From the NCBI GenBank assembly GCA_965218235.1, contig OZ244595.1, forward strand, positions 1,062,561 through 1,126,560: DNA of 64,000 bases. The letters run 5' to 3'. The translations under genes were made by a program, and so were the position numbers. The number at the start of each line of letters is the position of its first letter. Positions within the stretch are counted from its first letter, which is position 1. The notes beneath the pieces were generated by a model. The model did not search any database and was not told the DNA's origin. It worked only from the letters and a program-made list of their open reading frames with translations. This document shows, in pieces, positions 1 to 64,000 of the stretch. Origin of the DNA: Thermomicrobiales bacterium. GTDB lineage: Bacteria; Chloroflexota; Chloroflexia; Thermomicrobiales; UBA6265.

Positions 1-71
1 CGCGATACACGGCCGGTGCCCTTCGATCGCCGGACCACCGACGCGCAGTTACGACGAAAGGGAACGCTCCT

Positions 72-752
72 ATGTCAAAGCAGGAACTGATCCGGCTCTA
101 CTCCAAGGGTCTACTCCCACGGCGCGACTTCGTCAGGCGACTGACCCTCACCGGCGTCTCGGCCGGGGCGGCGATCGGCTACGCCCAGAGCCTTGCCCCA
201 TCCGCCAGTGCTGCCGTTCGGCCGCTCGATCTCCGCCGGCAGGCCGATTACGGTGGGCCGATCAACTCGGGAGATCTCGACGAGGCGATCCAGACGCTGA
301 ACGCGATCCTGGACACGCTCATCGATTACTTTTCAGGGGCGTTCGAGCAGTTCAACTCGGGGGACTTCGCCGACTTCCTCGGCGGTGACGTGGATGTATT
401 CGGCCAGTTGCAGACGCTGCTCGATCAACTTCAGACCGAGCGGGATACGCTCGGTGCCGAGACAGGGTCGGGCACCTCACTGGACGTCCAGCCGGCTCAG
501 TCCGGATCGGTGGACGACTTCCTCGCGGATCTCGGCGATGTGCTCGATGTCATGGTTCAGCTCTATGCCGGCCTGATTGGCGCCGCTGAAGATGTGGAAC
601 TCCGTCAGACCCTAGCCAGCCTGGGGCTCGTCAAGGGGGAGCAGGCATCCTTCGTGCGGACCCTTCGCGGTCTGGGTGCGTTCCCAAGCGCGCTGGAGAC
701 GCCGATCGACGCTGCGGAAGCCCGCAATCAGATCGCGTCGATCCTCGCCTGA
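72..752 (+). CDS. Tat-signal secreted protein, ferritin-like-domain flavour (family tentative)
   Basis: 226-aa ORF. Twin-arginine leader RRDFVRRLTLTGVSAGAAIGYAQSLAPSASA. Acidic helical body. GC-rich third codon positions. Confidence 0.5.
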   Translation: MSKQELIRLYSKGLLPRRDFVRRLTLTGVSAGAAIGYAQSLAPSASAAVRPLDLRRQADYGGPINSGDLDEAIQTLNAILDTLIDYFSGAFEQFNSGDFADFLGGDVDVFGQLQTLLDQLQTERDTLGAETGSGTSLDVQPAQSGSVDDFLADLGDVLDVMVQLYAGLIGAAEDVELRQTLASLGLVKGEQASFVRTLRGLGAFPSALETPIDAAEARNQIASILA

Positions 753-782
753 TCTCGTAAATCGCGTCAACCTTCGTCTCTT

Positions 783-821
783 GCCGCGCCCCCCAGCGCC
801 CTGGGGAGCGCGGCACTTTTT
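783..821. terminator. Hairpin plus T-tract between convergent genes (putative intrinsic terminator)
   Basis: GCCGCGCCCCCCAG / CTGGGGAGCGCGGC arms with 1 mismatch and a 4-nt loop, followed by ACTTTTT. Lies 30 nt after the stop of the 72..752 ORF. Confidence 0.5.
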
Positions 822-843
822 CCGGAGAGGCCGGAGACCTGCC

Positions 844-3009
844 CTACTGTGACATCCGACCCGGTACGCGGTTGCGCGGTTGCGGGGATGCGGCACCCTG
901 TAAACCACCGTCAATGCTGGCAGATGATCGGACGACGGTGAACGGCCGTGTCAGCGCCGCGACGATGACGAACCGCCGGACGATCGACATGGGGCGATTG
1001 CGACATCCGCCGGCTAAGAGGATCGTTGGGACCATTCGCCAGTATCGACCTTCGACCGATGTGGATTGGGCAGCGCGGGGCTCGTGCAGAACGATGTGCG
1101 CTCGCAGGCCAGTGGCCATCTCGATTGCCGCAATGCGATCGCCTGTTGACAGATGACGATCGACCGCGCCGAGGGACGGTCCATCCGAACCACGCCACGA
1201 CTCAAGGGTCAGGACCTGTGCATGACGGGTCGTCAGATCGAGCCGGAGTAAATCGGCCTCCCACTCATCACCCTCCGAGACCGTGAGGACGACGACGTCG
1301 CGGTACCCAGTCAACCGTGCGAGTTTGCCGGGTCGGGGCCGTAGGATCTCCAGCCACATCCCTGCCCATCCCGCGATGACGCCAATCTTGACTAACCAAC
1401 GCACCGACGCATACTGCGCCGCCAGCTCCGGGTCGGCCCGGGCGACGCCGTCGTCGATCCGAGCCATCCAGCCGGGAATGTGCCTGAACAACCGCTGTCG
1501 AAGGAATGACCAGTCGATCACTGCCGCGTCGGCCGGTGGGTCCGCGGTCGCGAGCCGGCCCCACCCCCGGCCGCGGGTCAGGTGATGGCCGATCAACCCG
1601 CGGGTGCTCCGGCAGGGGCTGCTGTGATTGAACCGGATGGCAGGCTCGCGAAAGGCCACGTATCCCTGACGAACGAGGGTTTGGTTGACTTTCGTGTCCT
1701 CGGCTGAGCGAACCCCCTCCGGAAAGCCGCCGGTCTGGACCAGCGGCTGCCGGGCGTAGGAGCAGTGGGCGGGCGGTCCGTCGATCCGGGCGGGCCGGTG
1801 GCCGGGTAGGCCGGCATGATGGTCGATGAAGTACGACGCCCAGCCAGCCGGGGTCCGATTGCCGTTGACCGCGACCCCCGTCACCATAGGATAGCCACGC
1901 CGGTGAGCATCGAGCCGCGCCTGGAGGCTGCCCGGCGGGAGTTCGACATGGGAGCCGGGGAAACTGATGTACGTCCCCGAGGCAACCCGCAGACCGGCGT
2001 TGCGGGCTTCTCCCGGCAACGCCCGGCGGGGCAACTCGACCAGTCGGACCCGCGGGAATCGCTGCCGAACGATCGCTGCCGTCCGGTCCGTCCCGCTGGT
2101 CACGACGATCACCTCGAACGGCTCCGACACCACCTGACCGACGATGGAGGCGACGGTCCGCTCGATCGTCCGTTCATCGTTGTAGGAAATCACGACGACC
2201 GACAGTGGCAATTCGGCCTCTGGCGGGAGAACCGGGTCAAGACCGCTGTCAAGCCCGAAGGGAGCGGGAGTCGGACCGGGATCGTGGGCCACGGCTTCGG
2301 CCAGCAGGACCGGTTGTCCCGCTGGCCGCGGTTCCCAGCGTCGCAGCTCCGTGGTGCGAGGACCGGCCAGGAGCCGATCGTAGTCCGCCCGAAAGAATCG
2401 CTCGGGGTCCGCCTCGACGTACTTTGCGAACCGCTCAAGTCGCCGGGCGTCCGTCATTCCGCCGAGATGCTGGATGCGCAGTGTCGTGCGGACCCATAGC
2501 GAGCGGGGCAGATCGGTCGGCACGGGAACGAAGTGCAGGCGCTGGTCGGTGAACCGCTGGCCCCGCTCCCAGGCGAATAGCCGGTAGACCCATTGATCGT
2601 CCGGCAGAAACCACCCGTCCCTCTCCCGCATCGGAACGTGCCGGAAGCCGTAGGCGCAACCCGGTAACGCGTCCGTCCCGAGGAACTGGCGCAGGGCGGC
2701 GGCGTCGGCGGCGTCCATGCGTTCGTCTGCGTCCAGCGACAGGATCCAGTCGGGTTCGTACTCCGCGGAGGCCGTAAGGAGCCGGTTCCGGTTGACAGCA
2801 TCGTCCCAACCAGCGTATGACGTCCGGATCGGGTTGATCAGGATGTCCCGGACGAGCGGTTCCCGCTCGAGCAACCGGCGAGTGTCGTCGGTGCTGCCAT
2901 CGTCCAGTGCGACGATTCCGTCGCAGAGTGGTCGTAGGCAATCGAACAGGCCGGGCAGGTCCCGCGCAGCGTTTCGTACCGGCAGAAGAACGATGAGTCG
3001 TTGCGACAT
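844..3009 (-). CDS. Two-domain family-2 glycosyltransferase (722 aa from the internal ATG)
   Basis: The ORF track gives 844..3228. I prefer the start MSQRLIVLLPVRNAARD at 3009. Two GT-A modules are present. The first is VLLPVRNAA...ALDDGSTDDT...LSLDADE. The second is LSVVVISYNDERTIERTVASI...GEARNAGL...YISF. Confidence 0.8.
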   Translation of the reverse strand: MSQRLIVLLPVRNAARDLPGLFDCLRPLCDGIVALDDGSTDDTRRLLEREPLVRDILINPIRTSYAGWDDAVNRNRLLTASAEYEPDWILSLDADERMDAADAAALRQFLGTDALPGCAYGFRHVPMRERDGWFLPDDQWVYRLFAWERGQRFTDQRLHFVPVPTDLPRSLWVRTTLRIQHLGGMTDARRLERFAKYVEADPERFFRADYDRLLAGPRTTELRRWEPRPAGQPVLLAEAVAHDPGPTPAPFGLDSGLDPVLPPEAELPLSVVVISYNDERTIERTVASIVGQVVSEPFEVIVVTSGTDRTAAIVRQRFPRVRLVELPRRALPGEARNAGLRVASGTYISFPGSHVELPPGSLQARLDAHRRGYPMVTGVAVNGNRTPAGWASYFIDHHAGLPGHRPARIDGPPAHCSYARQPLVQTGGFPEGVRSAEDTKVNQTLVRQGYVAFREPAIRFNHSSPCRSTRGLIGHHLTRGRGWGRLATADPPADAAVIDWSFLRQRLFRHIPGWMARIDDGVARADPELAAQYASVRWLVKIGVIAGWAGMWLEILRPRPGKLARLTGYRDVVVLTVSEGDEWEADLLRLDLTTRHAQVLTLESWRGSDGPSLGAVDRHLSTGDRIAAIEMATGLRAHIVLHEPRAAQSTSVEGRYWRMVPTILLAGGCRNRPMSIVRRFVIVAALTRPFTVVRSSASIDGGLQGAASPQPRNRVPGRMSQ

Positions 3010-3320
3010 GAACCTGCTCCGGTGGGACGTCTGGGTCGCTCTGGAGCATAAACGACCGACCGATCCTGGGAACGGATGGCGCGGAGGGAGCGACCCTTGG
3101 TCCCTTCCGTCCGGCCTGGCCTGGCGTGGCGGTAACCATCGGTCAGCCGACCAGCAGATCGGATGAGACGTTTGTGCTACGGAAGAAGGCGCCAACACGA
3201 TAGTACACTCTGGACCATGCGCCCTCATCGGGGCGCCCGTACCAATCTCCGCGACCCGACCCGGACGATCCCCGCGGCCACCTGGCGTCCGCCAGTTTCC
3301 CTATCAGGAGACAGCCTCCC

Positions 3321-4943
3321 TTGAACCTCGATCTCAGAACGCTGCTGCGGTTCGCGCGACGCTGGTGGTTCCTACTGCTGCTCGGTCCCCTCGTCGCTGG
3401 CGGAGCGGCCTACTGGACGTCCTCCCAGCAGGAGGAGATGTACGCGGCGACCGCGACGCTGTTCATCTCCCAGACCGATCCCAGCCAGCAGGACCTGAGC
3501 GGTCTTCAGGCGGGTGAACGGCTCGGGTCGACTTACCAGCAATTGGTGAACACCGATCCAGTTCTCCAGGCGGTGATCGACCGGCTTCAGCTTCCAGTGA
3601 TGATCGGCGATCTGCGCGGCAGTGTCAGCGCCTCGGTCGTGACGGGAACACAGCTTCTCCACGTGTCGGTCTCCGACTCGGACCCGCGCCGCGCCGCTCA
3701 GGTCGCCGACGCAGTGGCGGAGGAGTTCGCCCGCGTGCTGAGCGAGCGATCCACCCAGCTCTCGAGTGCCTCGCGCGAAGCGCTGCAATCGCAACTGGAC
3801 AGGGCCGAGGGGCAGATCACGGACGTCACGACGCAGATTGATCAGCTCGAGGCATCCGGGACGGTCGGGTCGGCGGAGGTGCAAACGCAGCTCAGTTCGC
3901 TCCGCGTCACGCTCAGCCAGGCTCAGGTCGTTTACGGCGACCTGCTCAGCCAGCAGCAGCAGATGGACCTGGCTGAGGCCGCCCTCCAGAGCCGGGTCAC
4001 GGTTTGGGAACACGCCCGACTCCCAGGTACCCCGTACGCACCGCGCACGTCGCTGTACACGCTGCTGGCTTTGATCGCGGGGATGATCGTCGCGGCCGCA
4101 AGCGTCTTCCTGCTGGAATACCTCGACAACACGGTCAAGAGCGAACAGGACATCGTTGATCTGACTGGCGTCCCGATGCTCGCCGAAGTTCGCGTCGTGC
4201 CCAAGCTGCTTCCGGGCCGGGACCAACTCTATGTTTTGAACCGTCCGGCATCGGCCGCGTCGGAAGCGATTCGGCTGCTTCGGACCAACCTCGAGTTCGC
4301 TTCGGCATCGAAGGAGGTCGCGGTCATGCTGGTCTCCAGTGCGGGGCCATCCGAGGGCAAGAGCACGGTGACGGCGAACCTGGCGGCGGCGATGGCAGGG
4401 ACGGGACTGGTCACGGTCGTGATCGATGCCGATCTGCGGCGACCCACTCAGCATCGCATCTTCGACTTGTCCAACGAGCGTGGACTGACGTCCCTGCTGA
4501 CGCATCCGGCGCAACCGTGGAGCTGGGCCGCGGCCGAAGTGATCCCTGGTCGCCTGTTCGTCGTTCCGAGCGGCCCACAGCCCCCGAATCCGTCCGACCT
4601 GCTGAGTACCGAGCGGATGCGTCGCCTGCTCGAGGATCTTCGGTCGACCGTCGACCTCGTCATCATCGACTCACCGCCCCTACTTGCGGCGGCGGACGCT
4701 CTTGTCCTCGCCCCCCATTCCGACGGCGTCGTGCTGCTCTGCCGCGCCGGTCAGACGCGTCGTGAGGCCTTGCAGCGGGCGGTCGGCGCCCTCCGCAACG
4801 GTTCGATTCGGGTGATCGGCACGGTCCTCAACGGGCAGTCCAGTTCGGGTGAGAGCGGCTACTACTATGCCGGCTACTACTCGAGTGAGACCACGGACCA
4901 GCGGCCCAGCCTTCCGGCTCGTGAACCCGCAACGCAGCCGTAG
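3321..4943 (+). CDS. Polysaccharide co-polymerase / BY-kinase fusion (Wzc/CpsCD-like tyrosine autokinase)
   Basis: N-terminal TM segment plus a long coiled periplasmic region and a second TM segment. Walker A is SSAGPSEGKST, Walker A' is VVIDADLRRP and Walker B is LVIIDSPP. C-terminal Tyr cluster GYYYAGYYS. TTG start. Confidence 0.85.
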   Translation: MNLDLRTLLRFARRWWFLLLLGPLVAGGAAYWTSSQQEEMYAATATLFISQTDPSQQDLSGLQAGERLGSTYQQLVNTDPVLQAVIDRLQLPVMIGDLRGSVSASVVTGTQLLHVSVSDSDPRRAAQVADAVAEEFARVLSERSTQLSSASREALQSQLDRAEGQITDVTTQIDQLEASGTVGSAEVQTQLSSLRVTLSQAQVVYGDLLSQQQQMDLAEAALQSRVTVWEHARLPGTPYAPRTSLYTLLALIAGMIVAAASVFLLEYLDNTVKSEQDIVDLTGVPMLAEVRVVPKLLPGRDQLYVLNRPASAASEAIRLLRTNLEFASASKEVAVMLVSSAGPSEGKSTVTANLAAAMAGTGLVTVVIDADLRRPTQHRIFDLSNERGLTSLLTHPAQPWSWAAAEVIPGRLFVVPSGPQPPNPSDLLSTERMRRLLEDLRSTVDLVIIDSPPLLAAADALVLAPHSDGVVLLCRAGQTRREALQRAVGALRNGSIRVIGTVLNGQSSSGESGYYYAGYYSSETTDQRPSLPAREPATQP

Positions 4944-5070
4944 CGACCGGTGTGCCTCCGTGGACGGCCGAGGGAGTGGTCGGAACCGATCATCGCTCCG
5001 GTGGGTTCCGCGCGGGATGGCCATGCCCGGGGTTGGGTACGGACCGATCCCGACGATTGCCTTGGGGCCG

Positions 5071-5880
5071 TTATCGGGCGCCCCGCCCAATCGGCCACCA
5101 GCGACGCGGGCGTCGCTGGAAATCACCTTCACCGGCTTGCTCGCCCAGGGCAATGTCGTCGCCGGAGAGGATCGCCACCGGGTTGCGGTTCACGATCCGG
5201 TCCCGCCGTTCTCGCCCGACGATCTGCTCCAGGCGACGCAGCGCGTCCGGGACGGCCGCCAGCCGGTGATCGTCCCCGTGGGCGTCCGAGGCAACCAGAG
5301 TGATCGCGCCGGCCTCGAGTAGCCGCGTGGATACCTTCTGGATCCGACGGGACGATCCAGTCAGGCTCTGCAGCGTCAATTGCAGCTGGACCCCGCGACG
5401 GGCCAGGGCGATCGCGAGGTCGGGCTGCTCCTGCACCGCGCGGTAGCGTTCCGGGTGGGCGAGGATCGGGCGGTAGCCGGCCGCCTGAAGGGCGAACATC
5501 GTCGCCTCGGTGTAGGTCGGCCAGCCGACGAACGGCAGTTCGACCAGGATTGCCCGAGTCCCGGCGATCGTCGAAGGTTCCCCCGCCTCGAGCCGGCGGG
5601 GCAGATCGGGCGACAGGAAGACCTCGTAGCCACCGATCACGCTGATTCCATATGGCCCGGCCTCATGCCGCACCTCAGCCAATCGGGTCTCCACAGCCAA
5701 CCGATAGTCCCCGGCGAGCTGGACATGCAGGTGCGGCGTGGCGACGATGGTCCGGTATCCCAGCTCAACCGATCTGGCTAGCAGGAGCCGTGTGCCGGCC
5801 ATGGATGAAGCACCGTCGTCAACCCCTGGGAGCAGATGATTGTGCAGGTCTATCACAGGTTTACTCCGATGCTCACCCAC
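5071..5880 (-). CDS. CpsB/YwqE-type PHP-family protein-tyrosine phosphatase
   Basis: N-terminal motif IDLHNHLLPGVDDG, then ATPH and a later HPER/DAHG His cluster. Convergent with the BY-kinase gene. Confidence 0.8.
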   Translation of the reverse strand: MGEHRSKPVIDLHNHLLPGVDDGASSMAGTRLLLARSVELGYRTIVATPHLHVQLAGDYRLAVETRLAEVRHEAGPYGISVIGGYEVFLSPDLPRRLEAGEPSTIAGTRAILVELPFVGWPTYTEATMFALQAAGYRPILAHPERYRAVQEQPDLAIALARRGVQLQLTLQSLTGSSRRIQKVSTRLLEAGAITLVASDAHGDDHRLAAVPDALRRLEQIVGRERRDRIVNRNPVAILSGDDIALGEQAGEGDFQRRPRRWWPIGRGAR

Positions 5881-6304
5881 TAGCGGGTATCGCCGCAGTC
5901 TGGTTCTACCACGTGGGCGCCAGATGGGTGCCAGACAGGGGGCCGTGGTCGGCCCGCCCCTGTCCTGATGATGGCGCTCCGAGCCCGATCATGACTCTTG
6001 GGGGGTTCGATCTATACCTTCTGGCCTAACCCGACTGTCGAATCGTGGCGTGCTCGATCCCAGAACCAGTCCATGCCATGGCAGGAGGACGGGCTCGGGT
6101 TCAGGAAGGGTGCCATTCGGACTGTCAAGTCCGGTTTCATGCGGGACCAGAAATGACTATGCCGGCAGGATGAATGGCCTATTTCCAGTCGATGGTGCCA
6201 TTGCGTAGGGTTAGAGAGGTTCCCGCTCGGTCCAGACTCGCCTATCCATTGGCGGCCTGCACAGCGCGGCATCATGCCGGATTCGGACCCAGTGGATTCA
6301 GGCG

Positions 6305-7198
6305 ATGTCCACGCGCTGGACGTCCAGGCATCTTCGCCTCAGTCTCGGGCGCATCCCAATGGAGGTCGCGATGTCGGTTGGTGCCCTCGAGGTCGATGAT
6401 CAGATCGCATCCCGTGTGGAGCGTGTGACTGGCTCGGATCTCTACATCGTTCCGGGCGGCCGGGTCGTGTCCGGCGACATCCATGAGGTCCCGCCTCGTT
6501 CCTGGCAGGGTGCGGTCGTCGCGATTCCCGTCGGTCCAGACACGGTCCGGGTCGAGGCGACGTTGCCGATTGGGGGCGTCATGGACCCCGGTGTCGCCTA
6601 TCACCTGATCAAGCGATCGCTCGACATCGTGGTGGCTCTCCTCGCCATCGTCCTGCTCCTCCCGTTGATCTTGATGATCGCCATAGCTATCCGGGTCAAT
6701 AGCCCTGGACCGATCCTGTTTCGTCACCGCCGTGTAGGGCGGGACGGAGTTCCCTTCTCGTGCCTGAAGTTTCGAACGATGGTGGCGGACGCCGATACGC
6801 GACTCAAGACCGATGCAACGCTTCAGGCGGAATTGATGCTCAAGTGGAAGTTGAATCGTGATCCTCGCGTGACGTCAGTGGGTCGAGTCCTCCGCAAGAC
6901 GAGCGTCGACGAACTTCCCCAACTCCTGAATGTTCTCAAAGGACAGATGAGCCTTATTGGTCCTCGGCCGGTGCCTCGCGTTGAGTTCGATGCGAATTAT
7001 CATCGACATGGCCATCTGATCTTCAGCGTGCGACCGGGGATTACCGGCCTCTGGCAGGTGTCGGGAAGATCGAGTCTCACCTACGAGGAGCGAATCGCGC
7101 TGGACCTCGATTATGTCCGAAGCCGCTGCTTCTGGATGGAACTTCGGATTCTCGTGATGACCATTCCCGCGGTTCTCCTGAGGCGGGGAGCAGTCTGA
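6305..7198 (+). CDS. Bacterial sugar transferase (polyprenyl-phosphate glycosyl-1-phosphate transferase, priming enzyme)
   Basis: [21 protein letters not shown] helix. Motifs [42 protein letters not shown] and [14 protein letters not shown]. The true start may be downstream at MEVAMSVG. Confidence 0.85.
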
Positions 7199-8546
7199 TG
7201 ACCCTTGAGAGGCTCAATCTCCTGATTGTCGGCCTCAACTATTGGCCGGAAGACACGGGAAGCGCTCCCTACACGACAGGCGTGGCTGAAGCCATGGCGG
7301 CGCGCGGGGCAAACGTCACGGTGCTGGCAGGCATGCCCTATTATCCAGGCTGGCGGGTTTCGGCGTCCTATGCCGGCCGGCTCTCCATGACCGAACGACA
7401 CAATGGTGTCACGATCCATCGAGTTCGTCAGTATGTCCCGGGCCGGCAGTCGGCGGCTCGTCGTGGTTTCTCGGAACTCTCCTTCCATTCGCACCTGCTA
7501 AGACTGTCTCGTCTATCCCGACCTGATCTCATCCTTGCCTCGATGCCGTATGTCGCGAACGGCGTCCTGGGTAGATGGGCGAGTCGGCGCTTTCACGTGC
7601 CGTATGGGCTCATCATCCAGGACCTGTCCAGTCAGGCAGCTGCTCAGTCATCCATTCGTGGGGGAACACGAGTCGCAACGATATTACGGTCAGTCGAAGG
7701 TCGAATGCTTCGCGATGCCGCTGGCGTTGGTCTCGTGGCGGACGGCTTCCGGGCCAGCGTCGAGGCGATGGGGGTCGCGCACGACCGGATCACGATGCTC
7801 CCGAACTGGTCGCACGTCTCGTCGCCGACCGGTGACCGGACGCGGACCCGGGCCGAGCTGGGCTGGGACGACGCGACGCAGGTCGTCCTGCACGCCGGGA
7901 ACATGGGGCTGAAGCAGGGGCTGGAGCACGTCGTCGCGGCCGCGCGGGTCGCGGAACAGCGCGAGGATCCCGTCCGGTTCATACTGATGGGGGATGGCAA
8001 CCAACGGGTCGCCCTGACGATACTCGCCCGTGGAACCGCCGCCATCGAGTTCCTGCCCCCGCAGCCCGCCGACCGGTTCATGGATGTCCTTGCCGCTGCC
8101 GACGTCCTGCTCGTCAATGAGCGAGCGAGCGTCGTCGACATGTCGCTACCCAGCAAGCTGACGTCGTACTTCATGGCGGGCCGCGCCGTCGTAGCCGCGA
8201 CGAACCCGCTGGGAATCACCGCCCAGGAGGTGTCGCGGTCCGGGGCGGGAGTCTCGGTCCCGGCGGAGGATCCGGAGTCGCTGCTGGCGGCGCTGGGAGC
8301 GCTCCGGGCCGACCCGGCGCTGGCCGGCGAGCTCGGCGCCAACGGCCCGCGTTACGCCGCCGCTCACCTCGGGGCGGACGCCGCCTACGATCGGGTCGAG
8401 CGGTTCCTGGAGGGGTTGCTCGGCGACGCGCCAGCGCGAACTGTCGTGGGCGGTCCGGTTCCCACCCCGACCCAAGCCTCAGCCATGCCCGTCGCCGGAC
8501 GCGACGTCGCGGCGGCGAGCACCGTACGGATTGGAGACATCGGGCG

Positions 8547-8550
<4 letters not shown>
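7198..8550 (+). CDS. GT4-family glycosyltransferase, WcaI-like
   Basis: [39 protein letters not shown]-terminus is typical of WcaI-type GT4. Its start overlaps the upstream stop (ATGA). Confidence 0.8.
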
Positions 8551-10591
<2,041 letters not shown>

Positions 10592-10682
10592 GACCATCGA
10601 GGCTTGGATGGACGTCGACTGGGGCGACGGGACACACCGTTGAAGACGAGGGTTCTTGCGTTCGACGCTGGGGGTGCCGGTC

Positions 10683-11348
10683 ATGCAGGTATTGACGAAA
10701 GTTCTGGGGTCCGGCGATCACCGCAAGTCACGGTTCCATACCAGACGCGGCCAATTGCTGCCGATTCACGCCTGGCCACAGCTGATCTCATCTGCGCGCC
10801 AGAGGGTCTCCCGTCACCAACCGACTACGCCATGGCTAGCGTCATCCGCAGTCGCATTCCTGGATGAGTCGATTCAGGCAACGTGGAATGTCTTTGAGTT
10901 CGGTTCCGGTGCGTCGACAGCCTGGTATGCTCAACGGGCCGGAACAGTCGAGAGTGTCGAGAACAACCCGGAGTGGCACCGCCAAGTGAGCGAGCAGCTT
11001 GCCCATGCTGGGGTCGAGAATTGCACGCTGACTTGGCTGGATTCGTCTCGGGATTTCCCGAGTTATCTCGAGCAATACAGCGATGACTCGTTCGATCTCG
11101 TCGTCGTCGACGGCTACGAGGCTCGATCCGGGCATCGAATAGAGTGCCTGAAGGTCGCAAAATCTAAGACAAAGCCGGGAGGGTTAATTGTGCTCGACGA
11201 TTCCGACCGGCTCGAGTACCGCGCCGCTGATGACATTTTGATGGGGTGGACGGTTAGGCGCTTCATCTCAGTGAAACCGTTCCCTCTGGCTTCAGTTGAG
11301 ACAAGTGTCTTCATTCGGCCACTCGAGCCGACGGAGTCTACCGAATGA
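10683..11348 (+). CDS. Class I SAM-dependent methyltransferase
   Basis: VFEFGSGASTAWYA (motif I) and an acidic loop VESVENN. GGLIVLDD. First gene of the lower-GC cassette. The track ORF begins at 10656 (TTG); I prefer the ATG at 10683. Confidence 0.6.
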   Translation: MQVLTKVLGSGDHRKSRFHTRRGQLLPIHAWPQLISSARQRVSRHQPTTPWLASSAVAFLDESIQATWNVFEFGSGASTAWYAQRAGTVESVENNPEWHRQVSEQLAHAGVENCTLTWLDSSRDFPSYLEQYSDDSFDLVVVDGYEARSGHRIECLKVAKSKTKPGGLIVLDDSDRLEYRAADDILMGWTVRRFISVKPFPLASVETSVFIRPLEPTESTE

Positions 11349-11434
11349 GCTCAAGTGGCCTTTTGGAGCATAGGAGTCCGTGGCACCGGCAAATGTATCG
11401 TGCTACCCCGATGGTGCGTCCGATGTCCAGTTCG

Positions 11435-11620
11435 CTCGCTGGAGCGTTCGCCGGACAGAGTGCATTACTCGTAGGGGATAACGTCTGGGCCCCTGCCAAA
11501 GCCGATGGCCACCCCCGCGCTGGCTCCGATACCTCCCGCGCCAGGCAGGAGTTCGGCTTAACAGCCAGCACGAGCTTCGAGGATGGACTACGTGGAACGA
11601 TCGATTGGTACGAGGAGTGC
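11435..11620 (+). pseudogene. Relic of the 3' end of a second, diverged fcl gene
   Basis: Translation ...[45 protein letters not shown] aligns with the fcl C-terminus [46 protein letters not shown]. Shared nucleotide blocks are GATACCTCCCGCGC, GAGTTCGGCTT, ACGAGCTTCGAGGATGGACT and GATTGGTACGA. No upstream Rossmann part is present. Confidence 0.65.
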
Positions 11621-11666
11621 CTCGATGAGAGTTCGATCCGGATGCAGGACTCACTGGACAAACGTC

Positions 11667-12272
11667 ATGGTTGATACATCGCCTCTTAGACAGCAGCTCT
11701 CGTATTTACGAGAGGATTGGAAACAGAACAGCTCACTCGTCGTGCGCACAGCACTCGTCAACTATCGGCTGGGTAGGGGCGTTTCTCTATCCTCATTGCC
11801 AGCTCCGGCGAAGAGGATTGTACGACTTATCGGGGCGATTGTTGACGCGCTGATTGTGATACCAATGGGCTGCGGCAAGATATTCTCGACCTCCGAGATC
11901 GGCCCAGGGTTCATCATGGCTCACCGAATGACTGGTTCTGTCATCCACCCGCACGCTCACATCGGGAAGGCCGCCAAGATTTTCCATCAAGTGACCATCG
12001 GCAACGCCGGGAGCAAGAACGGAGGCGCCCGCGTGCCAATAATCGGCGACGGCGTCACGATTTATCCGGGAGCCATTCTGGTGGGAAAAATCACGATTGG
12101 CGACAATGTCGTGATTGGTCCGAACGCGCTGGTCAACCAGGACGTGCCGTCTGGCAGCAGGGTGGTGGCACCGAGGGCCACCGTACTCGCTTCCATCATT
12201 GATAGCCGTGCGGGCGAACTCAAGTATGAACAAGCCTGGGAGGTAGTGGCACGGATACCGCCCGACGATTGA
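11667..12272 (+). CDS. Hexapeptide-repeat O-acetyltransferase (serine acetyltransferase/EpsC-like)
   Basis: Left-handed beta-helix repeats IGKAAKIFHQVTIGN..., PIIGDGVTIYPGAILVGKITIGDNVVIGPNALV. The start is trimmed to the ATG at 11667 because the upstream part of the track ORF overlaps the fcl relic. Confidence 0.7.
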   Translation: MVDTSPLRQQLSYLREDWKQNSSLVVRTALVNYRLGRGVSLSSLPAPAKRIVRLIGAIVDALIVIPMGCGKIFSTSEIGPGFIMAHRMTGSVIHPHAHIGKAAKIFHQVTIGNAGSKNGGARVPIIGDGVTIYPGAILVGKITIGDNVVIGPNALVNQDVPSGSRVVAPRATVLASIIDSRAGELKYEQAWEVVARIPPDD

Positions 12273-12385
12273 CTGATAGTGCATACCCCGTGCCCCTCAG
12301 TCCGAGCGTCTGATGCTGTTCTGGCTCGCGAGACCACGGTAGAGAGATCACATCGGAACTGGAGAGCTAGCTAAGCAAAAGGGAG

Positions 12386-13072
12386 ATGCGTGAAATGACC
12401 AATGTTGAAGATTACCTCCGACTTCAATACGCATCTGGGGTTTCGGAATACACGTGGGGGGACCGTGCGAAGAATATTGCGACCTTACTGCTCCGTCCCG
12501 TCGAGCGAAGAAAGGCGGCTCGGTTGGTGGCGAAGGGTGACCGACCTTTACGGCTTCATCTCGGCTGCGGCAATACATACAAGGCCGGTTGGCTGAATAT
12601 CGATCTCGCACGTCCAGGGCGCACGCTAGACCTGAAGTGGGATTTACGCGCTGGATTGCCTTTTTCAAACCAAAGCGTTGAGTCGATTTTCTCAGAACAC
12701 TTATTTGAGCATATTCCCCTTCCCAGTGTCATGATCTTGTTGAAGGAGTGTCGTCGCGTTCTTGCGCCTGACGGTGTAATCCGGATCGGCGTCCCGGATC
12801 TCGAACGCTATGTTCGAGCCTATCTCGGCAATGATCCCATCATCGACGAAGTCAGGCCGGGACGGCCTACGAGAGCCATCGCGATAAGCGAGATCTTCTA
12901 CTTTCACAATCATCGCGCAGCGTACGACGCAGAGACCTTGTGCTTATTGTTAACCGAGTCGGGTTTCAGTAGCGCTGGTCAAGCAAGCTTTGGCCGGAGC
13001 TCAATCAGTCCAGCTCCAGACTCGCCCAACAGGCAACGGGAAACGTTGTACGTGGAGGCGATCGCGTCATGA
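12386..13072 (+). CDS. Class I SAM-dependent methyltransferase (Methyltransf_11/23-like)
   Basis: LRLHLGCGNTYKAGWLNID, SVESIFSEHLFEHI and ECRRVLAPDGVIRIGVPD. An alternative in-frame ATG at 12395 sits behind GGGAGA. Confidence 0.75.
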   Translation: MREMTNVEDYLRLQYASGVSEYTWGDRAKNIATLLLRPVERRKAARLVAKGDRPLRLHLGCGNTYKAGWLNIDLARPGRTLDLKWDLRAGLPFSNQSVESIFSEHLFEHIPLPSVMILLKECRRVLAPDGVIRIGVPDLERYVRAYLGNDPIIDEVRPGRPTRAIAISEIFYFHNHRAAYDAETLCLLLTESGFSSAGQASFGRSSISPAPDSPNRQRETLYVEAIAS

Positions 13073-13109
13073 TTCTTCTTAGTGTGAACAAATCGTCGGA
13101 TCCGATAAC

Positions 13110-15902
13110 GTGAGAGTGAATCACAACCTCCGACCTATCGGGTCATGGCGCGATCAAATTCTTCGAGCGATGCCAATCGCTCGGACGATGCTTGGCTCGC
13201 TCGCCGCCGCGTTTATAGCGCAGGGAGCGTTACTCGTCAGTGGCATCCTCGCGGCGCGACTTCTCGGTCCAGAGAACCGGGGGCATCTCGCACTGCTCAC
13301 GTTGATCCCGGTCGTTATCTGTCAATTGGGAATGCTGGGGGTTGAAAAGGCAGTTTCATATCATATAGCCCGTAATGAGAAAGCCATCGCATCGATTGTC
13401 GCAACCGCAAGACAATTGGGAGTTATCCAGTCAATACTTTGCAGTGTTATCAACGGTGTCGTTTTATGGTCGCTGATGGGCGGCGATGCGAATGAGGTGC
13501 GGTGGAGCGCCGCGATAACGATGATGGTGCCTGTTACCATCTTCATTCGAAACTACGTTTTAGCCATCCTGCAGGGAATGCGTCTCTTCCGCGCCTACAA
13601 CTTTCAGCGAAACGTTCAACCGTTTCTGTACGCTGCGGGGTTGCTGCTCCTTTGGTCGCTCCATGAACCGTCCCTTCTGGTCGCCACTGGCATATGGACC
13701 CTAACGAGTATCGTGTCAGCGACGATTGGTATCATCTCGGTAGCCAGAGCCCTACCTCGTGATGCTAGGAGCGAAGTGCCTACACCGTCGGCCGGTGAAC
13801 TTATGCGGTTTGGTGCCAAAGGGTTCCTGGGTTCTGCCTCTCCGCTTGAGACTTTTCGCCTCGACCAAGCCGCTGTCGGACTTTTTCTCTCTCCAGCCAT
13901 GCTGGGAATTTATGTTGCGTCGCTTGCGTTCACGAACTTGCCTCGGTTCGTGTCACAAAGTGTTGGAATGATCGCATTTCCACATATCGCTGGACAGCCC
14001 AACGACAAGTTGGCGGCTCGCTCGATGTGGCGGTTCTTCTGGCTATCATTGGCTATGTCCATCATGATCGCAACTCCCCTAATAGTAGCAGCGCCAGTTT
14101 TAGTGCCATTGGCATTCGGCGAGGACTTCCGTGATGCCATTGCGCCGATGCAGATTCTCCTTATTGGCTCGGTTATCTTCGGAGCCAGGCGGACGCTTGG
14201 AGACGGAATGCGAGGCCGGGGCATGCCTCTCGCTACTACATGGGCGGAAATTGCCTCCTGGGTTTGCCTTGTACCGGCACTAGTCATTTTTGTTCAGTGG
14301 AGCGAACTCAAGGGCATCGCAGTCGCCATTGGTGCGTCAGGGGCGGTGGGACTGGCGGCCCTTGTCTTCTTGCAGCGGGCCAAAGAACTGAAGCCAACAG
14401 GAGTACCGCTGGAGAAGGAGTCATTATCGTCCCGGTTGACCGACGTACGATTCGTGCGTGCTCTGTTTAGCGTACATCGGAAGGCGCGACCGGAAATACA
14501 ACCATCTCGTAGGAACTCCTTTGGACTATCCATCAAGGTCGTGCGCATTGCGACCGTCTTGCTGCTCTTCCTTATTACTGTGCTTACGGTGGGAGCGGCA
14601 ATACCGTTACTTGGAACTGGACTCGCTATTCTTCTCGTCGTCGCGGTGATTGGCGCAGCAGCAACAGGCATTGTATGCGTTCGACTCGGCTATCCTGGTC
14701 TCATTATGATGTTATTCGCAGCGTCATTTGTTCTATTGGCGATGAATGGAGTCCGGGTCAACTCCAGTATCGCGATGAGCGATGTGCCGCTTTTGCTTGC
14801 TGTGCTTCTATCACTGCCCCTCCTAATGCAAAGTCGTCGGCAAGCAGTGCCGCGAGAACTCAAACGATTCATGATCGGTGTAACGTTACTTATTATTGGG
14901 AGTTTTATCGCCACAGCATTCTCTTCTGCAGTTACCGAAAGCTTAGTGCGGCTGATTAAGATGTCGACTTCGGTAGCAGTCGTTCCCCTCGCCATTGTGC
15001 TGCTTGCTCCTTCGACACGCTTTCTACGTCTCTTAAGTCTTCTATGGATAGCATCCGTGTCCCTGAGCGTCTTCATCGGCGTCGTTCAAGGGCCACCTCA
15101 TAACAGCAGTCGTATTATCGGCCTTGCGACGCATCAAAACGTTCTAGCATTTACTTGTATTTTGGCACTTGGACCCGCTCTAGCGTTCATGGTGGCCGGT
15201 AATCGTATCGAACGATTCATTGCCTTGGGTGGTACTGTTAGCGTCCTTATGGGCGTCTACTTTAGCGGGTCTCGGGCGGGACTGGTCGGCACGTTGGTGG
15301 TGGTTCTCATTTTCGCTATCATCACTCGCAACCGTGTACTGACGCTATTTCTCACTACAGCAACTCTACTCGGTGTGGCCGTCGGAGTGTTTGGCGTTCA
15401 AGTTCCATTCGAGCAAGGCACTTCGATCGAGAGACTGCTGCATTCAAGGAGTTCGGATGTGACGGTAGCGGCTAGTGACGAGGGACGCCAGGAGCGATTT
15501 GCGCAAGGGATTGCCAGTATTGAACAGCGACCCTTCGTCGGTATAGGTCTACAAGAAGCACGTGCCGCGCATAACGTCTACCTTCAAGTGCTATCGGCGT
15601 CGGGAGTAATTGGTTTCGTCGGATTCATTGTCGCCATCTGGGCGGCTCTTGCTCCGCTTAGGGATCGAACATTGAGGGCAAGAGCAAGAGTGGGCGAAAA
15701 GGCGCCGTTAATCATAGTCGGCTTTGGTGCTGGATACGCAGGTTTTCTGGTAGGAGAAGTGTTCAACAACAGCCTGTGGGAGCGGTTCATGTGGGCGTAT
15801 CCAATCGTTGGGCTGCTGCTCTATCTACGTTACAAGGAGGGTTCGTCCGAGATCAGCACGCTAGGCCTGGCTGACGCCAAGATTGAATGGAGAAGCCGAT
15901 GA
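13110..15902 (+). CDS. Fused Wzx-like flippase (N-terminal ~440 aa) and Wzy/O-antigen-ligase-family polymerase (C-terminal ~450 aa)
   Basis: Single 930-aa polytopic ORF. The N-terminal half looks like an oligosaccharide flippase of the MOP superfamily. The C-terminal half carries the Wzy_C-type loop YFSGSRAGLVG ... RPFVGIGLQEARAAHNVYLQVLSASGVIG. GTG start. Confidence 0.7.
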   Translation: MRVNHNLRPIGSWRDQILRAMPIARTMLGSLAAAFIAQGALLVSGILAARLLGPENRGHLALLTLIPVVICQLGMLGVEKAVSYHIARNEKAIASIVATARQLGVIQSILCSVINGVVLWSLMGGDANEVRWSAAITMMVPVTIFIRNYVLAILQGMRLFRAYNFQRNVQPFLYAAGLLLLWSLHEPSLLVATGIWTLTSIVSATIGIISVARALPRDARSEVPTPSAGELMRFGAKGFLGSASPLETFRLDQAAVGLFLSPAMLGIYVASLAFTNLPRFVSQSVGMIAFPHIAGQPNDKLAARSMWRFFWLSLAMSIMIATPLIVAAPVLVPLAFGEDFRDAIAPMQILLIGSVIFGARRTLGDGMRGRGMPLATTWAEIASWVCLVPALVIFVQWSELKGIAVAIGASGAVGLAALVFLQRAKELKPTGVPLEKESLSSRLTDVRFVRALFSVHRKARPEIQPSRRNSFGLSIKVVRIATVLLLFLITVLTVGAAIPLLGTGLAILLVVAVIGAAATGIVCVRLGYPGLIMMLFAASFVLLAMNGVRVNSSIAMSDVPLLLAVLLSLPLLMQSRRQAVPRELKRFMIGVTLLIIGSFIATAFSSAVTESLVRLIKMSTSVAVVPLAIVLLAPSTRFLRLLSLLWIASVSLSVFIGVVQGPPHNSSRIIGLATHQNVLAFTCILALGPALAFMVAGNRIERFIALGGTVSVLMGVYFSGSRAGLVGTLVVVLIFAIITRNRVLTLFLTTATLLGVAVGVFGVQVPFEQGTSIERLLHSRSSDVTVAASDEGRQERFAQGIASIEQRPFVGIGLQEARAAHNVYLQVLSASGVIGFVGFIVAIWAALAPLRDRTLRARARVGEKAPLIIVGFGAGYAGFLVGEVFNNSLWERFMWAYPIVGLLLYLRYKEGSSEISTLGLADAKIEWRSR

Positions 15903-17113
15903 AGCCACTACCGCGTGTTGTCTACTGGAACAATATCCCTAGTCCGTATGTGGTCGGGAGATTCAATGCCGTGGCGCGGCGTGGGAACATTGACCTCCAA
16001 GCGTGGTTCAACTCGCGTACGAATCCTGATCGAAGTTGGGATGTAATTGAAAGCCACTGGGAGTTTCCCGCGCGATACATTCCGTCCGTCCAGATCGCTG
16101 GGCAGTCGCTGCACTTGCCCTTCGCCGAGCTGCGTCAGTCGCAACCAGATCTGGTAATCTGCCTGTATAACCCGGTGTCGTTTGCGCTAGGAAGCGTCGG
16201 AATGGCCGCAAGCGGAGTTCGCTTCGCCTATCGTGTGCTCCCTACATACGGCAGCTGGGTGCGTCGCTCGACCGCCAAGGAGCTTTCGAAGAAGTTGCTT
16301 TTCCGCTTGGCCGATGCAGCGAAAGTACCTGGCCCGGAGGGCGCTGCTGTTGCTCTGCGTTACGGAGTTCCCGAAGAGCGGATTTTTGCCGTTCGCCAGT
16401 CCGTCGACGTGGATCACTTTGCGACGGCATCTGACGTGCCGGTCGTCGTACGTCGTAAAGAACGAGATCGCAGAGCCCTTCATGGATGCGTCTTCATCTA
16501 TGTTGGAAGACTCTGGCGGGGTAAAGGCCTCGATTACCTGTTTGACGCATTTGACCAAGTCCGCCAACACAATCCGGAAACTTCGCTGCTGATTGTAGGA
16601 GACGGCATTGACGAGGGACGCTATCGGACGCAGGCGAGGCAAAATCCGAATATCCACTTCGAGGGATTTGTGCAGCCAGCAGATATGCCGTCGATGTACG
16701 CGCTTGCGGATGTCTGTGTGTTCCCTACGCTTGGAGATCCTCACGGATTAGTGACGGAAGAGGCAATGGCTGCTGGGCTTCCTGTGATCGTTACGGAAGC
16801 GGCGGGTGACATTGATCGACGGTTACCGGACGGTGAGGCAGGTTTCATCGTTCCGCCGAGGTCAGCAGACGCCCTCGCTGCCCGAATGCTGGATCTCGCG
16901 AATGACGCTTCTATACGCCACCGATTTGCCCGATGCGGTCAAACACTGGTCTCATCACGTACACATGATGAATATGCGCTTGATCTTGAGGTTATGGTTG
17001 ATCGCGTTTTGTCTCTCCCCCGACGACGGCAACCCAGTCCAATAAACTCCCTGGCCTTCCGCTCCTTGCATACAGGCTTACGGCGGGATCCGGCACCTAT
17101 GGTGAGTCGATGA
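15887..17113 (+). CDS. GT4-family glycosyltransferase
   Basis: C-terminal GT-B motif FPTLGDPHGLVTEEAMAAGLPVIVTEAAG. An alternative start at 15899 gives an ATGA overlap with the upstream stop. Confidence 0.8.
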   Translation: MEKPMKPLPRVVYWNNIPSPYVVGRFNAVARRGNIDLQAWFNSRTNPDRSWDVIESHWEFPARYIPSVQIAGQSLHLPFAELRQSQPDLVICLYNPVSFALGSVGMAASGVRFAYRVLPTYGSWVRRSTAKELSKKLLFRLADAAKVPGPEGAAVALRYGVPEERIFAVRQSVDVDHFATASDVPVVVRRKERDRRALHGCVFIYVGRLWRGKGLDYLFDAFDQVRQHNPETSLLIVGDGIDEGRYRTQARQNPNIHFEGFVQPADMPSMYALADVCVFPTLGDPHGLVTEEAMAAGLPVIVTEAAGDIDRRLPDGEAGFIVPPRSADALAARMLDLANDASIRHRFARCGQTLVSSRTHDEYALDLEVMVDRVLSLPRRRQPSPINSLAFRSLHTGLRRDPAPMVSR

Positions 17114-18378
17114 GCGCGAAGGTGTTTTCGTCTGCGGGTCGCGATCAACCACCCGAGGTGAGGATGTCGTGGAAGCACGAATCGGAACAAGCAGGGTTGC
17201 GCGTACTGCAAGTGGTGCCTTCAGTTGGGATAAGCGAGGGAGGACTCGCTGTAGTCGTCGTTGAGCTTAGTGACGCCCTCCAACGCGCCGGAATGGCGGT
17301 GCAGATAGTTACGACGAACTCCGCCATACCCGGGCGTTCGGGGCAACCCCGCCGAAGCGTTGCAGAAACGGACTTGCCTTATGGCGCCGAAAACCTTGAC
17401 ATCCGTTACTTCCGAGTGCGGAGACCCTATCGCTTTCTGTTCGCCCCCGATATGGCGCGCGCGCTGAACACTTCGATCAGTTCCTTCGATCTTGTGCACA
17501 TCCATGGAATATGGAGCTTCTGCGCGCGTGCAAGTTGGAGAGCAGCCAGGCGCGCCGGCGTACCGATCGTCGTCTCTACACATGGGATGCTCGATCCATT
17601 CTTACTTGGCCGAGGAAGGGCGCAGAAGTTCATTGCACTAAACGAGTGGGTTCGACCGATGTTGCAAGGCGCCGCAGCCATTCATTGTACTTCGGAGCTC
17701 GAACACGACCAGATCTCCTCGTTTGCTCCTAACACCCAGCGCGCCGTGATTCCGAATGGTTTTCATCTCGACAGACTTGCCGTAGCGGCCGACTACGGCT
17801 CGTTTCGGCGCGAAATGGGAATCGGGGAGTCCTCGGCCATAGTGCTCAATCACGGTCGGCTCTCATATAAAAAGGGTTTGGACGTTCTTTTACGCGCATT
17901 CGCGAGGGTTTGTGACCAAGTCCAAGATTGTCGCTTGGTTCTTGTAGGTCCAGATGATGAGGGGATTCGAGCCGAACTTGAGGCACTGGCGAGCGATTTA
18001 GGGATCGGAAATGACGTTATATTCACGGGCGAGCTTTCCGGCGCAAAGCTGGCTAACGCGATTGCCGCTGCGGACGTGTGGGTACTCACTTCACACGCGG
18101 AAAACTTCGGAATGGCGGTCGTCGAGGCGATGTCCGCCGGTAAACCAACGGTGATTTCGAGTGCCGTCAATATAGCTCAGGATGCTGAGCAAGCGGGCGC
18201 TACTCTGAAAGTTGATGTCGATGCGAATGCTGCAGCATCGGCCATCGTCGAGTTGCTCAACGATCAAGAATTGAGCCGTGCCATTGGCCGCAGAGCGCGC
18301 CGGTTCGTCGAGCGATTCGATTGGGGAAAGGTTTCTGATCAATACATCTCGCTTTATCGGGAAGTAAGTGCCCGATGA
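17110..18378 (+). CDS. GT4-family glycosyltransferase
   Basis: LRVLQVVPSVGISEGG N-terminus. SHAENFGMAVVEAMSAGKPTVISS. An alternative start at 17164 (MSWKH) sits behind GAGGTGAGG. Confidence 0.8.
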   Translation: MSAKVFSSAGRDQPPEVRMSWKHESEQAGLRVLQVVPSVGISEGGLAVVVVELSDALQRAGMAVQIVTTNSAIPGRSGQPRRSVAETDLPYGAENLDIRYFRVRRPYRFLFAPDMARALNTSISSFDLVHIHGIWSFCARASWRAARRAGVPIVVSTHGMLDPFLLGRGRAQKFIALNEWVRPMLQGAAAIHCTSELEHDQISSFAPNTQRAVIPNGFHLDRLAVAADYGSFRREMGIGESSAIVLNHGRLSYKKGLDVLLRAFARVCDQVQDCRLVLVGPDDEGIRAELEALASDLGIGNDVIFTGELSGAKLANAIAAADVWVLTSHAENFGMAVVEAMSAGKPTVISSAVNIAQDAEQAGATLKVDVDANAAASAIVELLNDQELSRAIGRRARRFVERFDWGKVSDQYISLYREVSAR

Positions 18379-18406
18379 TGTCCGGCGCCGATAGTGCGCC
18401 GGACAT
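18378..18406. terminator. Perfect 11-bp stem hairpin right after the GT4 stop (possible terminator or attenuator, no U-tract)
   Basis: ATGTCCGGCGC-cgatagt-GCGCCGGACAT. Confidence 0.35.
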
Positions 18407-18532
18407 AGCAACCGAAGGAGTAGAAGGGTGTAGCCGAGAAGAATCCCATTTCATACTCGTGGCTCAACTGGCATTCAGAAACGGCTACTCCTAGCTCACC
18501 CGATTCGTAAGTACCCCAAGGAGACCTACAAC

Positions 18533-19642
18533 ATGGACCTTAACGGAAAGAACGTTGTTCTTGTATCAAGCTGGTCACAAAACATCGGCAACGCTTTCTT
18601 CAGTGTGTCGGGACGATGGATCATGGAACAGGCGGCCCCTGGCGCACGTGTCACATGGTTTCAAGACCAGCCCGGATATCGCACGTTTCATAACCAAACT
18701 AGGGGAAATCCTCAAAACCATGCGAGTCTGATCGCATCCCTCGATGTTGATTACCTCGTACTTCAGGGCCCGATGCTGACCTCCACCTTCCGCGCTATTT
18801 GGGAACCTTCGTTCCGTGCGCTGCGGGAGCGCGGCACCAAGATCGTGCTCCTTAGTGCCGGACTTTTCCGATACACCTCTGAGGAGATCGCTTCCGTGCG
18901 CGAATTCTTGTCCGAGTATCCGCCGGCCATCTTGGCGACTCGCGACTCAGTGACCTATTCTCACTTCCACGACCTGTGCGAAATATCCTACGACGGTATT
19001 GAGAGCGCGTTCTGCATTCCAGATGCTTATCAACCGCCCAAGATTGACTATCCTTCGTTTGCGGCGGTTTGCTTTGACCGCTATCCGGAGCCAGAGATTG
19101 TTATCGGCGGTCAGCCCTCACCATCCGCGCCAAATGGACGTAGCGGCAGCTTCGAATTCGAGGACGCGACCTGGAACTGGACGTTTCCACGGATCCCGTA
19201 CTTGCTCGCGAAGAAGGGACAAGGCGTTGCCTATCTCGGGGCTATGGCAGACCGAAGAAAGTCAATGCCTAACGCGTTGAATGGATTGGCAATCTTGCGA
19301 CCCGAGCACCGCACGAACCCTTTCATTGGTTGGAAAGTGTATCGCCGTCCCGGCGCAGTGGCCACGGATGAGCCGTATACCTATCTAGCCACGTACGCCA
19401 ATGCGGAGTTGACTCTAACTGATCGCGTCCACTCGGGCGTAGTTGCATTGGCGTACGGAACGCCGGCGATGCTCTTTGGAGCGACCCCGCGGGATGCACT
19501 CTTCGAGCGCATGGGAATCGCTGACATTCGGCGTCACCCGGTTACGCTTCCTGAAGAGCAGCGTGTGGCTGAGCGAGAAAAGCTGGTCGATTTCCTTCGA
19601 AGCGGACTTGAACGGCTCGAATCCCGGGGCCAAAGAAGCTAA
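18533..19642 (+). CDS. Polysaccharide pyruvyl transferase family protein (tentative)
   Basis: N-terminal NIGNAFF, mid RDSVTY and C-terminal LTDRVHSGVVALAYGTPAMLF resemble the PS_pyruv_trans pattern. RBS AAGGAGA lies upstream. Confidence 0.55.
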   Translation: MDLNGKNVVLVSSWSQNIGNAFFSVSGRWIMEQAAPGARVTWFQDQPGYRTFHNQTRGNPQNHASLIASLDVDYLVLQGPMLTSTFRAIWEPSFRALRERGTKIVLLSAGLFRYTSEEIASVREFLSEYPPAILATRDSVTYSHFHDLCEISYDGIESAFCIPDAYQPPKIDYPSFAAVCFDRYPEPEIVIGGQPSPSAPNGRSGSFEFEDATWNWTFPRIPYLLAKKGQGVAYLGAMADRRKSMPNALNGLAILRPEHRTNPFIGWKVYRRPGAVATDEPYTYLATYANAELTLTDRVHSGVVALAYGTPAMLFGATPRDALFERMGIADIRRHPVTLPEEQRVAEREKLVDFLRSGLERLESRGQRS

Positions 19643-19723
19643 GCCCGCCGTTCGACGCTGCGTTCAGGGTGCCGCTCGACAGCCAGTCCATTGGCATCCT
19701 AAAGTAGGGAAAGAGGTGCACTG

Positions 19724-20323
19724 TTGGGTCGTATCCAATTATCGCTGACATCCCAGCGCGGTTACCAGGCAGGGCGGCCGTTCTGGTTCCGAAGCCTCTG
19801 GCTCGTGGTCGAGGCGGTCACCCTCCTCAACCCTGTTTTCGTCCCGTACGGGCTCAAGGCCCGCATCCTCCGCCGGTTCGGCGCGACCATCGGGCGGAAC
19901 GTCATCATCAAACCGTCGATCCATATCAAGTACCCGTGGCACCTCGCGGTCGGCGACGATGTCTGGCTCGGCGAGCGGATCTGGATCGACAACTTCGTCC
20001 CGGTCACCATCGGCGACGATGCCTGCATCTCCCAGGGTGCGTACCTCTGCACGGGCAACCACGACTGGGCCGACCCTGGGATGGGTCTGGTCGTCCGACC
20101 AATCGCGGTCGAGCGGGGAGCCTGGGTCGGCGCGTTCGCCCGCGTCGGACCGGGCGTGACGGTTGGCGAGGAGGCGATCGTCACCCTGGGGTCGGTCCTG
20201 CTCAGGGATGCCGCGCCGCGTGGCGTCTACCGCGGCAATCCGGCCGAGTGGGTCCGGGAGCGTACGATCCGGGACCGGCCCGGGCCCGGCGGCGGTGGCG
20301 ACGCTGGACCGGCGCCGGAATGA
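19724..20323 (+). CDS. WcaF-like hexapeptide acetyltransferase
   Basis: RFGATIGRNVIIKPSIHIKYPWHLAVGDDVWLGERIWIDNFVPVTIGDDACISQGAYLCTGNHDW. TTG start. GC returns to the high level here. Confidence 0.8.
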   Translation: MGRIQLSLTSQRGYQAGRPFWFRSLWLVVEAVTLLNPVFVPYGLKARILRRFGATIGRNVIIKPSIHIKYPWHLAVGDDVWLGERIWIDNFVPVTIGDDACISQGAYLCTGNHDWADPGMGLVVRPIAVERGAWVGAFARVGPGVTVGEEAIVTLGSVLLRDAAPRGVYRGNPAEWVRERTIRDRPGPGGGGDAGPAPE

Positions 20324-20327
20324 TCCG

Positions 20328-20621
20328 GTGAGGTGGTGGCGCATCGGGCTGGGGATCGTCCTCGCCGGCTGGTTCGTCGGCGTCCTGCTCCTCGGGCTGG
20401 TGCTCAACACCTTCCGGATCGACGAGGGGCCGACGGTGATCGTGGTCGACGCCGCGCGGGGCTGGGGGCTCCACCGGATGGACCTCGTCATGATCGCGGC
20501 CGCCGTCCTTCCGGTCCTCGTCACCGCGCTGGTCGCGACCCTGATGCTCCTCGCATCGTCTGGTTCCCCTGCGCCCCGGCCTGACCGACGGCATCGCGCC
20601 GGCAACCGGCGAGGTGGCTGA
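20328..20621 (+). CDS. Small two-TM membrane protein (hypothetical)
   Basis: A GTG lies 5 nt after the WcaF-like stop. Two hydrophobic helices: IGLGIVLAGWFVGVLLLGLVL and LVMIAAAVLPVLVTALVATLMLL. This is a trimmed version of track ORF 20163..20621. Confidence 0.35.
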   Translation: MRWWRIGLGIVLAGWFVGVLLLGLVLNTFRIDEGPTVIVVDAARGWGLHRMDLVMIAAAVLPVLVTALVATLMLLASSGSPAPRPDRRHRAGNRRGG

Positions 20622-20884
20622 CCCCGTCCGCCTCGTCGGACCACCGGCTGGCCGGTTGGCACCACGCCAGAACCAAACGACCGCTCCGTCGTTCACCGCC
20701 GCGCGAGGTGATCTAGGCAGGACCAACGGCTGGGTGGTTCCGGACGACACGGCCAGATCGGACCATGGATCTGCGTTCGCGCTACTGATACGGTGAGAGT
20801 GATCGGGGAGCTGTGCGTAGTGTTGCCGCTCGCCGGTGGGCTCCATCCGACCCGAGAACCCCTACCCAGAGAGGGACAACCTTC

Positions 20885-21481
20885 ATGGTCGAACAGTCAG
20901 GACTCCGGTTCCAGACCCGACAGTCGCGCCGCCACGTCCTGGCGACCATGGCGACGGCTGGCTCGGCCGTGATGGCCGTGGGCGCGTTCAGCGGGCCGAC
21001 CGAGAGCCATGCCCAGGTCGCTGGGACACCGGACGCGTCACCGCGGCTGGACGCCACGCCCCAGTCGAACGCCACGCCGGATGCCACGCCTCAGACGGAC
21101 GACGACGCGATCGCGCGCATCGCTCCACCCGACTGGTCGTTCACCGTTTACACCGTCCGGGACCCCTACGAGCTCCCGGAGGCGTCGATGCTGGTCGTTC
21201 CGCCAGGGACGCACTACTTCGCCACCGAGGTCGAGATCAACAACGCCTCGAATCAGCCGCTCTCGTTCGCCGCCAGTCAGATCCGTCTGCGCGCCACCGA
21301 TGGGTTCGAATACACAGCCGGTGGCGCGGCGGGCCCGGAAACGACCCTGAAGGCCCGCGTGCTCCCGCCCGGTGACCTGACGCGTGGCTGGCTCTGGTTC
21401 AACGTCCCAGACGACGCGGAGCTGACCAAGCTGGTGTTCATCGCCCAGAGCCCCGAGTTCTCCCTGTCGCTGACGGATTGA
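20885..21481 (+). CDS. Tat-signal DUF4352-like secreted protein
   Basis: Leader QSRRHVLATMATAGSAVMAVGAF. C-terminal immunoglobulin-like pattern FATEVEINNASNQPLSF...RLRATDGFEYTA...RGWLWFNVPDDA. Confidence 0.7.
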   Translation: MVEQSGLRFQTRQSRRHVLATMATAGSAVMAVGAFSGPTESHAQVAGTPDASPRLDATPQSNATPDATPQTDDDAIARIAPPDWSFTVYTVRDPYELPEASMLVVPPGTHYFATEVEINNASNQPLSFAASQIRLRATDGFEYTAGGAAGPETTLKARVLPPGDLTRGWLWFNVPDDAELTKLVFIAQSPEFSLSLTD

Positions 21482-21607
21482 GGCGGACGCGGACGGTACC
21501 GATTCGACCGGGCGGTCCTGGGACTGGCATTGACGCGACACCTGACCGTCCGTCAAAGCGTCGAACCCGGTGACCGTAGGCGCCGCCATGTCGGCCCCCT
21601 TCCATCC

Positions 21608-24600
21608 TCACCCGACGTAGGCGGTATCGCCCTGCCGGAGCAGTGCGTTGAGTTGGCCGACCTCTTCCCGGCCGATCCGCTCGACGGTTCCAACGATCTC
21701 GTCCAGCTCGCCGGTCAACCTGGTGAAGACGTCGCGCGCCTGGGCGGGCGGGGCGAAGTCAGCGCTGTCGACCGACTCGAACAGGGCGTTGAACTTCTCG
21801 TGCAGCCCGCTGGGCCAGAGCTGGGCCTCGTGTATCCCGATGTCGATCAGGCGGGGACGTAGCGGCCCCGTGGCGTCGAGGATTGCCTGGGCAGCCCCGC
21901 TCAGTGCCGGATCGGACGTCCGCGTCAGCCAGTCCGACGCCTGTGCGCGGAGCGACTCGACCCGGATGATCGTCTCGTTGGTCCGGGACAGGCTGGCGAG
22001 GATCTCCAGCAACATTTTGCGCTGGGCGACGAGGTCGGCGATCGGGGCGGTGTTGCGCGGATCGGGCAGGAGCGTGAAGGGCTGCGAGACGGTCTCGCCG
22101 TCGACAATCAGGCGGACTTCGTACTCGCCGGGGACGATCAGGGGGCCGTCGGGCCGCTCCCAGGCAGCCAGCGGAACATCGTGCAGGCTCGTCGCGCCGG
22201 GCGAGCGTAGGTTCCAGGTGAACCGGTTGACGCCGGGCGCGGCCGGAACTCCGGGTTCGCCGAGGGTGAAGCGGCGCACCTCCGTTCCGGCCGGATCATG
22301 GAACGACAGGGTCGCGTCGGTCACTGGGGAATGGGGGAGGTAGTACGTGACGACCATCCCGGCCGGTGGGTTGGTCCCGGCCGTCAGGAGGCGGACCGCC
22401 GGCTGGCCATTTTGGCCGGGGACGGTGTCCCAAAGGACGGGGCTGGTGTCGGCGCTGGCGTAGTTGATGTGGCCGGGCTTGGCATCGGCGACGTCGATCT
22501 CCTGCCGCCGCGCCCGGACCCTCGCCCTTGGCGGGAACAGCCGAACACCCCGCGAGTCGCCGGAGTCGCGGATCAGTTCCCGGAGTGGGTTCAGATCGTC
22601 GAGGATCCAGAACGACCGGCCATGGGTCGCGACGACCAGCTCGTCCCCCTTGATCGCCAGATCGTAAACCGGGACGACTGGCAGCCCACCGCTCATCCGG
22701 TCCCACGACTCGCCTTCATCCAGTGAGACATAAAGACCCGTCTCCGTCCCGGCGAACAGCAGCCCGGGCTGGACCGGGTCCTGGCGGATAACGCGGGTGA
22801 ACTCGTCGGCAGGGATGCCGCCCGTGATCCGCGTCCAGGTGGCTCCGAAATCGTCGGTCCGGAACAGGTAGGGCGTCGTGTCGTCGAGGCGGTAGCGGGT
22901 CGCGGCGATGAAGGCGGTTGCCTCGTGGTGCGGTGACGCCTCGATGATGCTGATCATCGCCCACTCCGGCAGATCCGGCGGGGTGATGTCCCGCCAGGTC
23001 GCGCCATCGTCCTGAGAGATGTGAACGAGCCCGTCGTCGCTCCCGGCCCAGAGGACGCCCTGCCTCAGGGGCGCCTCGGCCAGCGCGTAGACCGTGCAGT
23101 AGACCTCGGCGCCAGTGTTGTCGCGGGTCAGCGGGCCGCCCGACGGTTTCAACTTGTTCGGATCGTTCCGGGTCAGGTCCGGCGAGATCACGCGGAAGCT
23201 GCCGCCCAGGTCGTCGGAGCGGTGGATGTGGTTCGAGGCGACGTAGAGCGGGTGCGGAGCGTGGGGCGAGAACATGATCGGGAAAGTCCACTGGAACCGG
23301 TACTTCATCGACTCCGCGCCGGCGCCCCAGCCGAACAGCTCCGGCCAGACGGTGATGTTGCGCGGCTGCCCGGTCCGGCTGTCGTGGTGCGACATAACGT
23401 CGTTGTAGGCCCGCGGCCCGACCGGACCAGAGGCGACGACGTGCCACGGCTCGTCCGGCTTGATGGCGATGTAGCCGCTCTCACCGCCACCAGGGGCGTA
23501 CCACGTCCGTTCGTGGATCGCGACGTCGTCGGTCGCGCTCGGCAGGGTGATGGCGGTGTTGTCCTGCTGCGAGCCGTAGACGCGATAGGGGTACTGGTCG
23601 TCGGTGATGACGTGGTACATCTGCGCGGTCGGCTGGTTGACGATCGTCGACCAGCTCTGGCCACCGTTGTGGCTGACGCAGGCGCCGCCATCGTCACCCT
23701 TGATCATCGTTCGGTTGTCTCGCGGGTGGATCCAGAGCGCGTGCTCGTCGCCGTGCATCGTCGGCAGCTTCTCGAAGGTCGCGCCGGCATCAGTCGACTT
23801 CCAGATGCCATAGTTCTGGACGTAGACCGTGTCCGCGTCGACGGGGTCGGCGGTGACGTGCATGTAGTACCAGGGCCGAGTCCGCAGCGTGGACTGCTCG
23901 CTGAGCCGAACCCACGACTCGCCGTAGTCGTCGGAGCGGAACAGAGCGCCGTCTCCGGCTTCGATCAGCGTCCAGACCCGGCCCGGCTGGGCTCGAGAGG
24001 CCGCGACGCCGATCTTGCCGAGCAGACCGCCGGGCAGACCCGGCTTCCGGCTGATCTCCTCCCAGGTATCGCCGCCATCGAAGGAGCGGTGCAGGCCGCA
24101 CTCCTCGCCGCCGGAATCCAGGGCGTGCGGATAGCGCCGGACCTGCCAGGACGGAGCGTAGAGGATGCGAGGGTTGTTCGGGTCCATCGCGAGGTCGTGT
24201 GTTCCGGACCGGTCACTCCTGTGAAAGACACGCTCCCAGCTCGTGCCGCCGTCGCGGGAGCGGAAGACGCCGCGCTCGTCGTTCGGACCGAAGGCGTGGC
24301 CGAGAGCCGCGACATAGACGGTGTCCGGGTCGTGCGGGTGGATCTGGATCTTGCCGATGTGCCGCGTATCGCTCAGGCCGGCGTGCTCCCAGGACCGGCC
24401 GCCGTCGGTAGATTTGTAGATGCCGTCGCCATGAGAAACCTGGTTGCGGATCGAGGTCTCGCCGGTGCCGGCGTAGATCACGTTTGGGTCGGACTCGGAG
24501 ACGGCCAGCGCACCGATCGCGGCGGTGTTGAAGAAGCCATCCGAGACGTTGCGCCAGGTAATGCCGCTGTCGGTCGTCTTCCAGACGCCGCCGGCGCAGG

Positions 24601-24736
24601 CCCCGAACCAGAACTGGCCGGGCGTGGAGACGTCCCCCGCGACGGCGACGACTCTCCCGCCGCGATGCGGGCCGATGTTGCGCCATGCGGACGCGTGGAT
24701 GACTTCCTGGGTGAGTTGATGAGCGGTCTCGGTCAT
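21608..24736 (-). CDS. VPS10/sortilin-like BNR (Asp-box) repeat protein, 1042 aa
   Basis: At least 10 Asp-boxes, including TDSGITW, STDGGRSW, SRDGGTSW, SFDGGDTW, SDDYGESW, SHNGGQSW, SQDDGATW, TDDFGATW and SLDEGESW. The start is trimmed to MTETAHQL at 24736. No signal peptide is visible. Confidence 0.8.
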   Translation of the reverse strand: MTETAHQLTQEVIHASAWRNIGPHRGGRVVAVAGDVSTPGQFWFGACAGGVWKTTDSGITWRNVSDGFFNTAAIGALAVSESDPNVIYAGTGETSIRNQVSHGDGIYKSTDGGRSWEHAGLSDTRHIGKIQIHPHDPDTVYVAALGHAFGPNDERGVFRSRDGGTSWERVFHRSDRSGTHDLAMDPNNPRILYAPSWQVRRYPHALDSGGEECGLHRSFDGGDTWEEISRKPGLPGGLLGKIGVAASRAQPGRVWTLIEAGDGALFRSDDYGESWVRLSEQSTLRTRPWYYMHVTADPVDADTVYVQNYGIWKSTDAGATFEKLPTMHGDEHALWIHPRDNRTMIKGDDGGACVSHNGGQSWSTIVNQPTAQMYHVITDDQYPYRVYGSQQDNTAITLPSATDDVAIHERTWYAPGGGESGYIAIKPDEPWHVVASGPVGPRAYNDVMSHHDSRTGQPRNITVWPELFGWGAGAESMKYRFQWTFPIMFSPHAPHPLYVASNHIHRSDDLGGSFRVISPDLTRNDPNKLKPSGGPLTRDNTGAEVYCTVYALAEAPLRQGVLWAGSDDGLVHISQDDGATWRDITPPDLPEWAMISIIEASPHHEATAFIAATRYRLDDTTPYLFRTDDFGATWTRITGGIPADEFTRVIRQDPVQPGLLFAGTETGLYVSLDEGESWDRMSGGLPVVPVYDLAIKGDELVVATHGRSFWILDDLNPLRELIRDSGDSRGVRLFPPRARVRARRQEIDVADAKPGHINYASADTSPVLWDTVPGQNGQPAVRLLTAGTNPPAGMVVTYYLPHSPVTDATLSFHDPAGTEVRRFTLGEPGVPAAPGVNRFTWNLRSPGATSLHDVPLAAWERPDGPLIVPGEYEVRLIVDGETVSQPFTLLPDPRNTAPIADLVAQRKMLLEILASLSRTNETIIRVESLRAQASDWLTRTSDPALSGAAQAILDATGPLRPRLIDIGIHEAQLWPSGLHEKFNALFESVDSADFAPPAQARDVFTRLTGELDEIVGTVERIGREEVGQLNALLRQGDTAYVG

Positions 24737-24965
24737 GGTCGTGTCGACCTCCTCGTCGTGTGGGGCTGGAGTGGGTCTGGATCGGATGGACGCCATTGCA
24801 AACGCCATCGTCTCAGATGGCGCGCGGTTCCGCGATCCGGTAGCCGGCCGGCGGATCGGCGCCGAGCAGATGGCGAACGAAGAAGTCCCAACGACGGCGG
24901 GTGACACACCAGTCGTCGTCCATGCGGGGGGCGTCTTCGAGATCATCTGGGGGACAAACTATCGC

Positions 24966-25394
24966 TCAGGTCCGGCGCTGGATCTCCGCCCAGGAACCGA
25001 CCGTGTCCCAGCCATCCAGCGGCGTGTCCGACGTGTCGGCAATCAGGACGATCGCGAAGGTGAGCACGGTGCAGCCTTCGTGCATGTGGCCGCCCATCGC
25101 CGTCTGCTGGTCCGAGAAGGTGATGTGGGAGTGGACCCGGCCGCCCATGATCGCTCCGGTAACCGTCACGATGTCGAACGGGCCCTCGCCGCGAACGTGG
25201 GCGTTCTCCGGCGGAATCTCGGCCGTCCCGACGACGTGGTAGTGATAGGCGCTGAGCGAGCCGACGCCGCAGAGGATCGCGCCGTGGCGGATGCCCTCTC
25301 GTTCGGCGGCGGCCCGCAGGACCTCGAGCAGATCCTCGCCCGGGTCGGCCCGGACGTAGATGAGCCGGCGCTGGGTCGCGATCTCGGTGTGCAT
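24966..25394 (-). CDS. PPC (DUF296) domain protein
   Basis: AILCGVGSLSAYHYHVV...FDIVTVTGAI...HSHITFSD...GGHMHEG pattern. Confidence 0.7.
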   Translation of the reverse strand: MHTEIATQRRLIYVRADPGEDLLEVLRAAAEREGIRHGAILCGVGSLSAYHYHVVGTAEIPPENAHVRGEGPFDIVTVTGAIMGGRVHSHITFSDQQTAMGGHMHEGCTVLTFAIVLIADTSDTPLDGWDTVGSWAEIQRRT

Positions 25395-25799
25395 GGTGAC
25401 CGCTCCTGATTTTCTGATGGAGTCCTTGGCGGCAACGTCGCGCGGTCAGCTTACCGCCATTCCGGCGTCGCCAGAATGGCGTGCTGTCGAACGTCTGACG
25501 GCCGTGCGGAATCGTCGTCGCCAGCTCGTCGCCCCAGCCCGGGTTGCGCGCCCGACCCATGGGTCGCTCCGGAAGGACGGCCGCCTTTCCGCCATCGGCG
25601 ATGACCTCTTGGCCATCCGGGACGGGATTGTCTGTTCGTCATCGAAGATGGAACGGCTTCTGCGTCACCACCGTTCGAGCACGCGACCAGGTTGGCCAGC
25701 GAGCCGGACGCACCGTGACGATATCGACCACCGTCCGCCGACGAGGAGCGTGGTCGGCAATACCGAACCGCCGGGATGTCCGGCAGAGGGAGATGAGAA

Positions 25800-26135
25800 G
25801 TGGATACGAATGGGATGCGCGAACTACTGCGGGGCTATCTCGGCGACCTGGACTGGTCCGGCGGCGCGACCCAGGATCGGGTCGTTGGCCACCTGGTCGG
25901 GCGCGACCCCGCGCTCGCGACGATGGTCAACCAGTATGTCGTGGATGGGTCATACCGGGACGCCGCCCACCTGATGACGGTCATCCCCGAAGAGGCCTGG
26001 CAGAACGTCCAGGGCGACGCCTGGCGAGGTGGGGACAGCCTGGATCCGGCCGACGTCCCGAGCAACTTCCGGGGCGGAGCGACCGACCGGACCGAGCGGG
26101 ATGCATCCCGCACGAGGCGGGGTGGCGACGCATAG
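25800..26135 (+). CDS. Hypothetical protein
   Basis: 111-aa ORF with GC-rich third positions and GGGAGATGAG upstream. GTG start. No recognisable domain. Confidence 0.35.
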   Translation: MDTNGMRELLRGYLGDLDWSGGATQDRVVGHLVGRDPALATMVNQYVVDGSYRDAAHLMTVIPEEAWQNVQGDAWRGGDSLDPADVPSNFRGGATDRTERDASRTRRGGDA

Positions 26136-26237
26136 GTCTGCGCCCGGTCTGCATGGAGACTTGAAGTCATCAACGTCGACAGGGAAGGCTTGACATCTGG
26201 CCCTCCCTGTTCCGTATTGCCCGGGCGCGGGGATGCC

Positions 26238-28193
26238 TCAGCCGAGATGGATCGCCGGTCGCTTCTTTGGGTCCGGCTCGGCCTGCCGCAGGATCTCATG
26301 GGTCAGCGGCGCGATGTCGCCCTCGCCGAACAGGACGAACCGGGTGAGATACTTGAGCGGATTGCCTTCGGTCCAGCCGAAGTAGACGTGTGGCTTCGTG
26401 CCGGTCCGGTCGCGCAGGTAGAGCAGGACGGCGGCGATCGTGTTCGGCACGGCGGCCCCGTCGGCCCGGAGGATCTGGTAGTCGCCGATCTGGACGCCCC
26501 TGATCCGCACGACCTGAGTGAACTCCGACGCGTCCGGGACGTTGACCTCGAGAAAGAGGATCGGGTCCCTCACCGGGATATGGCTGGCCTCCCGTTCCTC
26601 GCGCTCCTTGATCAGATACTCCCGCCGCGAGCGGCCGTCGGGATTGTTGGCGACGATCCGCAGCTCACGCCCGTTCCGGGCGGCCGCCGAGATCATCTGC
26701 TCGGCGGCCTTATCCAGCACGACGCTCTGGACCCGCAGCTCGGTCGAGCGCCAGACCCGCGAGACGAGCGACACTACCACGATCGCGGCGATGAAGACCA
26801 ACGCGATCTTCAGCCCTTCGGGCCGGCTGACGAGCGTGTCGGCCGTGGTGTAGATGAAGATCACGGCCACGGTTCCAAAGAAGAACGTCGCCCTCCGCTC
26901 CCGGTGTCGCCGGACGGATAGCGTGACCGCGATGGTGGCAGAGGTGATGATGACGAGGACGCCGGTCGCGTAGGCGCCGGCCTGGGCATCGACGTTGGCC
27001 CGGAACAGAATCGTGACGGCGAAGCAGACCAGGGTGAAGATCAGGACCAGCGGGCGGGTCGCGAGCGCCCAGTCCGGTGCCATGCCGTAGCGCGGCAGGT
27101 AGCGCGGCACGATGTTCAGCAGGCCCGCCATCGCCGAGGCGCCGGCGAACCAGAGGATCAAGACCGTGCTGACATCGTAGACCGTTCCGAACGCGTTGCC
27201 GATGTGCTCATGGGCGAGGTACGACAGGGCCCGGCCGTTGGCCTCGCCGCCGTTCTCGAAGGCCTCGGACGGAATCAGCGTGATCGTGATCAGGCTGGTC
27301 GAGAGCAGGAATACGCTCATGATGGTCGCGGCCGTGGTGAGAAGCAGCTTCGAGTTGTGGATCCGACCGGCCGGCCGGATGACGGTGTCCTCCGGAGCGC
27401 CCTTCACCAGCGGCATGACGAGGACGCCGGTCTCAAACCCGGACAGGCCGAGCGCGAGGGCGGGGAACAGCACCAGCGCCGTCCCGAACATCAGGAACGG
27501 ATTGTCGTAGCTGTTGGTCACCTCCTGCCGCCAGCTGCTGAGTTCGGATGGATCCTGGATCAGTTCGATGAACCCGGAGACGACCACCACGGTGTTCAGC
27601 AGCAGGTAGATCGCGACCAGCACCACGGCGATCGAGATCGCCTCGCCGAACCCCTTGAGGAAGACCGCCCCGAGCAGGCCGATCAGGACGAGCGTGACGA
27701 TGATTTCCTGCCCATGGAGAAAGCTCGTTACCGGGTTCTCGACGATGTGCGCCGTCGCGTCGGCAGCGGACAGGGTGATCGTGATGACGAAGCCGGTCAC
27801 GACGAACCCGAGCAGGGCCAGGACGAACAGCTTGCCCTGCCACCACGGCAGCAGGCGCTCGAGCATCGAGATCGAGCCGTCGCCGTTCGGGCTCTTCTCG
27901 GCCACCCGCTTGTACATCGGCAGGGCGCCGAAGAGGGTGATCAGCACCAGGATCAGCGTCGCGATCGGCGACAGCACGCCAGCGGCGAGGGCGGCGATCC
28001 CCGGCTGATAGCCCAGGCTGGAGAAATAGTCCACTCCGGTCAAGCAGACGACCTTCCACCAGGGATAGGTCTCCGCCTGCCGCTTCTTCGTCATCGGGCC
28101 GGGAACGCTCTTCCGGTGTCCCTGGAGGAGCCAGGTCTTGATGCGGTCATTGGATCGTGCCGGACGGAGCCGGGGGATGGTCGCCATCGACAC
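26238..28193 (-). CDS. APC-superfamily permease with a long C-terminal soluble extension
   Basis: About 12 hydrophobic segments are followed by a roughly 190-aa hydrophilic tail. An alternative start MTKKRQ lies at 28094. Confidence 0.6.
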
Positions 28194-28295
28194 CCTGCGT
28201 TTCGATGTGTTGCGAGTGGTGTCCGGGCACGGTGTCTGGACGGGAGTCGGGTCAAGGGTCGTCAGATTCGGTGCGGCGACCGCCGGGCGCGTGGC

Positions 28296-28585
28296 TCACA
28301 GCATCGAAGTATGCCACCAAGCGAGTGCAGAAACATGCGATTCAGCGTCCGGGAATCTTCGATCGGTTGCAGTGCCGTCCCACCCGATGAACCGACGCAT
28401 CGTGACCGCGACGGTCTGGGTGGTGGCGTCCAGCAGATGGGTCGGTGGAGAGCCGTCCCCCCAGCGTCTACCTCTGACGGCCTCCGAATCGTCCAGCGGG
28501 AGAACACGCCACCGCCGGGCTAGCTGGACGGCGAGGTAGATCAGCAGCTTGTCCCGTTCCCGCTCAGACAGACGTGTGTCTGGCA
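28296..28585 (-). CDS. Orphan urease-gamma (UreA)-like small protein, strongly diverged and possibly a relic
   Basis: MPDTRLSERERDKLLIYLAVQLARRWRVLPLDDSEAV resembles the canonical UreA start M.LTPREKDKLLLF.A..A.RR.ARGLKLNYPE.VA. A distal RRFPDAES resembles ATFPDG.K. Rare codons accumulate toward the 3' end. No ureB or ureC is nearby. Confidence 0.3.
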
Positions 28586-28632
28586 TCTCCCGCCGAGACG
28601 GTTCGCGTCGAATAGCCGACCGTTCAGGAGGC

Positions 28633-29664
28633 TCAAGCTGGATTGAGCATCGGCAGCAAATCGCGGCCGATGGCCTCCAGCCAGGTAGCCGGATCGGCGC
28701 TCGGCGGCGCGACGAAGACGACCGAGTCCGCGCCGGCCGCGACCAGCCGTTCGATAGTCGCGGCGGCCTGCTCAGGCGTGCCCGCGGCGGCCAGGTCGTC
28801 CAGCCAGGCATCGGGCATCTCCCGCTGGACGGCATCCTCCCCACCCTGGGCGATCAGCTCGGACAGCTCGTCGGCGAAGGGCAGGGCGGCCATGTGCGCC
28901 GTGAACCCTCCGCCAGCGAGGCCGCCGGCGATCACCGGGCGCAGCGCGTCGCGGGCGGTCCCCGGGCCGTCCTGATCGACCGCCCCGTGCATGTAGACCG
29001 TCAGACGATGGGGGGCCGTTCGACCGGCTTCGGCCATCCCGGCCGCGATGTGGCGACGAGCCGCCGCGACGTAGGCCGGCGACGAGTACTCCGAGAGGAC
29101 CGTGCCGTCGGCCACCCGCCCGGCCAGTTCCAGCGACCGGTTGCCCATGACTCCGACCGAGACCGGAGGAACCACCGCCGGAGCCTGATCCAGCCGCACA
29201 TCGCTGAGCCGGACCGTCCGCCCGTCCATGGTGACGGTCTCGCCGGCCAGCAGCGACCGGACGGCCGTCGTCGTCTCCTCCAGAGCCGCAAGCCACGATG
29301 GCGGCCGAGCGCCAATCTGAGTCATCCATGCCGCGACGCCATGGCCGATCCCGGGGAGGAATCGACCGGGATGCATCCGCGCCAGGGTGGCGAACTCCAT
29401 CGCCAGGATGGCTGCGTTGTGCGCGACCGCCGGGGCGATGCCGAGCCCGACGCGTAGCCGGTGCGTCACGGCCAGCGCGGTCGCCGCCTGGGCGATCCCG
29501 GCGGAGTAGAGCGTGTCCTCGATTACCCACAGTTCGTCAAGGCCGATCGCCTCGGCCCGGCGCGCAAAGGGGATCAGCGTTTCGGGAGACCAGTCCCGCA
29601 GGAACATTGCGCCGACGTCAGGTCGCCTGGCCATCATCATCCCTTCCGTGCGACCGGCCTCCAT
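28633..29664 (-). CDS. LLM-class (luciferase-like) flavin/F420-dependent oxidoreductase
   Basis: TIM-barrel LLM pattern AEAIGLDELWVIEDTLYSAGI...GLGIAPA...GRFLPGIGHG. Confidence 0.8.
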   Translation of the reverse strand: MEAGRTEGMMMARRPDVGAMFLRDWSPETLIPFARRAEAIGLDELWVIEDTLYSAGIAQAATALAVTHRLRVGLGIAPAVAHNAAILAMEFATLARMHPGRFLPGIGHGVAAWMTQIGARPPSWLAALEETTTAVRSLLAGETVTMDGRTVRLSDVRLDQAPAVVPPVSVGVMGNRSLELAGRVADGTVLSEYSSPAYVAAARRHIAAGMAEAGRTAPHRLTVYMHGAVDQDGPGTARDALRPVIAGGLAGGGFTAHMAALPFADELSELIAQGGEDAVQREMPDAWLDDLAAAGTPEQAAATIERLVAAGADSVVFVAPPSADPATWLEAIGRDLLPMLNPA

Positions 29665-29692
29665 CTTGTGGTTGTAGCGTATCGCAGGCTGC

Positions 29693-29740
29693 CCGGTTCC
29701 GGTTCCGGTTCCGGTTCCGGTTCCGGTTCCGGTTCCGGTT
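29693..29740. repeat. Perfect hexanucleotide microsatellite (CCGGTT)x8
   Basis: Counted directly: 8 uninterrupted units over 48 bp. Intergenic, 29-76 nt upstream of the LLM start codon on the minus strand and 244 nt upstream of the LuxR-type regulator ATG. Confidence 0.95.
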
Positions 29741-29983
29741 GGGCTCGACTTTCACGTCGAGGCCATTGTTGGGTCGTCCGCGAGCGGTCCGGCGATCTGG
29801 CCGATTGGACCGCTCATCCAACGCAGCGTGCATTTCGTGCCATCATCGGCACGTCATGCGATTATCAGGAATCCATGTGCCGGTCCAGGAACATGGAGAC
29901 GGTTATCATAGGATGCACCGAGGCATGGTAACCGCATACGTGACGGCTTTGGTTGGGCTTCGAACCAGTGGGAGTGGCGATCG

Positions 29984-32416
29984 ATGTCGATTCCGCGACC
30001 CGCCCGGACCGCGAGGACGACCCAAACGCCAGTTGTGCCGTGGAACGGACTGACCATCGCTCCGCTACCGGTCGCCCTGACCCCGATGATCGGTCGCCAG
30101 CACGAGATCGCGGTCGTCACCGGACTTTTTCAGCGCGGAACGTCCCGCCTCGTGACGCTGACCGGGCCGGGCGGGATCGGCAAGACGCGCCTCGCGATCG
30201 ATCTCGTTCATCATCTCCAGACCGAGCTCCGCTGTCAGGTCGCCTTCGTCCCCCTCGAGGCCATCCGACGTCCCCAGGACGTCGTTCCCGCGATCCTCGA
30301 GGCGATCGGCCTCAGCGATCAGGGGCTGATCGACCCTCCGGCGTACCTCGTGTCGGCCCTCGTCCACGCCGAGATGCTAATCATCATTGACAATTTCGAG
30401 CAGGTCCTCGGGGCGCGAGGCAACCTCGCCGAACTCCTGGCCGCCGCTCCTCGCGTGCGGCTGCTCGTCACCAGCCGGTCCCGCCTGCGACTGCGCGGCG
30501 AGCACGTCGTTCACGTCCCGCCACTGGGGTTGTCGGAGCTGGCCGAACCGGGCCCGGCTGATCCCGAAGCGCCTGGCTCGGACGCGGTGCGCCTGTTCGT
30601 CGAGCGGGCCACCGCGGCGGTCTCAGGACTGAGCGTCTCCGGGGCAGAGGCCACGCTGATCGCGAGCATCTGCCGCCGGCTGGACGGGGTACCGCTGGCG
30701 ATCGAGCTCGCCGCCGCCCGGGTGACGCACCTGTCGCTCGCGATGCTCGACCAGCGACTCGGCCGGAGCCTCCCGCTGCTGATCACGGGTGCCGAGGACC
30801 TGCCGGAGCGCCACCGGACCCTCCGGGACACCATCGCCTGGAGCTACGATCTCCTGACGACCAGCCAGCAGCGCATCTTTCGGCAGGTGGCCGTCTTCCG
30901 GGGCGGCTTCTCCCTGGAGGCGGCCGAGATGGTCATGGGCGAGACGCCGGAGGCCTCGTCACTGGACACGGCGGTCCTCGACGGGTTGCAGACCCTGGTC
31001 GAGGCCAGTCTCGTCATCCACGCGACTGAGGCGGGCGGGGAGTCGCGCTACAGCACCCTGGAGACGATCAGCGAGTTCGCTGGCGAGGTCCTGGCCGCCG
31101 CCGGGGCGCTCGATTCGGCACGGCAGCGCCACGCGGACTGGTATCTCGTGTTCGCCGAATCGCGGGAGGTTCGGCCGTTCAGCCCCGAGGCGACGGAGCG
31201 ATCCCGCCAGCTCGCCGGCGAGCAGCCCAACATGATCGCGGCGATCGAATGGTTCGAACGCACCGGCGATCGAGTTGGTTTCGCCCGGCTGGTCGCGGCG
31301 CTGAGCTGGTCCTGGTGGCTTCGGGGGGAATGGCGATCCGGCCAGCCGTGGCTGGGTCAGGTCTGGGACGATCCGGAGATCCGGGGATCGCTTGCCCCCA
31401 CCGCGCTGACGTCGGTTGGGGTGGCGCTCGGTTTGATCTCGGCGGCCGGCTCGGACGATGTGCCGCGCTCGAAGGAGATCCTGGAAGTTTGCCTGGTCCT
31501 CGTTCGAGCCCGGGGCGATGCGCTCGGCATGATCTGCGCCCGGATCGGGCTGGGCTGGGTGACGGGGATGACCGGTGAAATGGACGCCGGCGCCCGGCAC
31601 CTGGAGGAGGCACTCCGGCTCGCGCGGGAACTACCGGCCTCGCGAATGGCGTCCTCCGTAATGGGGGTCATCCTGAACAATCTCGGCGCTGTCTATCGCT
31701 GGGCCGGTCGATATGACGATGCCGCGGCGGTGCTCGATGAGGGACGTGGCCTCCTGGTCGAGGCGAACAACTCGACCGCGGTCCTTTTCAACCTGATCGA
31801 CCGCGGCTATCTCGCGCGGGACATGGGACGGTACGCGGACGCCGCCAGCCTGTTCGCGCAGGTACTCGGTCCCGCTCGCGGGATCGGTGACCGGCGCTAT
31901 CTGCTCGGTGTGCTGGAGGGGATGGCGACCGTCGCCGTCGCCACCGGAGACCATGTCCGGGGCGTCCGGCTGCTGGCGGTCGTCGAAGGAGAGTACCGAA
32001 CCTTCGGAATGACTGGCCACACGCCGAAGGATCGAACGCAACGTGAGGACGCCACTGCCGCGGCCCGGACGGCCATGGGCGATGAAGCGTACGAGAAAGC
32101 TGAGAACGAGGGCGTCCAGCTGTCCATCGACCAGGCCATGGTCCTGGCCAGCGAGCCGAAGCCGATCGCTGTGGGCGTCCGACCGCCGGAACCGGGTCTT
32201 CTGACCCGCCGCGAGACCGAGCTCCTCCAGCTTCTCGCCGGCGGGCGCACCAACCGGGAGATCGCGGAGAGCCTGTTCATCGGGGAGCGGACGGTCGAGA
32301 GCCACCTCGAGCGCATCTACGCCAAGCTCGGTGTCCGGCGGCGACTGGCCGCGATCGCGGCCGCCAACCGTCTTGGTCTGCTGGGTCCGGCGTCGAACCG
32401 GGAGGACCCGAGCTAA
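29984..32416 (+). CDS. Large ATP-binding LuxR-family regulator (NB-ARC/AAA + TPR-like + LuxR HTH)
   Basis: P-loop LTGPGGIGKTRLA. Long helical repeat region. C-terminal LTRRETELLQLLAGGRTNREIAESLFIGERTVESHLERIYAKLGV. Confidence 0.85.
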   Translation: MSIPRPARTARTTQTPVVPWNGLTIAPLPVALTPMIGRQHEIAVVTGLFQRGTSRLVTLTGPGGIGKTRLAIDLVHHLQTELRCQVAFVPLEAIRRPQDVVPAILEAIGLSDQGLIDPPAYLVSALVHAEMLIIIDNFEQVLGARGNLAELLAAAPRVRLLVTSRSRLRLRGEHVVHVPPLGLSELAEPGPADPEAPGSDAVRLFVERATAAVSGLSVSGAEATLIASICRRLDGVPLAIELAAARVTHLSLAMLDQRLGRSLPLLITGAEDLPERHRTLRDTIAWSYDLLTTSQQRIFRQVAVFRGGFSLEAAEMVMGETPEASSLDTAVLDGLQTLVEASLVIHATEAGGESRYSTLETISEFAGEVLAAAGALDSARQRHADWYLVFAESREVRPFSPEATERSRQLAGEQPNMIAAIEWFERTGDRVGFARLVAALSWSWWLRGEWRSGQPWLGQVWDDPEIRGSLAPTALTSVGVALGLISAAGSDDVPRSKEILEVCLVLVRARGDALGMICARIGLGWVTGMTGEMDAGARHLEEALRLARELPASRMASSVMGVILNNLGAVYRWAGRYDDAAAVLDEGRGLLVEANNSTAVLFNLIDRGYLARDMGRYADAASLFAQVLGPARGIGDRRYLLGVLEGMATVAVATGDHVRGVRLLAVVEGEYRTFGMTGHTPKDRTQREDATAAARTAMGDEAYEKAENEGVQLSIDQAMVLASEPKPIAVGVRPPEPGLLTRRETELLQLLAGGRTNREIAESLFIGERTVESHLERIYAKLGVRRRLAAIAAANRLGLLGPASNREDPS

Positions 32417-32442
32417 CGCCGCGCACGCCTGCCCGTTCGCCA

Positions 32443-33804
32443 TCAGGGAGTTGGGAACGGGTCTCCCGCGGGCCATTCAGTCACAGACGCCGCGGCGCCG
32501 ACCAGGGCCGGACGCAGGGCGCCAAAGAACCCGAGGACATCGGCCGGAAGCGTGTTGGTCAGGAACGACAGCGTTAGCCCGGCGTCGTTGCGGAGCAGGA
32601 AGGCGGCGGTCGAGCCACCGAGGGCGCCGGTGTGGGCCCATTCCCGGCCGAGCGGACCGTCCTGGACGACCCACGCGAGGCCGGTCGCCGGCTCCGTATT
32701 GGCGGCTCCGTTGGCCCCCGTGAACGGCGCGTGCGGCGCGGTCAGCATCTGGTCGATGGTCTCGGGCGCCAGCAGGGCTGGTCCGGCCTGGCCGTCGATC
32801 GCGCCGGCGTAACGAACGAGATCGGCGGCCCGGGCGATCCAGCCGCCGTGGGCGTCCATGCCGTCCAGGAAGAAACTGCCGTAAGCGAACGGGCCGAAGC
32901 CCTCGCCAGGAAAGACCGACGGAACGGCCGGAGGGTACTCCGGGGGAGCGTAGTAGAGCACCTCGCCCTCGGCCCGCTCCGACCGGCGGGTCTTGCCCAG
33001 CACCATGTCGGGAATCCCGGCCGGCGCGAGGACCTGCTCCTGGATGTGGGTCTCGTAGCTCTGGCCCGAGACCGTCTCCAGCACGCGACCGAGGACGTTG
33101 AAGCCGAAGTTGCTGTAGACGGCCATCGTGCCGGGCTCGTAGTCCAGCCCGGAGCCAAGCATGAACCGGACGATCATCTTGGCCGATGCGGGCCCAGGCT
33201 CGCCGAACGTCGCGGCCGCCAGCTGGGACAGCGGCAGGTACTGCGGGTCGCCGGAGACGGGTGCGTTCCAGCCGCCGGCGTGGATCAGGACCTGCCCGAC
33301 CGTGACCGTGGCCATGATCGGGTCCACATACGCGCCGGTCGGTGCCTCCAGATCGAGCAGCGGAAAGACCGCATCGTCAAGCGACAGCTGGCCCGCTTCG
33401 ACGAGCCGCATGATGCCGACGGCGGTGATCGTCTTGGTGACGCTGGCAATCCGGAAGCGGTGCCCCGGCTCGACTGGCTCCAGGGCGTCCCGATCGGCAT
33501 AGCCATACCCGCGATTCAGGACCAGGCGGCCCGCGTAGCCGACGGCGAGCTGGGCGCCGGGCAATCCCCAGGTGGCGACGAGATCCCGCATGGCGGCATC
33601 GAGGGCGGCCAGTTCCGGCACCTCCTCGCCGGAGACCGGAACGTCGCTGGCCGTGGGCGTTCCGGGCTCAGGCGTCGCGCTGGTTCCGGCCGCCCAGGCG
33701 GGGTGGCGACCGACACCGGCGAGGGCAACCCCGGCTGGGATGGCCGCGACGGCGGTGCGCCTGGTGATCCGGGTCCTGGACAAGGCCTTCATCTCGTGGG
33801 TCAT
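32443..33804 (-). CDS. Secreted serine hydrolase, beta-lactamase/DD-peptidase (class C-like) family
   Basis: Tat-like leader RITRRTAVAAIPAGVALAGV. SxxK is FRIASVTKT, YxN is VYSNFGFN, and HTG is present. Confidence 0.8.
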   Translation of the reverse strand: MTHEMKALSRTRITRRTAVAAIPAGVALAGVGRHPAWAAGTSATPEPGTPTASDVPVSGEEVPELAALDAAMRDLVATWGLPGAQLAVGYAGRLVLNRGYGYADRDALEPVEPGHRFRIASVTKTITAVGIMRLVEAGQLSLDDAVFPLLDLEAPTGAYVDPIMATVTVGQVLIHAGGWNAPVSGDPQYLPLSQLAAATFGEPGPASAKMIVRFMLGSGLDYEPGTMAVYSNFGFNVLGRVLETVSGQSYETHIQEQVLAPAGIPDMVLGKTRRSERAEGEVLYYAPPEYPPAVPSVFPGEGFGPFAYGSFFLDGMDAHGGWIARAADLVRYAGAIDGQAGPALLAPETIDQMLTAPHAPFTGANGAANTEPATGLAWVVQDGPLGREWAHTGALGGSTAAFLLRNDAGLTLSFLTNTLPADVLGFFGALRPALVGAAASVTEWPAGDPFPTP

Positions 33805-33854
33805 CTCGCGCTGGCTCCTCGTCGGTACAGGCGATAGGGTGAGGACGGCAATCG

Positions 33855-35108
33855 TCAGGCGACCGGTGTGGCGACCGGGGTTCCGGTGGTCGTCGCGAAG
33901 CGATCTGGGAAGAGCATCTGGATGATCTGGATGAAGATCGGGTCGGCGCTGCCGCCGTCGTTGTTGGCCCGGTTCGTAACGATCACGACCGTGGCGTCCT
34001 CCTCCGGCGCGTGGACCATCCAGGAGCTGTAGCCGAAGATCCCGCCGCTGTGGCCGATCAGCCCGTTGACCTCCAGAATGCCGAGACCGTAGCGCACGTC
34101 CAGCACCTGGCCGGGGAAGACACCCCAGGTCAGCCGCTCCCGCTGGGTCGCCGGGCTGAGGATGGTACCGTCGGCAAGCGCCTTCGCCCAGACCCGCAGG
34201 TCGGCCAGCGTCGAGGTCATCGCCCCGGCGGTCCAGGGGACGTAGGGATTGGACGCGGTCATGTCGCGCAGGGTCGCGCCGGGAACTGCGGCCTCATAGC
34301 CGCGCACGAACGGCTCGGGCAGATCGGGCGTGGTCGGGAAGACGGTGTTCGTCAGGCCGAGGGGCCGGATGATGCGCTCGGTGATCGCCACGTCGGCCGT
34401 CTGACCGGTGATCTGCTCGATGACCAGTCCGAGCAGGACGTAGTTGCTGTTGGAATACTGGACGTGGTCGCCGGGCGCGAAGTCGGCCGGGTACTGCCGT
34501 ATGATCTCGACCGCGTTCTGCGGCGTGAATTCCATCAGCGGGTCGAGCTCGTAGTTGGCGGAGAGGATCGGGTCCTCGACGAAATCGAAGATGCCGCCGG
34601 TCATGCCCAGAACCTGACGGATGGTGATCCGGTCGCCATTGGCGATCCCCGGCACGAACGACTCGAGGACGTCATCCAGACCGAGCTTGCTCTCGTCGAC
34701 GAGCTGCAGGATCACCGTCGCGGTGAATGTCTTGGTGATGCTTGCGATCCGGACGTGGTCGTCGAGGGTGACCGGGACGGCGGTCGCCAGGTCCCTGATC
34801 CCGGCCGCGTAGGTCCAGGCGCCCCGGCCAGGATACCAGATGCCGACCATCGCCCCCGGCGTGTTCGTCTGAGCCAGGCCGGACTCGACGATCGTCGTCA
34901 GCGCGAGCTGCTCCTCCGGCCTGAAGCTCGTCTCTTCGGTGGTGGCGATCGGGGTGGCGTCCTGCGCGGTCACGGCGTTCCGTGCGTCGCCGAGGGGCGA
35001 GAGCGCGACAGCGACGATTCCGGCCAGGCCGCCGCCCAGCGCGACCCGGCGGGTCATCTGATGTCCGGTGCGACGTCTGAGCTCGGCGACGGGAAGTCGT
35101 GGATGCAT
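33855..35108 (-). CDS. Secreted serine hydrolase, beta-lactamase family (paralog of the neighbouring gene)
   Basis: VRIASITKTF (SxxK), QYSNSNY (YxN) and GHSGG. The track ORF extends to 35204; I prefer the ATG at 35108 or 35057 ahead of the RR leader. Confidence 0.8.
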   Translation of the reverse strand: MHPRLPVAELRRRTGHQMTRRVALGGGLAGIVAVALSPLGDARNAVTAQDATPIATTEETSFRPEEQLALTTIVESGLAQTNTPGAMVGIWYPGRGAWTYAAGIRDLATAVPVTLDDHVRIASITKTFTATVILQLVDESKLGLDDVLESFVPGIANGDRITIRQVLGMTGGIFDFVEDPILSANYELDPLMEFTPQNAVEIIRQYPADFAPGDHVQYSNSNYVLLGLVIEQITGQTADVAITERIIRPLGLTNTVFPTTPDLPEPFVRGYEAAVPGATLRDMTASNPYVPWTAGAMTSTLADLRVWAKALADGTILSPATQRERLTWGVFPGQVLDVRYGLGILEVNGLIGHSGGIFGYSSWMVHAPEEDATVVIVTNRANNDGGSADPIFIQIIQMLFPDRFATTTGTPVATPVA

Positions 35109-35433
35109 GGTCGTGGTGGTCCTCGCTGGCTTGCCGGGCGGTGCCGGCAATGGTCGGTCCCTGAGCGCGCCGCGGTTCGACCGGGACCGGCTCCCGCGCG
35201 GCAAGGGCGGCCGTTGGGTCGCCAGCCAGGGCGGCTACACACAGGATAGGGAGCGCGCGTGACATTGGGATGCCGTAGAAATACGGAATCGCCAGCCAGC
35301 CGGTACGGAATCGCCGGACCCGCCTTGCCGGGGCGTGAGCCGGGGTCGGGGTATCGAACGGAAACGGAGCCGGCACAAGGCGTGTGCGCGGCTCCGCTGG
35401 GGGACTCTTCGACTGGAGCGGGGTGCCGTCGCG

Positions 35434-36930
35434 TTACTCGACGACCTCGACGGTGCCCATCATGCCCGCGTCCTCGTGGCCGAGGATGTGGCAGTGGTAG
35501 ACGAACTTGCCGGTGAAGTCGGTGAAGCGCGTGCGGATGACGATCTCCCCGCGCGGTGGGATCGGTGTCGTGTCCTCGTAACTCCGTGGCACCGTCCGGC
35601 CGTTGATGGTCATGACCTGGAAGTCGTTGACATGGATGTGGAACGGGTGCCACTCCGGGCTGGCGTTCTGGATCACCCACTCCTCGAGCGTTCCGAGCAG
35701 CACCGTCTGGTCGATCCGGTCCCCGACGAAGGCCTTGTCGTCGATCGCGAAGTTGGGCGCGGTGCTGTTCTCCTGGAAGACGATCGTCCGCTGGCCGTCG
35801 ATCGGCGACGTGCTGAAGTCCTCGCGGTCGATCAGCGTCGTTGGGAGTGCCGCGGGCTCGACCGGCGCTCCGGAGGAGATCAGCGTGGCGACGAGGAACT
35901 CCGGCTGGGCCTGGCTCGGGATGTCTTCCGCCCAGACGATCGAGCGCAACTGATAGATCCCGGCCGCGCTGCCCTGGATCAGGAACTCGCCCCGCTCGCC
36001 CGGCCCCAGGAGCAGGGTCTCGGTCGTCCTCGCCTCGGGAAACGGGTTGCCGTCGGTGGCGATCATATGGAGCTGGTGCCGGGCGAGCTGGAGGTTGTAG
36101 AAGCCGTTGGCGCTCGCGTTGAGTACCCGCCAGCGCTGGGTCTCACCGGGCTGGATGTCGATCTTCGGGTTGATCTGCCCGTTGACGAGATACTGCGTCT
36201 CCCCGCCGGCGTCGCGGAACGGACCCTGAAGGACAAGCAGACGCTCCTTGACGCCGGCGATCCCCGGCAGGTCGTCAAGCCCGCCAGTGACGACGATTGC
36301 TCCGGCCAAACCAGCCGAGACCTGGGCAGAGGACATGCCGTGGGCGTGCGGGTGATACCAGTAGAGGCCCGGCGGGTGGTCGAGCGGGATGTCATAGGCG
36401 TAGCCAAACGTCTGGCCCTTCTCGACGTGGAGGAAGACATTGTCGCCGTTGTCGCTCGGCGAGACGTGCATGCCGTGGACGTGCAGATTGGTCGTGCCGT
36501 CGTCCAGCCCATTGACCAGGGCGACTCTGAGTCGGTCGCCGGGAGAGACCCGGATCGTCGGACCCGGCAACGACTGCTCGTAGGCCAGACGGCCGGCGCC
36601 TCGGGCGGGATCGGGCTGAGCCTGGAGCGTGACGGCCAGGTAGCCGTCCTCGCTGGCCAGGATGGGCGGCTCAACGAAGCCATCCGCTGCCTCCGGCGTA
36701 CCCGCCAGATTGGCAATTGGTGTTGAGACACCGGCTCCGTGGTGTGCTCCAGCCACGGCCTCGGCCGTGGGTGTGCCGCCCGTGCCGGCCAGGGTGTTCG
36801 CCTCCGACCCCAGCCAGCCGACCGTGGCGGTGGCCAGCGCGGCGACCGCGGCACCGGTCAGGTGCCGACGACTCAGGGTCGGTTGCCACGGTTCGACCTC
36901 TGTTGGCTCTGCCGTTCTGACGCGATCCAT
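35434..36930 (-). CDS. Tat-exported multicopper oxidase (laccase/CopA-like)
   Basis: Leader SRRHLTGAAVAALATATV. All four Cu motifs are present: LHVHGMH, WYHPHAHG, HPFHIHVNDF and HCHILGHEDAGMM. Confidence 0.85.
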   Translation of the reverse strand: MDRVRTAEPTEVEPWQPTLSRRHLTGAAVAALATATVGWLGSEANTLAGTGGTPTAEAVAGAHHGAGVSTPIANLAGTPEAADGFVEPPILASEDGYLAVTLQAQPDPARGAGRLAYEQSLPGPTIRVSPGDRLRVALVNGLDDGTTNLHVHGMHVSPSDNGDNVFLHVEKGQTFGYAYDIPLDHPPGLYWYHPHAHGMSSAQVSAGLAGAIVVTGGLDDLPGIAGVKERLLVLQGPFRDAGGETQYLVNGQINPKIDIQPGETQRWRVLNASANGFYNLQLARHQLHMIATDGNPFPEARTTETLLLGPGERGEFLIQGSAAGIYQLRSIVWAEDIPSQAQPEFLVATLISSGAPVEPAALPTTLIDREDFSTSPIDGQRTIVFQENSTAPNFAIDDKAFVGDRIDQTVLLGTLEEWVIQNASPEWHPFHIHVNDFQVMTINGRTVPRSYEDTTPIPPRGEIVIRTRFTDFTGKFVYHCHILGHEDAGMMGTVEVVE

Positions 36931-36981
36931 GACATCCTCCTCTGGTCTGACGGCTGGTGTGACGGCCCGAGAAGGGTCCGG

Positions 36982-38586
36982 TCAGGGTGTGACGACGACG
37001 GTCGCCTGCATCGCCGGGTCGGTGGTGCTGGTGTAGGCAAAGGTGCCGGCGGAGTCGAAGGCGTGGACCCACTCCTCGCCTGAATCGAGCGTGCCGGAGT
37101 CGAACGACCCATCGGTTGCCGTGACGGAGTGCGGACCGCTGTCGAGGTTGGTCCAGGTCACGATTCCGCCAGCCGTCACCTCGATCTGGGCGGGGGTGAA
37201 GGCGTTGCCCTGAATCAGGACGGCCAGCGACGCGATGCCCGGCTTGCCGCCGGGGTCGTCGGTCGTCGCGTTCGGCGCGGCGCCAGTCTCCGGAGTGGCG
37301 TCGGTCGTTGCCGGAGTGGTCTCCGGCGAGGCGGCCGGGACGGTGTCCGGCGTCCCCTCGGCGGAGACGGGCGGAGCGCAGGTCGAGCCGGCGAACAGAC
37401 CGGTCGGCATCGTTACCGGCCCGGCCAGCGTCGGATCGATTCGGACGATCCCGCCCAGTTCGCCGTCGGTCGCGATCGCCGGCATCGAGACGTAGAGCCC
37501 ATTGTCCGGCCCGAGCGCCATCGAGATCGGGAAGTCCATTCCCTCCACGACGACGTCGAGGCTGGCCGGTCCGGTCTGCCGGACGAGCCGGCCGGTGTTC
37601 GGCAGGATGTTGGGTTCAGTCGTCTGGTTGCCGGTCGCCATCTCCAGGGCGAAGAGGGTGCCGTCGGGCGTCACCGCCAGCCCGGTCACCGTCGTGAGCC
37701 CGGTCCAGAAGTCACTGACCGTGCCGTCCGGCTCGACCTTGATGACCTTGGCGGTCCCATCGATGTGCGGCGACGAGGTCAGGAAGCCGACGTAGACGCC
37801 GCCGTCCGGCGCAAGGGCGATTGCGGTCGGGACCGGGTGACCCTCGGAGATATCGGCCAGGACGCCGACCGTCCCGCTCGTCTCGACCCGAAGCAGCAGC
37901 CCCTGGTTGGCGTCGATGACCAGGAACCCACCGTTCCACGGCACCATGGCGAACGGCTCGCCCAATTCGAGGACGTGGTAGAGGTTGCTGGCCGGGTCCG
38001 CCGCGACGTAGGTGGAGAGGTCGCTCACCAGTCGGACGCCGCCATTCGGGGTGCGGGCGTAGAGGCCGTTGGGGAAGTCCGGCCCGACCGCCTCGTAGCC
38101 GCCCGTGGCGTCCTGCAGGATGTAGAGCTCCCCGTCGAGCATCGCCACGCCGACCGGCCCCTGGACGTCGCTGTACGGGTCCTGGGTGGAGGGTAATCCC
38201 GTCACGACCGGCGTGCCGCAGCCATCGATGATCTGAACGACGCTCGCCGACGTTCCGGTCAGCGTCGGACCCAGCACCTGATCCTCGGGCGAGGCATCCG
38301 TCGAGGTCGTGATCGTCGTTCCGCCGCTACCGGCCAGGGCAACGTAGAACTCGCCGTCCGGCCCCCAGGCGAAGCCGCGGGGATTCGCCAGCCCGGTGGC
38401 CGCGACGACGATCTCGCCGAGGCCGGCCCCTGGAGTGGCTTCGGGCGTTCCACCCGGTGTCCCTTCGGGCGTCGCGCTCTGCGTCGCGCTCAGCGTTGCG
38501 TCCCCGATCCCGGCTGCGACCACGGCGGCACCGGCCACGCCGACGAGACTTCGCCGGTTGAGCGACCCTGACATTCGAGAACTCAC
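36982..38586 (-). CDS. Secreted ScyD/ScyE-like beta-propeller fused to a C-terminal cupredoxin-like domain with a degenerate Cu site
   Basis: Tat leader NRRSLVGVAGAAVVAAG. Propeller blades GLANPRGFAWGPDGEFYVA, GLPS, ALAPDGGVYVG, LAVTPDGTLFA. The C-terminus TWTNLDSGPHSVTA...FAYTSTTDPAMQATVVV has Ser and Asp where its paralog has Cys and His. Confidence 0.7.
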   Translation of the reverse strand: MSSRMSGSLNRRSLVGVAGAAVVAAGIGDATLSATQSATPEGTPGGTPEATPGAGLGEIVVAATGLANPRGFAWGPDGEFYVALAGSGGTTITTSTDASPEDQVLGPTLTGTSASVVQIIDGCGTPVVTGLPSTQDPYSDVQGPVGVAMLDGELYILQDATGGYEAVGPDFPNGLYARTPNGGVRLVSDLSTYVAADPASNLYHVLELGEPFAMVPWNGGFLVIDANQGLLLRVETSGTVGVLADISEGHPVPTAIALAPDGGVYVGFLTSSPHIDGTAKVIKVEPDGTVSDFWTGLTTVTGLAVTPDGTLFALEMATGNQTTEPNILPNTGRLVRQTGPASLDVVVEGMDFPISMALGPDNGLYVSMPAIATDGELGGIVRIDPTLAGPVTMPTGLFAGSTCAPPVSAEGTPDTVPAASPETTPATTDATPETGAAPNATTDDPGGKPGIASLAVLIQGNAFTPAQIEVTAGGIVTWTNLDSGPHSVTATDGSFDSGTLDSGEEWVHAFDSAGTFAYTSTTDPAMQATVVVTP

Positions 38587-38627
38587 GGATCCCTTCCTCC
38601 TTCGCTGCTCGCGCGACCTGTTCGGGG

Positions 38628-40196
38628 CTACTGGACGACGATGGTGGCGACCATGTTCGGGTGGTAATTGCAGTGGTAGGCGACGCTGCCGGCTGTCGTG
38701 AAGGTGAACGTGAAGGTGGCGCCCGGTGCCATGTTGCCCGAGTCGAACGAGCCGTCATCGGCCGTGACCGTGTGCGCGGCGGTGTCGTTGTTGGTCCAGG
38801 TCACGGTAGTGCCGGCCGCGACCTGGAGTGAGGTCGGCGCGAAGGCGTAGTTGATCAGGGAGACAGCCGAGCCGCCGTCCGCGGGCGCCGCGCTTCCGGA
38901 GTCCGATCCGGCCGGAGTCGCCGTTTCCGACATGTCAGGCGTGTCCGGCGTGGCCGTGGGGGTGGGCGTCGCGACGGCTCCGGGACACGTCGAAGTTGCC
39001 AGCAGTGAGTCGCTCATCGTGAGCGTCTCGCCCTGGCTGAGGTTGAGCCGGACGATCGCTCCCATCGCGCTGGTCGGGCCGAAGGCCGGGGTGGCGACGT
39101 AGAGACCACCGTTCGGGCCGAACGCCATCGCCACCGGCCGGTCCAGCCCCGTCGCGATGTCGACCGATTCGGCGGGTCCGGTCTGGCGGACGACCTTCCC
39201 GGTCCCGGCCTCCGCGAACGGCGGCGTATCCGTATTGCCCGTGCCCATCTCAAGCGCATAGAGCGACCCGTCGGAGCCGACGGCGACACCCGTCACCGCG
39301 GTCAGACCGGTCCAGACGTCGGTGACCATCCCGTCGGGCGTGACCTGGACGATCTTCGAGTCGCCATCCGCGTAGGGCGCGGACGTCAGGAAGCCGACGT
39401 AGAGCGACCCGTCGGGCGCCAGCGCGAGCCCGCTCGGAACCCGGTGCGTGCCAGTGGAAAAGTCGACGAGACGGGTGATCGTTCCATCGGTCGTGACTCT
39501 GAGTAACTGGCCGCTGTTGGCCTCGACCAGCCAGAGTTCGTCGTCGCCAGCAACCATCGCGAACGGATCGCCGTCCGGGCTGTAATCGCCGGGCACCACC
39601 GACACGGGATTCGACGCCATCCAGGCGCTGAGGTCCGCGACCAGTTCGGCGCTGCCATCCCCGTCGAGCGCGTAGACGCCGTTGGGCGTGCTCGGGTTGT
39701 CATTGCTCGGTCCGCCCCCGGCGATCGCGACGTAGACCCGATTGTTGAGCAGGGCGACCGCGGCGGGCCCGCGAACGCTGCCAGTCGTTCCGCGCGTCGA
39801 GGGCAGGTCACCTTCGAAGGCGACTGGGCAGCCCCCATCGACGTAGGAGACGGATCCTGTCAGGCCGCCACCCGCCGGTGCCATCCCACTCGCGACCGGG
39901 GTCGCCCCGATCGGGGGCAGCCCGCCCGATCCGCCTTCCGTGACGTAGAACGAGCCGTCGGCGCCCCAGGTGAAGCCACGGGGATTTTCCAGACCGCTGG
40001 CCGCGAGCGTGATGCCCTCGGTCGAGACCACCGGTGTCGCCTGCTGGGCGAGGACGGCCAACGGGGTCGCCAGGAGGAGGAGACTGATGAGGGCCATTGC
40101 GACACCGGCCCATCGCGACCGTCTGACGTTCACGTTCACTCCTTCTGGCGAGCAGACAGACAGCAAGGGACGGTTTGGACTGGACTGTCGTTGCAC
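38628..40196 (-). CDS. Secreted ScyD/ScyE-like beta-propeller fused to a type-1-copper cupredoxin domain
   Basis: Signal peptide. Same propeller blades as the paralog (GLENPRGFTWGADGSFYVT, LPSTRG, LALAPDGSLYVG). C-terminal TWTNNDTAAHTVTA...VAYHCNYHPNMVATIVVQ gives a complete His/Cys/His/Met ligand set. Confidence 0.75.
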   Translation of the reverse strand: MQRQSSPNRPLLSVCSPEGVNVNVRRSRWAGVAMALISLLLLATPLAVLAQQATPVVSTEGITLAASGLENPRGFTWGADGSFYVTEGGSGGLPPIGATPVASGMAPAGGGLTGSVSYVDGGCPVAFEGDLPSTRGTTGSVRGPAAVALLNNRVYVAIAGGGPSNDNPSTPNGVYALDGDGSAELVADLSAWMASNPVSVVPGDYSPDGDPFAMVAGDDELWLVEANSGQLLRVTTDGTITRLVDFSTGTHRVPSGLALAPDGSLYVGFLTSAPYADGDSKIVQVTPDGMVTDVWTGLTAVTGVAVGSDGSLYALEMGTGNTDTPPFAEAGTGKVVRQTGPAESVDIATGLDRPVAMAFGPNGGLYVATPAFGPTSAMGAIVRLNLSQGETLTMSDSLLATSTCPGAVATPTPTATPDTPDMSETATPAGSDSGSAAPADGGSAVSLINYAFAPTSLQVAAGTTVTWTNNDTAAHTVTADDGSFDSGNMAPGATFTFTFTTAGSVAYHCNYHPNMVATIVVQ

Positions 40197-40339
40197 TCTA
40201 TCCGCGAAACGACAATACCGTCAATAGCTACGCGTATGACGTTCGTACTGTCCTGCTCGGCCGCTCGATCCTCCCGCCGGAGGACGGCTCGTCCTGAGCC
40301 GGTTCTGACGATCAGCGGCTGGTGCTCCCAGTGCCGTCC

Positions 40340-40564
40340 TCAAGGTTTGTCCTGGCAAAGGACCACAGCGGCTCGGAATGGGCGAAGCACATCTGGTGGC
40401 CAGTGGAGCGCGCTGGCGGCCATCGTGACGATGCCCTGGTCGAGTCCGGCGAGGCCCTGGATCTCGTCCATCGCGGCGGTCAGTTCCCGGAAGATCTGGT
40501 CGCTATGGCGCAGGAAGACTTCGCCGAACTGGTTCAGGCGAATCCCCATCGCGCCCGCCTTCAT
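40340..40564 (-). pseudogene. LysR-family regulator relic (internal fragment only)
   Basis: GIRLNQFGEVFLRHSDQIFRELTAAMDEIQGLAGLDQGIVTMAA matches the linker helix of LysR regulators. The HTH is missing (stop just upstream) and the effector domain is cut off after about 70 aa. Confidence 0.5.
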
Positions 40565-40592
40565 CGACGACGAGGCACGGCTTGGCTAGGCC

Positions 40593-41189
40593 GTGGTCGA
40601 GACCTCGAAACGGGCCGTGGTGCGCCGCTTCGTCTTCTCGTCCGTCATCCACCCGACGCTCTCAGCGCTCGAGAACCACCGGGCGAAAGGGCCGGTCGAG
40701 GAGGCGGTTCTCACGTCCGACATGGAGTTCACCTTCCTGCACCCGGCCCTCTTCTTTCAGGATCTTGATGATGGGTGGCCAAACGTGGTGAGGACCGGCG
40801 TCTTCGCCCAGCCCTGGTCGATCGGGACGCGCTTCACATGGGTCGACTACCGCGACGTCGCCGAGGTCGCGGCGATCGCGCTAACCGAGGACCGGCTGGT
40901 CGACGGAACGTTCGAGCTCTGCGCCGCGGGCAATCTCAACCGCCACGACGTGGCGGCGCTCATGAGTGAAGCGCTGGGTCGAACCATCCGGGCCAACCGG
41001 CTGGAACCGCCCGCGAGGGGCGACTCCCAGGGGGACCAGATGGTGGGGTTGCGGACGATGTTCGACTGGTACGACCACCACGGCTTGCTGGGCAATTCCC
41101 TGACACTGATGGCCATCCTCGGGCACGAGCCGCGGACGTTACGCACCTACATCCAGGAACTCGCCGCGAAACCGCTGCCGGCCGGGTGA
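40593..41189 (+). pseudogene. NmrA-like NAD(P)-binding protein lacking its N-terminal Rossmann third
   Basis: Begins inside the fold at VRRFVFSSVIHP...HRAKGPVEEAVLTSDMEFTFLHPALFFQ. No GxxGxxG segment is present. It sits only about 30 nt from the divergent LysR relic. Confidence 0.55.
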
Positions 41190-41265
41190 TGACCCGTCTT
41201 ACTGGCTGCGTCTCGCCCGTGACCGATCCGGCTCGGCATTTTCCAGATGCCAAAGGAGGACCACC

Positions 41266-41824
41266 ATGACCGACACCGCAACGACGCCGTCGCAGCCAGC
41301 CTCGCCGATTCCGACTGACGATCTATCGCGCTCGCTGACGGTGGCTCGTCCGAATGACGACCAGTCGCTGCCGCACATCGGGCTCGTGAGCGACACCTAC
41401 ACGATCCTGCTCACCGGCGACGACACCGCCGGCCGCTACTGCCTGATCGACATGCTCGTCCCGCCCGGCGGTGGTCCGGCCCCACATCGCCACGACTTCG
41501 AGGAGATGTTCACCGTGCTCGATGGCGAGTATCGAGGCCAATTTCCGGGGCGAGAGGTCGACCGTGCGGGCCGGGGAGACGATCAACATCCCGGCCAACG
41601 CACCGTATGAGTTCCACAACGTCGCGGACCGTTCGGCCCGGTTGCTCTGCATGTGCTCGCCGGCCGGGCAGGAGAAGTTCTTCATGGAGGTCGGCCAGCG
41701 GGTCGCGACACGAACGGAGGCGCCACCACTGCTCGATGACGCTGGCCAGAAGGCGTTCATGGTCAAGGCGCAGGAACTCGCGCCGAAGTACCGGACCGAA
41801 TTGCTTCCACCGGGAAGCCTGTAG
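41266..41824 (+). pseudogene. Cupin-domain protein interrupted by a +1 frameshift
   Basis: Frame 1 ends ...PHRHDFEEMFTVLDGE. Frame 2 continues IEANFRGERSTVRAGETINIPANAPYEFHNV. One extra base near 41530 (GAG-T-ATC) separates them. Confidence 0.65.
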
Positions 41825-41908
41825 GAGGATCACGGACTCGCTCCCCGTCCATCCGTCGCGGCGCGATTTCCGACGGGGACCGTTCGACGATCCGTAGAAG
41901 GGCGACCC

Positions 41909-42324
41909 GTGAGCACCAGTAACAGCCAGAATCAGCGGATCGTCGATGAATTCCGGGCCAATGGTGGCAAGGTGGGCGGTCGCTTCGCCGGGGCAACGCT
42001 GCTGCTTCTGACGACGACCGGCGCGAAGAGCGGCAAGCAGACCATCCCCCGGTGATCTGCCACGACGAGGGCGACCGGCTGATCATCTACGCCTCGGCCG
42101 CCGGCCGACCCAACAACCCGGCGTGGTACTACAACGTCGTCGCCAACCCCGAGGTGACGGTCGAGTATGGGACCGATCACTTCACCGCCCAGGCAATGGT
42201 CGTCAGCGGCGCCGAGCGGGACCGGCTCTGGGCGGAGCAGGTCGCCCGAATGCCGACCTTCGCCGCCTACGAAGAGAACACGGATCGGATCATCCCGGTC
42301 GTCGCCCTGGAACGGATCCCGTGA
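41909..42324 (+). pseudogene. F420H2-dependent (DDN/nitroreductase-family deazaflavin-dependent) oxidoreductase with a -1 frameshift
   Basis: A GTG-started frame gives IVDEFRANGGKVGGRFAGATLLLLTTTGAKSGKQTIP-stop. The next frame continues VICHDEGDRLIIYASAAGRPNNPAWYYNVVANPEVTVE...RDRLWAEQVARMP. Adding one C to the C5 run at 42046-42050 restores a single ORF. Confidence 0.75.
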
Positions 42325-42406
42325 GCGGTCGGTCTCGTCTGTCTCGTTGAGCTGGTCCCGGTGTTCCCGCATCCTGCGACCCGATACGCGTTTCGGGGCG
42401 CGGGAA

Positions 42407-42750
42407 TCACCCCCGCCGGTAGATGCGCGCCTCCCATGGCCGCAGCGTGATGCCGGTCGAGAGCACCTTGTTCATCGGGTAGTTTCCGAGCAGCATCCTA
42501 ACCGTGCCCATCCGACGGCGTCGAGGAGATCGACCAGTGCGTCCGCACCGAAGAAGTTGGCGACTACCAGCAGCGTCACGCCGTCGAGATGACGCGTGAA
42601 GGCGTAGACCGTCGGGTCGTCCGGCAGCAGCATCGTGAAGTCCCCCCATCGCCACCACCGGCAGGTCGTGCCGCAGCGAGATCAGCTTCCGGTGATGGTG
42701 GAAGACGGAGTTGACGTCCGTCCGCTCGGTCGCGGCGTTGATCTCCGTGG
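42407..42750 (-). pseudogene. C-terminal remnant of a GH13 alpha-glucosidase / oligo-1,6-glucosidase-type gene, frameshifted
   Basis: Minus-strand frames read NSVFHHHRKLISLRHDLPVVAMG / DFTMLLPDDPTVYAFTRHLDGVTLLVVANF / LLGNYP...LRPWEARIY. A frame change sits at the G6 (C6 on plus) run at 42642-42647. The catalytic core is absent. Confidence 0.6.
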
Positions 42751-43083
42751 CGTTCGGGTTAGGTGTCCGTGGTTAAAGGTATATGAGACAACGTTGGGAA
42801 CTGTGTCGTAGTGGTGGACTGCTTCGGCTTCCGAAACGAATCGGCATCCGGGCGGCTCGCTGAGCAGGTGTCCCACTGGTGGGAGGCGGCCGGGGTCCGG
42901 CGGGGAACTGGTGCTCGCTCGATGGTGGATCGGGCATCAGGTCGTTTTCCTGCGAGTGAAATTCCGCAGTCGACGCAAGTCCGCGTTGCTGATTTAGCCG
43001 AGGTTCCGGGGCTTGATACAAGCCGTGCTCGCCCGCCCAAACTTGGCCACGGGAAGACAAGGGATCTCAAGCCAGGTTGAATG

Positions 43084-43578
43084 TCAGATATCCTGAAGCA
43101 TGGATGCCCACTCAATCAACTCGTCCACTTGTCGCCGAGTTACTCCCACACTTGGGTCGGCCTCCAAGAGAAGTGTCGGCTCACGCCGACCTGAAGCCCA
43201 CGCCCGCGCCTCCTCTGTAATGATGTCATCGATCCATGCCACGCAACTATTCAAGGCAAGGCCTCTAATACTGTCAACTTTTTGCTCGGGCCTGAATGGC
43301 TTCGGTGGCATAGATGCAGCGGCGACAAAATCCGGATAATCCAGCACGGTCTTGAGCAAGCGTCTCTCCTCCTCGTTCCAGGCGGTCGCCCAAATCAAAT
43401 TGAATGACTCTGACAGTTCCGCAAGCCAATCAGCGTGTGCAGCGCAAATCCGGACTGGTTCTTCATCGTCGGGAAGCAGGTTGATTTCCACGCATCCTTG
43501 CGGGCAAGGGCCAGCGAACGGATTCAGTACACCGTCGATGTCGACGAAAAGGATGGGGGTGTGATTGGGGGGAATCAT
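43084..43578 (-). CDS. HAD-superfamily-like small protein
   Basis: N-terminal ILFVDIDGVLNP (DxDx motif I). 164 aa. Visibly lower GC than the flanks. Lies between the two GH13 fragments. Confidence 0.6.
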   Translation of the reverse strand: MIPPNHTPILFVDIDGVLNPFAGPCPQGCVEINLLPDDEEPVRICAAHADWLAELSESFNLIWATAWNEEERRLLKTVLDYPDFVAAASMPPKPFRPEQKVDSIRGLALNSCVAWIDDIITEEARAWASGRREPTLLLEADPSVGVTRRQVDELIEWASMLQDI

Positions 43579-43599
43579 AGTGACCGATCTTCTCCAAGC

Positions 43600-43985
43600 T
43601 TACAGAGCGTCATCCAAACCCAACCGCGTCGGGCATTCTTTGATTTCGCTGTGCCAAATCCGGTGGCCACTGGGCGATCCGACACAACATCGGATAGACC
43701 GTCCTTTCGACAGGAGTTGCAACTGGCCGAACCGTCTCGCGGGCAGGGCTGGTGCGCTGGTAGCGTGATGACCGGCAGGTGCACTGGACGGCTGGCTCGC
43801 TGGCCGGGCGTGGTGCCAGGCAGGTCGCCGATGCCATCGCCGTTGCTGCCGGCGAAGCTGCGCGGGTAGATGCGATGGGCAACCACGTACCGCCACCACT
43901 GCTGGTTCAGCCGAAGCGCGCTCCCGTCCGTCGGTAGTCTGGCGCCGGCGTCATGGCACGCCGCGAACGGGACGAGCGGATCCAT
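43600..43985 (-). pseudogene. N-terminal remnant of the same GH13 alpha-glucosidase-type gene
   Basis: QQWWRYVVAHRIYPRSFAGSNGDGIGDLPG matches the canonical GH13 start WW+.AV.YQIYPRSF.DSNGDGIGDL.G. The downstream sequence degenerates in all frames. Confidence 0.6.
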
Positions 43986-44025
43986 CCCGCCCTCGATCGT
44001 CTCGCCGCGCTGAGAATCGAGCTGG

Positions 44026-44895
44026 CTAGAGGTCCTCCAGCCGTGAGCCGAGCTTCACGGTGACGTCCCGGACCCAGGCGGCGGGGTCCGAGCCGGCTGG
44101 TCCGTTCCAGACCGTGTGGATGCCCATCTTCGCGTAGACCTCCATCTGGCGGAGGAAGCCGTCGGTGTCGTCGCGGGCGTCGGGACCGCCGATGATCGTC
44201 TTCTCGATCCGGTCGTAGTCGGTGCCCGCGTCGTCGCAGTGGCCCTTCAGGACGTCGAGCTTGTGCTGGATCCCGGCCGGGTCGGTCAGGAACAGGTTGC
44301 AGGCGTCGCCGTACCGCGCCACGAACCGGAGCGTCTTCCGCTCGCCCTGGCCACCAATCAGGATCGGCGGGTGCGGCTGGCTGATCACCTGCGGGTGATT
44401 CATGGTCTCGGCCAACTGGTAGTGCTTGCCGTTGTAGGGGCCGTCGTTGTCGCTCCACATCTGCCGGACGATCTGGAGGGTCTCCTCCAGCCGCTCGAAC
44501 CGCTCGGCCGTGGGCGGGTAGGGGACGCCGAGGGCGTGGTGCTCGCGCTCGTACCAGGCGGCGCCGATGCCCAGCATCGCCCGCCCGTTGGAGAGGATGT
44601 CGAGCGTCGTGACGATCTTGGCCAGCAGGCCGGGGTAGCGGTAGGTGACGCCGGTGACGAGCAGACCGAGCCGCAGGTTCTGGGTCTGGCCGGCGATGAA
44701 ACCGAGCGAGGTGTAGCCTTCCATCATCGCGTTCTCGGCCGGACCAACGTTGCTGATCTGGAAGTAGTGATCCATCAGCGTCATGGTCGAGACGCCGCCC
44801 TCGTCGGCCGCGCGGGCGGTATCGGCCAGGATCCGCGCCAGCGGCGCCGGGTTGCCGGGGAACGTCATATTGGCGAAGTGGACGGCGAGCTTCAT
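44026..44895 (-). CDS. LLM-class F420-dependent oxidoreductase
   Basis: MKLAVHFANMTF...VSTMTLMDHYFQ...EGYTSLGFIAGQTQNLRLGLLVTGVTYRYPG...GIGAAWYEREH. The start is trimmed to the ATG at 44895. Confidence 0.85.
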   Translation of the reverse strand: MKLAVHFANMTFPGNPAPLARILADTARAADEGGVSTMTLMDHYFQISNVGPAENAMMEGYTSLGFIAGQTQNLRLGLLVTGVTYRYPGLLAKIVTTLDILSNGRAMLGIGAAWYEREHHALGVPYPPTAERFERLEETLQIVRQMWSDNDGPYNGKHYQLAETMNHPQVISQPHPPILIGGQGERKTLRFVARYGDACNLFLTDPAGIQHKLDVLKGHCDDAGTDYDRIEKTIIGGPDARDDTDGFLRQMEVYAKMGIHTVWNGPAGSDPAAWVRDVTVKLGSRLEDL

Positions 44896-45040
44896 GGTGT
44901 TCCTTCTGATCTGTCCGCCGGAGCAGCGCACGGGTGGTGGGGAGGCGCGACGTGCGTAACGGTCGTGAAAGAATTCATAAGGAAGCACGCGAGATCGATA
45001 CCAGCAGGGCGACGCGAGTCGGAAAGTCCGGGCCGGAGCG

Positions 45041-45104
45041 GTCGGTCGGTCGGTCGGTCGATCGGTCGGTCGGTCGGTCGGTCGGTCGGTCGGTCGGTCG
45101 GTCG
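45041..45104. repeat. Tetranucleotide microsatellite (GTCG)5-ATCG-(GTCG)10
   Basis: Counted directly: 16 units over 64 bp with one variant unit. Intergenic, 146-209 nt upstream of the LLM start (minus strand) and 48 nt downstream of the TetR stop. Confidence 0.95.
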
Positions 45105-45151
45105 TAGTTAGCGCATCACGATCGCGTAGGGAAATGGGACTTCGGACGAGT

Positions 45152-45823
45152 TCATGGCGGCGCTGGGCGACTCGCGGGTGCCGGAGACGTCATCCGCAGG
45201 CCGATGAGCGTCAGCATGGCGTCCAGCGCGACCTCCAGTGGTCGGGTGTCGCGCTGAATCTGGGCCAGCAGGAGGCCGCCCTGGAGGGCGGCGAGGGTGG
45301 CGAGGGCGAGCTCATCCGGGTCCACATCCGGGCTGAGGGCTCCGTTCGCGTGCATGGTCCGAAGACCGTTCCCGAGGGCGGACGCCCAGCGATCGAATGC
45401 GGCGGCGACATCGAGCCGGGCCCCGGGGTCGGTCTCGGCGAGCTGGCCCCCCAGCGATCCCAGCGGGCAACCTCCGCGGCCATGGAGCCGCCGATGCTGG
45501 GCGACGATGTCGTCCCGCCAGGCCCGCAACGCCGCCAGGCCCGTCAGATCGACACGTTCCTGGTGCCCGACGATGGTGTCGGACTGGTAGGCGACGACTG
45601 CTCGCACGAGATCCCGCTTGTCGCTGAAGTAGTGGTAAAGCTGCGAACTGCTGACCGTGGCGGCCGCTCGAACCTCGTCCAGGGTCGTGCCAGTGACACC
45701 GTGGTCGAACATCAGCTCCGCCGCTGAGGCGACGATGCGCTGACGGGTGCGGGCGCCTTTGACGGTCAGCGGGTTCGGATGGGGTGCGGGCGAATCAATC
45801 GCGCCGGAATCGTTCATGGCCAT
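45152..45823 (-). CDS. TetR/AcrR-family transcriptional regulator
   Basis: TRQRIVASAAELMFDHGVTGTTLDEVRAAATVSSSQLYHYFSDKRDLV HTH. The start is trimmed to 45823. Confidence 0.8.
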   Translation of the reverse strand: MAMNDSGAIDSPAPHPNPLTVKGARTRQRIVASAAELMFDHGVTGTTLDEVRAAATVSSSQLYHYFSDKRDLVRAVVAYQSDTIVGHQERVDLTGLAALRAWRDDIVAQHRRLHGRGGCPLGSLGGQLAETDPGARLDVAAAFDRWASALGNGLRTMHANGALSPDVDPDELALATLAALQGGLLLAQIQRDTRPLEVALDAMLTLIGLRMTSPAPASRPAPP

Positions 45824-46003
45824 ACCCAAAGTGTGCCAGCTTGAAACCCGCCCCACCACCCGCGACTGCCGCCCCGGCCCGGATGAGCGGGGACGAGCAC
45901 GGCCGAACCGGACGACTGTCGAATGTGGACGAATGGGCGAGGACCGATCGCTGGCCGGACGGCCCTCCTGCATACGATCAAGCTGGCCCGGATCGACCGG
46001 CGT

Positions 46004-46513
46004 CTACGCCGCTCCCGTCTTCTTCGCGTACTGCACCATACCGAGCACATCCTGCCAGCCGAGCCGACCGATCGCACCCGAGCTGTAGAGCGCCACCAGA
46101 ATGCGTCGATCGGGACCCAGGACGAAGCCGGTCGATTGCAGGTAGGGCGACGTGTGGGCTGGGGCCTCTTCGTAGTAGGCGCCAAGGGTCCGTGCCGTCT
46201 CAAGGACCGGCAGGCCATGGGCGACCGGGAACTTGAGCCCCAGCGACTCGACGGTGGATGCGGCGTGCGCCTCATCGTCCACCGAGGCGGCGATGACGCC
46301 GATGCCTTCCTCCGTCAGCCGTGCCAAACCGGACGCATACGACTTCAACTGCGCCTGGCAATAGGGGCACCAGTGACCGCGGTAGAGCAGGACGGCCTGA
46401 AACGGATGATCGAGCTCGTCCGGCACGCGGAGTTGACGACCGTCGGGGAGCTCGAGCTTCATCGTGGGAAAGGCATCGCCGGTGTCGAGTCGATTGCTGT
46501 TGGGGATCAACAT
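46004..46513 (-). CDS. AhpC/TSA-family peroxiredoxin / thiol-disulfide oxidoreductase
   Basis: VLLYRGHWCPYCQAQL redox motif. The start is trimmed to MLIPNSN at 46513. Confidence 0.75.
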   Translation of the reverse strand: MLIPNSNRLDTGDAFPTMKLELPDGRQLRVPDELDHPFQAVLLYRGHWCPYCQAQLKSYASGLARLTEEGIGVIAASVDDEAHAASTVESLGLKFPVAHGLPVLETARTLGAYYEEAPAHTSPYLQSTGFVLGPDRRILVALYSSGAIGRLGWQDVLGMVQYAKKTGAA

Positions 46514-46707
46514 GAATGCTCCTTGTCTGACGCCTGGTCTGACAGCGTCGACGTTCGAAGGTAGCCGGGCGATGACATCAGCGCGATTTTCGGTTGGCTC
46601 GGGTGCGCGATCGCTGGACCGATTCCGTGAACCGGGCGATGGAGTCGTTCGTGAGGGGATAGAGCCACGCCCGTCGTGGTCCCCGGCCACTTCCCTAAAT
46701 GGAGTGC

Positions 46708-46739
46708 ACAATCCATTTTAGCGGGATGCAATGGATTGT
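46708..46739. promoter_or_regulatory. 10-bp inverted repeat in a locally AT-richer patch of a long divergent intergenic region
   Basis: ACAATCCATT-n12-AATGGATTGT. Confidence 0.25.
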
Positions 46740-46899
46740 CAAATCCAGAATGGTGAGATCCCTGCCACACGATCGATGGACGACTGCCTCTTGCCAGAAC
46801 GCTCGTCAGGGACCAGAGTGGGCAGCAGCATCGGGCGGCAGGCTCGGGTTGCCGGGAATACCACCTCCGCGCTCCTGAACGGGGAAAGAGGATCTCGCC

Positions 46900-47511
46900 A
46901 TGGCAGAAGGGTTCATCTCGCGCGCGTTCCGGGGGCGACGGCGTGATCCGGCGCTGGAGGGACGCCTCCCGCCCGGCCAGTATTCGACCGCCGACTTTCC
47001 GGTTCTCTCCGCCGGTCCGACTCCCCGGAGGGACCTCGGTCAGTGGGATCTCCGCCTGACCGGTGAGCTCGACGCGCCTCAACGCTGGAACTGGACGGAG
47101 TTCCTCGCCTTGCCACGCGAGACATTCACGGTCGACATCCACTGCGTGACCAAGTGGTCCAAGTTCGACACGGCCTGGGAGGGCGTCTCGCTCGACACGC
47201 TCCTCGGCACGGTCGAGACGAGCGCGACGTACCTGATCGCCCACTGCGACGGCGGCTACACCACCAACCTGCCGATCGAGGATGTGCGCAACGGCAAGGC
47301 CTGGGTCGCCTTCGGCTACGGCGGCGAGACGCTCGCAGCCGAGCATGGCGGGCCGGCGCGGCTCCTCGTGCCGCATCTCTACTTCTGGAAGAGTGCCAAG
47401 TGGGTCCGCCGGCTGGAGCTCGTGAGCGAGGATCACCCGGGGTTCTGGGAGGGTCTTGGCTACCACAACTATGGTGATCCGTGGAAAGAACAGCGATACC
47501 AGGGCGACTGA
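46900..47511 (+). CDS. Sulfite-oxidase-like molybdopterin-dependent oxidoreductase
   Basis: GRLPPGQYSTADFPVLSAGPTP...WDLRLTGELD...FTVDIHCVTKWSKFDTAWEGV...EHGGPARLLVPHLYFWKSAKW. Confidence 0.8.
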   Translation: MAEGFISRAFRGRRRDPALEGRLPPGQYSTADFPVLSAGPTPRRDLGQWDLRLTGELDAPQRWNWTEFLALPRETFTVDIHCVTKWSKFDTAWEGVSLDTLLGTVETSATYLIAHCDGGYTTNLPIEDVRNGKAWVAFGYGGETLAAEHGGPARLLVPHLYFWKSAKWVRRLELVSEDHPGFWEGLGYHNYGDPWKEQRYQGD

Positions 47512-48233
47512 GCTGGCTGCTCGGCGAAGTCGTCGAGACCATCGTGGAGACGCCGACGACCAGAAGTCTCGTCCTGTCCGTCCCCGGCTGGGGCGGGCAC
47601 CGGGCGGGGCAGCACGTCGATGTCCGCCTGACGGCGCCCGATGGCTACCGGGCGGAGCGCAGCTACTCGATCGCGTCGGCGGCGAGCGGTGAGCGCATCG
47701 AGCTCACGGTCGAGCGCCTGGATGACGGCGAGGTCTCGCCCTACCTGACCGACGAGCTCCGGGTCGGGGACAAGATCGAGCTGCGCGGCCCGATCGGCGG
47801 CTACTTCGCCTGGGACGAGGGGCAGGGCGGGCCGTTGTTCCTGGTCGGTGGCGGCTCGGGCATCGTGCCGCTGATGGCGATGATCCGGCGGCGAGCCGCG
47901 GCCGGGAGCGACGTTCCGGTCCGCCTGCTCCATTCTTCCCGAGCGTATGAAGAGATCATCTACCGGGCGGAGCTCGACCGTCTGGCCAGGGCCGACAAGG
48001 CCCTCGAGGTCTTTCACACGCTGACCCGGAGCCATCCGCCGGACTGGGCTGGCTACCAGCGCCGGATTGACGAGACGATGCTGGCCGAGGTCGCCTGGCC
48101 ACCCGCCGACCGGCCGCTGGTCTTCGTCTGCGGCCCGACCCGCCTCGTCGAGTCGGTCGCGACGACGCTGACCATGCTCGGGCATGAACCGGGGCGGGTG
48201 AAGACGGAGCGCTTCGGTCCGACAGGAGGATGA
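47481..48233 (+). CDS. FNR-type ferredoxin reductase / FAD-binding oxidoreductase
   Basis: RSYSIAS (FAD) and FLVGGGSGIVPLM (NAD(P)H). The GTG start overlaps the upstream gene. Confidence 0.8.
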   Translation: MERTAIPGRLSWLLGEVVETIVETPTTRSLVLSVPGWGGHRAGQHVDVRLTAPDGYRAERSYSIASAASGERIELTVERLDDGEVSPYLTDELRVGDKIELRGPIGGYFAWDEGQGGPLFLVGGGSGIVPLMAMIRRRAAAGSDVPVRLLHSSRAYEEIIYRAELDRLARADKALEVFHTLTRSHPPDWAGYQRRIDETMLAEVAWPPADRPLVFVCGPTRLVESVATTLTMLGHEPGRVKTERFGPTGG

Positions 48234-48508
48234 TGATGGACGACAACGATTTGCGTCTGGATGGAAACACCGCGGCCGGTCCCCTGGCCGAGATCTTCGG
48301 CCGTGAGATGACGACGGCCATCGCGGTCTGCCGAGGCTGCGGGACGGACGCGCCGGTCGGCGGCCTGGCCGCCTACGATCCCGGCATGGGCATCATCCTG
48401 CGCTGTCCCAGTTGCGACACCGCGATGATCCGCGTCTCACGGGTGCGGGGCGGGTACTGGCTCGATGTGCAGGGTGCCAGCGTCCTGCGGATTCAGGCGG
48501 ACGAGTGA
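48230..48508 (+). CDS. DUF6510-like small Cys-pair protein
   Basis: LDGNTAAGPLAEIF...CRGCG...LRCPSCD. ATGA overlap with the reductase gene. I recall this as the usual third member of this operon type. Confidence 0.6.
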   Translation: MMMDDNDLRLDGNTAAGPLAEIFGREMTTAIAVCRGCGTDAPVGGLAAYDPGMGIILRCPSCDTAMIRVSRVRGGYWLDVQGASVLRIQADE

Positions 48509-48638
48509 CGCGAAGCGGGTTCCCGCACGACCAGATACGCCGATCGGTCCGCCAGCGCCAGCGGAATCGGGTCCGGCACTCGCTAGGTGATTCACAGGGT
48601 GGATTCTGGGAGTCCGAGCGCCCGAAACGTCGTGGCCG

Positions 48639-49280
48639 TTGGCCGGAAGGACGATCGACATGGATGAAGCTTCGCGGCTGGTGGGCGAGCGGTACGTGGC
48701 GCTGGGTGATTCCTATACCATCGGGGAGGGCGTCGAGCGATCACGGGCATGGCCGAATCTGCTCACCGATCACCTCCGACGCGAGGGCGTGGCGATCGAT
48801 CTAGTCGCCAACCCGTCCGTGACGGGCTGGACGACGAGTCAGCTGATTGAGCATGAGCTGCCGGTCTTCGAGGCGAGCCGGCCGACCTTCGCGACGGTCC
48901 TGATCGGAGTCAACGACTGGGTCCAGGGGGTCCCCAACGAGGATTTTCGGTCCCGCCTGGTCGCGATCCTCGACCGGGTGCGGGCGACGCTGCCGGACAG
49001 GCGCAAGCTCCTGCTCGTCACCATCCCGGACTTCTCCGTCACGCCCGAGGCCGCCAGGTACCGCAACGGGCGGGACATCGCCCGGGAGATCTCCGCTGTC
49101 AATGACCTCATCAAGGCGGAAGCGTCTCGCCGGTCACTTCCCGTTGTCGATATCTTCCCGTTGTCGCAGCAACTGGTCGGTCGGGAATTCCTGGCGGAGG
49201 ACGACCTGCACCCATCGGCGGCCGCCTACGCCCGGTGGGAAGAGCTGATCTTTCCCGCCGCCCTCTCGCTCCTGAGGTAG
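48639..49280 (+). CDS. SGNH/GDSL hydrolase
   Basis: Block I YVALGDSYTIGEG, block III GVND and block V DDLHPS. Confidence 0.75.
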   Translation: MAGRTIDMDEASRLVGERYVALGDSYTIGEGVERSRAWPNLLTDHLRREGVAIDLVANPSVTGWTTSQLIEHELPVFEASRPTFATVLIGVNDWVQGVPNEDFRSRLVAILDRVRATLPDRRKLLLVTIPDFSVTPEAARYRNGRDIAREISAVNDLIKAEASRRSLPVVDIFPLSQQLVGREFLAEDDLHPSAAAYARWEELIFPAALSLLR

Positions 49281-49411
49281 TCAAGGCGGGCGATCGCCCC
49301 GTTCCGGAACGCCGGCACTGGTGCGCGTCGATTGTGGGAGAACGGCCAGCCGTCGGGATTTCGACGAGCGGTCGTCCAGAACGAGCTCGCGCTCAGAAGG
49401 GATGGCACCAC

Positions 49412-49912
49412 ATGACCAGCAGGTCCCTCACAGTCGAGCAGGTGCTGACGCTGCTCGCCGGGGCGCCGCCGCGCATCGCCGCGCTGACTGACGGTCTGAC
49501 CCCGGCCGAACTGCGAACTCCTCCCGCGGCCGATGAGTGGTCCGCGAACGACGTGCTGGCGCATCTCCGTTCCTGTGCGGACGTCTGGGGAGACGGCATC
49601 CGGATGATCCTCGCCGAGGACCATCCAACGTTCCGGGCAATCGACCCGAGGACTTGGATCAATCGGACGGATTACCCCGACCTGGAGTTCCCGCCGTCAT
49701 TCCAAGCCTTCGCGACGCAGCGAACCGACTTGCTGACCGTCCTCGAACCGTTGACGCCCGACGACTGGGCACGGGCTGTCACGGTGACGGGGGCGGGCGC
49801 GCCACTCCAGCGGACGGTCCTGTCCTTCGCTCAGCGGCTGGCTCGCCACGAACGAACGCATATCAGGCAAATCGACCGAACCGTGCATTCGGTGCGTGAG
49901 TTGCAACGGTGA
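49412..49912 (+). CDS. DinB-family (DinB_2) metal-dependent protein
   Basis: WSANDVLAHLRSCADVW...LARHERTHIRQI His triad pattern. The start is trimmed to 49412. Confidence 0.7.
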   Translation: MTSRSLTVEQVLTLLAGAPPRIAALTDGLTPAELRTPPAADEWSANDVLAHLRSCADVWGDGIRMILAEDHPTFRAIDPRTWINRTDYPDLEFPPSFQAFATQRTDLLTVLEPLTPDDWARAVTVTGAGAPLQRTVLSFAQRLARHERTHIRQIDRTVHSVRELQR

Positions 49913-50516
49913 TGACCGGAACGTGCGGATTGGCCACACCAACCCCGGTGACCAGGGCGTCCCCCGAATAATGACACCGGAAGCAAATAGCGCCAGACGT
50001 CGTCAACACCGTATCGAATGCTGCCGCTTCGTCGAAGAGGACCGGAAGGGAACAGCCCTTGGTGGACGACATCTCTGAACGAGTGCGACGCAACTGGGCT
50101 GGGTGAGCGTGGAAATCGGTCGGGTATAAGGAGTGGGTCGCGCGGGCCTGGGCGAGGAAGCACGTACCAGCTTGCGTGTGCTGAACACCTGCTCGATCGG
50201 GTACCGGTCGGGGAGTACCGGGACAGAAACCACAGCGCGCACCCCGCCGCTGCCAGCCGCTCCTCGGCTCGGGCACCCCGATGAACGCCCCGGCTCACCT
50301 GAACGCTCAGATCCTTCAGCACCACGATCTGCTGACCTGCTGCATCGAGAGTGGCACTGCGGCGAGAGACCGATAACGGTCCCCTGGTCCATCCATTGCG
50401 GCAGCGCCCACGATGTTCTCATCCCGTGCGTATGACGGCTCGATAGCAGCGGGACGATATACTGCGGCATAGTTGCGCCCTTGGGGTGCTGCCAAGCGCA
50501 ACTTGAGGGACGAAAG

Positions 50517-50948
50517 ATGAGCGTACAAGCGACGACCCACGTCAACTTCCGGGGCCGGGCCCGAGCGGCGTTTGCGTTCTATCACTCATTTTTTGGCGGC
50601 GACATCACCATCGCCACGTATACCGACATCCATGCCGTCGAAGACCCGACGCAGGCCGACCAGGTCGCCTGGGGGCAGCTGGCCGCGCCGAACGGCTTCC
50701 GGATCATGGCGTATGACGTGCAGCCGTCCAAAGGCTTCGACCCAGGCGAGAATCCCTTCTACATCGCGCTTCGCGGCACAGACGCTGACGAGATCACGTC
50801 ACTCTGGGCTCCCCTCGCCGATGGCGCGACGATCGCCACACCGCTCGCCCCGGCTCCGTTCGCACCTCTCTGCGGGATGCTCACTGACCGCTTCGGCGTC
50901 ACCTGGATCGTCGACGTCGAGGCTCCAGGACAGGACGCGAATCAATAG
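50517..50948 (+). CDS. VOC-family (PhnB-like glyoxalase fold) protein
   Basis: HVNFRGRARAAFAFYHSFFGG...CGMLTDRFGVTWIV. RBS GAGGGA lies upstream of the ATG at 50517. Confidence 0.7.
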   Translation: MSVQATTHVNFRGRARAAFAFYHSFFGGDITIATYTDIHAVEDPTQADQVAWGQLAAPNGFRIMAYDVQPSKGFDPGENPFYIALRGTDADEITSLWAPLADGATIATPLAPAPFAPLCGMLTDRFGVTWIVDVEAPGQDANQ

Positions 50949-51010
50949 ACTAACCTGTACGGGTCGTTCGCGATGCTGAGCGGCGGGCCAGACTCGCGGT
51001 CCGGCATGCG

Positions 51011-52135
51011 TTGGCTCAGCCAGTAGCGGATCCGCTAGCCGCGACTTCGGCCGTGGTGTGTATGCACGCCACTGAGCCGTCAAGTGTGTATTTGTCCTGT
51101 CGCGCCCGCTGTGGCGCGAGCCGGGCTGACATCGATCACGCGTTGTACACCGATCGTACGATTGTCCGGCAACTGGCGATGCGCCGTACGGTGTTTGCCT
51201 GTCCGCGTGACATGCTGCCTGGGGTCCTCGGTAGCGCCGCTGCCCGGGTAGCGGCTCAACAAGCCAACCAACTTGCCAGAATCATCGTCGCCGACGGAAT
51301 CGCCGACGATGGGAGCGCCTGGGTCCGCCAAACCTGCGATGCGACGCTTGCGCTGTTGAGAGAGGCGCCCGCCACGACGGCACAGCTACGTGCGCGTCTG
51401 CCGGCACTTCAAGAGCGGATCACGCCACCTGAGCGACGAGGGGCAGCTCGAATGCCAGTCGCCTCCCGAGTACTCACCGTGCTGGGAGCCGGTGGCCGTG
51501 TCGTCCGGGGGGTGAACGTCGGCGGCTGGAAGACATCGCGACCAATATGGACGATCGCCGAGGATTGGCTGAGGAGTCCAACGGTGGCGCTTCCTGAGCC
51601 GGAGGGCTACGCCGATCTGATCAGCCGCTGGCTCTGGGCCTTCGGTCCGGGTACTGAAGACGATATGACGTGGTGGCTGGGCGCAACGAGAACGGCTGTG
51701 CGCAGGGCTCTTTCCGACCTTGCTGCTGTACCTGTGCGGCTCGAGGACAGCTCGCCGGCGTGGCTGCATCCGGACGAGGTTGATGAGGTACCCGCAGTTG
51801 CGGATTGGGCGGCGCTGCTGCCAGCACTCGACCCAACGACAATGGGTTGGCGAAGGCGTGACTTCTATATCGACAAGAACACCGTCCCATCGATCTATGA
51901 CCGCGCCGGTAATGGCAGACCGACCGCCTGGTGGAACGGGCGTACCGTCGGTGGTTGGACGCAGGAAGACGATGGCACAGTTGTCGTTCTGCCTGTCTTG
52001 CCGCTGCCGCAGACCGCGATCGCAGCACTTCGAAAAGAGGCGAGAGACCTGACTGAATGGCTCAGCGGCGACGTCATTCGCTCAAGCATGCAGTCACCAT
52101 TGATCGATGGGACGGTCTGCCCAGTGATTCGATGA
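51011..52135 (+). CDS. Winged-helix AlkZ/YcaQ-like protein (putative crosslink DNA glycosylase family)
   Basis: LYTDRTIVRQLAMRRTVFACPRDMLP ... C-terminal WWNGRTVGGW pattern. TTG start. The N-terminus looks short. Confidence 0.6.
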   Translation: MAQPVADPLAATSAVVCMHATEPSSVYLSCRARCGASRADIDHALYTDRTIVRQLAMRRTVFACPRDMLPGVLGSAAARVAAQQANQLARIIVADGIADDGSAWVRQTCDATLALLREAPATTAQLRARLPALQERITPPERRGAARMPVASRVLTVLGAGGRVVRGVNVGGWKTSRPIWTIAEDWLRSPTVALPEPEGYADLISRWLWAFGPGTEDDMTWWLGATRTAVRRALSDLAAVPVRLEDSSPAWLHPDEVDEVPAVADWAALLPALDPTTMGWRRRDFYIDKNTVPSIYDRAGNGRPTAWWNGRTVGGWTQEDDGTVVVLPVLPLPQTAIAALRKEARDLTEWLSGDVIRSSMQSPLIDGTVCPVIR

Positions 52136-52264
52136 GCGGAATTGGAAGACAAACAGGTCTGAGCGGGAAAGCCAGTCGGGTTGAAGCGGTGGGGCACTGG
52201 AGGGCATAAGGCTGTTTCGATGCGACGCACCGGTGGAGGAGTCGATGCTCTCAAGCTCCGGAGT

Positions 52265-53107
52265 CTATGAGAACGCCGCGGCGTTCTCCATGGCGAACTG
52301 TTCAAAGGAACGCGCCGACCGGCCGAGGAGCCCGGGCACGTCGTCAGTGACCCAGTCGGAGTCGCCAGCCGCGAACAGAGCAAGTGCCTGCGCGTTCATC
52401 GTTGCGACCTGAGCGGGGACGCCGGAATCGATCATCGCCTGCCGCTGCTGCTCGAAGGTCAACGGACGGAAGGCGATGGGTCGGCCGAGCACGCGCGCGA
52501 GGAGTGTCGCCGCGTCCGCATATGAGAGCGAGGCCGGACCGGTCAGCCAGTAGGTCTTGCAGGCATAGCTACCCGGATTACTGGCGACTGCCGCCGCGAC
52601 CGCCGCGACATCTCGCGTGTCGACCATGCCGACGCGGCCATCACCCGTGTTCGACCCGAAGCTGTCGTTCCGGGCGATCGACGGGGCCAGCATGAGGAAG
52701 TTCTGCATGTAGGCGTTGTTTCGCAGAAGCGTGTAGGCGAGGCCGGAGGCGATCAGCCCGTCCTCGATCTCGGTCTGGGCGCGGCGCCGGGCAATGGGCG
52801 AGTCCGCTGACGCTTTGCTCGTGATCTTCACGACGTGCTCGACGCCCGCGCGGACGGCACTGTCGACGACGTTCAACTCCTGAGCCGGAATTGCCGGACT
52901 GACGAGAATCACGGCCGAGACATCGCGCATCGCGGCGTCGATGGTCGTCGGTACTTCAAGGTCGCCAGGGACGACGTCGACCCCTATCCGGGCCAGCTCG
53001 GTCACCTTCTCCGGATCGCGAACCAGGAGCCGCACGGGCGCTCCTCGCTGGGCGAGCAGACGTGCCGCCTCCCAGCCCACCTTGCCGGCGGTCGAGATGA
53101 GAATCAT
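52265..53107 (-). CDS. NmrA-like / atypical SDR NAD(P)-binding protein
   Basis: MILISTAGKVGWEAARLLAQRGAPVRLLVRDPEK Rossmann start. Full length, unlike the relic at 40.6 kb. Confidence 0.75.
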   Translation of the reverse strand: MILISTAGKVGWEAARLLAQRGAPVRLLVRDPEKVTELARIGVDVVPGDLEVPTTIDAAMRDVSAVILVSPAIPAQELNVVDSAVRAGVEHVVKITSKASADSPIARRRAQTEIEDGLIASGLAYTLLRNNAYMQNFLMLAPSIARNDSFGSNTGDGRVGMVDTRDVAAVAAAVASNPGSYACKTYWLTGPASLSYADAATLLARVLGRPIAFRPLTFEQQRQAMIDSGVPAQVATMNAQALALFAAGDSDWVTDDVPGLLGRSARSFEQFAMENAAAFS

Positions 53108-53246
53108 GGTCCTGTCTCCTCGTGGCCGAGCTGAAAACTGTCCTCGTTCAGGACAGCAACGTCAGTTGCAGGATGGCTCCGCTGGTCCCGAACGCCCGTG
53201 AACAGCGAAGAAAAGACATCCTTCACACCCAGCGCGGCGAGTCGTA

Positions 53247-54109
53247 GAGCGTGTCATGGACTCTGCGGGGGTCGTAAACTCAGCAAATGAGCACGATCTC
53301 CCGCAAGCCCTACCCGAGCGACGTGACGGACGACGAGTGGGCCTTCGTCGCCCCCTACCTGACGCTGATGACCCCGGACGCCCCGCAGCGCCGGCATGAT
53401 CCCCGCGAGGTTTTCAACGCCCTGCGCTGGATGGTGCGGACCGGCTCGCCGTGGCGCTATCTGCCCGGCGATCTGCCGCCGTGGGCAGCGGTCCACCAGC
53501 AGACGCTGCGCTGGATCGCCGCCGGCTGCTTCGAGGAGATGGTCCACGACCTGCGGGCGCTGCTGCGCGAAGCGAGCGGCCGCGATCCCGATCCCACCGC
53601 GGTGATCCTGGACGCGCGGACCCTGCGCGGCACCCCGGAGAGCGGGCACCGGGCCGGCTACGACGGGCACAAGAAGACCCGCGGCAGCAAGCTCCACGCG
53701 GCGGTCGACACGCTGGGGCACCTGCTGGCGCTGCGCGTGACGCCGGCCAACGATCAGGAGCGGGCGCAGGTGGGCGAGCTGGCGGACGCGGTGCAGGCGG
53801 CGACCGGCAACACCGTGGAACTGGCCTGGGTCGATCAGGGCTACACGGGGGAGGAGCCGGCTGACGAGGCGGAGGCACGCGGGATCGAGCTGGTCGTGGT
53901 CCGGCTGCCGGGAGCAAAGAAGGGCTTCGTCTTGCTGCCGCGGCGCTGGGTGGTGGAGCGCTCGTTCGCCTGGGCGACGCGCTTCCGGCGGCTGGCCAAG
54001 GACTATGAGCGCCTGCCCACGACCGTGGCCGGCTTGCATTTCGTCGCCTTTGCCTGCCTCATGCTTCACAAACTCTCGCTCCTGCCACTCGGAAGTCCAT
54101 GACACGCTC
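53247..54109 (+). mobile_element. Complete IS5-family insertion sequence (IS427-like size), about 0.86 kb
   Basis: Terminal inverted repeats GAGCGTGTCATGGAC (53247-53261) and GTCCATGACACGCTC (54095-54109) are perfect. They are flanked by TA on both sides (53245-46 and 54110-11). Confidence 0.85.
53287..54102 (+). CDS. IS5-family DDE transposase
   Basis: PYPSDVTDDEWAFVAPYL...REVFNALRWMVRTGSPWRYLP (DUF4096-type N-terminus). DDE_Tnp_1 body AVILDARTL...LHAAVDTLGHLLAL...VDQGYTG. Confidence 0.9.
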   Translation: MSTISRKPYPSDVTDDEWAFVAPYLTLMTPDAPQRRHDPREVFNALRWMVRTGSPWRYLPGDLPPWAAVHQQTLRWIAAGCFEEMVHDLRALLREASGRDPDPTAVILDARTLRGTPESGHRAGYDGHKKTRGSKLHAAVDTLGHLLALRVTPANDQERAQVGELADAVQAATGNTVELAWVDQGYTGEEPADEAEARGIELVVVRLPGAKKGFVLLPRRWVVERSFAWATRFRRLAKDYERLPTTVAGLHFVAFACLMLHKLSLLPLGSP

Positions 54110-54396
54110 TAGTTCTCGCGGAGCAGCGCTATTCCGTCTTCCGCGTCTCCGTCGTTCGCGAGTGACTTGCTCACCCAGTTGGCGTACCACGCCTTCGCCC
54201 GACCGGCGTTCAGCACCGCTGAGCGTCGGTCGTCGGGGAGAGGAAGGTCGAGCGTGCCGCGGTCCGGATGAACATGCCCAAGTTCGCGGCCTTCGAACAC
54301 GAATGCCGTGGCGCCTCGCGGGGTGGTTCGGGTGCTGACGCCGGGCCACAGAACGACCACGCTGAGGACCGAGACGGCAGGTGAGACAGGATTCAT
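54109..54396 (-). CDS. Luciferase-family / DUF5519-like small protein, 3' end clipped by the IS5 insertion
   Basis: WPGVSTRTTPRGATAFVFEGRELGHVHPDRGTLDLPLP...WVSKSL...ALLREN. RBS GGAAGGAG. Its TAG stop is formed by the TA target site plus the flank. Confidence 0.6.
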   Translation of the reverse strand: MNPVSPAVSVLSVVVLWPGVSTRTTPRGATAFVFEGRELGHVHPDRGTLDLPLPDDRRSAVLNAGRAKAWYANWVSKSLANDGDAEDGIALLREN

Positions 54397-54995
54397 GGCT
54401 GACTCCTTCCGGGTGAGGCTGGTGAGAACGAGGGCCGCTGATTCTGACAGGAGCCCCGGTCGCCGCGTGTCTCGTTGGGATCCAGCGGCTGGTTCGTGGC
54501 TGTCGGACCTCGCGAGCCAGCCGATGGGTCTCGCGGCCAGGCCAGCCCGATCTGCCGAGCCTGGAGGGCGGCGTCCCAGAAGGCGGCGATTTCGGTGACC
54601 TGGTCGCCGTCCCACTTGACGGTCTGGACGAATTCGGCGTCAAACGCCCCTCCGGTCGGGGCGATCACCGTGCCGTCAGGCAGGCTCATCTCCCCTGTGA
54701 AGGTCCCGGTGACGCGGGTGATCACCGTGATCCAGTCTCCGCTTCCGAACTGGATGGGGTAGGGGTCGTTCTCGACGTGAACGTCGGGGAAGATGCGGAA
54801 GAACTGCGTCATCGCCGCCGCGTGCGCCGCCCGTCCGTAGAGCGGCTCAGCGTTTCCAGTGACGTGCGCGATCATGTCCGGATGGTGTACTGCGTTCATG
54901 GCTTCGATGTCACGGGCGTTGAAGGCGTCGTCGCCCTGCTTCATCAGCGCGAGCAGGTGCGTTGTTCGGTCGGTGATGTCTGAAGGGGTCGTCAT
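54393..54995 (-). CDS. SnoaL-like ester cyclase family protein
   Basis: AFNARDIEAMNAVHHPDMIAHV...FPDVHVENDPYPIQFGSGDWITV...FVQTVKWDGDQVTEIAAFWD. It has an unusually long low-complexity tail. Confidence 0.7.
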   Translation of the reverse strand: MTTPSDITDRTTHLLALMKQGDDAFNARDIEAMNAVHHPDMIAHVTGNAEPLYGRAAHAAAMTQFFRIFPDVHVENDPYPIQFGSGDWITVITRVTGTFTGEMSLPDGTVIAPTGGAFDAEFVQTVKWDGDQVTEIAAFWDAALQARQIGLAWPRDPSAGSRGPTATNQPLDPNETRGDRGSCQNQRPSFSPASPGRSQP

Positions 54996-55044
54996 TCGGG
55001 ATCCTTCTCATGCTCGGTGGGTATCGTCATGCTCAGCTGAAAAT

Positions 55045-55060
55045 TTGTAGTTGAGTACAA
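55045..55060. promoter_or_regulatory. Candidate TetR operator, copy 1
   Basis: TTGTA-GTTGAG-TACAA palindrome in the AT-richer divergent promoter region between the cyclase operon and the TetR gene. Confidence 0.3.
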
Positions 55061-55225
55061 TAATAGTGTAGCACACAGGTAGGCCCAAGGAGATCCGACC
55101 CTGGCGACGCAACTGGATCAGGCGGCTGGAAACACGTTGACGTCCTAAACTGGTGAGTGACGTGCCGAGCGCACCCGTCGAGAAGAGCGACGAGTTCGGT
55201 CATCCAGCTTGGATCTGAATCCAAC

Positions 55226-55241
55226 TGTAGAGTTGAGTGCA
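55226..55241. promoter_or_regulatory. Candidate TetR operator, copy 2
   Basis: TGTAGAGTTGAGTGCA shares the TGTAG..GTTGAGT.CA core with copy 1. It lies 30 nt upstream of the TetR ATG. Confidence 0.3.
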
Positions 55242-55270
55242 GCCTCGGGAGTTCCGAGTAGAATCGTGTC

Positions 55271-55942
55271 ATGCCCAACCCCGGACTCCGCGAGCGCAAG
55301 AAGGCCCGCACTCGCCGACACATCGCCGATACCGCAGCCCGGCTGTTCGCCGAACGCGGCTATGAACGGGTCGCCGTCAGTGACGTCGCGCGCGAGGCCG
55401 AGGTCGCCGAGCAGACGGTCTACAACTACTTCCAGACCAAGGAGCAACTGGTCACCGACCGCGACCGGCAGATTCAGGATCGGCTGTGCGACCTGATCCG
55501 GGCACGGCCACCGGCCATGACGCCCGCAGCGGCCATCCGCGATTTCGTCCTTGAGTCCGTCGCCGGGATTCGCCGTATCCCACCGGAAATCTGGCGTGGC
55601 GAACTCGGTTACCTGGCGGCTATCAGTCCGACCGTCCATCGACTGGTGCTGGAGTTGAACGATCGTCAGGCCGTAGCTCTTTGTCGCACGATCAATGACA
55701 CGTCGACCGTTTCGCCGGAGGTCGCCAGGCTTCAGGGGATTGCGCTGGCGGGGGTCTTTCACATCATCATTACCGAGGCAGGTCGCCGCACTCGCGAGGG
55801 ACATGATCAGGCCACAATTGCCGACGAGTTGTGCGTGGTCGCGACCAGCATCCTTGATGAGCTCGACCGCTGGTTCACCGTCTCCAGTCGGACGTCATGG
55901 CTACAATCCGGTAGCCAGGACGTGTGTCGTCCCGGACATTGA
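55271..55942 (+). CDS. TetR/AcrR-family transcriptional regulator
   Basis: RERKKARTRRHIADTAARLFAERGYERVAVSDVAREAEVAEQTVYNYFQTKEQLV. Confidence 0.8.
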   Translation: MPNPGLRERKKARTRRHIADTAARLFAERGYERVAVSDVAREAEVAEQTVYNYFQTKEQLVTDRDRQIQDRLCDLIRARPPAMTPAAAIRDFVLESVAGIRRIPPEIWRGELGYLAAISPTVHRLVLELNDRQAVALCRTINDTSTVSPEVARLQGIALAGVFHIIITEAGRRTREGHDQATIADELCVVATSILDELDRWFTVSSRTSWLQSGSQDVCRPGH

Positions 55943-56263
55943 TGCACTTCGGCGGCACATTGATAGAATCTCCGTCTGACTGGAAGTTGGGGTATCAACG
56001 TATTGACGGTCGCGGCTTGACGCGTCAGACCGGAGCAAGACGTCGTTCCGGTCGCCTGGCCCTCAATTTCACCCGCAACCAGATGGAGCGCCGATAACGT
56101 CACCGCGGACAGGTGTCTGCGCTACTCTCCGGCAATCGCCCCGCTCGTCGACCCGATTCCTGAGCCAGTTGGTCTGGACTGGTTCCCGAAGTGGAGAGCT
56201 GCTTCGGATCCAATCGAACCGAATCAGGTTCATGCGTGCGAAGAAAGGCGAGCGCCAGGTCGA

Positions 56264-56821
56264 ATGGACCTGGCGCTCGCTGTCCATCTGGTACACACAG
56301 TAGACCGACACTCGAATAAGTCTACCCTGGAGCCCTCGAGCCCTCAAGAGTTGATGCAGCTGGCCCAGCAGATCCGGACCAGTAATCCGCAACCCTTACC
56401 GATCGAGCCCGCTCGAGCCCCGACGAAGAGTCTCCGGCGACGGTTCTCTCCCCAAGAGATCGAAGATCTTGTAGCTCGATACAACGCTGGAGCGGCCATT
56501 CGGGCGTTGAGTTTAGAGTACGGTGTTTCGAGGAGTGGGCTTCGGCAGCTCCTCCAAGCTGAGGGTGTGACGTTGCGGGTACAAGGGATCATGCCGGAAG
56601 ATGCCGAAAAAGCGGTGCGACTTTACGAAACCGGGCTTACGATCAGGCAGGTCGTGGACCTGGTTGGCTACTCGTATGGCACGATCCGGTCAGCGCTCCA
56701 TGAGAACGGTGTCGCCATGCGAGCAGGCCGTGGCGGCATGGGCCACGCGCTGGAACACGGCCGACACCCGCACCAAGCTGCGCCGCCTCTACCCGACATA
56801 GGACGGTTGACAGACCACTAA
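56264..56821 (+). CDS. Tandem-HTH protein resembling the C-terminal half of small serine recombinases (no catalytic domain, likely relic)
   Basis: Two repeats: FSPQEIEDLVARYNAGAAIRALSLEYGVSRSGLRQLL and PEDAEKAVRLYETGLTIRQVVDLVGYSYGTIRSAL. No resolvase Ser-domain lies upstream. The start is uncertain. Confidence 0.4.
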   Translation: MDLALAVHLVHTVDRHSNKSTLEPSSPQELMQLAQQIRTSNPQPLPIEPARAPTKSLRRRFSPQEIEDLVARYNAGAAIRALSLEYGVSRSGLRQLLQAEGVTLRVQGIMPEDAEKAVRLYETGLTIRQVVDLVGYSYGTIRSALHENGVAMRAGRGGMGHALEHGRHPHQAAPPLPDIGRLTDH

Positions 56822-57943
56822 GTACATTCACAGAATTTCTGCGGGATGTGGCTGTACGCCAATGATCGAGCGCATCTGTTTGGGTACGTGATTGTACCGG
56901 TCAAAGAAGGCGGTTGCGGCGGCGATGAGCGCCTTGACGGTCGGGAAGAGTTCGCAGTGGGTGACTTCCCGCCGGAAGTGCCGCCAGAGCATCTCGATCG
57001 GATTGAGCCATGGGCTGTAGCTTGGAAGATAGAGCAGGACGAGACGGCCCGCCGCACCACGCACCACCGCCTCGATCTCATCGCCTTCGTGGGTGGAGGC
57101 GTTGTCCCATGCCACATAGATGGTTCCGGCGGGATGCTTCTCCACCAACGCCTCAAGGAGTTCGGCGATTTCGCGCCGTCGTTTATGCCGGCGGATGAGG
57201 ACGACGGTCTGGCCGGCATGGTAATCCACCGCCCCAATGCCGTACCGTTTCTGTGGCTGGCCAGGCGTTGAAATCATCACCTGCTGGCCTTTGGGACTCC
57301 ACATGGCCGTGAGCGTTGGTAGCCAACTCAGGTTGAACTCGTCGGCATAGTAGAAGTGATCATCGGGGGCGAGGTGGTCACGCATGGCTTCAATCGTCTT
57401 TTTTTGAGCGCGTACGCCGGGTCGGGGCTGGTGATCGTGTGCTGCGGCCGGCTCAGCACGATGCCGACGGCTTTCAGATGCAGGCGCACGGTCTCGTCGG
57501 CAACCCGGATCCCGGTTTGCTCCGCCAGGTAGTCGGCAAGTCGCTGCAAGGTCCACAGTGAGAACGGCAGATCCAGGCTCCGGGGCCGGCGCCGCACGGC
57601 GGCAAGCAACTGGTCGACATAGGCCGCGGTGACCTTGCTGGGCGCTCCGGGATGGGGCTGGTCGCGCAGCCCTTCGATCCCCTCACTCAGGTAGCGTTTG
57701 AGCCAGCGTCGCACCGTGTCCTCGCTCATGCGCACGATGCCGGCAATGGCCGCCGCCGTTAGGTGCTGCTCCCCGGCCAACAACACCATCTGGACCCGGG
57801 TCCGCAGGCGGACATCGCGGCAGGTTCGGTACACCTCGTCCAAGGCGTCAAGCTGCGTCGAGGTGAGTTCGGGAATGCGTACGGGCTGCATCGCCGCCTC
57901 CTTTTTCTCAGCATACACCCCGCAACTTCTCTTTGGTTGTACT
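56821..57943 (-). mobile_element. Complete IS630-family insertion sequence, about 1.12 kb
   Basis: Imperfect terminal IRs AGTACATTCACAGAATTTCTGCGG versus the reverse complement AGTACAACCAAAGAGAAGTTGCGG. Flanked by the TA dinucleotide typical of IS630/Tc1 (56819-20 and 57944-45). Confidence 0.85.
56828..57891 (-). CDS. IS630-family transposase encoded in two frames joined at an A7 run
   Basis: OrfA (HTH) reads MQPVRIPELTS...PDPAYALKK. OrfB (DDE) reads KKTIEAMRDH...YADEFNLSW...VAWDNASTH...YLPSYSPWLNPIEMLW. The frames differ by -1 at CTCAAAAAAAGAC (plus-strand T7 at 57399-57405). RBS AAGGAGG precedes the ATG at 57891. Confidence 0.8.
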
Positions 57944-58149
57944 TAGATCGTCTGCGAGAACGAAACGGCCCTGCGGCAGTCTACAGTGTCAACAGCAAGG
58001 ACTATCCTTCCATCCGTAGGCCTGCCGAGCTGATCTCGACTATTGACGATGGGGCTGGCGCCAGGACCACTTCGGGTTTCCAGGCGGCCGACCGATTACT
58101 TGGGTGTGAGGCGATCTCTACCTCATAGCCTGGGACATGCTAGGGCGGG

Positions 58150-58980
58150 ATGCATTCTGATGGACAGGCTCGACACGGGCGAGGAGTGAGACCGAAGAGC
58201 ATGACGGAGCAATCGGCTCGGCCACCGACCACCCCAAAGCGGCAACTCAAGCAGTACAAGCGCCGCCCCGACGTCGATCTCCAGATCGACGAAGCGCTCA
58301 CCCTCGATCCCGCCGACCTGCGTCGGCGCGTCAATATCGTCTCCCCGACCGAGGAGGGATATTTCAAGGCTGAAACGATCGTCTACTTGCTACGCGAAGC
58401 TCACGCTGTGGGCGATCAGGAGCGCGTGGGCTGGCTTTGGACCTCACTCGTCAGCCGCTCCAAGGGTTACGTCAGAGGGTGGCTGGGTGGCTTGTCTCGC
58501 GAGCTGCAGGGGGAAGCCGTCGACGCTGTCTGGGATCGACTCATCGGGAAACTGCTGGCGCCTGATCACAGCGGGGACTACTACGAGGTTTCCTACTGGG
58601 ACGCGCTGGAGAAGCGGTCCGTCGACGTCTTCCGGAGCTTCACGGCGAAGACGAGTGCTTATCAAGAGACAAGTGTATCCGCCGTCCAGCTCCGCGCCGC
58701 GGACGACGCGGCTGAGCTAGATCCGGTCGATTTGGACCGTTCCTGGCAGCCCGAGTTTGCCACCCTCAACCAGGATGGGAGTCAGAGGATTCTCGCCCTC
58801 ATCCCCGAGCAGTACCGAGAGGCCTTCTACCTCTACGCCGTCGAGGGCTGGCCACTCTCGAGCTCAGATCCCCACCGACCGTCACTTTGCAAGAAGTTCA
58901 ACAGAACACCGGAAACGATACGGACGTGGCTGAGGCGGGCCCGCGCCGCTGCCAAGGAAGGGCTTGGAGAGCAACCATGA
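58150..58980 (+). CDS. Sigma-70-family-like protein (divergent, ECF-sized)
   Basis: The C-terminal IPEQYREAFYLYAVEGWPL...SLCKKFNRTPETIRTWLRRARAAAKE looks like a region-4 HTH. A region-2-like helix AVDAVWDRLIGKLL is present. An alternative start lies at 58201 (MTEQSARPP). Confidence 0.5.
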   Translation: MHSDGQARHGRGVRPKSMTEQSARPPTTPKRQLKQYKRRPDVDLQIDEALTLDPADLRRRVNIVSPTEEGYFKAETIVYLLREAHAVGDQERVGWLWTSLVSRSKGYVRGWLGGLSRELQGEAVDAVWDRLIGKLLAPDHSGDYYEVSYWDALEKRSVDVFRSFTAKTSAYQETSVSAVQLRAADDAAELDPVDLDRSWQPEFATLNQDGSQRILALIPEQYREAFYLYAVEGWPLSSSDPHRPSLCKKFNRTPETIRTWLRRARAAAKEGLGEQP

Positions 58981-59624
58981 GCGAGCGACCGCAGGACGAG
59001 CGCCTGGAGCGCATCCTCAACGAATTCGTGACGGAGGTGCCGTCACCGCACGCCTCCCACGTTGGAGCCTGGATGGCTCGCTTCCCCGAGTACGGTGACG
59101 AGATCATGGCTTTCGCCGCAAGCTGGGCCATGATGAGGGTGTCGCCCCGCAGCCCTAACGTGATCACCGAAGAAGAGGTCGAGGCGCGGGGTCTGGCTGC
59201 ACTCGAACGGTTGCGTTCAGAGTCGGGTGCGTCGAACCATGGAGCGGCATCGGGTGGCATCACGTCGTTGATGCCACCCGGCTCCTCGCTCGACGACCTG
59301 GCCGAACATGCTGGCCTGAGTGTCCCTCTGTGGCGGCAGATCAGCCTGCGCCAGATCGCGAATGTGCCACCCGATGTGATCAAGGACATAGCGGCAGCTA
59401 TCCAGACGTCGTATCAGGCGGTGGCTGACTTCATTCGACAGGGACCACCCCTCGCCGCCCCTGGACATTACAGGGCGGCGGAACAACCCCGGGTAAGCGA
59501 ACCACTCGACTTCTTCGAGGAAGTCCGGCTTGACGACGACCTCACAGAGAGCCAGAAAGCCCGCCTCCTCGCGATGGGTTCGAACACCGCAGAGGATGGC
59601 CTCACCGGCGGACTGATCCGATGA
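58977..59624 (+). CDS. HTH-containing protein (ImmR/XRE- or anti-sigma-like partner), hypothetical
   Basis: ATGA overlap with the upstream stop. Central LDDLAEHAGLSVPLWRQISLRQIANV helix-turn-helix-like segment. 215 aa. Confidence 0.45.
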   Translation: MSERPQDERLERILNEFVTEVPSPHASHVGAWMARFPEYGDEIMAFAASWAMMRVSPRSPNVITEEEVEARGLAALERLRSESGASNHGAASGGITSLMPPGSSLDDLAEHAGLSVPLWRQISLRQIANVPPDVIKDIAAAIQTSYQAVADFIRQGPPLAAPGHYRAAEQPRVSEPLDFFEEVRLDDDLTESQKARLLAMGSNTAEDGLTGGLIR

Positions 59625-62600
59625 ATGACTGGAGTGCGGAGCGACGTGCCGCCAGGTCGCTCCGCACTCGAGCTGGGGCCGAACATCTCTCGCTCGCTTC
59701 CGACGTGATCGCGGCCATCGCGATATTGACCAAGGTGAAGTCGTCGAGCGTCCGCGAGGGGCGTTCCCTTCTGGACGGCGGTCAAGCCAAGCTTGATATC
59801 GACGCGAAGCGAATCTGGTACAGCGCCGCGATCGAGCCCTCGGTACTGCCATTCTTCCTCGCCCACGAGTACGCGCACCTCGAGCTCAATCATGGCGGGT
59901 GCCGAGGTAGAGCGGGCGACGTCGACGTCGAGGCCACCGGCACGGAGATGGACGCCGGCATCGAGCGGGTTCAGGGCTACAGCCCACAGGAGCGACGAGA
60001 ACGAGCGGCCAATATCTTCGCCCAAGAACTGTTGCTGCCGACCCCGCTCCTGCGTCGGTGGTTCCTGGACGACGGGCTGGGCGCTACCGCGATAGCGAAC
60101 CGCGTCAGGCTCGACGTGGGACTCGTTCGCCGCCAGCTGATGGCCGCGCTCCTCGACGTGACCAACGACGCCGCTGTCCAGGAGGATGGTAGCAACGAGG
60201 CCGACGACGAGGTCATGGGTGCGGGTAAGGTTGCGCCGACGACGGACACCGTCCCGGCCGCTCTGGACGACAGCCAGGCCGCCGCCGCGTACGTCGACCA
60301 GGGCCCCTTCCTGCTCGAGGCTGGCCCGGGAACCGGGAAGACCCGGACGCTGATCGCACGCATCCTCCACCTCCTCGCACGGGGCGCCCGGCCTGACCAG
60401 ATCGTGGTGCTGACCTTCAGCAACCGAGCGGCAGCGGAGATCCGGGATCGGGTGGCCCTGACCATGCCGGGAGCCGAGGCGGACCTATGGGTCGGCACGT
60501 TCCACGCCTTCGGCCTTGAGCTGCTTCGCCAGTATGGTCCCCGGATCGGTCTGCCCAAGCAGCTGGACATACTCGACCCGTTCCGGGCACTGCAGTTCCT
60601 GGAGGAGAACCTGCTGCAGCTCGGGTTGGCCCACTACCAGCAGCTCTCGCGCCCGTCACAGCCGCTGCGCGACATCGCGAAGGCCATCTCGCGGGCCAAG
60701 GACGAGCTCTGCGAACCCGATGACTATCGCGGGCACGCCGAGAAGATGTTGATCCGGGCCCAGGAGCGGCGGGATGACGAGGCCATCCTCGTGGCGGAGA
60801 AGGCGATCAAGGTCGCCCACGTCTACCGCTTCTATCAGGATCACCTGGAGCGCAGCGGACTGGTCGACTTCGGTGACCTGATCGTCCGGACGGTGAAGCT
60901 CCTACGGGACGACGCCGGGTTGCGGGACGAGGTTCGCGACCGGTACCGCTACGTCCTCGTCGACGAATACCAGGACGTCAACCACGCCTCCACCGAGCTG
61001 GTCCGGGAACTGGCGGGAGCAGGGGAGGGGCTATGGGTCGTCGGCGACCCACGTCAGGCCATCTACCGCTTCCGTGGTGCCGACCCGAGCAACGTCTCCC
61101 GGTTCACCGAGCACTTCCCGACGGCTAGTCGATCAGCTCTGCGCTTTCAACTACCGCTCTCGCCCTGTGATCATCGAGGCCGTGTCGGGCCTCGCCGGCG
61201 TCATGAAGGCCGCCGACGGGTCAGTGCCTGAGCCCTGGCAGTCGACGCGGGTCGACACGCGTGGTGAGATAGGCCTCGGTATCGCCGCCACGTTCGAGGA
61301 CGAGATGGCCGGCATCGTCGCGGCTATCCGGCAGTACCAGGCGGCCAAGGTGCCGTTCAGGGACCAGGCGGTCCTCTGCCGCACCCATACGATCCTCGGC
61401 CGCGTCGCCGGGGCGCTCAAGGCGGCCGGGATACCCACGCAGTACTTTGGCAACCTGTTCGAGCGGGAAGAGACGCGCGACATGCTGGCGCTCCTCTCGC
61501 TGGCGGCCGAGGCCGACGGCGTCAGCCTGATACGCGTGGCCACCTTGCCCGAATACGCCATCCCGGCCGCCGATGTCGCCCAGCTGCTCGACGCGGCCGG
61601 GGACCGCGCGATGGCCTTCCCGCAGGCACTCTCGCTCACGTCGACCCTGCAGGATCTCTCCGCTGAAGGTCGCGCTGGTTTGGAGCGTCTCGCGGACCAT
61701 CTGGGAGATGTCCCCTTCACGACCGGCCCCTGGGGGTTCCTGAGCCGCTACCTCCTAGAGGTGAGCCAGTACCTCGCGTCCCTGGCCCGTGACGCCAGTG
61801 TCGAGGGGGCCATCAGCCGGTCAGCCCTACTGGCCTTCCTCGACGTTGTTCATGGCTATGAGCGGGCCAACCGGACACCGGACCTGCCGGGCAGGGATGT
61901 GGCTCAGTTGAAGTCCGGCTTCCTCAAGCATGTGCGCGACCTGCAGGTCTACGGCGAGGAGCGACAGTACCGGCAGCCACCCGACCTGCCTGATGGCGTC
62001 GACGCGGTCCGCGTGATGACCATGCACGCCAGCAAGGGGCTGGAGTTTCCGGTCGTGTACCTGCCCTACCTTGGTGGGCAGTACATACCGCAACCCAGGC
62101 AGTCCGACGACTGCCCGCCGCCGGACGGGATGGTCGCCAACCCGGTGTCGGACAACGACACCGACGAGCTCAATGTGTTCTTCGTCGCCGTGTCGCGGGC
62201 GCAGGATGCGCTCTTGCTGTCCCGGGCCGAGCGGTATGGCGATGCGTCCAGCAACGCGTCAAAGTTCCTTGCACACGTCCAGCCCTGGTTGCCCCGGAAG
62301 GCAGACAGCTCGCCGTGGTGGCTTTCGCAGGCCGATCCTCCCATGCCAAGGTCGGGGACAGGAGCCAACCTCGGACGTGACCTGTTCGGTGACCGGGAGC
62401 TGGAGACCTACATCCGGTGCCCCCGACAGTATTACTACGATCGCGTATTACGTCTCGAGGGGCGGTTCGGCGGGACGGCATCGCTGCGGTTCCACCGGTC
62501 GATCCAGCGCACCCTGCGTTGGGTCGAGGGTGTCCACACTGGACCAGCCGGTCAGGCGCCGGCGAACGCCGAGGTCCTTGACCAGCTGGACGCGATCTGG

Positions 62601-63116
62601 GCGGAGACCGGCCCGGTCACGCACCCCTACGAGCCGCTCTACCGGACTGAGGCCAGGCGGATGGTACTGCTGGCCGCGGGCTGGCTGCACCAGCGCGCGG
62701 GGACCTTTGAGGAAGTCACGCTGGAGATCCCGGTCGGCGATGCCCAGGTCCGGTTCCGGCCACACCAGGTCGAGCGGATCGGCACCTCCGACGCGAGGAT
62801 CCGGCGGATTCGCACGGGTCGCGTGCCGCGGAAAGCTCCTGACGACGACCGCGATGCTCTCTACATGTTGGGGACCGGCCAGATCGGGGGCCGCGTGGAC
62901 GCCGAGGCGATGTACCTTGGCGGGGCTGAGGTAAAGATCGAGCCGATCAATCTCTCCCCGAAGAAACGTGCTACACGCATCGAGCACTACCGTGAGGCCA
63001 TCGAGGGCATCAGAGCTGGCGAGTTCCCGGCTAGGCCCAGCAGCCGGCAGTGCCCAGGCTGCCCGTTCCTCTTCATCTGCCCTGCGCCGGAGCCACCCAC
63101 ACTCCCGGCCGGCTGA
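59621..63116 (+). CDS. ImmA/IrrE-like Zn-peptidase + UvrD/PcrA-type SF1 helicase + Cas4/AddB-like 4-Cys PD-(D/E)XK nuclease fusion. The reading frame is broken once near 61.12-61.15 kb.
   Basis: Peptidase motifs FFLAHEYAHLELNHG (HExxH) and ERAANIFAQELLLP. Helicase motifs I AGPGTGKT, Ia VLTFSNRAAAEI, II LVDEYQDVN and III VVGDPRQAIYRFRGA are in the 59621..61231 frame. Motif IV NYRSRPVI, HASKGLEFPVVYL and FVAVSRAQDAL are in the 61074..63116 frame. The C-terminus has YIRCPRQYYY ... RQCPGCPFLFICP. ATGA overlap with the upstream gene. Confidence 0.75.
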
Positions 63117-63256
63117 CTACTTCCGGTTTTTCTGACGGCTCCCGATTACTCCAGTGTGAGGGGATGTCGCCGGCGCCGTGCCGGCGCCCCGCACCGGTCG
63201 GCTGTCTCGCTGACCGCTTATTGGACCGCCCTCACCAGGGCAAGGAGACCGTCACC

Positions 63257-63568
63257 ATGGTCAACCCGACCACCATTTTGCGGCCGATTAAGCCGCGCAA
63301 GGAGATCAAGGTCACCGTCCGCTACCCGGCCGCCGCCAAACCCTTCAAGGACAACAACGCCGCCATCGACGAGACTGTCGGTGAGCTCAAGGTCCGGGTG
63401 CTGCGCGCGTTCGGCCTCGACGCCGGTGGCGACGCCGTGAGCTATCAGCTGTTCCACGGGCGGGCCGCCCTGGATGAAACCCGCACCCTCGGGTCAATCG
63501 AGGCCAACGAGGGCGATGCTGACCGCGAGCTTCAGCTGAAGTTCGCGCAGCAGATCACGCAGGGCTGA
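63257..63568 (+). CDS. Small beta-grasp (ubiquitin-like) candidate ending in Gly-stop
   Basis: 103 aa. RBS AAGGAGA lies 8 nt upstream. Alternating beta-strand pattern EIKVTVRY...TVGELKVRVLRAFGL...SYQLFHG...LQLKF. The terminal residues are QQITQG followed directly by the stop. Adjacent to the E2-like ORF. Confidence 0.55.
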   Translation: MVNPTTILRPIKPRKEIKVTVRYPAAAKPFKDNNAAIDETVGELKVRVLRAFGLDAGGDAVSYQLFHGRAALDETRTLGSIEANEGDADRELQLKFAQQITQG

Positions 63569-63571
63569 TCG

Positions 63572-64000
63572 GTGGACCAGCAGCTAGCCGCGCTCAACCT
63601 TCAGCTGGACCTGGAGCAGATCCGCCAGGAGGTCCTCCCGGCGGAACTGGATCGCTGGGCGATTGCGTTGGTCGGTCCTGTCTGCCTCGACGTCAGCCTC
63701 TCGCCTGGTCGCGACCCCGTCGAGCGCTACCAGGCCCGACTGACTTGGCCGGACTACCCGGACCGGCCACCCTCGGTCCGCTTCGTCGAGCCCGCGACGG
63801 GCCGCCTCGACCTGAGCCGGGCCTGGCCCGATTTTCCCGGCGTCCGCCCGCCGCAGGATATCTCCGCCCCCTGGACCAGCGACGGTCACGCAGCCCACCC
63901 CGAGTGGCACGCTGATTCCCGCTACCGGTGGTCCAGCCACGGCAACCCGCTGCTCCGGATCCTCCGCACGCTCCAGGAACAACTGGACGACGAATACCTA
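63572..64000 (+). CDS. E2/UBC-fold-like protein, 5' partial (runs off the window), Ser at the expected active-site position
   Basis: A GTG lies 3 nt after the Ubl stop, in the same frame, open to the window end (143 codons). It is not in the ORF track because it has no stop. RWAIALVGP...ARLTWPDYPDRPPSVRFVEP...AWPDFPG...DISAPW parallels the E2 pattern W.a.I.GP...F...YP..PP.V.F...HPN...G.IC. Confidence 0.55.
   Translation, partial: MDQQLAALNLQLDLEQIRQEVLPAELDRWAIALVGPVCLDVSLSPGRDPVERYQARLTWPDYPDRPPSVRFVEPATGRLDLSRAWPDFPGVRPPQDISAPWTSDGHAAHPEWHADSRYRWSSHGNPLLRILRTLQEQLDDEYL

Follow-up and report, generated by a model that had tools for sequence, protein, structure and literature searches.

The exopolysaccharide locus of a high-GC soil bacterium of the Thermomicrobiales raises the question of whether one polypeptide can both flip and polymerize a repeat unit. 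The window, the whole stretch of 64,000 nucleotides that was analyzed, carries a wzx::wzy fusion gene (13110..15902, +) of 930 codons plus stop, the longest open reading frame from the GTG at 13110. A single uninterrupted frame had been noted initially, and these 930 codons are indeed open from the GTG start to the stop. The ATG codons at 13170 (M21) and 13188 (M27) are plausible true starts; many homologues start near residue 27. In the junction region, stop codons occur in the other two frames and none in the coding frame. Scanning the window with Rfam and for tRNA genes gave no match and hence no taxonomic marker. The gene product is probably a membrane protein of 26 helices that combines two functions of a Wzx/Wzy-dependent pathway to an exopolysaccharide or capsule, and for which a mechanism and an evolutionary route are proposed.

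The Wzx-type MOP/PST flippase domain (13110..14387, +) comprises residues 1-426, based on Pfam, AlphaFold and Foldseek. Pfam Polysacc_synt_3 (PF13440) matches residues 49-344 (E 4e-11, 43.1 bits versus a cut-off of 23). Twelve transmembrane (TM) helices are predicted, both termini are predicted to be cytoplasmic, and the pLDDT of this half in the AlphaFold model is mostly >90. In Foldseek, WzxE (9g9o) ranks first (E 4e-7, TM-score on target 0.74), ahead of MurJ and MATE. A Foldseek search with the whole model yielded MOP matches only, because the N-terminal half dominates. Identity to relatives ranges from 40 to 66%. The MOP-family flippase seen by the initial annotation in the first ~440 residues is thereby upheld by Pfam and the WzxE fold. 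Judged by sequence and model, the N-terminal half is a Wzx-type flippase, with a predicted function in the translocation of Und-PP-oligosaccharides.

The C-terminal half is a Wzy_C-family (GT-C-type) domain (14535..15899, +; residues 476-930) with ~14 TM helices, a putative repeat-unit polymerase. Pfam Wzy_C (PF04932) matches residues 710-840 (E 5.9e-12, 46 bits versus a cut-off of 31.7), so that both families, Polysacc_synt_3 and Wzy_C, score above their curated thresholds. Modeled separately, this half reached a pLDDT of 76.7 and a pTM of 0.76. The sole significant fold match in the PDB is WaaL (7tpg_B; E 6e-6, TM 0.54/0.60). Sequence searches of the PDB, with a profile and with the C-terminal half alone, gave no usable match; fold comparison alone worked. 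Both halves are confirmed by fold, the first through WzxE and the second through WaaL. Neither the Pfam domain Wzy_C nor the WaaL fold tells a polymerase from a ligase or an O-oligosaccharyltransferase. A large extracytoplasmic loop (15396..15584, +; residues 763-825) was delimited by conservation, predicted topology and the Wzy_C match. It carries the family-conserved residues R775, R793, P808, G811, G813, H821 and N822 and is presumed to be the catalytic or Und-PP-binding loop. The two motifs first assigned to a Wzy_C/ligase loop are both present, SGSRAG at residues 719-724 and RPFVGIGL...AHNVYLQVL at residues 807-828. The predicted topology places all conserved polar residues of the C-terminal half in outer loops or TM helices, and none in cytoplasmic loops.

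The inter-domain linker (14388..14534, +; residues 427-475) is Lys/Arg-rich, disordered and predicted to be cytoplasmic. It is about 50 residues long, not ~40 hydrophilic residues as originally estimated, and contains 11 K+R versus 5 D+E. The pLDDT falls below 50 over residues 433-478, and the full-length AlphaFold model has a pTM of only 0.59. The predicted topology of the whole protein is 12+14 TM helices with 42 K+R inside versus 11 outside, the sidedness of the loops following the positive-inside rule. In an alignment of 43 fusions, the segment corresponding to residues 420-482 (linker and flanks) varies from 19 to 63 aa without conservation, with means of 6.7 K+R versus 1.8 D+E.

The fusion gene is located in a complete Wzx/Wzy-type exopolysaccharide locus. 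A GT2 glycosyltransferase of 794 aa (844..3228, -), with 57% identity to its homologue in locus L001, forms the conserved edge. It is followed by a polysaccharide co-polymerase (PCP) with a BY-kinase-type P-loop domain (Wzz + GNVR + ParA/AAA_31; 3321..4943, +), a CpsB/CapC-type PHP tyrosine phosphatase (5071..5880, -) and an initiating phosphoglycosyl transferase (Bac_transf; 6305..7198, +). A GT4 glycosyltransferase (7198-8550, +), a GDP-mannose 4,6-dehydratase (8547-9617, +) and an NAD-dependent epimerase/reductase (ORF 9452-10591, +) are encoded next. Tailoring of the repeat unit is assigned to a methyltransferase (10656-11348, +), a hexapeptide acyltransferase (11583-12272, +) and another methyltransferase (12386-13072, +). 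The end of the fusion gene is overlapped by a second GT4 glycosyltransferase gene (15887-17113, +). A third (17110-18378, +) and a polysaccharide pyruvyl transferase (18533-19642, +) follow, bringing the glycosyltransferases of the locus to three GT4 and the GT2. No second polymerase or flippase was found within the window. The fusion is the sole polytopic ORF within the locus; the other polytopic ORF of the window (26238-28193, -) lies outside and has no Pfam match. The proteins of the flanking genes resemble those of Chloroflexota MAGs. No LPS core genes were seen in the locus.

The same architecture recurs in ~45 further clusters at 90% identity, and fused genes are present in 19 of 71 species-representative genomes. 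Among the top 150 representatives at the 50% identity level, 47 are at least 800 aa long. Wzy_C was detected in 40 and Polysacc_synt in 38 of the 43 aligned homologues. The hosts are dozens of uncultured Actinomycetota and Chloroflexota, and the sequences originate from many independent assemblies, Illumina as well as long-read. With ~45 independent clusters sharing the architecture, it is very unlikely to be explained by chance or by an error in local sequencing. A single-assembly artefact was rejected as a general explanation in view of these clusters and the 19 fused species-representative genomes. The reversed domain order occurs in two proteins (P0079 and P0122), and a different polymerase family, O-ag_pol_Wzy (PF14296), in P0002 and P0048. 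A phosphoglycosyl transferase is encoded in 12 of the 19 fused loci. The two functions had been described as normally residing in separate genes, and this holds: relatives usually have separate adjacent genes, and ~35 of 71 loci are unfused. There, wzx is directly followed by a polytopic gene, often overlapping. In the unfused relatives tested with Pfam, this neighbor has a Wzy_C domain, a weak O-ag_pol_Wzy match or an undetectable family. The exact protein of the window gave no match in a look-up, its junction 35-mer was not found as an exact match in metagenome contigs, and a protein-pattern scan for the junction and the Wzy half revealed no further copy. The open-access full-text papers that were searched contained no account of a naturally fused Wzx-Wzy protein.

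Two sister loci illustrate how the halves have been combined. Locus L072, 80% identical to the window locus at the DNA level, has this polymerase in a gene of its own (72% amino acid identity). The module junction (14297..14390, +) begins at 14297, within TM12, where DNA homology to L072 sets in. Within the junction, the two loci differ by a 2-nt indel between 14369 and 14370. Residue L427 is encoded by CTG (14388-14390) in the window, whereas L072 has the ATG of the standalone wzy, overlapped by a TGA. A relic of the flippase TM12 persists upstream of wzy in L072, and a different flippase is encoded elsewhere. The standalone polymerase shows the signature of purifying selection (dN/dS of 0.15 for the Wzy core of the window against its L072 orthologue). 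The standalone gene, the TM12 relic and the other flippase demonstrate that the modules are separable; the selection on the standalone enzyme implies that a covalent linkage is not obligatory. At least one lineage can therefore do without the fusion, having kept the polymerase with no flippase attached. In the P0002 locus, the gene frame is the same as in the window and the polymerase module is different. Modular exchange is shown. The flippase half is the conserved partner; the polymerase half either changes, along with the glycosyltransferases downstream, at the TM12/linker boundary or becomes detached again. Comparison of the window with the P0002 locus and L072 reveals a cassette exchange of a serotype-like kind, in which the breakpoint lies within a gene, at the linker between the domains. 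This breakpoint is a natural design rule useful for polysaccharide pathway engineering. The fusion itself probably originated from adjacent, co-oriented and overlapping wzx and wzy genes.

Such an origin leaves room for a fusion that is real and functionally neutral. A small indel or the loss of a stop codon would have joined overlapping wzx and wzy genes, and both domains would work independently. This explanation is possible, if the less likely one. It presupposes an ATGA-type overlap, compatible N-in/C-in topologies, a harmless joining and the rarity of out-of-frame stops in high-GC genomes. It agrees with a linker that is non-conserved, variable in length and evolving neutrally (dN/dS ~1.3 versus L072), with a junction that differs from L072 by just the 2-nt indel and the CTG/ATG exchange, with the persistence of the standalone polymerase and with the unfused state of most relatives. 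The same flippase subfamily has also been joined to soluble GT4, class-I and FkbM methyltransferase domains, which hints at a general proneness to fusion and not at a specific coupling. However, the fused state has been kept over a deep divergence, with N-terminal halves down to ~37% identity in two phyla. It has arisen more than once, as the two domain orders and the two or more polymerase families show, and it survived the replacement of the polymerase module between the P0002 locus and the window.

A C-terminal half acting as a WaaL/PglL-like ligase or O-oligosaccharyltransferase would hand the flipped glycan over from undecaprenyl diphosphate to an acceptor (lipid, protein or wall), and the fusion would be a flippase-ligase. 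The Pfam label of Wzy_C, 'O-antigen ligase', points in this direction, as do WaaL as the sole solved structure matching, the conservation of H821 in the outer loop and a weak match to the O-OTase TfpM among the curated OTase models of NCBIfam (NF058641, E 0.007). The TfpM score of 15.5 bits is, however, far below the cut-off of 600, and the WaaL match identifies a shared fold only, because no atomic Wzy structure was matched in the PDB search. Against a ligase stand the polymerization-regulating PCP/BY-kinase and phosphatase in a locus with no other candidate polymerase. Likewise, a PCP-kinase homologue is encoded at most 10 kb away in 15 of the 19 fused loci, and in 15 of the 19 the fusion is the sole ORF with at least seven TM helices within 10 kb. 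In the nearest flippase relative, the place of Wzy_C is taken by a fused, full-length domain of the O-ag_pol_Wzy polymerase family. A ligase is therefore rated improbable. The C-terminal half is most likely a repeat-unit polymerase, because the fusion is the sole polytopic protein of a complete Wzx/Wzy-type locus. Of the original assignment as a Wzy polymerase, the Wzy_C family membership stands on sequence; the choice of a polymerase over a ligase comes from gene context. An artefact confined to this genome, in which a 2-nt deletion near 14370 would hide two translationally coupled genes, is highly improbable: L072, the closest DNA relative, has two extra nucleotides at the site followed by the TGA overlapping the ATG start, the window retains an out-of-frame TGA (14389-14391), and a second assembly of the sequence was not found by protein, 35-mer and pattern look-ups, but the site has no homopolymer run, the would-be wzy start is CTG, not ATG, and lacks an obvious ribosome-binding site, the upstream piece of L072 is a decayed relic whose frame therefore says little, and the three closest flippase relatives (P0002, P0003 and P0004) are all fused.

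For the bifunctional flippase-polymerase, the following mechanism is proposed. The phosphoglycosyl transferase and the GT4 enzymes of the locus would build an undecaprenyl-diphosphate-linked repeat unit, which may contain a GDP-mannose-derived deoxyhexose and be methylated, acylated and pyruvylated. Once finished, the unit would be flipped across the membrane to its outer face by the 12-TM Wzx domain. The 14-TM Wzy_C domain, held by the flexible and presumably cytoplasmic linker, would then pass the nascent chain to the unit that has just been flipped, by means of the conserved Arg and His in the large outer loop. Chain length may be set by the adjoining PCP/tyrosine-kinase and the phosphatase. 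The tether would impose a 1:1 stoichiometry and place the flippase exit beside the acceptor site of the polymerase. From this arrangement we infer a physical and kinetic coupling of flipping to polymerization. A stricter version, in which an obligate Wzx-Wzy unit passes flipped units laterally into the polymerase, either outside the PCP ring or within an enlarged one, is doubtful. If it were true, the architecture would depart from the model of a single Wzy enclosed in the lumen of a PCP octamer, and a single-chain sample for the first structure of a Wzx-Wzy complex would be at hand.

The recurrent fusion is independent evolutionary evidence for Wzx and Wzy acting side by side, because both domain orders and at least two polymerase families occur. 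It supports a side-by-side action that has long been suspected but is unproven. It also fixes the relative topology of Wzx and Wzy, with a linker predicted to be cytoplasmic, and makes a stable 1:1 construct available to cryo-EM and to flipping and polymerization assays in vitro.

Escherichia coli WzxE, the lipid III flippase (PDB 9G9O/9G95), is similar to the N-terminal half in its Polysacc_synt/Polysacc_synt_3 domain and 12-TM fold (TM-score 0.74), and both are encoded within Wzy-dependent glycan loci. Sequence identity is only 16-18%, and the fusion, unlike WzxE, runs past TM12 via the ~50-aa linker into a second, 14-TM enzyme. The C-terminal half shares the Wzy_C domain, a WaaL-like fold and a large outward loop with conserved Arg and His with the Wzy_C superfamily, which includes Wzy of Pseudomonas aeruginosa and Shigella flexneri, WaaL (PDB 7TPG) and PglL/TfpO-type O-OTases. 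It differs by the covalent joining to a flippase, by ~14 instead of 12 TM helices and by a divergence too great for any sequence match in the PDB.

PCP and BY-kinase form one chain in Proteobacteria (Wzc) and are split into CpsC and CpsD in Firmicutes. They are, like Wzx and Wzy, a pair from the same pathway known both fused and split across lineages. That pair consists of a membrane protein and a soluble kinase, whereas wzx::wzy joins two polytopic enzymes.

MprF is a bifunctional lysyl-phosphatidylglycerol synthase and flippase (PMC4324311, PMC5898192). It likewise combines a flippase for a lipid-linked substrate with an enzyme acting on the same substrate in one polypeptide. Folds and substrates are unrelated, and the MprF enzyme acts in the cytoplasm before flipping, while that of the fusion would act after flipping on the outer face.

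Published structures place one Wzy within the transmembrane lumen of a PCP octamer (PMC13434223). This recent model is constrained by the fusion: the attached 12-TM flippase must either fit into the lumen as well or reach it from outside on a tether of 20-60 residues. In model organisms, Wzx, Wzy and Wzz are separate proteins. For O-antigen assembly, a Wzx-Wzy-Wzz membrane complex has been hypothesized (Marolda et al., 2006, as cited in PMC4863624). According to the latter source, Wzy-Wzz was the only interaction that had been confirmed. The fusion is what a 'Rosetta-stone' prediction expects if Wzx and Wzy adjoin in this complex, with the difference that their association is covalent here.

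The wzx::wzy fusion gene (13110..15902, + strand) is a single uninterrupted ORF of 930 codons, as described in the initial annotation, and the motifs quoted there are present in the translation. The longest form begins with a GTG at 13110. The ATG codons at 13170 and 13188 could equally well be the start, since the N terminus of many homologues aligns with residue ~27. Pfam identified exactly two families in the product, each over its curated cut-off: Polysacc_synt_3 (aa 49-344, 43.1 bits vs. a cut-off of 23) and Wzy_C (aa 710-840, 46 bits vs. 31.7). The sole NCBIfam match, the O-oligosaccharyltransferase TfpM, was far sub-threshold (15.5 bits vs. a cut-off of 600). By the criteria tested, the N half is an ordinary Wzx (MOP/PST) family member and the C half an ordinary Wzy_C one.

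An AlphaFold2 model of the fusion, built on 43 homologues, had a mean pLDDT of 79.7, with values mostly >90 at aa ~20-430 and <50 at aa 433-478. The best match of the N half among solved structures was the E. coli lipid III flippase WzxE (9g9o, E 4e-7, TM-score 0.74 on the target), followed by MurJ and MATE transporters. The C half modelled alone (pLDDT 76.7, pTM 0.76) had one significant structural match, the O-antigen ligase WaaL (7tpg_B, E 6e-6, TM 0.54/0.60). Sequence searches of the PDB, by profile or with the C half alone, detected no entry. Transmembrane segments were taken from the model helices, and sides were assigned with the N terminus inside. This yielded 12 + 14 segments, with 42 Lys and Arg residues in cytoplasmic vs. 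11 in outer segments. This assignment places the linker (aa 427-475; K+R 11, D+E 5) on the cytoplasmic side. The family-conserved polar residues R549, S557, R668, R775, R793, H821 and N822 of the C half are all predicted in outer loops or at loop edges, with the sidedness deduced from the positive-inside rule.

The wzx-wzy fusion is not rare. Among 5.8 billion proteins, a word-indexed search retrieved 59 relatives, about 45 of them with 870-970 aa and the same two-domain architecture. Among the 43 aligned homologues, 40 matched Wzy_C and 38 Polysacc_synt. In an exhaustive profile search of 1.84 billion 50%-identity representatives, 47 of the best 150 listed were at least 800 aa long. In one-genome-per-species contigs, 19 of 71 flippase-relative loci were fused, 17 in Actinomycetota and two in Chloroflexota. 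Where named below phylum or class, the former were mostly Thermoleophilia (Thermoleophilaceae, Gaiellaceae). All genomes with fused loci are metagenome-assembled. An assembly artefact as the general explanation was rejected, as the architecture recurs in about 45 proteins and at 19 species-level loci, from both short- and long-read assemblies. The linker window (aa 420-482, the linker with a few flanking residues) comprises 19-63 residues in the 43 fusions, is unalignable and net positive (mean K+R 6.7 vs. D+E 1.8).

Judged by its genes, the Wzx/Wzy-type polysaccharide locus in the window is complete. It comprises a GT2 glycosyltransferase (844-3228, -), a polysaccharide co-polymerase (PCP) fused to a BY-kinase-type domain (3321-4943), a CpsB-type phosphatase (5071-5880, -), a phosphoglycosyl transferase (PGT, 6305-7198), a GT4 (7198-8550), a GDP-mannose dehydratase (8547-9617), an epimerase/reductase (ORF to 10591), and two methyltransferases with a hexapeptide acyltransferase (10656-13072). 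Two GT4 (15887-18378) and a pyruvyl transferase (18533-19642) are located 3' of the fusion gene. No other polytopic protein is encoded in the locus. Likewise, the fusion was the sole ORF with at least seven TM helices in 15 of the 19 fused loci; a PCP-kinase homologue was located within 10 kb in 15 and a PGT in 12. The GC content of the variable part (10500-20000) is 50-60% vs. 67-73% in the flanks, which suggests lower-GC donors as the source or the exchange partners of this cassette. Flanking genes share 52-76% protein identity with Thermomicrobiales and other Chloroflexota MAGs.

The window encodes just one further polytopic protein, a 651-aa ORF (26238-28193, -) with about 12 hydrophobic segments, a GC3 of 0.91 and no Pfam family match. 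Just past the locus lies a 1112-aa Sortilin/BNR (Asp-box) repeat protein (21608-24946, -). An 810-aa STAND-like regulator (29984-32416, +) combines an AAA/NACHT NTPase, TPR repeats and a LuxR-type helix-turn-helix. Two tandem serine beta-lactamase/penicillin-binding family genes (PF00144, each about 450 aa; 32443-35204, -) and two tandem ~530-aa proteins with NHL/SGL beta-propeller repeats and a C-terminal cupredoxin domain (36982-40196, -) follow. No tRNA gene and no Rfam family at the gathering threshold was found in window 1-64000.

Identity to relatives amounts to 40-66% for the N half and just 22-32% for the C half, and the halves order the relatives differently. In the closest flippase relative, P0002 (65% identity), a full-length O-ag_pol_Wzy domain (PF14296) takes the place of Wzy_C, and the same is true of P0048. 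Homology to P0002 ends at the end of TM12, and its locus has the same gene frame: PGT, GT4, dehydratase, epimerase, acyltransferase, methyltransferase, fusion, GT4. In P0079 and P0122 the order is inverted, with Wzy_C ahead of the flippase. Together with P0109, P0199, P0022 and P0030 they belong to a set that also includes flippase-GT4, flippase-methyltransferase and FkbM-methyltransferase-flippase fusions of this flippase subfamily. Unfused flippase relatives typically have another polytopic gene (~500 aa) next in line, co-oriented and often overlapping the flippase gene. Ten such downstream genes were tested against Pfam: two matched Wzy_C over the cut-off (L012, L057), three gave Wzy_C or O-ag_pol_Wzy matches under it (L006, L045, L040), and the other five matched no family.

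A search with the C half alone retrieved P0206, a standalone Wzy_C protein of 78% identity encoded in the sister locus L072. The DNA of L072 is 78-82% identical to window 6584-10548, 11484-12464 and 14297-20506; the stretch homologous to the variable part has a GC content of about 60-65%. Both methyltransferases are absent from L072, as are flippase codons 1 to ~396, and a different flippase (704 aa) is located at its far end. Of the last flippase helix, ~75 nt of homologous sequence remain (window 14297-14372), followed by a 2-nt indel relative to the window and a TGA overlapping an ATG (ATGA). This out-of-frame relic (L072 9531-9686) lies directly upstream of the standalone wzy (9683-11197), a 504-codon ORF from that ATG with homology to the window linker over its first ~50 residues. 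The equivalent codon in the window is CTG (L427). The publicly annotated gene (10001-11197, 398 aa) is probably a truncated version of this wzy. In the simplest reading, L072 is a deletion derivative; in the opposite direction, a 2-nt deletion in the window's lineage may have fused two coupled genes. Window vs. L072 dN/dS was 0.15 for the Wzy core (399 codons), 0.32 for TM13-14, ~1.3 for the linker (52 codons) and ~0.10-0.12 for neighbouring genes. By these values, purifying selection acts on the polymerase whether fused or free, and the linker is under no constraint. The window, the P0002 locus and L072 are most simply read as serotype-like alleles, in which the flippase module is conserved and the polymerase-plus-glycosyltransferase cassettes attached to it at the TM12/linker boundary are exchangeable.

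The fusion is probably a bifunctional protein. The Wzx half would flip the completed lipid-linked repeat unit, the Wzy_C half would polymerise it on the outer face, and the PCP, kinase and phosphatase would set chain length. The tether would impose a 1:1 stoichiometry and may hold the flippase exit near the polymerase acceptor site. Overlapping co-oriented gene pairs are a single small mutation short of fusion. A selectively neutral fusion, the main rival as reason for the fused state, is conceivable but rather unlikely. A flippase-ligase is improbable, since the PCP-kinase, the PGT and the lack of another polytopic protein in the locus favour a polymerase for the C half. The initial observation of a fusion is borne out, and domains, folds and locus context support the flippase and polymerase proposed initially. 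An indel artefact in the window's own genome is very improbable.

Full-text searches of open-access literature found no description of a natural Wzx-Wzy fusion, and a 2025 Wzy review applied 'fused' and 'fusion' only to PhoA/LacZ reporter constructs (PMC12004945). The architecture is already visible in databases, in part under the JGI label 'export membrane protein/O-antigen ligase'. With its function predicted, the fusion represents a useful recurrent natural experiment, not a new mechanism. It bears on the Wzx-Wzy-Wzz complex, which is commonly proposed, while only Wzy-Wzz had been confirmed (PMC4863624).

Follow-up and report, generated by a model that had tools for sequence, protein, structure and literature searches.

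Three adjacent genes of a Thermomicrobiales bacterium form an operon that we read, with a probability of about one half, as a secreted copper-dependent oxidase system of the Thermomicrobiales/Chloroflexota. Two of the genes, A and B, encode paralogs that join a propeller of the ScyD/ScyE family to a cupredoxin domain, and the third encodes a multicopper oxidase. The blue copper of A would act as an electron relay, and the cupredoxin of B, which lacks two of the four copper ligands, would be structural.

Operon layout and the oxidase

The genes lie on the minus strand in a tight operon, within the 64,000-nucleotide stretch of DNA that was analyzed, here called the window (Table 1). An earlier note on this DNA had described A and B as tandem paralogs, and both reading frames are present as such, with 43% identity over 486 residues by BLASTP (E = 3e-107); the note overlooked the multicopper oxidase gene directly downstream of B, which is a third conserved partner. 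Other neighbors in the window encode beta-lactamase-family proteins and NmrA-like and cupin proteins. Gene A most likely starts at the GTG at 40133, giving a product of 501 residues, instead of at 40196 as first proposed, since a Shine-Dalgarno sequence (GAAGGAG) lies at 40145-40139, a −10-like box at 40200-40195 overlaps the start of the longer reading frame, and the 501-residue product is found identically in public gene calls.

Table 1. Features of the operon, with window positions and the basis or state of each.
Feature	Positions	Strand	Basis or state
Promoter-like site before gene A	40195..40224	-	TTGACG, 18-nt spacer, TAGAGT; consensus match only
Gene A, 501 aa: signal peptide, six-bladed ScyD/ScyE-family propeller, disordered linker, intact type-1 copper cupredoxin	38628..40133	-	ORF, profiles, AF2
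A propeller, residues about 38-385	38979..40022	-	family-wide core residues retained
A linker, residues about 386-419, Pro/Thr/Ala-rich	38877..38978	-	predicted disordered; pLDDT <50 for 389-420
A cupredoxin, residues 420-501, full ligand set	38631..38876	-	PF00127 and alignment
Gene B, 534 aa: twin-arginine-type N-terminus, ScyD/ScyE-family propeller, disordered linker, cupredoxin fold without two of four ligands	36982..38586	-	ORF, profiles, AF2
B propeller, residues 58-405	37372..38415	-	subfamily pocket entirely retained
B linker, residues 406-449	37240..37371	-	predicted disordered; pLDDT <50 for 420-448
B pseudo-cupredoxin, residues 450-534	36985..37239	-	pLDDT 89-97
Three-domain multicopper oxidase, 498 aa	35434..36930	-	Pfam domains and motifs in the translation

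Both propeller proteins are full-length members of NCBIfam NF033206 ("ScyD/ScyE family protein"), A scoring 169.7 bits over model positions 3-332 of 333 and B 177.4 bits over positions 2-333, against a curated cut-off of 80. Their AF2 models have mean pLDDT values of 85.6 for A and 82.6 for B (pTM 0.82 for the latter). Judged by eye only, the N-termini of B (LNRRSLVGVAGAAVVAAG) and of the oxidase (LSRRHLTGAAVAALATA) are of the twin-arginine type, and that of A (VRRSRWAGVAMALISLLLLA) looks more Sec-like.

The oxidase scores above the Pfam cut-offs in all three domains (PF07732, Cu-oxidase_3, 82.5 bits; PF00394, Cu-oxidase, 53.6; PF07731, Cu-oxidase_2, 86.1) and carries the four copper motifs HVH, HPH, HPFHIH and HCHILGHEDAGM, of the pattern HxH, HxH, HxxHxH and HCHxxxHxxxxM; inspection of its sequence by eye revealed no Met-rich insert. 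It shares three cupredoxin domains and all copper motifs with the laccase-like multicopper oxidase of Thermus thermophilus (2xu9; 5.6e-65, three newer "Laccase" entries being slightly ahead), from which it differs in being genetically coupled to propeller-cupredoxin proteins, and in a set of relatives physically fused to one. The operon could in principle be a copper homeostasis or resistance module, with a CueO-like cuprous oxidase and periplasmic copper-binding proteins, and some copper resistance systems do include cupredoxin-like proteins; we hold this to be highly improbable. CueO (NF008205 equivalog) is the best NCBIfam match of the oxidase, yet it was rejected, with a score of 133.5 bits where the cut-off is 525, and the Thermus enzyme, the closest oxidase structure, can be counted on the side of resistance as well. 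However, neither the P-type ATPase motif DKTGT nor the heavy-metal-associated motif GMTCxxC occurs in the 64-kb window, and none of the contexts examined shows a recurring efflux gene or copper-responsive regulator; a resistance role would also leave unexplained why the propeller has a conserved pocket and why it was duplicated.

The cupredoxin domains of A and B

The cupredoxin is an amicyanin-type domain carried on a disordered tether of 35 to 45 residues. With the family profile, the closest solved relatives are 9cck (1e-28) and amicyanin (3e-19), both electron-transfer domains, and A has the His...Cys-x2-His-x2-Met spacing of amicyanin and of the tethered nitrite reductase cupredoxin (9cck, 6hbe), which is likewise an electron-transfer module tethered to a catalytic protein. 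The window domains differ from these in sitting on a six-bladed NHL-type propeller, not on nitrite reductase or beside a separate dehydrogenase, and B also has substitutions at the Cys and at the second His.

In A the ligand set is complete: His454 (38772-38774), Cys488 (38670-38672), His491 (38661-38663) and Met494 (38652-38654). The C-terminus ...VAYHCNYHPNMVATIVVQ, with AAHTVTA upstream, reads exactly as quoted in the earlier note, and the domain passes PF00127 at 33.2 bits (Pfam gathering cut-off, 21.2). The B protein ends, likewise just as quoted there, ...FAYTSTTDPAMQATVVVTP, with GPHSVTA upstream. Here the DNA and an alignment to amicyanin and 9cck agree with the proposed substitutions: Ser520 (AGC, 37029-37027) falls under the ligand Cys and Asp523 (GAC, 37020-37018) under the C-terminal ligand His, which we take to be the solvent-exposed one, while the first His (His486, 37129-37131) and the Met (Met526, 37009-37011) are retained. 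There is no Cys anywhere in the domain. It falls below the cut-offs of PF00127 (18.8 bits against 21.2) and PF13473 (22.0 against 27) but is recognizably the same fold, matching 9cck with E = 3.8e-13 and having a pLDDT of 89 to 97. With the Cys and C-terminal His ligands lost, the B domain is, on its residues, unable to form a blue-copper site. The loss is not a sequencing error, as judged from the nine closest homologs (75 to 96% identity), whose independent assemblies all have Ser in place of the Cys and either Asp or Asn in place of the His.

Searches at E ≤ 0.001 returned 616 homologs with B as the query and 900 with A, and the propeller-cupredoxin fusion is common in Thermomicrobiales/Chloroflexota MAGs. 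The suggestion that it is an uncharacterized architecture thus stands as to function, for which nothing characterized was found in full-text literature searches, but not as to rarity; the source labels are only "ScyD/ScyE family protein" or "plastocyanin". By sequence comparison, A and B descend from one propeller-cupredoxin protein. His-Cys-His-Met is present in 118 of 134 propeller-cupredoxin relatives, and His-Ser-Asp/Asn-Met in ten sequences that make up a single clade, nested in the tree among B-type proteins with intact sites. The A-type partners in the tree have intact ligands in 43 of 44 cases, the exception (P0061) being apparently frameshifted at its C-terminus. This placement bears out the proposal that the ligands were lost after duplication. 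Further independent losses occur in the B clade, in P0017 (His to Phe), P0018 (Cys to Asp) and P0019 (His to Pro), so that across relatives the B cupredoxin ranges from intact through ligand-dead, a state reached at least four times separately, to deleted.

Copper-free cupredoxin folds that have lost their ligands and persist as structural or docking domains are known in quinol oxidase subunit II (CyoA) and FtsP/SufI. The B-type loss differs in being recent, in being traceable within one clade and accompanied by an intact paralog from the same operon, and in forming a graded series (intact, ligand-dead, deleted). Whether the domain still has a role is the point at which a second explanation enters, namely that it is a neutrally decaying relic on its way to the deletion seen in sister lineages. 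The repeated independent losses fit decay, as does the absence of the whole domain from all 27 propeller-only proteins (about 375 residues), which are B-like by 123 to 208 bits and include those at loci L011 and L095. The cupredoxin dN/dS, based on four sequences and 82 to 85 codons, is also somewhat higher in B (0.19 to 0.35) than in A (0.11 to 0.24). Nonetheless, these B values are far below 1 and lower than those of the adjacent linker (linkers 0.22 to 0.79 overall; 0.22 to 0.67 in A and 0.32 to 0.79 in B; propellers 0.08 to 0.24), the structure model predicts a well-folded domain, and the replacement residues are conserved in the 75 to 96% identical orthologs (Ser in 10/10, Asp or Asn in 10/10), in company with the correlated changes Tyr462Asn and Tyr507Trp. 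A relic is therefore unlikely in our estimate; the models and substitution rates point to a cupredoxin fold kept under purifying selection despite the ligand loss.

The same residues speak to a conversion of the site to another metal or to non-blue copper, using His486, Asp523, Ser520 and Met526 and still serving in metal binding or redox chemistry. In favor of this, the first His and the Met never vary, the second His has given way to a carboxylate, and azurin mutants with Cys changed to Asp or Ser still bind Cu(II), in type-2 sites. On the other side, Asp alternates with Asn (in P0006 and P0007) and no His, Cys or Met has been gained; Tyr507Trp and the loss of the conserved Asn500 resemble cavity filling more than ligand replacement; and sister lineages have discarded the whole domain. 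A designed alternative site is further disfavored because elsewhere among B-type proteins it is other ligands that have been replaced, by Phe, Pro or Asp. We regard conversion as quite improbable, and the "altered-metal" half of the earlier description of B gains no positive support. The "non-redox partner" half tells half the story: the pocket of B is conserved and has acquired two invariant histidines, and it is the pocket of A that has changed.

Propeller pockets and genomic recurrence

Family-wide propeller residues were defined as those conserved in 37 to 63 of 65 distant representatives (in B numbering, R70, S133, D204, E/D225, N227, D245, S247, H250, D361, Y365 and R382). A keeps every one of them, and B departs only at D204, a position occupied by His in 48 of 48 B-type proteins. 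At the subfamily level, B retains the pocket residues Q142, Q158, D159, N173, E210, N227, H250, P251, D276 and N320, and five of these positions are altered in A (Q142R, Q158I, D159A, E210D and P251R in B numbering). The B-type-specific His204 (37975-37977) and His274 (37765-37767), alongside His250 (37837-37839), would place three histidines on one face of the propeller, as located from strand topology only.

Decay of the A pocket is greater in lineages in which the B cupredoxin is more degraded or deleted. At L006 both the B cupredoxin and the A propeller core are intact. In the window the B cupredoxin is ligand-dead and the A core still intact, with the five pocket positions altered, so that reciprocal decay is incomplete at this locus. 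At L007, where B has His changed to Phe, A carries H250D and N227G, and at L011, L093 and L095, where the B cupredoxin is absent, A lacks H250, N173 and N320 (L011 and L095 also lack Y274). The A cupredoxin is intact at every locus in this comparison. Since the B propeller keeps its pocket while that of A decays, B has probably lost just its electron-relay domain and retained its activity. The reciprocal decay of the B cupredoxin and the A pocket further suggests, by analogy, that each cupredoxin originally served the propeller of its partner, as in the head-to-tail dimer of N2O reductase.

In that enzyme (NosZ) the cupredoxin of one subunit feeds the propeller site of the other, an arrangement that would account for the reciprocal decay. 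NosZ likewise carries its propeller N-terminally and its cupredoxin C-terminally, and the Foldseek alignment spans the whole chains; the superposition is nevertheless poor (TM 0.24 to 0.31, rmsd 15 to 20 Å), which makes this an analogy and not homology. NosZ has seven blades, a multi-His CuZ site and a binuclear CuA site, in contrast to the six blades, lack of a multi-His cluster and mononuclear type-1 site of the A/B family. Another partial parallel, the superoxide dismutase-propeller lactonase of Deinococcus radiodurans (9m59; PMC12362111), is among the top Foldseek matches at low similarity (TM 0.37 to 0.39, 15 to 17% identity) and joins a six-bladed propeller to a copper-binding Greek-key domain, but that domain is a Cu/Zn superoxide dismutase, not a cupredoxin, and there is no oxidase partner.

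The arrangement A-B-oxidase is found again, among unrelated neighbors, at L001, L002, L003-5, L006, L007/8, L011 and L095. In other lineages the propeller-cupredoxin protein is a single form, with a laccase-like multicopper oxidase beside it or fused to it. At L021 and L091/92 the oxidase gene immediately precedes that of the single propeller-cupredoxin, and oxidase-propeller-cupredoxin fusions make up 12 protein clusters (53 to 100% identity, 910 to 953 residues), the one junction inspected (L014) having no second signal peptide. Some family members stand alone, with no oxidase nearby (L009/10 and L094). Eleven single chains combine two propellers, one A-like and one B-like, with a lone cupredoxin, which follows the B-like propeller; the tether is so long that service within a chain and between chains is indistinguishable in these proteins. 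There are also the A-B fusions P0020, P0029 and P0306. Both domain orders, cupredoxin-propeller and propeller-cupredoxin, exist in the family.

This tethering bears on a further alternative, in which the propellers are lyases, hydrolases or dirigent-like scaffolds for the substrate or product of the oxidase and the cupredoxin just tunes or feeds the oxidase. The closest folds of the propeller are indeed Vgb lyase, DFPase, SGL lactonases and PAL (TM 0.4 to 0.77, 9 to 19% identity), and in peptide amidation PAL works alongside a copper monooxygenase. None of the signatures of flavin, haem or PQQ turned up, and soluble PQQ-dependent glucose/sorbosone dehydrogenase (TIGR03606) was rejected on short, partial matches scoring 27.2 and 16.3 bits (cut-off, 434); the role of ScyE, moreover, is inferred from genetics only. 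An electron carrier tethered in both orders is, however, hard to square with a propeller outside the electron flow, and a laccase-type oxidase oxidizes small phenols with no need of a protein donor. We consider a scaffold role doubtful.

A possible electron route and the ScyD/ScyE family

In the oxidase-system reading that we prefer, a substrate would be held or oxidized in the conserved polar pocket on the top face of a propeller, and electrons would pass to the type-1 copper of the tethered A cupredoxin, from there to the type-1 copper of the oxidase, and through its trinuclear cluster to O2. A and B would form a heteromer that needs two propellers but for which one competent cupredoxin is enough. 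A would be turning into the electron-relay subunit; B would be the subunit with the conserved, remodeled pocket (His204/His250/His274), its copper-free cupredoxin perhaps retained for docking or structure. A bolder version, which we offer tentatively and at odds well short of even, makes the ScyD/ScyE propeller the true oxidative catalyst, with electrons leaving via protein-bound blue copper: B would be the catalyst, A the relay and the laccase-like enzyme the terminal oxidase, with transfer between subunits as in N2O reductase, and the operon would code for an extracytoplasmic oxidase of a new type. The three-His pocket of B might then be a mononuclear copper or zinc site.

Scytonemin is a cyanobacterial sunscreen, and we know of no solved structure, cofactor or assay for the ScyD/ScyE family. 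In Nostoc punctiforme, ScyD is dispensable, with a dN/dS of about 1, whereas ScyE is essential, and genetic evidence assigns it to the final, periplasmic oxidative dimerization of scytonemin (PMC4870267, PMC6282210). Like A and B, the two are secreted members of NF033206 encoded as a tandem pair in which one copy is under relaxed constraint. The window genes are not ScyE/ScyD proper: no scyABC(DEF) cluster surrounds them, no scy-like genes adjoin any A/B module in the contexts examined (the flanks are unrelated), and the host belongs to the Chloroflexota and is not a cyanobacterium. Both window paralogs are under purifying selection, unlike ScyD, and their decay is domain-specific and reciprocal. 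Compared by description, cyanobacterial ScyE is reported with a PEP-CTERM and no cupredoxin is mentioned.

These findings correct one annotation, since the "plastocyanin" label on the Cys-less orthologs is wrong. The A/B pair offers a natural subfunctionalization series in a two-domain protein, from intact to ligand-dead to deleted with reciprocal pocket decay, and such a series can show which active site each domain serves. The ScyD/ScyE propeller family is repeatedly wired to electron-transfer copper, with a cupredoxin at either end and a laccase-like oxidase adjoining or fused. These genomic associations are a separate line of evidence that the family has a redox role, and they name concrete partners. 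If the propeller is an oxidative catalyst, this would be the first mechanistic handle on ScyE, and the failure of the scy genes alone to yield scytonemin in E. coli (PMC6282210) would be explained by a missing copper oxidase or electron acceptor.

Tandem propeller-cupredoxin genes beside a multicopper oxidase

The paralogous genes A and B and the multicopper oxidase gene downstream are head-to-tail minus-strand ORFs whose intergenic gaps, 41 and 51 bp long, contain no terminator-like site on that strand. A and B are 43% identical over 486 residues (E = 3e-107), and each matches the NCBIfam model "ScyD/ScyE family protein" over its full length (169.7 bits for A and 177.4 bits for B, with a cut-off of 80 bits) and carries a C-terminal cupredoxin. 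In the AlphaFold2 model of each, a disordered linker of ~30-45 residues connects a six-bladed propeller to a confidently predicted cupredoxin; the mean pLDDT is 85.6 for A and 82.6 for B (89-97 in the B cupredoxin). An assignment of the propeller to the PQQ-dehydrogenases was rejected, the matches lying far under the cut-off. The oxidase has three domains and all four copper motifs; its nearest long-studied solved relative is the Thermus thermophilus laccase 2xu9 (5.6e-65), with three newer "Laccase" entries ranking just ahead.

The earlier note began the upstream copy at the first codon of the longest ORF. The most likely start is a GTG that gives a 501-aa product: it has a Shine-Dalgarno GAAGGAG 5 nt upstream, the -10 box of the sole promoter-like site overlaps the start codon of the longer ORF, and public gene calls contain the exact 501-aa and 534-aa products for A and B. 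The N-termini of A, B, and the oxidase all resemble export signals; judged by eye, B and the oxidase have twin-arginine-like ones.

Positions of features in the window and in relatives' loci (L-numbers; P-numbers are relatives' proteins)
Feature	Sequence	Positions	Strand	Remarks
A, longest ORF	window	38628-40196	-	ORF translation
A, most likely start	window	40133	-	GTG; 501 aa
Promoter-like site	window	40224-40195
B	window	36982-38586	-	ORF translation; 534 aa
Ser520 codon of B	window	37029-37027	-	AGC
Asp523 codon of B	window	37020-37018	-	GAC
Cys123, Cys403 of B	window	38218-38220, 37378-37380		A equivalents Cys102, Cys383
Third gene, three-domain multicopper oxidase	window	35434-36930	-	ORF translation
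PF00144 hydrolases	window	32443-33804, 33855-35204	-	twin-arginine-like N-termini
STAND-type regulator	window	29984-32416	+	810 aa
Regulator homolog	L006	1564-3891		42% identity, E = 2e-177
Regulator homolog	L095	888-3260		35% identity
Low-GC island	window	11583-19642	+	53-57% GC, background ~67%
Oxidase-propeller-cupredoxin chain	L014	4597-7344	+	one N-terminal twin-arginine signal; proteins P0176-P0186, P0188
B-like propeller in frame with oxidase	L093	6572-9142	+	856 aa

Several other features of the region were recorded. The STAND-type regulator, with an AAA/NACHT ATPase, TPR, and a LuxR/GerE HTH, has homologs beside the modules of L006 and L095 (the latter with its HTH N-terminal instead) and is a candidate for a dedicated operon regulator. 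The oxidase gene is followed immediately, on its own strand, by genes for two paralogous beta-lactamase-family serine hydrolases (PF00144), and a PF00144 gene fragment sits between the regulator and gene A in L006; since these hydrolases are missing from L002 and L003, their link to the module is uncertain. The low-GC island is a polysaccharide biosynthesis cluster that encodes a hexapeptide transferase, a methyltransferase, two GT4 glycosyltransferases, a pyruvyl transferase, and a 930-aa protein with a Polysacc_synt_3 flippase and a Wzy_C polymerase/ligase domain. Neither tRNA genes nor Rfam families at the gathering threshold were found across the 64 kb (window positions 1-64000).

With B as the query 616 relatives were found, and with A 900; most come from Thermomicrobiales, Sphaerobacteraceae, and Chloroflexia MAGs, and the names given in the sources are limited to "ScyD/ScyE family protein" and "plastocyanin." The latter label, given by JGI/IMG to the Cys-less B ortholog P0304, is a misannotation. 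The family is of modest size: among 1.84 billion proteins searched exhaustively with the B propeller, 2,254 representatives reached E <= 0.001 and 117 reached E <= 1e-30. In a scan of species-representative genomes, one search pattern fell within the cupredoxin domain, so most matches were to a cupredoxin alone and only ~14 loci had a propeller. Unassigned extensions of family members comprise BON, a T9SS sorting tail, a weak cupin, and unknown regions, and no cytochrome c was found in the members that carry them. Full-text literature searches for the propeller-cupredoxin architecture or for the name of the family found no relevant paper. The view that the fusion is uncharacterised thus stands with respect to function and literature, but the fusion itself is common.

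Loss of the copper site in B and the expendable cupredoxin

The copper ligands of A are His454, Cys488, His491, and Met494, and B has His486, Ser520, Asp523, and Met526 at these positions. The claim that B lost two of four type-1 ligands after duplication is confirmed: the codons are exactly as first read, and an HMMER alignment with amicyanin and 9cck, a nitrite reductase with a tethered cupredoxin used as a second reference, places the B Ser under Cys and the Asp under His, offering no other residues as ligands. As the cupredoxin domain of B is without any Cys, a type-1 site is impossible. His-Cys-His-Met is present in 118 of 134 propeller-cupredoxin relatives, and His-Ser-Asp/Asn-Met is present in 10, namely B and the nine homologs nearest to it (75-96% identity). 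These ten form a single clade in a neighbour-joining tree, which carries no bootstrap support values, and the clade is nested among intact B-type proteins (P0010-P0016), so the loss was inherited and followed the duplication. A and B are therefore secreted paralogs with tethered cupredoxins, of which that of B is unable to bind blue copper.

Members of the ligand-dead clade also have correlated changes around the vacated site in common, namely Tyr462Asn, Tyr507Trp, and Tyr522Thr/Ser together with the loss of Asn500, and no new His, Cys, or Met was gained there. With no new ligands and with Asp and Asn alternating, an altered-metal site in B is improbable. The suggestion that one copy became a non-redox or altered-metal partner is right for the B cupredoxin and reaches no further than that domain. 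The B clade accounts for three more independent ligand losses, those of P0017 (His to Phe), P0018 (Cys to Asp), and P0019 (His to Pro). The ligand set is intact in 43 of the 44 A-types in the tree; in the remaining one, P0061, the C-terminus seems to be frameshifted. Outside the A/B pair, the 538-aa P0087 of a single-type clade (proteins without A/B pairing) has independently undergone Cys-to-Ser and His-to-Tyr changes.

The B cupredoxin is the expendable part of the pair. All 27 propeller-only proteins (~375 aa) are B-like, by 123-208 bits, and in L011, L093, and L095 such a protein is encoded between the A-type gene and the oxidase. Eleven single chains have one cupredoxin and two propellers, of which one is A-like and one B-like, and propeller-cupredoxin-propeller and propeller-cupredoxin-propeller-cupredoxin chains were found too; what recurs is a stoichiometry of two propellers, different in kind, with at least one working cupredoxin. 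Other members have the cupredoxin at the N-terminus (P0310, P0364, P0400, and P0437) or one propeller followed by two tandem cupredoxins (P0120 and two others), and from these arrangements the domains were joined more than once or reshuffled.

Such repeated losses and deletions are what would be seen if the B cupredoxin were a neutral relic, decaying without a remaining role. This is nevertheless unlikely given the conserved replacement residues and the pairwise Nei-Gojobori dN/dS values, which for four orthologous operons, a small sample with 82-85 codons per cupredoxin domain, were 0.19-0.35 for the B cupredoxin, 0.11-0.24 for the A cupredoxin, 0.08-0.24 for the propellers, and 0.22-0.79 for the linkers. 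The copper-less domain is thus still under purifying selection, with only mild relaxation.

Propeller pockets across the locus series

We compared the propellers of 70 single-type, 43 A-type, and 48 B-type proteins (B numbering throughout). The single-type proteins strongly conserve a polar set comprising Q142, Q158, D159, N173, D204, E210, E225, N227, S228, Q230, H250, P251, Y274, D276, and N320, which by strand topology would lie in the D-to-A and B-to-C loops, on the face that holds the active sites of six-bladed enzymes. All 48 B-types keep Q158, D159, N173, E210, N227, H250, P251, D276, and N320 and have the fixed changes D204H, Y274H, E225D, and Q230L; the two new His bring their number to three (204, 250, and 274). 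The pocket of A-type propellers has drifted.

Gene order, B cupredoxin, and A propeller by locus
Locus	Gene order	B cupredoxin	A propeller
L006	A-B-oxidase	intact	core intact
Window	A-B-oxidase	two ligands lost	core intact, 5 pocket positions changed
L001, L002, L003-5	A-B-oxidase	ligand-dead
L007/8	A-B-oxidase	His to Phe	L007: H250D, N227G, N173S, N320G
L011	A-B-oxidase	absent	H250, N173, N320, Y274 lost
L093		absent	H250, N173, N320, Y274 lost
L095	A-B-oxidase	absent	H250, N173, N320 lost; Y274 kept

Decay of the B cupredoxin and of the A pocket is reciprocal and graded across lineages. His250 is missing in 30 of 30 A-types of the subgroup that includes L011, L093, and L095; a propeller-only B partner was verified directly for three of these A-types and is suggested, by contigs of matching length only, for seven more. 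Clearly degenerate A-types are found only as partners of propeller-only B or of P0017-type B. A dead pocket in the window's A was rejected, since this protein keeps the family-wide core; B has His for D204, widely conserved in distant family members. The place of the window in the series makes it an intermediate stage.

A Cys pair lies elsewhere in the propeller and may form a disulfide joining the blade-1 hairpin to the propeller end. It is near-invariant in single-type proteins (66-69 of 70), A-types, and B-types with a cupredoxin, and both Cys are gone in most or all propeller-only B-types.

Partnership with the oxidase and a proposed electron path

The three genes are found in the order A, B, oxidase at loci whose flanking genes are entirely different, and in another clade a single propeller-cupredoxin gene directly follows the oxidase gene (L021 and L091/92). 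Twelve protein clusters from NCBI, ENA, JGI, and Logan (53-100% identity, 910-953 aa) carry oxidase, propeller, and cupredoxin in one chain; the name given is "ScyD/ScyE family protein" in one source and "suppressor of ftsI" in others. In L014 the mature propeller begins directly after the oxidase C-terminus and no second signal peptide lies between them, which argues against a read-through artefact. The L093 ORF was not taken as a fusion: it keeps the internal twin-arginine signal of the oxidase and was treated as a probable frameshift or read-through caused by an indel in a long-read assembly. Some family members stand alone, without an oxidase nearby. Coupling to the laccase-like oxidase is conserved; the oxidase is a true partner, and the unit is three genes.

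In the mechanism we propose, the propeller pocket would bind or oxidise a substrate, the type-1 copper of A would relay electrons to the oxidase, and the oxidase would reduce O2. A and B may act as a heteromer in which the dead cupredoxin of B would be retained for a structural or docking role. That a dead cupredoxin is paired with a decaying pocket in the other paralog would be expected had each cupredoxin first served the propeller of its partner. In the N2O reductase dimer, CuA likewise serves CuZ across subunits; whole chains aligned to NosZ by Foldseek superposed poorly. Service within a chain is also possible, given the long tether and the single cupredoxin after a B-like propeller in some chains.

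The nearest folds would suit a non-redox propeller, acting as a lyase, hydrolase, or dirigent-like scaffold, but the repeated fusions to cupredoxins, in both orders, make this rather unlikely. A copper homeostasis or resistance module is very unlikely, as the genes have neither a copper pump nor a chaperone motif nor a copper regulator beside them: P-type ATPase and HMA motifs are missing from the 64-kb window, and no copper regulator recurred in the contexts examined. For the proposed redox role, ScyE is essential and periplasmic and has been assigned by genetics to oxidative dimerisation, and its paralog ScyD is dispensable and relaxed (PMC4870267, PMC6282210); this fits a redox role for the family and is not proof of it.

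Each part belongs to a known family, and their combination and reciprocal decay are not described in the literature searched. The larger result is a widespread, uncharacterised three-part copper system built on the ScyE family, in which A and B form a clear evolutionary series of subfunctionalisation.

What the first reader, a model, noticed from the sequence alone, without database searches (positions are those of the whole stretch)
58150..64000. IS-flanked island: a sigma-like / HTH / ImmA-helicase-nuclease operon directly upstream of a Ubl + E2-like pair (candidate regulated ubiquitin-like conjugation system, cut by the window end)
- Seen: five co-directional genes. The first three are joined by ATGA start/stop overlaps (58977-58980 and 59621-59624). 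After a 140-nt gap there is a strong RBS and a 103-aa protein ending Gly-stop. Three nt later, in the same frame, an ORF begins with E2/UBC hallmarks.
- Established: Ubl+E2(+E1+peptidase) operons (Bil, Bub, CBASS Cap2/Cap3) act in antiphage defence. HTH plus ImmA/IrrE-type protease pairs (for example CapH/CapP) switch defence operons on after DNA damage.
- Inference: here the ImmA-like protease is fused to a DNA helicase-nuclease and paired with a sigma-like protein. I do not recognise this combination as a described regulator or sensor for a conjugation operon. Two IS elements and a recombinase relic lie immediately upstream, which fits an accessory island.
Basis: partly seen in the sequence, partly recalled or inferred. 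Interest (0 to 1): 0.85.

Follow-up and report, generated by a model that had tools for sequence, protein, structure and literature searches.

The report
Sigma–protease-helicase switch upstream of Bil defence
The window holds the start of a known ubiquitin-like antiphage system (Bil), preceded by three conserved genes (a sigma-like factor, a small unknown protein and a protease-helicase-nuclease fusion) that accompany such systems across several bacterial phyla, share a promoter-like motif with them, and were not described in any paper or family library I searched.

Summary
The Ubl (63257-63568) and E2-like gene (63572 to the window end) are BilA and BilB of a divergent Bil system. Sister loci continue with a BilC JAB peptidase and a BilD E1.

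The three upstream genes are a sigma-70/ECF-like protein, a 215-aa protein with no known family, and an M78-peptidase/UvrD-helicase/Fe-S PD-(D/E)XK-nuclease fusion.

This trio is not a local oddity:
- Homologues of all three, in the same order, precede type I Bil or Bub operons in 12 of 12 sampled plasmid loci from six phylum- or class-level groups.
- 92 plasmid records carry the fusion.
- The sigma-like family has 630 clusters at 50% identity.

A bipartite promoter-like motif (TTCSGGTTT-N13-CGATTA) sits before both the sigma gene (58069-58110) and the Ubl gene (63119-63160). It recurs at the same two places in distant loci.

Best model: a DNA-sensing, protease-gated sigma switch that induces Bil/Bub. 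This is an inference and has not been tested. I found no description of it in papers, PADLOC, Pfam or NCBIfam.

This window's copy looks damaged. A +1 frameshift splits the helicase gene at about 61143-61145, and the BilB catalytic Cys is Ser (63863-63865).

The parts
53287..54102 (+). IS5-family transposase (DUF4096 + DDE_Tnp_1); outer mobile element upstream of the block
   Evidence: Pfam DDE_Tnp_1 4.6e-26, DUF4096 1.3e-22
56264..56821 (+). The same gene lies upstream of the sigma gene in L013, L030 and L031.
   Evidence: Pfam HTH_58 2.8e-15; neighbours
56828..57918 (-). IS630-family element as two ORFs (HTH 57328-57918, DDE_3 56828-57556), inserted between the HTH_58 gene and the sigma gene. 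It is also present in L013 and L017 but absent in L030/L031.
   Evidence: Pfam DDE_3 1.2e-27, HTH_32 1.1e-20
58069..58110 (+). Promoter-like bipartite motif P1 (ACTTCGGGTTT-N13-CGATTACT-N3-GTGTGAG), about 100 nt upstream of the sigma-like gene
   Evidence: Exactly two matches in the 64-kb window, none in 100 shuffles. Conserved at the same place in L013-L017 and, in a relaxed form, in proteobacterial loci.
58201..58980 (+). Sigma-70/ECF-like protein, 259 aa. Alternative starts are GTG 58186 and the non-conserved ATG 58150.
   Evidence: Pfam Sigma70_r4_2 3e-6. In the AF2 model the top ~48 Foldseek PDB hits are almost all sigma factors, mostly ECF type. The family has 630 clusters. Homologous to the sigma-like genes of plasmid loci.
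58977..59624 (+). 'Mid' protein, 215 aa, all-helical, no known family. Candidate anti-sigma factor or CapH-like protease substrate.
   Evidence: Pfam HTH_31 only at E = 0.04; no PDB relative; AF2 model unreliable; its profile hits the equivalent gene in 6 of 10 plasmid loci; alignment A5
59621..63116 (+). M78 (ImmA/IrrE) peptidase + UvrD SF1 helicase + PD-(D/E)XK nuclease with four Cys. The reading frame is broken by a +1 insertion at about 61143-61145 (ORFs 59621-61231 and 61074-63116).
   Evidence: Pfam Peptidase_M78 2.4e-8, UvrD-helicase 1.9e-68, UvrD_C 2.7e-29, PDDEXK_1 3.6e-17; frameshift; catalytic motifs invariant across 13 homologues
63119..63160 (+). Promoter-like bipartite motif P2 (ACTTCCGGTTT-N13-CGATTACT-N3-GTGTGAG), 3 nt after the helicase stop and about 100 nt upstream of the Ubl gene
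63257..63568 (+). BilA-like single-domain Ubl, 103 aa, ending in Gly
   Evidence: PADLOC BilA E = 0.009. Always directly upstream of BilB in 12 of 12 loci. C-terminal LKLxQQ[IV][TV]QG is conserved, with 0-3 trailing residues in homologues.
63572..64000 (+). BilB-like E2, 147 aa in full (the last 5 codons lie beyond the window). Ser98 (TCC, 63863-63865) stands where relatives have the catalytic Cys.
   Evidence: P0001 is 100% identical and 147 aa; PADLOC BilB 0.0022, and 3.1e-7 for the L014 orthologue; Cys column

Best explanation
**What is shown.** The locus is the first five genes of a seven-gene unit made of two transcription units.
- Unit 1: sigma-like factor, 'mid' protein, M78-peptidase/UvrD-helicase/Fe-S-nuclease fusion.
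- Unit 2: a divergent BilABCD ubiquitin-like conjugation system (Ubl, E2, JAB peptidase, E1). Only bilA and most of bilB fall inside the window.
- Each unit is preceded by the same bipartite promoter-like motif.
- The trio is a conserved partner of Bil and Bub operons across several phyla.

**What is inferred.**
1. The sigma-like protein directs RNA polymerase to both promoters, so it drives its own operon and the Bil operon.
2. The co-translated mid protein holds the sigma factor inactive, either as an anti-sigma factor or in a CapH-like role.
3. The helicase-nuclease part of the fusion loads on abnormal DNA, such as phage or plasmid DNA ends, or ssDNA from damage.
4. That event activates the N-terminal M78 protease, which cleaves the mid protein and releases the sigma factor.
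5. Bil is then induced and conjugates its Ubl to phage proteins.

This matches the logic of CapP/CapH, IrrE/DdrO and CalpL/CalpT/CalpS. The differences are a translocating helicase-nuclease as the sensor and a dedicated sigma factor as the output.

**This window's copy.** The sensor gene is frameshifted and the E2 catalytic Cys is Ser, so the copy is probably non-functional unless these are sequencing errors.
For: **Bil identity**
- PADLOC BilB, BilC and BilD hits on the window and sister loci: 3.1e-7, 2.9e-13 and 2.9e-28.
- BilC-like protein matches PDB 8tyx_B (BilC) at 1.9e-5.
- Precomputed Pfam BilB-like, BilD_N and ThiF on neighbouring genes.
- The Ubl C-terminal Gly is conserved.

**Sigma-like protein**
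- Pfam region 4.
- The top ~48 Foldseek hits are almost all sigma factors, mostly ECF type, aligned over both domains.

**Fusion protein**
- HExxH, the third zinc ligand, Walker A, DEYQD, NYRS and four Cys are invariant in 13 homologues.

**Coupling of the trio to the cargo**
- The same gene order holds in L013, L014/15 and L001+L030/31.
- It also holds in 12 of 12 sampled plasmid loci, with type I Bil or Bub as cargo.
- The window's sigma and mid profiles detect the plasmid counterparts.

**Shared promoter motif**
- Two exact copies in the window, none expected by chance.
- The same two positions hold the motif in orthologous loci.
- A relaxed form (TTC[CG]GGTTT-N~13-CGA[TC][TC]A) falls at the same positions in alpha-, beta- and gammaproteobacterial loci and almost nowhere else in them.

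**Module behaviour**
- A Bil operon with BilB 77% identical to the window's (L019) instead has a divergent Xre-type (CapH-like) gene and lacks the motif.
- More distant Bil relatives carry HTH+M78 pairs or sigma+X+M78 triads in the same position.

**Selection**
- dN/dS is 0.16-0.47 for all genes.
Against: - No experiment bears on any step of the mechanism.
- The mid protein has no recognisable anti-sigma or secure HTH domain, and its model was unusable.
- Foldseek E-values for the sigma model are weak (about 0.01, TM 0.2-0.3), and the model has pLDDT 64.7.
- The motif could be an operator for another protein rather than a sigma-specific promoter.
- The constant pairing with Ubl systems specifically, rather than with diverse defence cargo as for CapW, CapH/CapP or CapK/CapS, may mean the helicase-nuclease takes part in the defence mechanism itself and is not only a regulator.
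- Two of the actinobacterial lineages carry a disrupted helicase gene: a frameshift here and an in-frame TAG in L001/L031.
Confidence: 0.6

Rival explanations
1. The trio and the Bil operon are two separate systems that happen to sit side by side. Under this reading the M78-UvrD-nuclease is itself an antiphage effector, in the manner of GajB or AddAB, with its own sigma/mid regulator, and it neighbours Bil only because defence genes cluster.
For: - PADLOC GajB (UvrD) models match the helicase strongly, at 1e-51.
- Defence islands juxtapose unrelated systems; L001 has a CBASS next door.
- L019 and other Bil relatives lack the helicase.
Against: - The trio was followed by a Bil or Bub operon in 12 of 12 sampled plasmid loci and in every actinobacterial locus, with tight spacing.
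- The same promoter-like motif precedes both units.
- No GajA-like partner gene is adjacent.
- Where the trio is absent, a different regulator occupies its position.
Confidence: 0.15
2. The helicase-nuclease-protease is a working component of Ubl-based defence rather than a transcription switch. For example, it could be the target or recruiter of Ubl conjugation on foreign DNA, or the M78 domain could process or remove the Ubl.
For: - The association is exclusive to Ubl-conjugation cargo (Bil type I, Bub and this clade) across several phyla.
- Known Cap regulators are promiscuous in their cargo (PMC13373217).
Against: - Bil and Bub already encode their own Ubl peptidases (JAB, DUF6527).
- Bil from Collimonas protects E. 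coli as a four-gene operon (Hör et al. preprint).
- A sigma-like gene plus shared promoter motifs point to transcriptional control.
- Related Bil operons use plain HTH/M78 regulators in the same position.
Confidence: 0.15
3. In this genome the block is a decaying remnant with no present function.
For: - A +1 frameshift splits the helicase gene.
- The BilB catalytic Cys is replaced by Ser.
- IS630 and IS5 elements are adjacent.
- The sister locus L013 has a split BilD and a DDE_3 fragment downstream.
Against: - dN/dS of 0.16-0.47 against L013 and L014 shows recent purifying selection.
- The frameshift lies in a homopolymer and could be a sequencing error.
- This reading concerns only this copy and is compatible with the best explanation for the family.
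Confidence: 0.5

Closest known systems
BilABCD (Bil, bacterial ISG15-like) antiphage system, type I (Hör et al. 2023 preprint 10.1101/2023.09.04.556158; Chambers et al., PMC10557695)
   Same: - Gene order is Ubl-E2-JAB-E1.
- PADLOC BilB, BilC and BilD profiles match.
- The BilC-like protein aligns to the solved BilC structure 8tyx.
- The Ubl ends in a conserved Gly, with short trailing peptides in some homologues.
   Different: - The Ubl has a single domain of about 100 aa, against the roughly 160-aa two-domain BilA.
- BilB scores below the Pfam DUF7665 threshold and has a shorter loop before the catalytic Cys.
- In this window that Cys is Ser.
- The clade lies in Actinobacteria and other soil phyla.
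CapH + CapP (HTH repressor plus ssDNA-activated M78 protease), regulators of CBASS, Bil type II, Bub and other systems (Lau et al. 2022 preprint 10.1101/2022.04.27.489752)
   Same: - An M78/ImmA/IrrE-type HExxH peptidase is encoded immediately upstream of a defence operon, next to a small putative DNA-binding or regulatory protein.
- The proposed logic is the same: a DNA signal activates the protease, which cleaves the regulator and induces the operon.
- Lau et al. noted 24 CBASS systems in which capH and capP sit beside a sigma-70-family sigma factor.
   Different: - The peptidase is fused to a roughly 950-aa UvrD helicase plus Fe-S PD-(D/E)XK nuclease, instead of CapP's small C-terminal domain.
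- The genes are co-directional with the cargo, not divergent.
- The partner protein is not a recognisable Xre HTH.
- A dedicated sigma-like factor and two copies of a cognate promoter-like motif are present.
CalpL-CalpT-CalpS (type III CRISPR Lon protease / anti-sigma / ECF-like sigma) and DdvS-DdvA (ECF sigma / anti-sigma controlling a CBASS-CRISPR island, PMC11506125)
   Same: A defence-associated ECF-like sigma factor whose release is proposed, or shown, to follow proteolysis or inactivation of a partner.
   Different: - The protease class differs (M78 against Lon).
- The trigger differs: DNA via a helicase-nuclease against cA4 or an envelope signal.
- No sequence relationship was detected.
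AddAB/AdnAB/RecBCD-type helicase-nucleases and Gabija GajB
   Same: - UvrD-type SF1 motifs.
- A C-terminal PD-(D/E)XK nuclease with the four-Cys pattern of the AddB/Cas4 kind.
- Strong GajB profile matches.
   Different: - A single polypeptide with an N-terminal metallopeptidase.
- No partner subunit and no GajA.
- Embedded in a sigma/Ubl operon context.

Membership tests
BilABCD (Bil) system | Ubiquitin-like protein with a conserved C-terminal Gly, encoded first in the operon | tested here: met
   The 103-aa protein ends ...QQITQG-stop. The motif is conserved in 14 homologues, with 0-3 trailing residues. PADLOC BilA gives only E = 0.009. The fold was not modelled.
BilABCD (Bil) system | E2-like BilB with a catalytic Cys | tested here: not met
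   Homology to BilB is present: PADLOC 0.0022, and 3.1e-7 for the L014 orthologue; Pfam DUF7665 0.0017, below threshold. The Cys conserved in 10 of 11 clade members, with C-x5-[DE]-G spacing as in canonical BilB and the type II CEHH motif, is Ser98 in this window. The feature is met in the sister loci.
BilABCD (Bil) system | JAB/JAMM deubiquitinase BilC next in the operon | tested here: met
   It lies outside the window. In L013 (96.5% DNA identity) the 181-aa protein matches PDB 8tyx_B BilC at 1.9e-5, with the E...HxH...S..D motif aligned, and PADLOC BilC at 2.9e-13. For this exact genome the feature cannot be read from the window.
BilABCD (Bil) system | E1 adenylating enzyme BilD (ThiF fold with BilD_N) | tested here: met
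   It lies outside the window. L014 has a 509-aa protein with Pfam ThiF 2.8e-19 and PADLOC BilD 2.9e-28; BilD_N is precomputed. In L013 the gene is split into 442 + 60 aa.
BilABCD (Bil) system | Antiphage activity through Ubl conjugation to phage proteins | not testable with these tools
   Requires experiments.
CapH + CapP regulator pair | M78 (ImmA/IrrE) metallopeptidase with an HExxH active site | tested here: met
   Pfam Peptidase_M78 2.4e-8. HEYAH and the downstream Glu are invariant in 13 homologues.
CapH + CapP regulator pair | Xre-family HTH repressor partner (CapH) | tested here: inconclusive
   HTH_31 at E = 0.04-0.06; Xre-like-HTH at 0.0034 in one homologue; no PDB match; AF2 model pLDDT 44.7.
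CapH + CapP regulator pair | Stand-alone protease of about 200-300 aa, encoded divergently from the cargo and sharing its promoter region | tested here: not met
   The protease is the N-terminal 215 aa of a 1164-aa helicase-nuclease. It is co-directional with the cargo.
ECF-type sigma factor with co-transcribed anti-sigma factor | Sigma-2 and sigma-4 domains | tested here: met
   Pfam Sigma70_r4_2 3e-6. The AF2 model has two helical domains joined by a disordered linker. The top ~48 Foldseek PDB hits are almost all sigma factors, mostly ECF type, but E is about 0.01. The plasmid homologue hits Sigma70_ECF and TIGR02937.
ECF-type sigma factor with co-transcribed anti-sigma factor | Cognate bipartite promoter upstream of its own operon and of its target genes | tested here: met
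   The motif occurs at 58069-58110 and 63119-63160, with none expected by chance, and recurs at equivalent positions across several phyla. Its function as a promoter was not tested.
ECF-type sigma factor with co-transcribed anti-sigma factor | Downstream gene encodes a recognisable anti-sigma domain | tested here: inconclusive
   The gene overlaps the sigma gene's stop codon (ATGA). No anti-sigma family was detected in Pfam or NCBIfam.
Gabija (GajA + GajB) | GajB UvrD helicase paired with a GajA OLD-family nuclease | tested here: not met
   GajB profiles match because of the UvrD core. The adjacent genes are sigma-like, mid and Ubl, with no GajA-like gene.

The most novel reading that the evidence does not exclude
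The sigma-like / mid / M78-UvrD-nuclease trio is a previously undescribed signal-transduction cascade that spans several phyla and is dedicated to bacterial ubiquitin-like conjugation systems (Bil and Bub). A DNA-translocating helicase-nuclease senses foreign or broken DNA. It switches on its own fused protease, which destroys an anti-sigma-like partner. That frees a private sigma factor, which reads a conserved private promoter in front of both the sensor operon and the Ubl operon.
Probability: 0.4. Interest if true: 0.85.

Novelty: new variant of a known kind. Interest (0 to 1): 0.72.

Why it matters
How Bil and Bub ubiquitin-like defence systems are switched on, and what they sense, is still open. 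[quoted passage not shown]

The trio found here would add a fourth module, and a mechanistically richer one:
- a protease fused to a RecB/AddA-like helicase-nuclease, which suggests direct sensing of DNA ends or ssDNA;
- a private sigma factor as the output;
- a promoter-like motif that can be read straight from the sequence.

The module is widespread. It occurs on conjugative plasmids of rhizobia, Xanthomonas, clinical Acinetobacter and Klebsiella. It makes directly testable predictions about the promoter, the cleavage substrate and the DNA trigger.

It also shows that this window's copy is probably inactive. That matters for anyone who wants to use this genome as the experimental source.

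Tried and rejected
**Searches that found nothing**
- Exact look-ups of the Ubl (103 aa) and of P0001 returned no contig. The source genome was not among the GTDB representatives hit, so the window's own continuation beyond 64000 could not be read. L013 served as a proxy.
- A metagenome scan with the promoter motif gave 0 hits. A scan with the M78-domain alignment gave 0 confirmed hits.
- PDB sequence searches with the M78 domain, the mid protein, the sigma-like protein and the BilB profile gave nothing meaningful.
- Rfam and the sigma-70 promoter scan found nothing in 57500-64000.

**Analyses that gave no usable result**
- The AF2 model of the mid protein was unusable, with pLDDT 44.7.
- hhalign found no relationship between the window's sigma or mid proteins and those of the sigma+X+M78 triads in L004, L005 and L010. 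Only the M78 domains aligned.
- The GC-rich leader between P2 and the Ubl gene folds into hairpins, but only 1 of 27 predicted pairs shows a compensatory change. I dropped it as a riboswitch or attenuator candidate.

**Readings rejected**
- Gabija: there is no GajA.
- Type II (CEHH) Bil: the Pfam Metal_CEHH match is only E = 0.18.

**Literature**
- Searches for the trio and supplement searches found no description. Subscription-only papers are not covered.

Full report
**1. What is in the window**

On the + strand between 58.1 kb and the window end lie these ORFs:
- 58150/58201-58980;
- 58977-59624;
- 59621-61231 together with 61074-63116;
- 63257-63568;
- 63572 to the window end.

- ATGA overlaps at 58977-58980 and 59621-59624;
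- a 140-nt gap before the Ubl gene;
- AAGGAG 9 nt before its ATG;
- a 103-aa product ending QG-stop;
- a GTG ORF 3 nt later in the same frame.

Pfam assigns these domains:
- Gene 1: Sigma70_r4_2, 3e-6.
- Gene 2: only a weak HTH_31, E = 0.04.
- First helicase ORF: Peptidase_M78 (2.4e-8) and UvrD-helicase (1.9e-68).
- Second helicase ORF: UvrD_C (2.7e-29) and PDDEXK_1 (3.6e-17).

Upstream lie an IS5-family transposase (53287-54102), an HTH_58/HTH_7-only gene (56264-56821) and an IS630-family element (56828-57918).

**2. Corrections to the observation**

- **Frameshift in the helicase-nuclease gene.** The UvrD motif III region reads in one frame and the NYRS motif in another. Compared with L013 and L014, the window has CGCTTTCAAC where they have CGCTTCAAC, one extra T at about 61143-61145. 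Relatives encode one 1164-aa protein.
- **Start of the sigma gene.** The ATG at 58150 is not conserved in L014. The stored protein P0011 starts at 58201 and is 259 aa.
- **BilB catalytic residue.** The E2-like protein has Ser (TCC, 63863-63865) where 10 of 11 clade members have Cys, including the L013 orthologue.
  - The spacing C-x5-[D/E]-G matches canonical type I BilB (LPCDRxxxEGH).
  - It also matches the type II CEHH motif (C138, E144, H146; PMC10557695).
  - Mutating this Cys abolishes defence or conjugation in the studied systems (C113A; C138A).

**3. The downstream genes are a Bil system**

The E2 fragment is 100% identical to a stored 147-aa protein, so only 5 codons are missing. Three groups of relatives show what follows:

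| Locus | Relation to the window | Genes after BilB |
|---|---|---|
| L013 | 96.5% DNA identity over 56289-64000 | 181-aa protein, then a ThiF/BilD_N E1 |
| L014, L015 | 80% DNA identity | the same, fully intact |
| L001 | BilB 59% identical | the same |

- The 181-aa protein matches solved BilC (8tyx_B, 1.9e-5), with the JAMM motif aligned.
- PADLOC gives BilC 2.9e-13, BilD 2.9e-28 and BilB 3.1e-7.
- The Ubl is always directly upstream of BilB in 12 of 12 loci.
- It keeps a C-terminal LKLxQQ[IV][TV]QG, followed by 0-3 residues in some homologues. That is the pattern expected of a precursor trimmed by a deubiquitinase.
- The Ubl is a single domain of about 100 aa that aligns to the second half of the PADLOC BilA model.

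The cargo is therefore a divergent member of a known defence family.

**4. The upstream trio is conserved and widespread**

Word-indexed searches found only 5 sigma-like and 3 mid homologues, which made the trio look like a rarity. More sensitive searches changed that picture:
- An exhaustive profile search found 630 clusters at 50% identity for the sigma-like family, 258 of them at E ≤ 1e-10, nearly all full-length at about 260 aa.
- tblastn of the fusion protein against plasmids found 90 records with at least 80% coverage, including the M78 domain.
- tblastn of the N-terminal M78 region of the L020 fusion found 92 plasmid records. They come from Acinetobacter, Rhizobium, Agrobacterium, Mesorhizobium, Xanthomonas, Leptolyngbya, Klebsiella, Variovorax and an Abditibacteriota plasmid.

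I inspected 12 of these loci. All 12 have the same layout:
- a sigma-like gene (230-265 aa), variously annotated as sigma factor-like, LuxR or response regulator;
- a hypothetical protein of 190-221 aa;
- the fusion protein of 1100-1150 aa;
- then either type I BilABCD or a Bub operon.

The type I Bil cargo shows Pfam DUF7665/BilB-like at 1e-70, Prok-JAB and ThiF. The Bub cargo is multiubiquitin, ThiF and DUF6527. In the Abditibacteriota plasmid, three divergently oriented upstream genes have the sizes of BilB, BilC and BilD. They were not scanned against any family library.

Profiles built from the window's sigma-like and mid proteins detect the plasmid counterparts: 7 of 10 at E ≤ 1e-9, and 6 of 10 at E ≤ 1.4e-4. 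All three genes are therefore homologous families, not look-alikes.

In the fusion family these features are invariant:
- the HExxH motif and the downstream Glu;
- Walker A, DEYQD and NYRS;
- four Cys in the nuclease domain (one N-terminal plus CxxCx5C), the pattern of Fe-S nucleases such as AddB and Cas4.

**5. A shared promoter-like motif**

The 42-nt pattern ACTTCSGGTTT-N13-CGATTACT-N3-GTGTGAG occurs exactly twice in the 64-kb window. One copy is at 58069-58110, before the sigma gene. The other is at 63119-63160, 3 nt after the helicase stop and before the Ubl gene. No match occurred in 100 shuffles.
- The orthologous loci carry it at the same two places.
- A relaxed form (TTC[CG]GGTTT-N~13-CGA[TC][TC]A) falls at the same positions in Roseovarius, Bradyrhizobium, Aminobacter, Pseudohalocynthiibacter, Xanthomonas and Variovorax loci. 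It is nearly absent elsewhere in those loci.
- Bub-linked loci show a TTACCGNT-N~14-CGATTR variant before the cargo.
- No canonical sigma-70 promoter is found in the region.

A promoter-like element co-conserved with a private sigma-like family, present before both units, is the strongest evidence that the two units form one regulon.

**6. Evidence that the trio sits in the regulator slot**

- L019 has a Bil operon whose BilB is 77% identical to the window's. Instead of the trio it has a divergent Xre-type gene, and it lacks the motif.
- More distant Bil relatives (42-48% identity; Acidobacteria, Nitrospirota, Myxococcota, Gemmatimonadota) carry one of the following in that position:
  - HTH_3 plus M78 pairs;
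  - an HTH-M78 fusion;
  - divergent sigma-like + about 150-180 aa + M78 triads.
- Published work reports CapH+CapP next to 15% of type II Bil operons and 31% of Bub operons.
- Lau et al. noted 24 CBASS systems with capH and capP beside a sigma-70-family sigma factor.

None of the papers I could search mentions a helicase-nuclease-fused protease or this trio. PADLOC has no model for the sigma-like or mid protein and matches the helicase only through generic GajB/UvrD models. NCBIfam has no model that any of the three reaches at its curated cut-off.

**7. Mechanism (inferred)**

- The sigma-like protein has a two-domain helical architecture. The top ~48 Foldseek PDB hits are almost all sigma factors, mostly ECF type, although E is only about 0.01 and pLDDT is 64.7.
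- The mid gene is translationally coupled to the sigma gene, which is the usual place for an anti-sigma factor.
- M78 proteases of this kind (CapP, ImmA, IrrE) cleave a partner regulator after a DNA-damage signal.

I therefore propose this chain:
1. The helicase-nuclease engages DNA ends or ssDNA.
2. That activates the fused protease.
3. The protease cleaves the mid protein.
4. The sigma factor is released.
5. The sigma factor transcribes from P1 (positive feedback) and P2 (Bil).

Nothing in this chain beyond domain content, synteny and the motif is demonstrated. Because the trio is found only with Ubl systems, a more direct mechanistic partnership remains possible.

**8. State of this copy**

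- dN/dS against L013 and L014 is 0.16-0.47 for every gene, so the family is under purifying selection.
- The window nevertheless carries the frameshift and the Cys-to-Ser change.
- L013 has a split BilD, and the L001/L031 lineage has an in-frame TAG in the nuclease domain, seen in two samples.
- The block sits among IS elements, and in L013 a DDE_3 fragment also lies downstream.

This copy may be decaying, or the two lesions may be sequencing errors.

**9. Verdict**

- The Bil part is a new member of a known kind.
- The trio with its promoter is a new variant of protease-gated defence regulation. It is widespread and, as far as I could search, undescribed.

Noticed in passing
window 56289-64000 compared with L013 5931-13642: Divergence is mosaic. 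There are no differences across 58000-60000 (sigma, mid and the start of the fusion gene). Divergence then rises to about 15% in 62000-63000 (the nuclease domain), with the Ubl and BilB also diverged. This suggests a recombination breakpoint near 60000 between two alleles of the system.
   Followed up: partly
L001 1787-1789; L031 (helicase called as 1043 + 111 aa): An in-frame TAG interrupts the nuclease domain of the fusion gene in a related lineage. It was seen in two different metagenome samples, so it is unlikely to be an assembly error. Together with the window's frameshift, this makes two independent disruptions of the same gene.
   Followed up: partly
L001 5588-9812: Immediately downstream of the related Bil operon lies a type II CBASS (DUF6602, SMODS cyclase, Cap2 E1/E2, Cap3 JAB). 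Two ubiquitin-like-machinery defence systems therefore sit side by side.
   Followed up: no
L013 1047-5166 and 17193-18622: The sister locus is flanked by a DEAD/ResIII/SWI2-SNF2 helicase (1077 aa) with an HNH protein on one side and a type I R-M HsdM on the other. This is a defence-island setting.
   Followed up: no
window 63172-63188: A perfect 7-bp GC hairpin (GGCGCCG-TGC-CGGCGCC) lies in the leader between motif P2 and the Ubl start. The leader is conserved among four orthologues, but only 1 of 27 predicted pairs shows a compensatory change.
   Followed up: yes
window 29721-29751: A short TTCCGG tandem run (TTCCGGTTCCGGTTCCGGTT) was the only other match to the relaxed promoter pattern in the window. 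It is probably a chance match caused by the repeat.
   Followed up: no
window 51011-53107 and 54393-55942: Between and around the IS elements lie ordinary accessory genes: an AlkZ-like DNA glycosylase, an NmrA-like reductase, a SnoaL-like protein and a TetR regulator. The IS5 copy at 53287-54102 is therefore not directly adjacent to the Bil block.
   Followed up: partly
L020 4299-5466 and L024 3133-4186: In two Rhodobacterales plasmids the trio is preceded by WYL-domain and WGR-domain genes and a divergent SbcCD-like SMC ATPase/nuclease pair. This may be a further DNA-damage-linked module next to the system.
   Followed up: no
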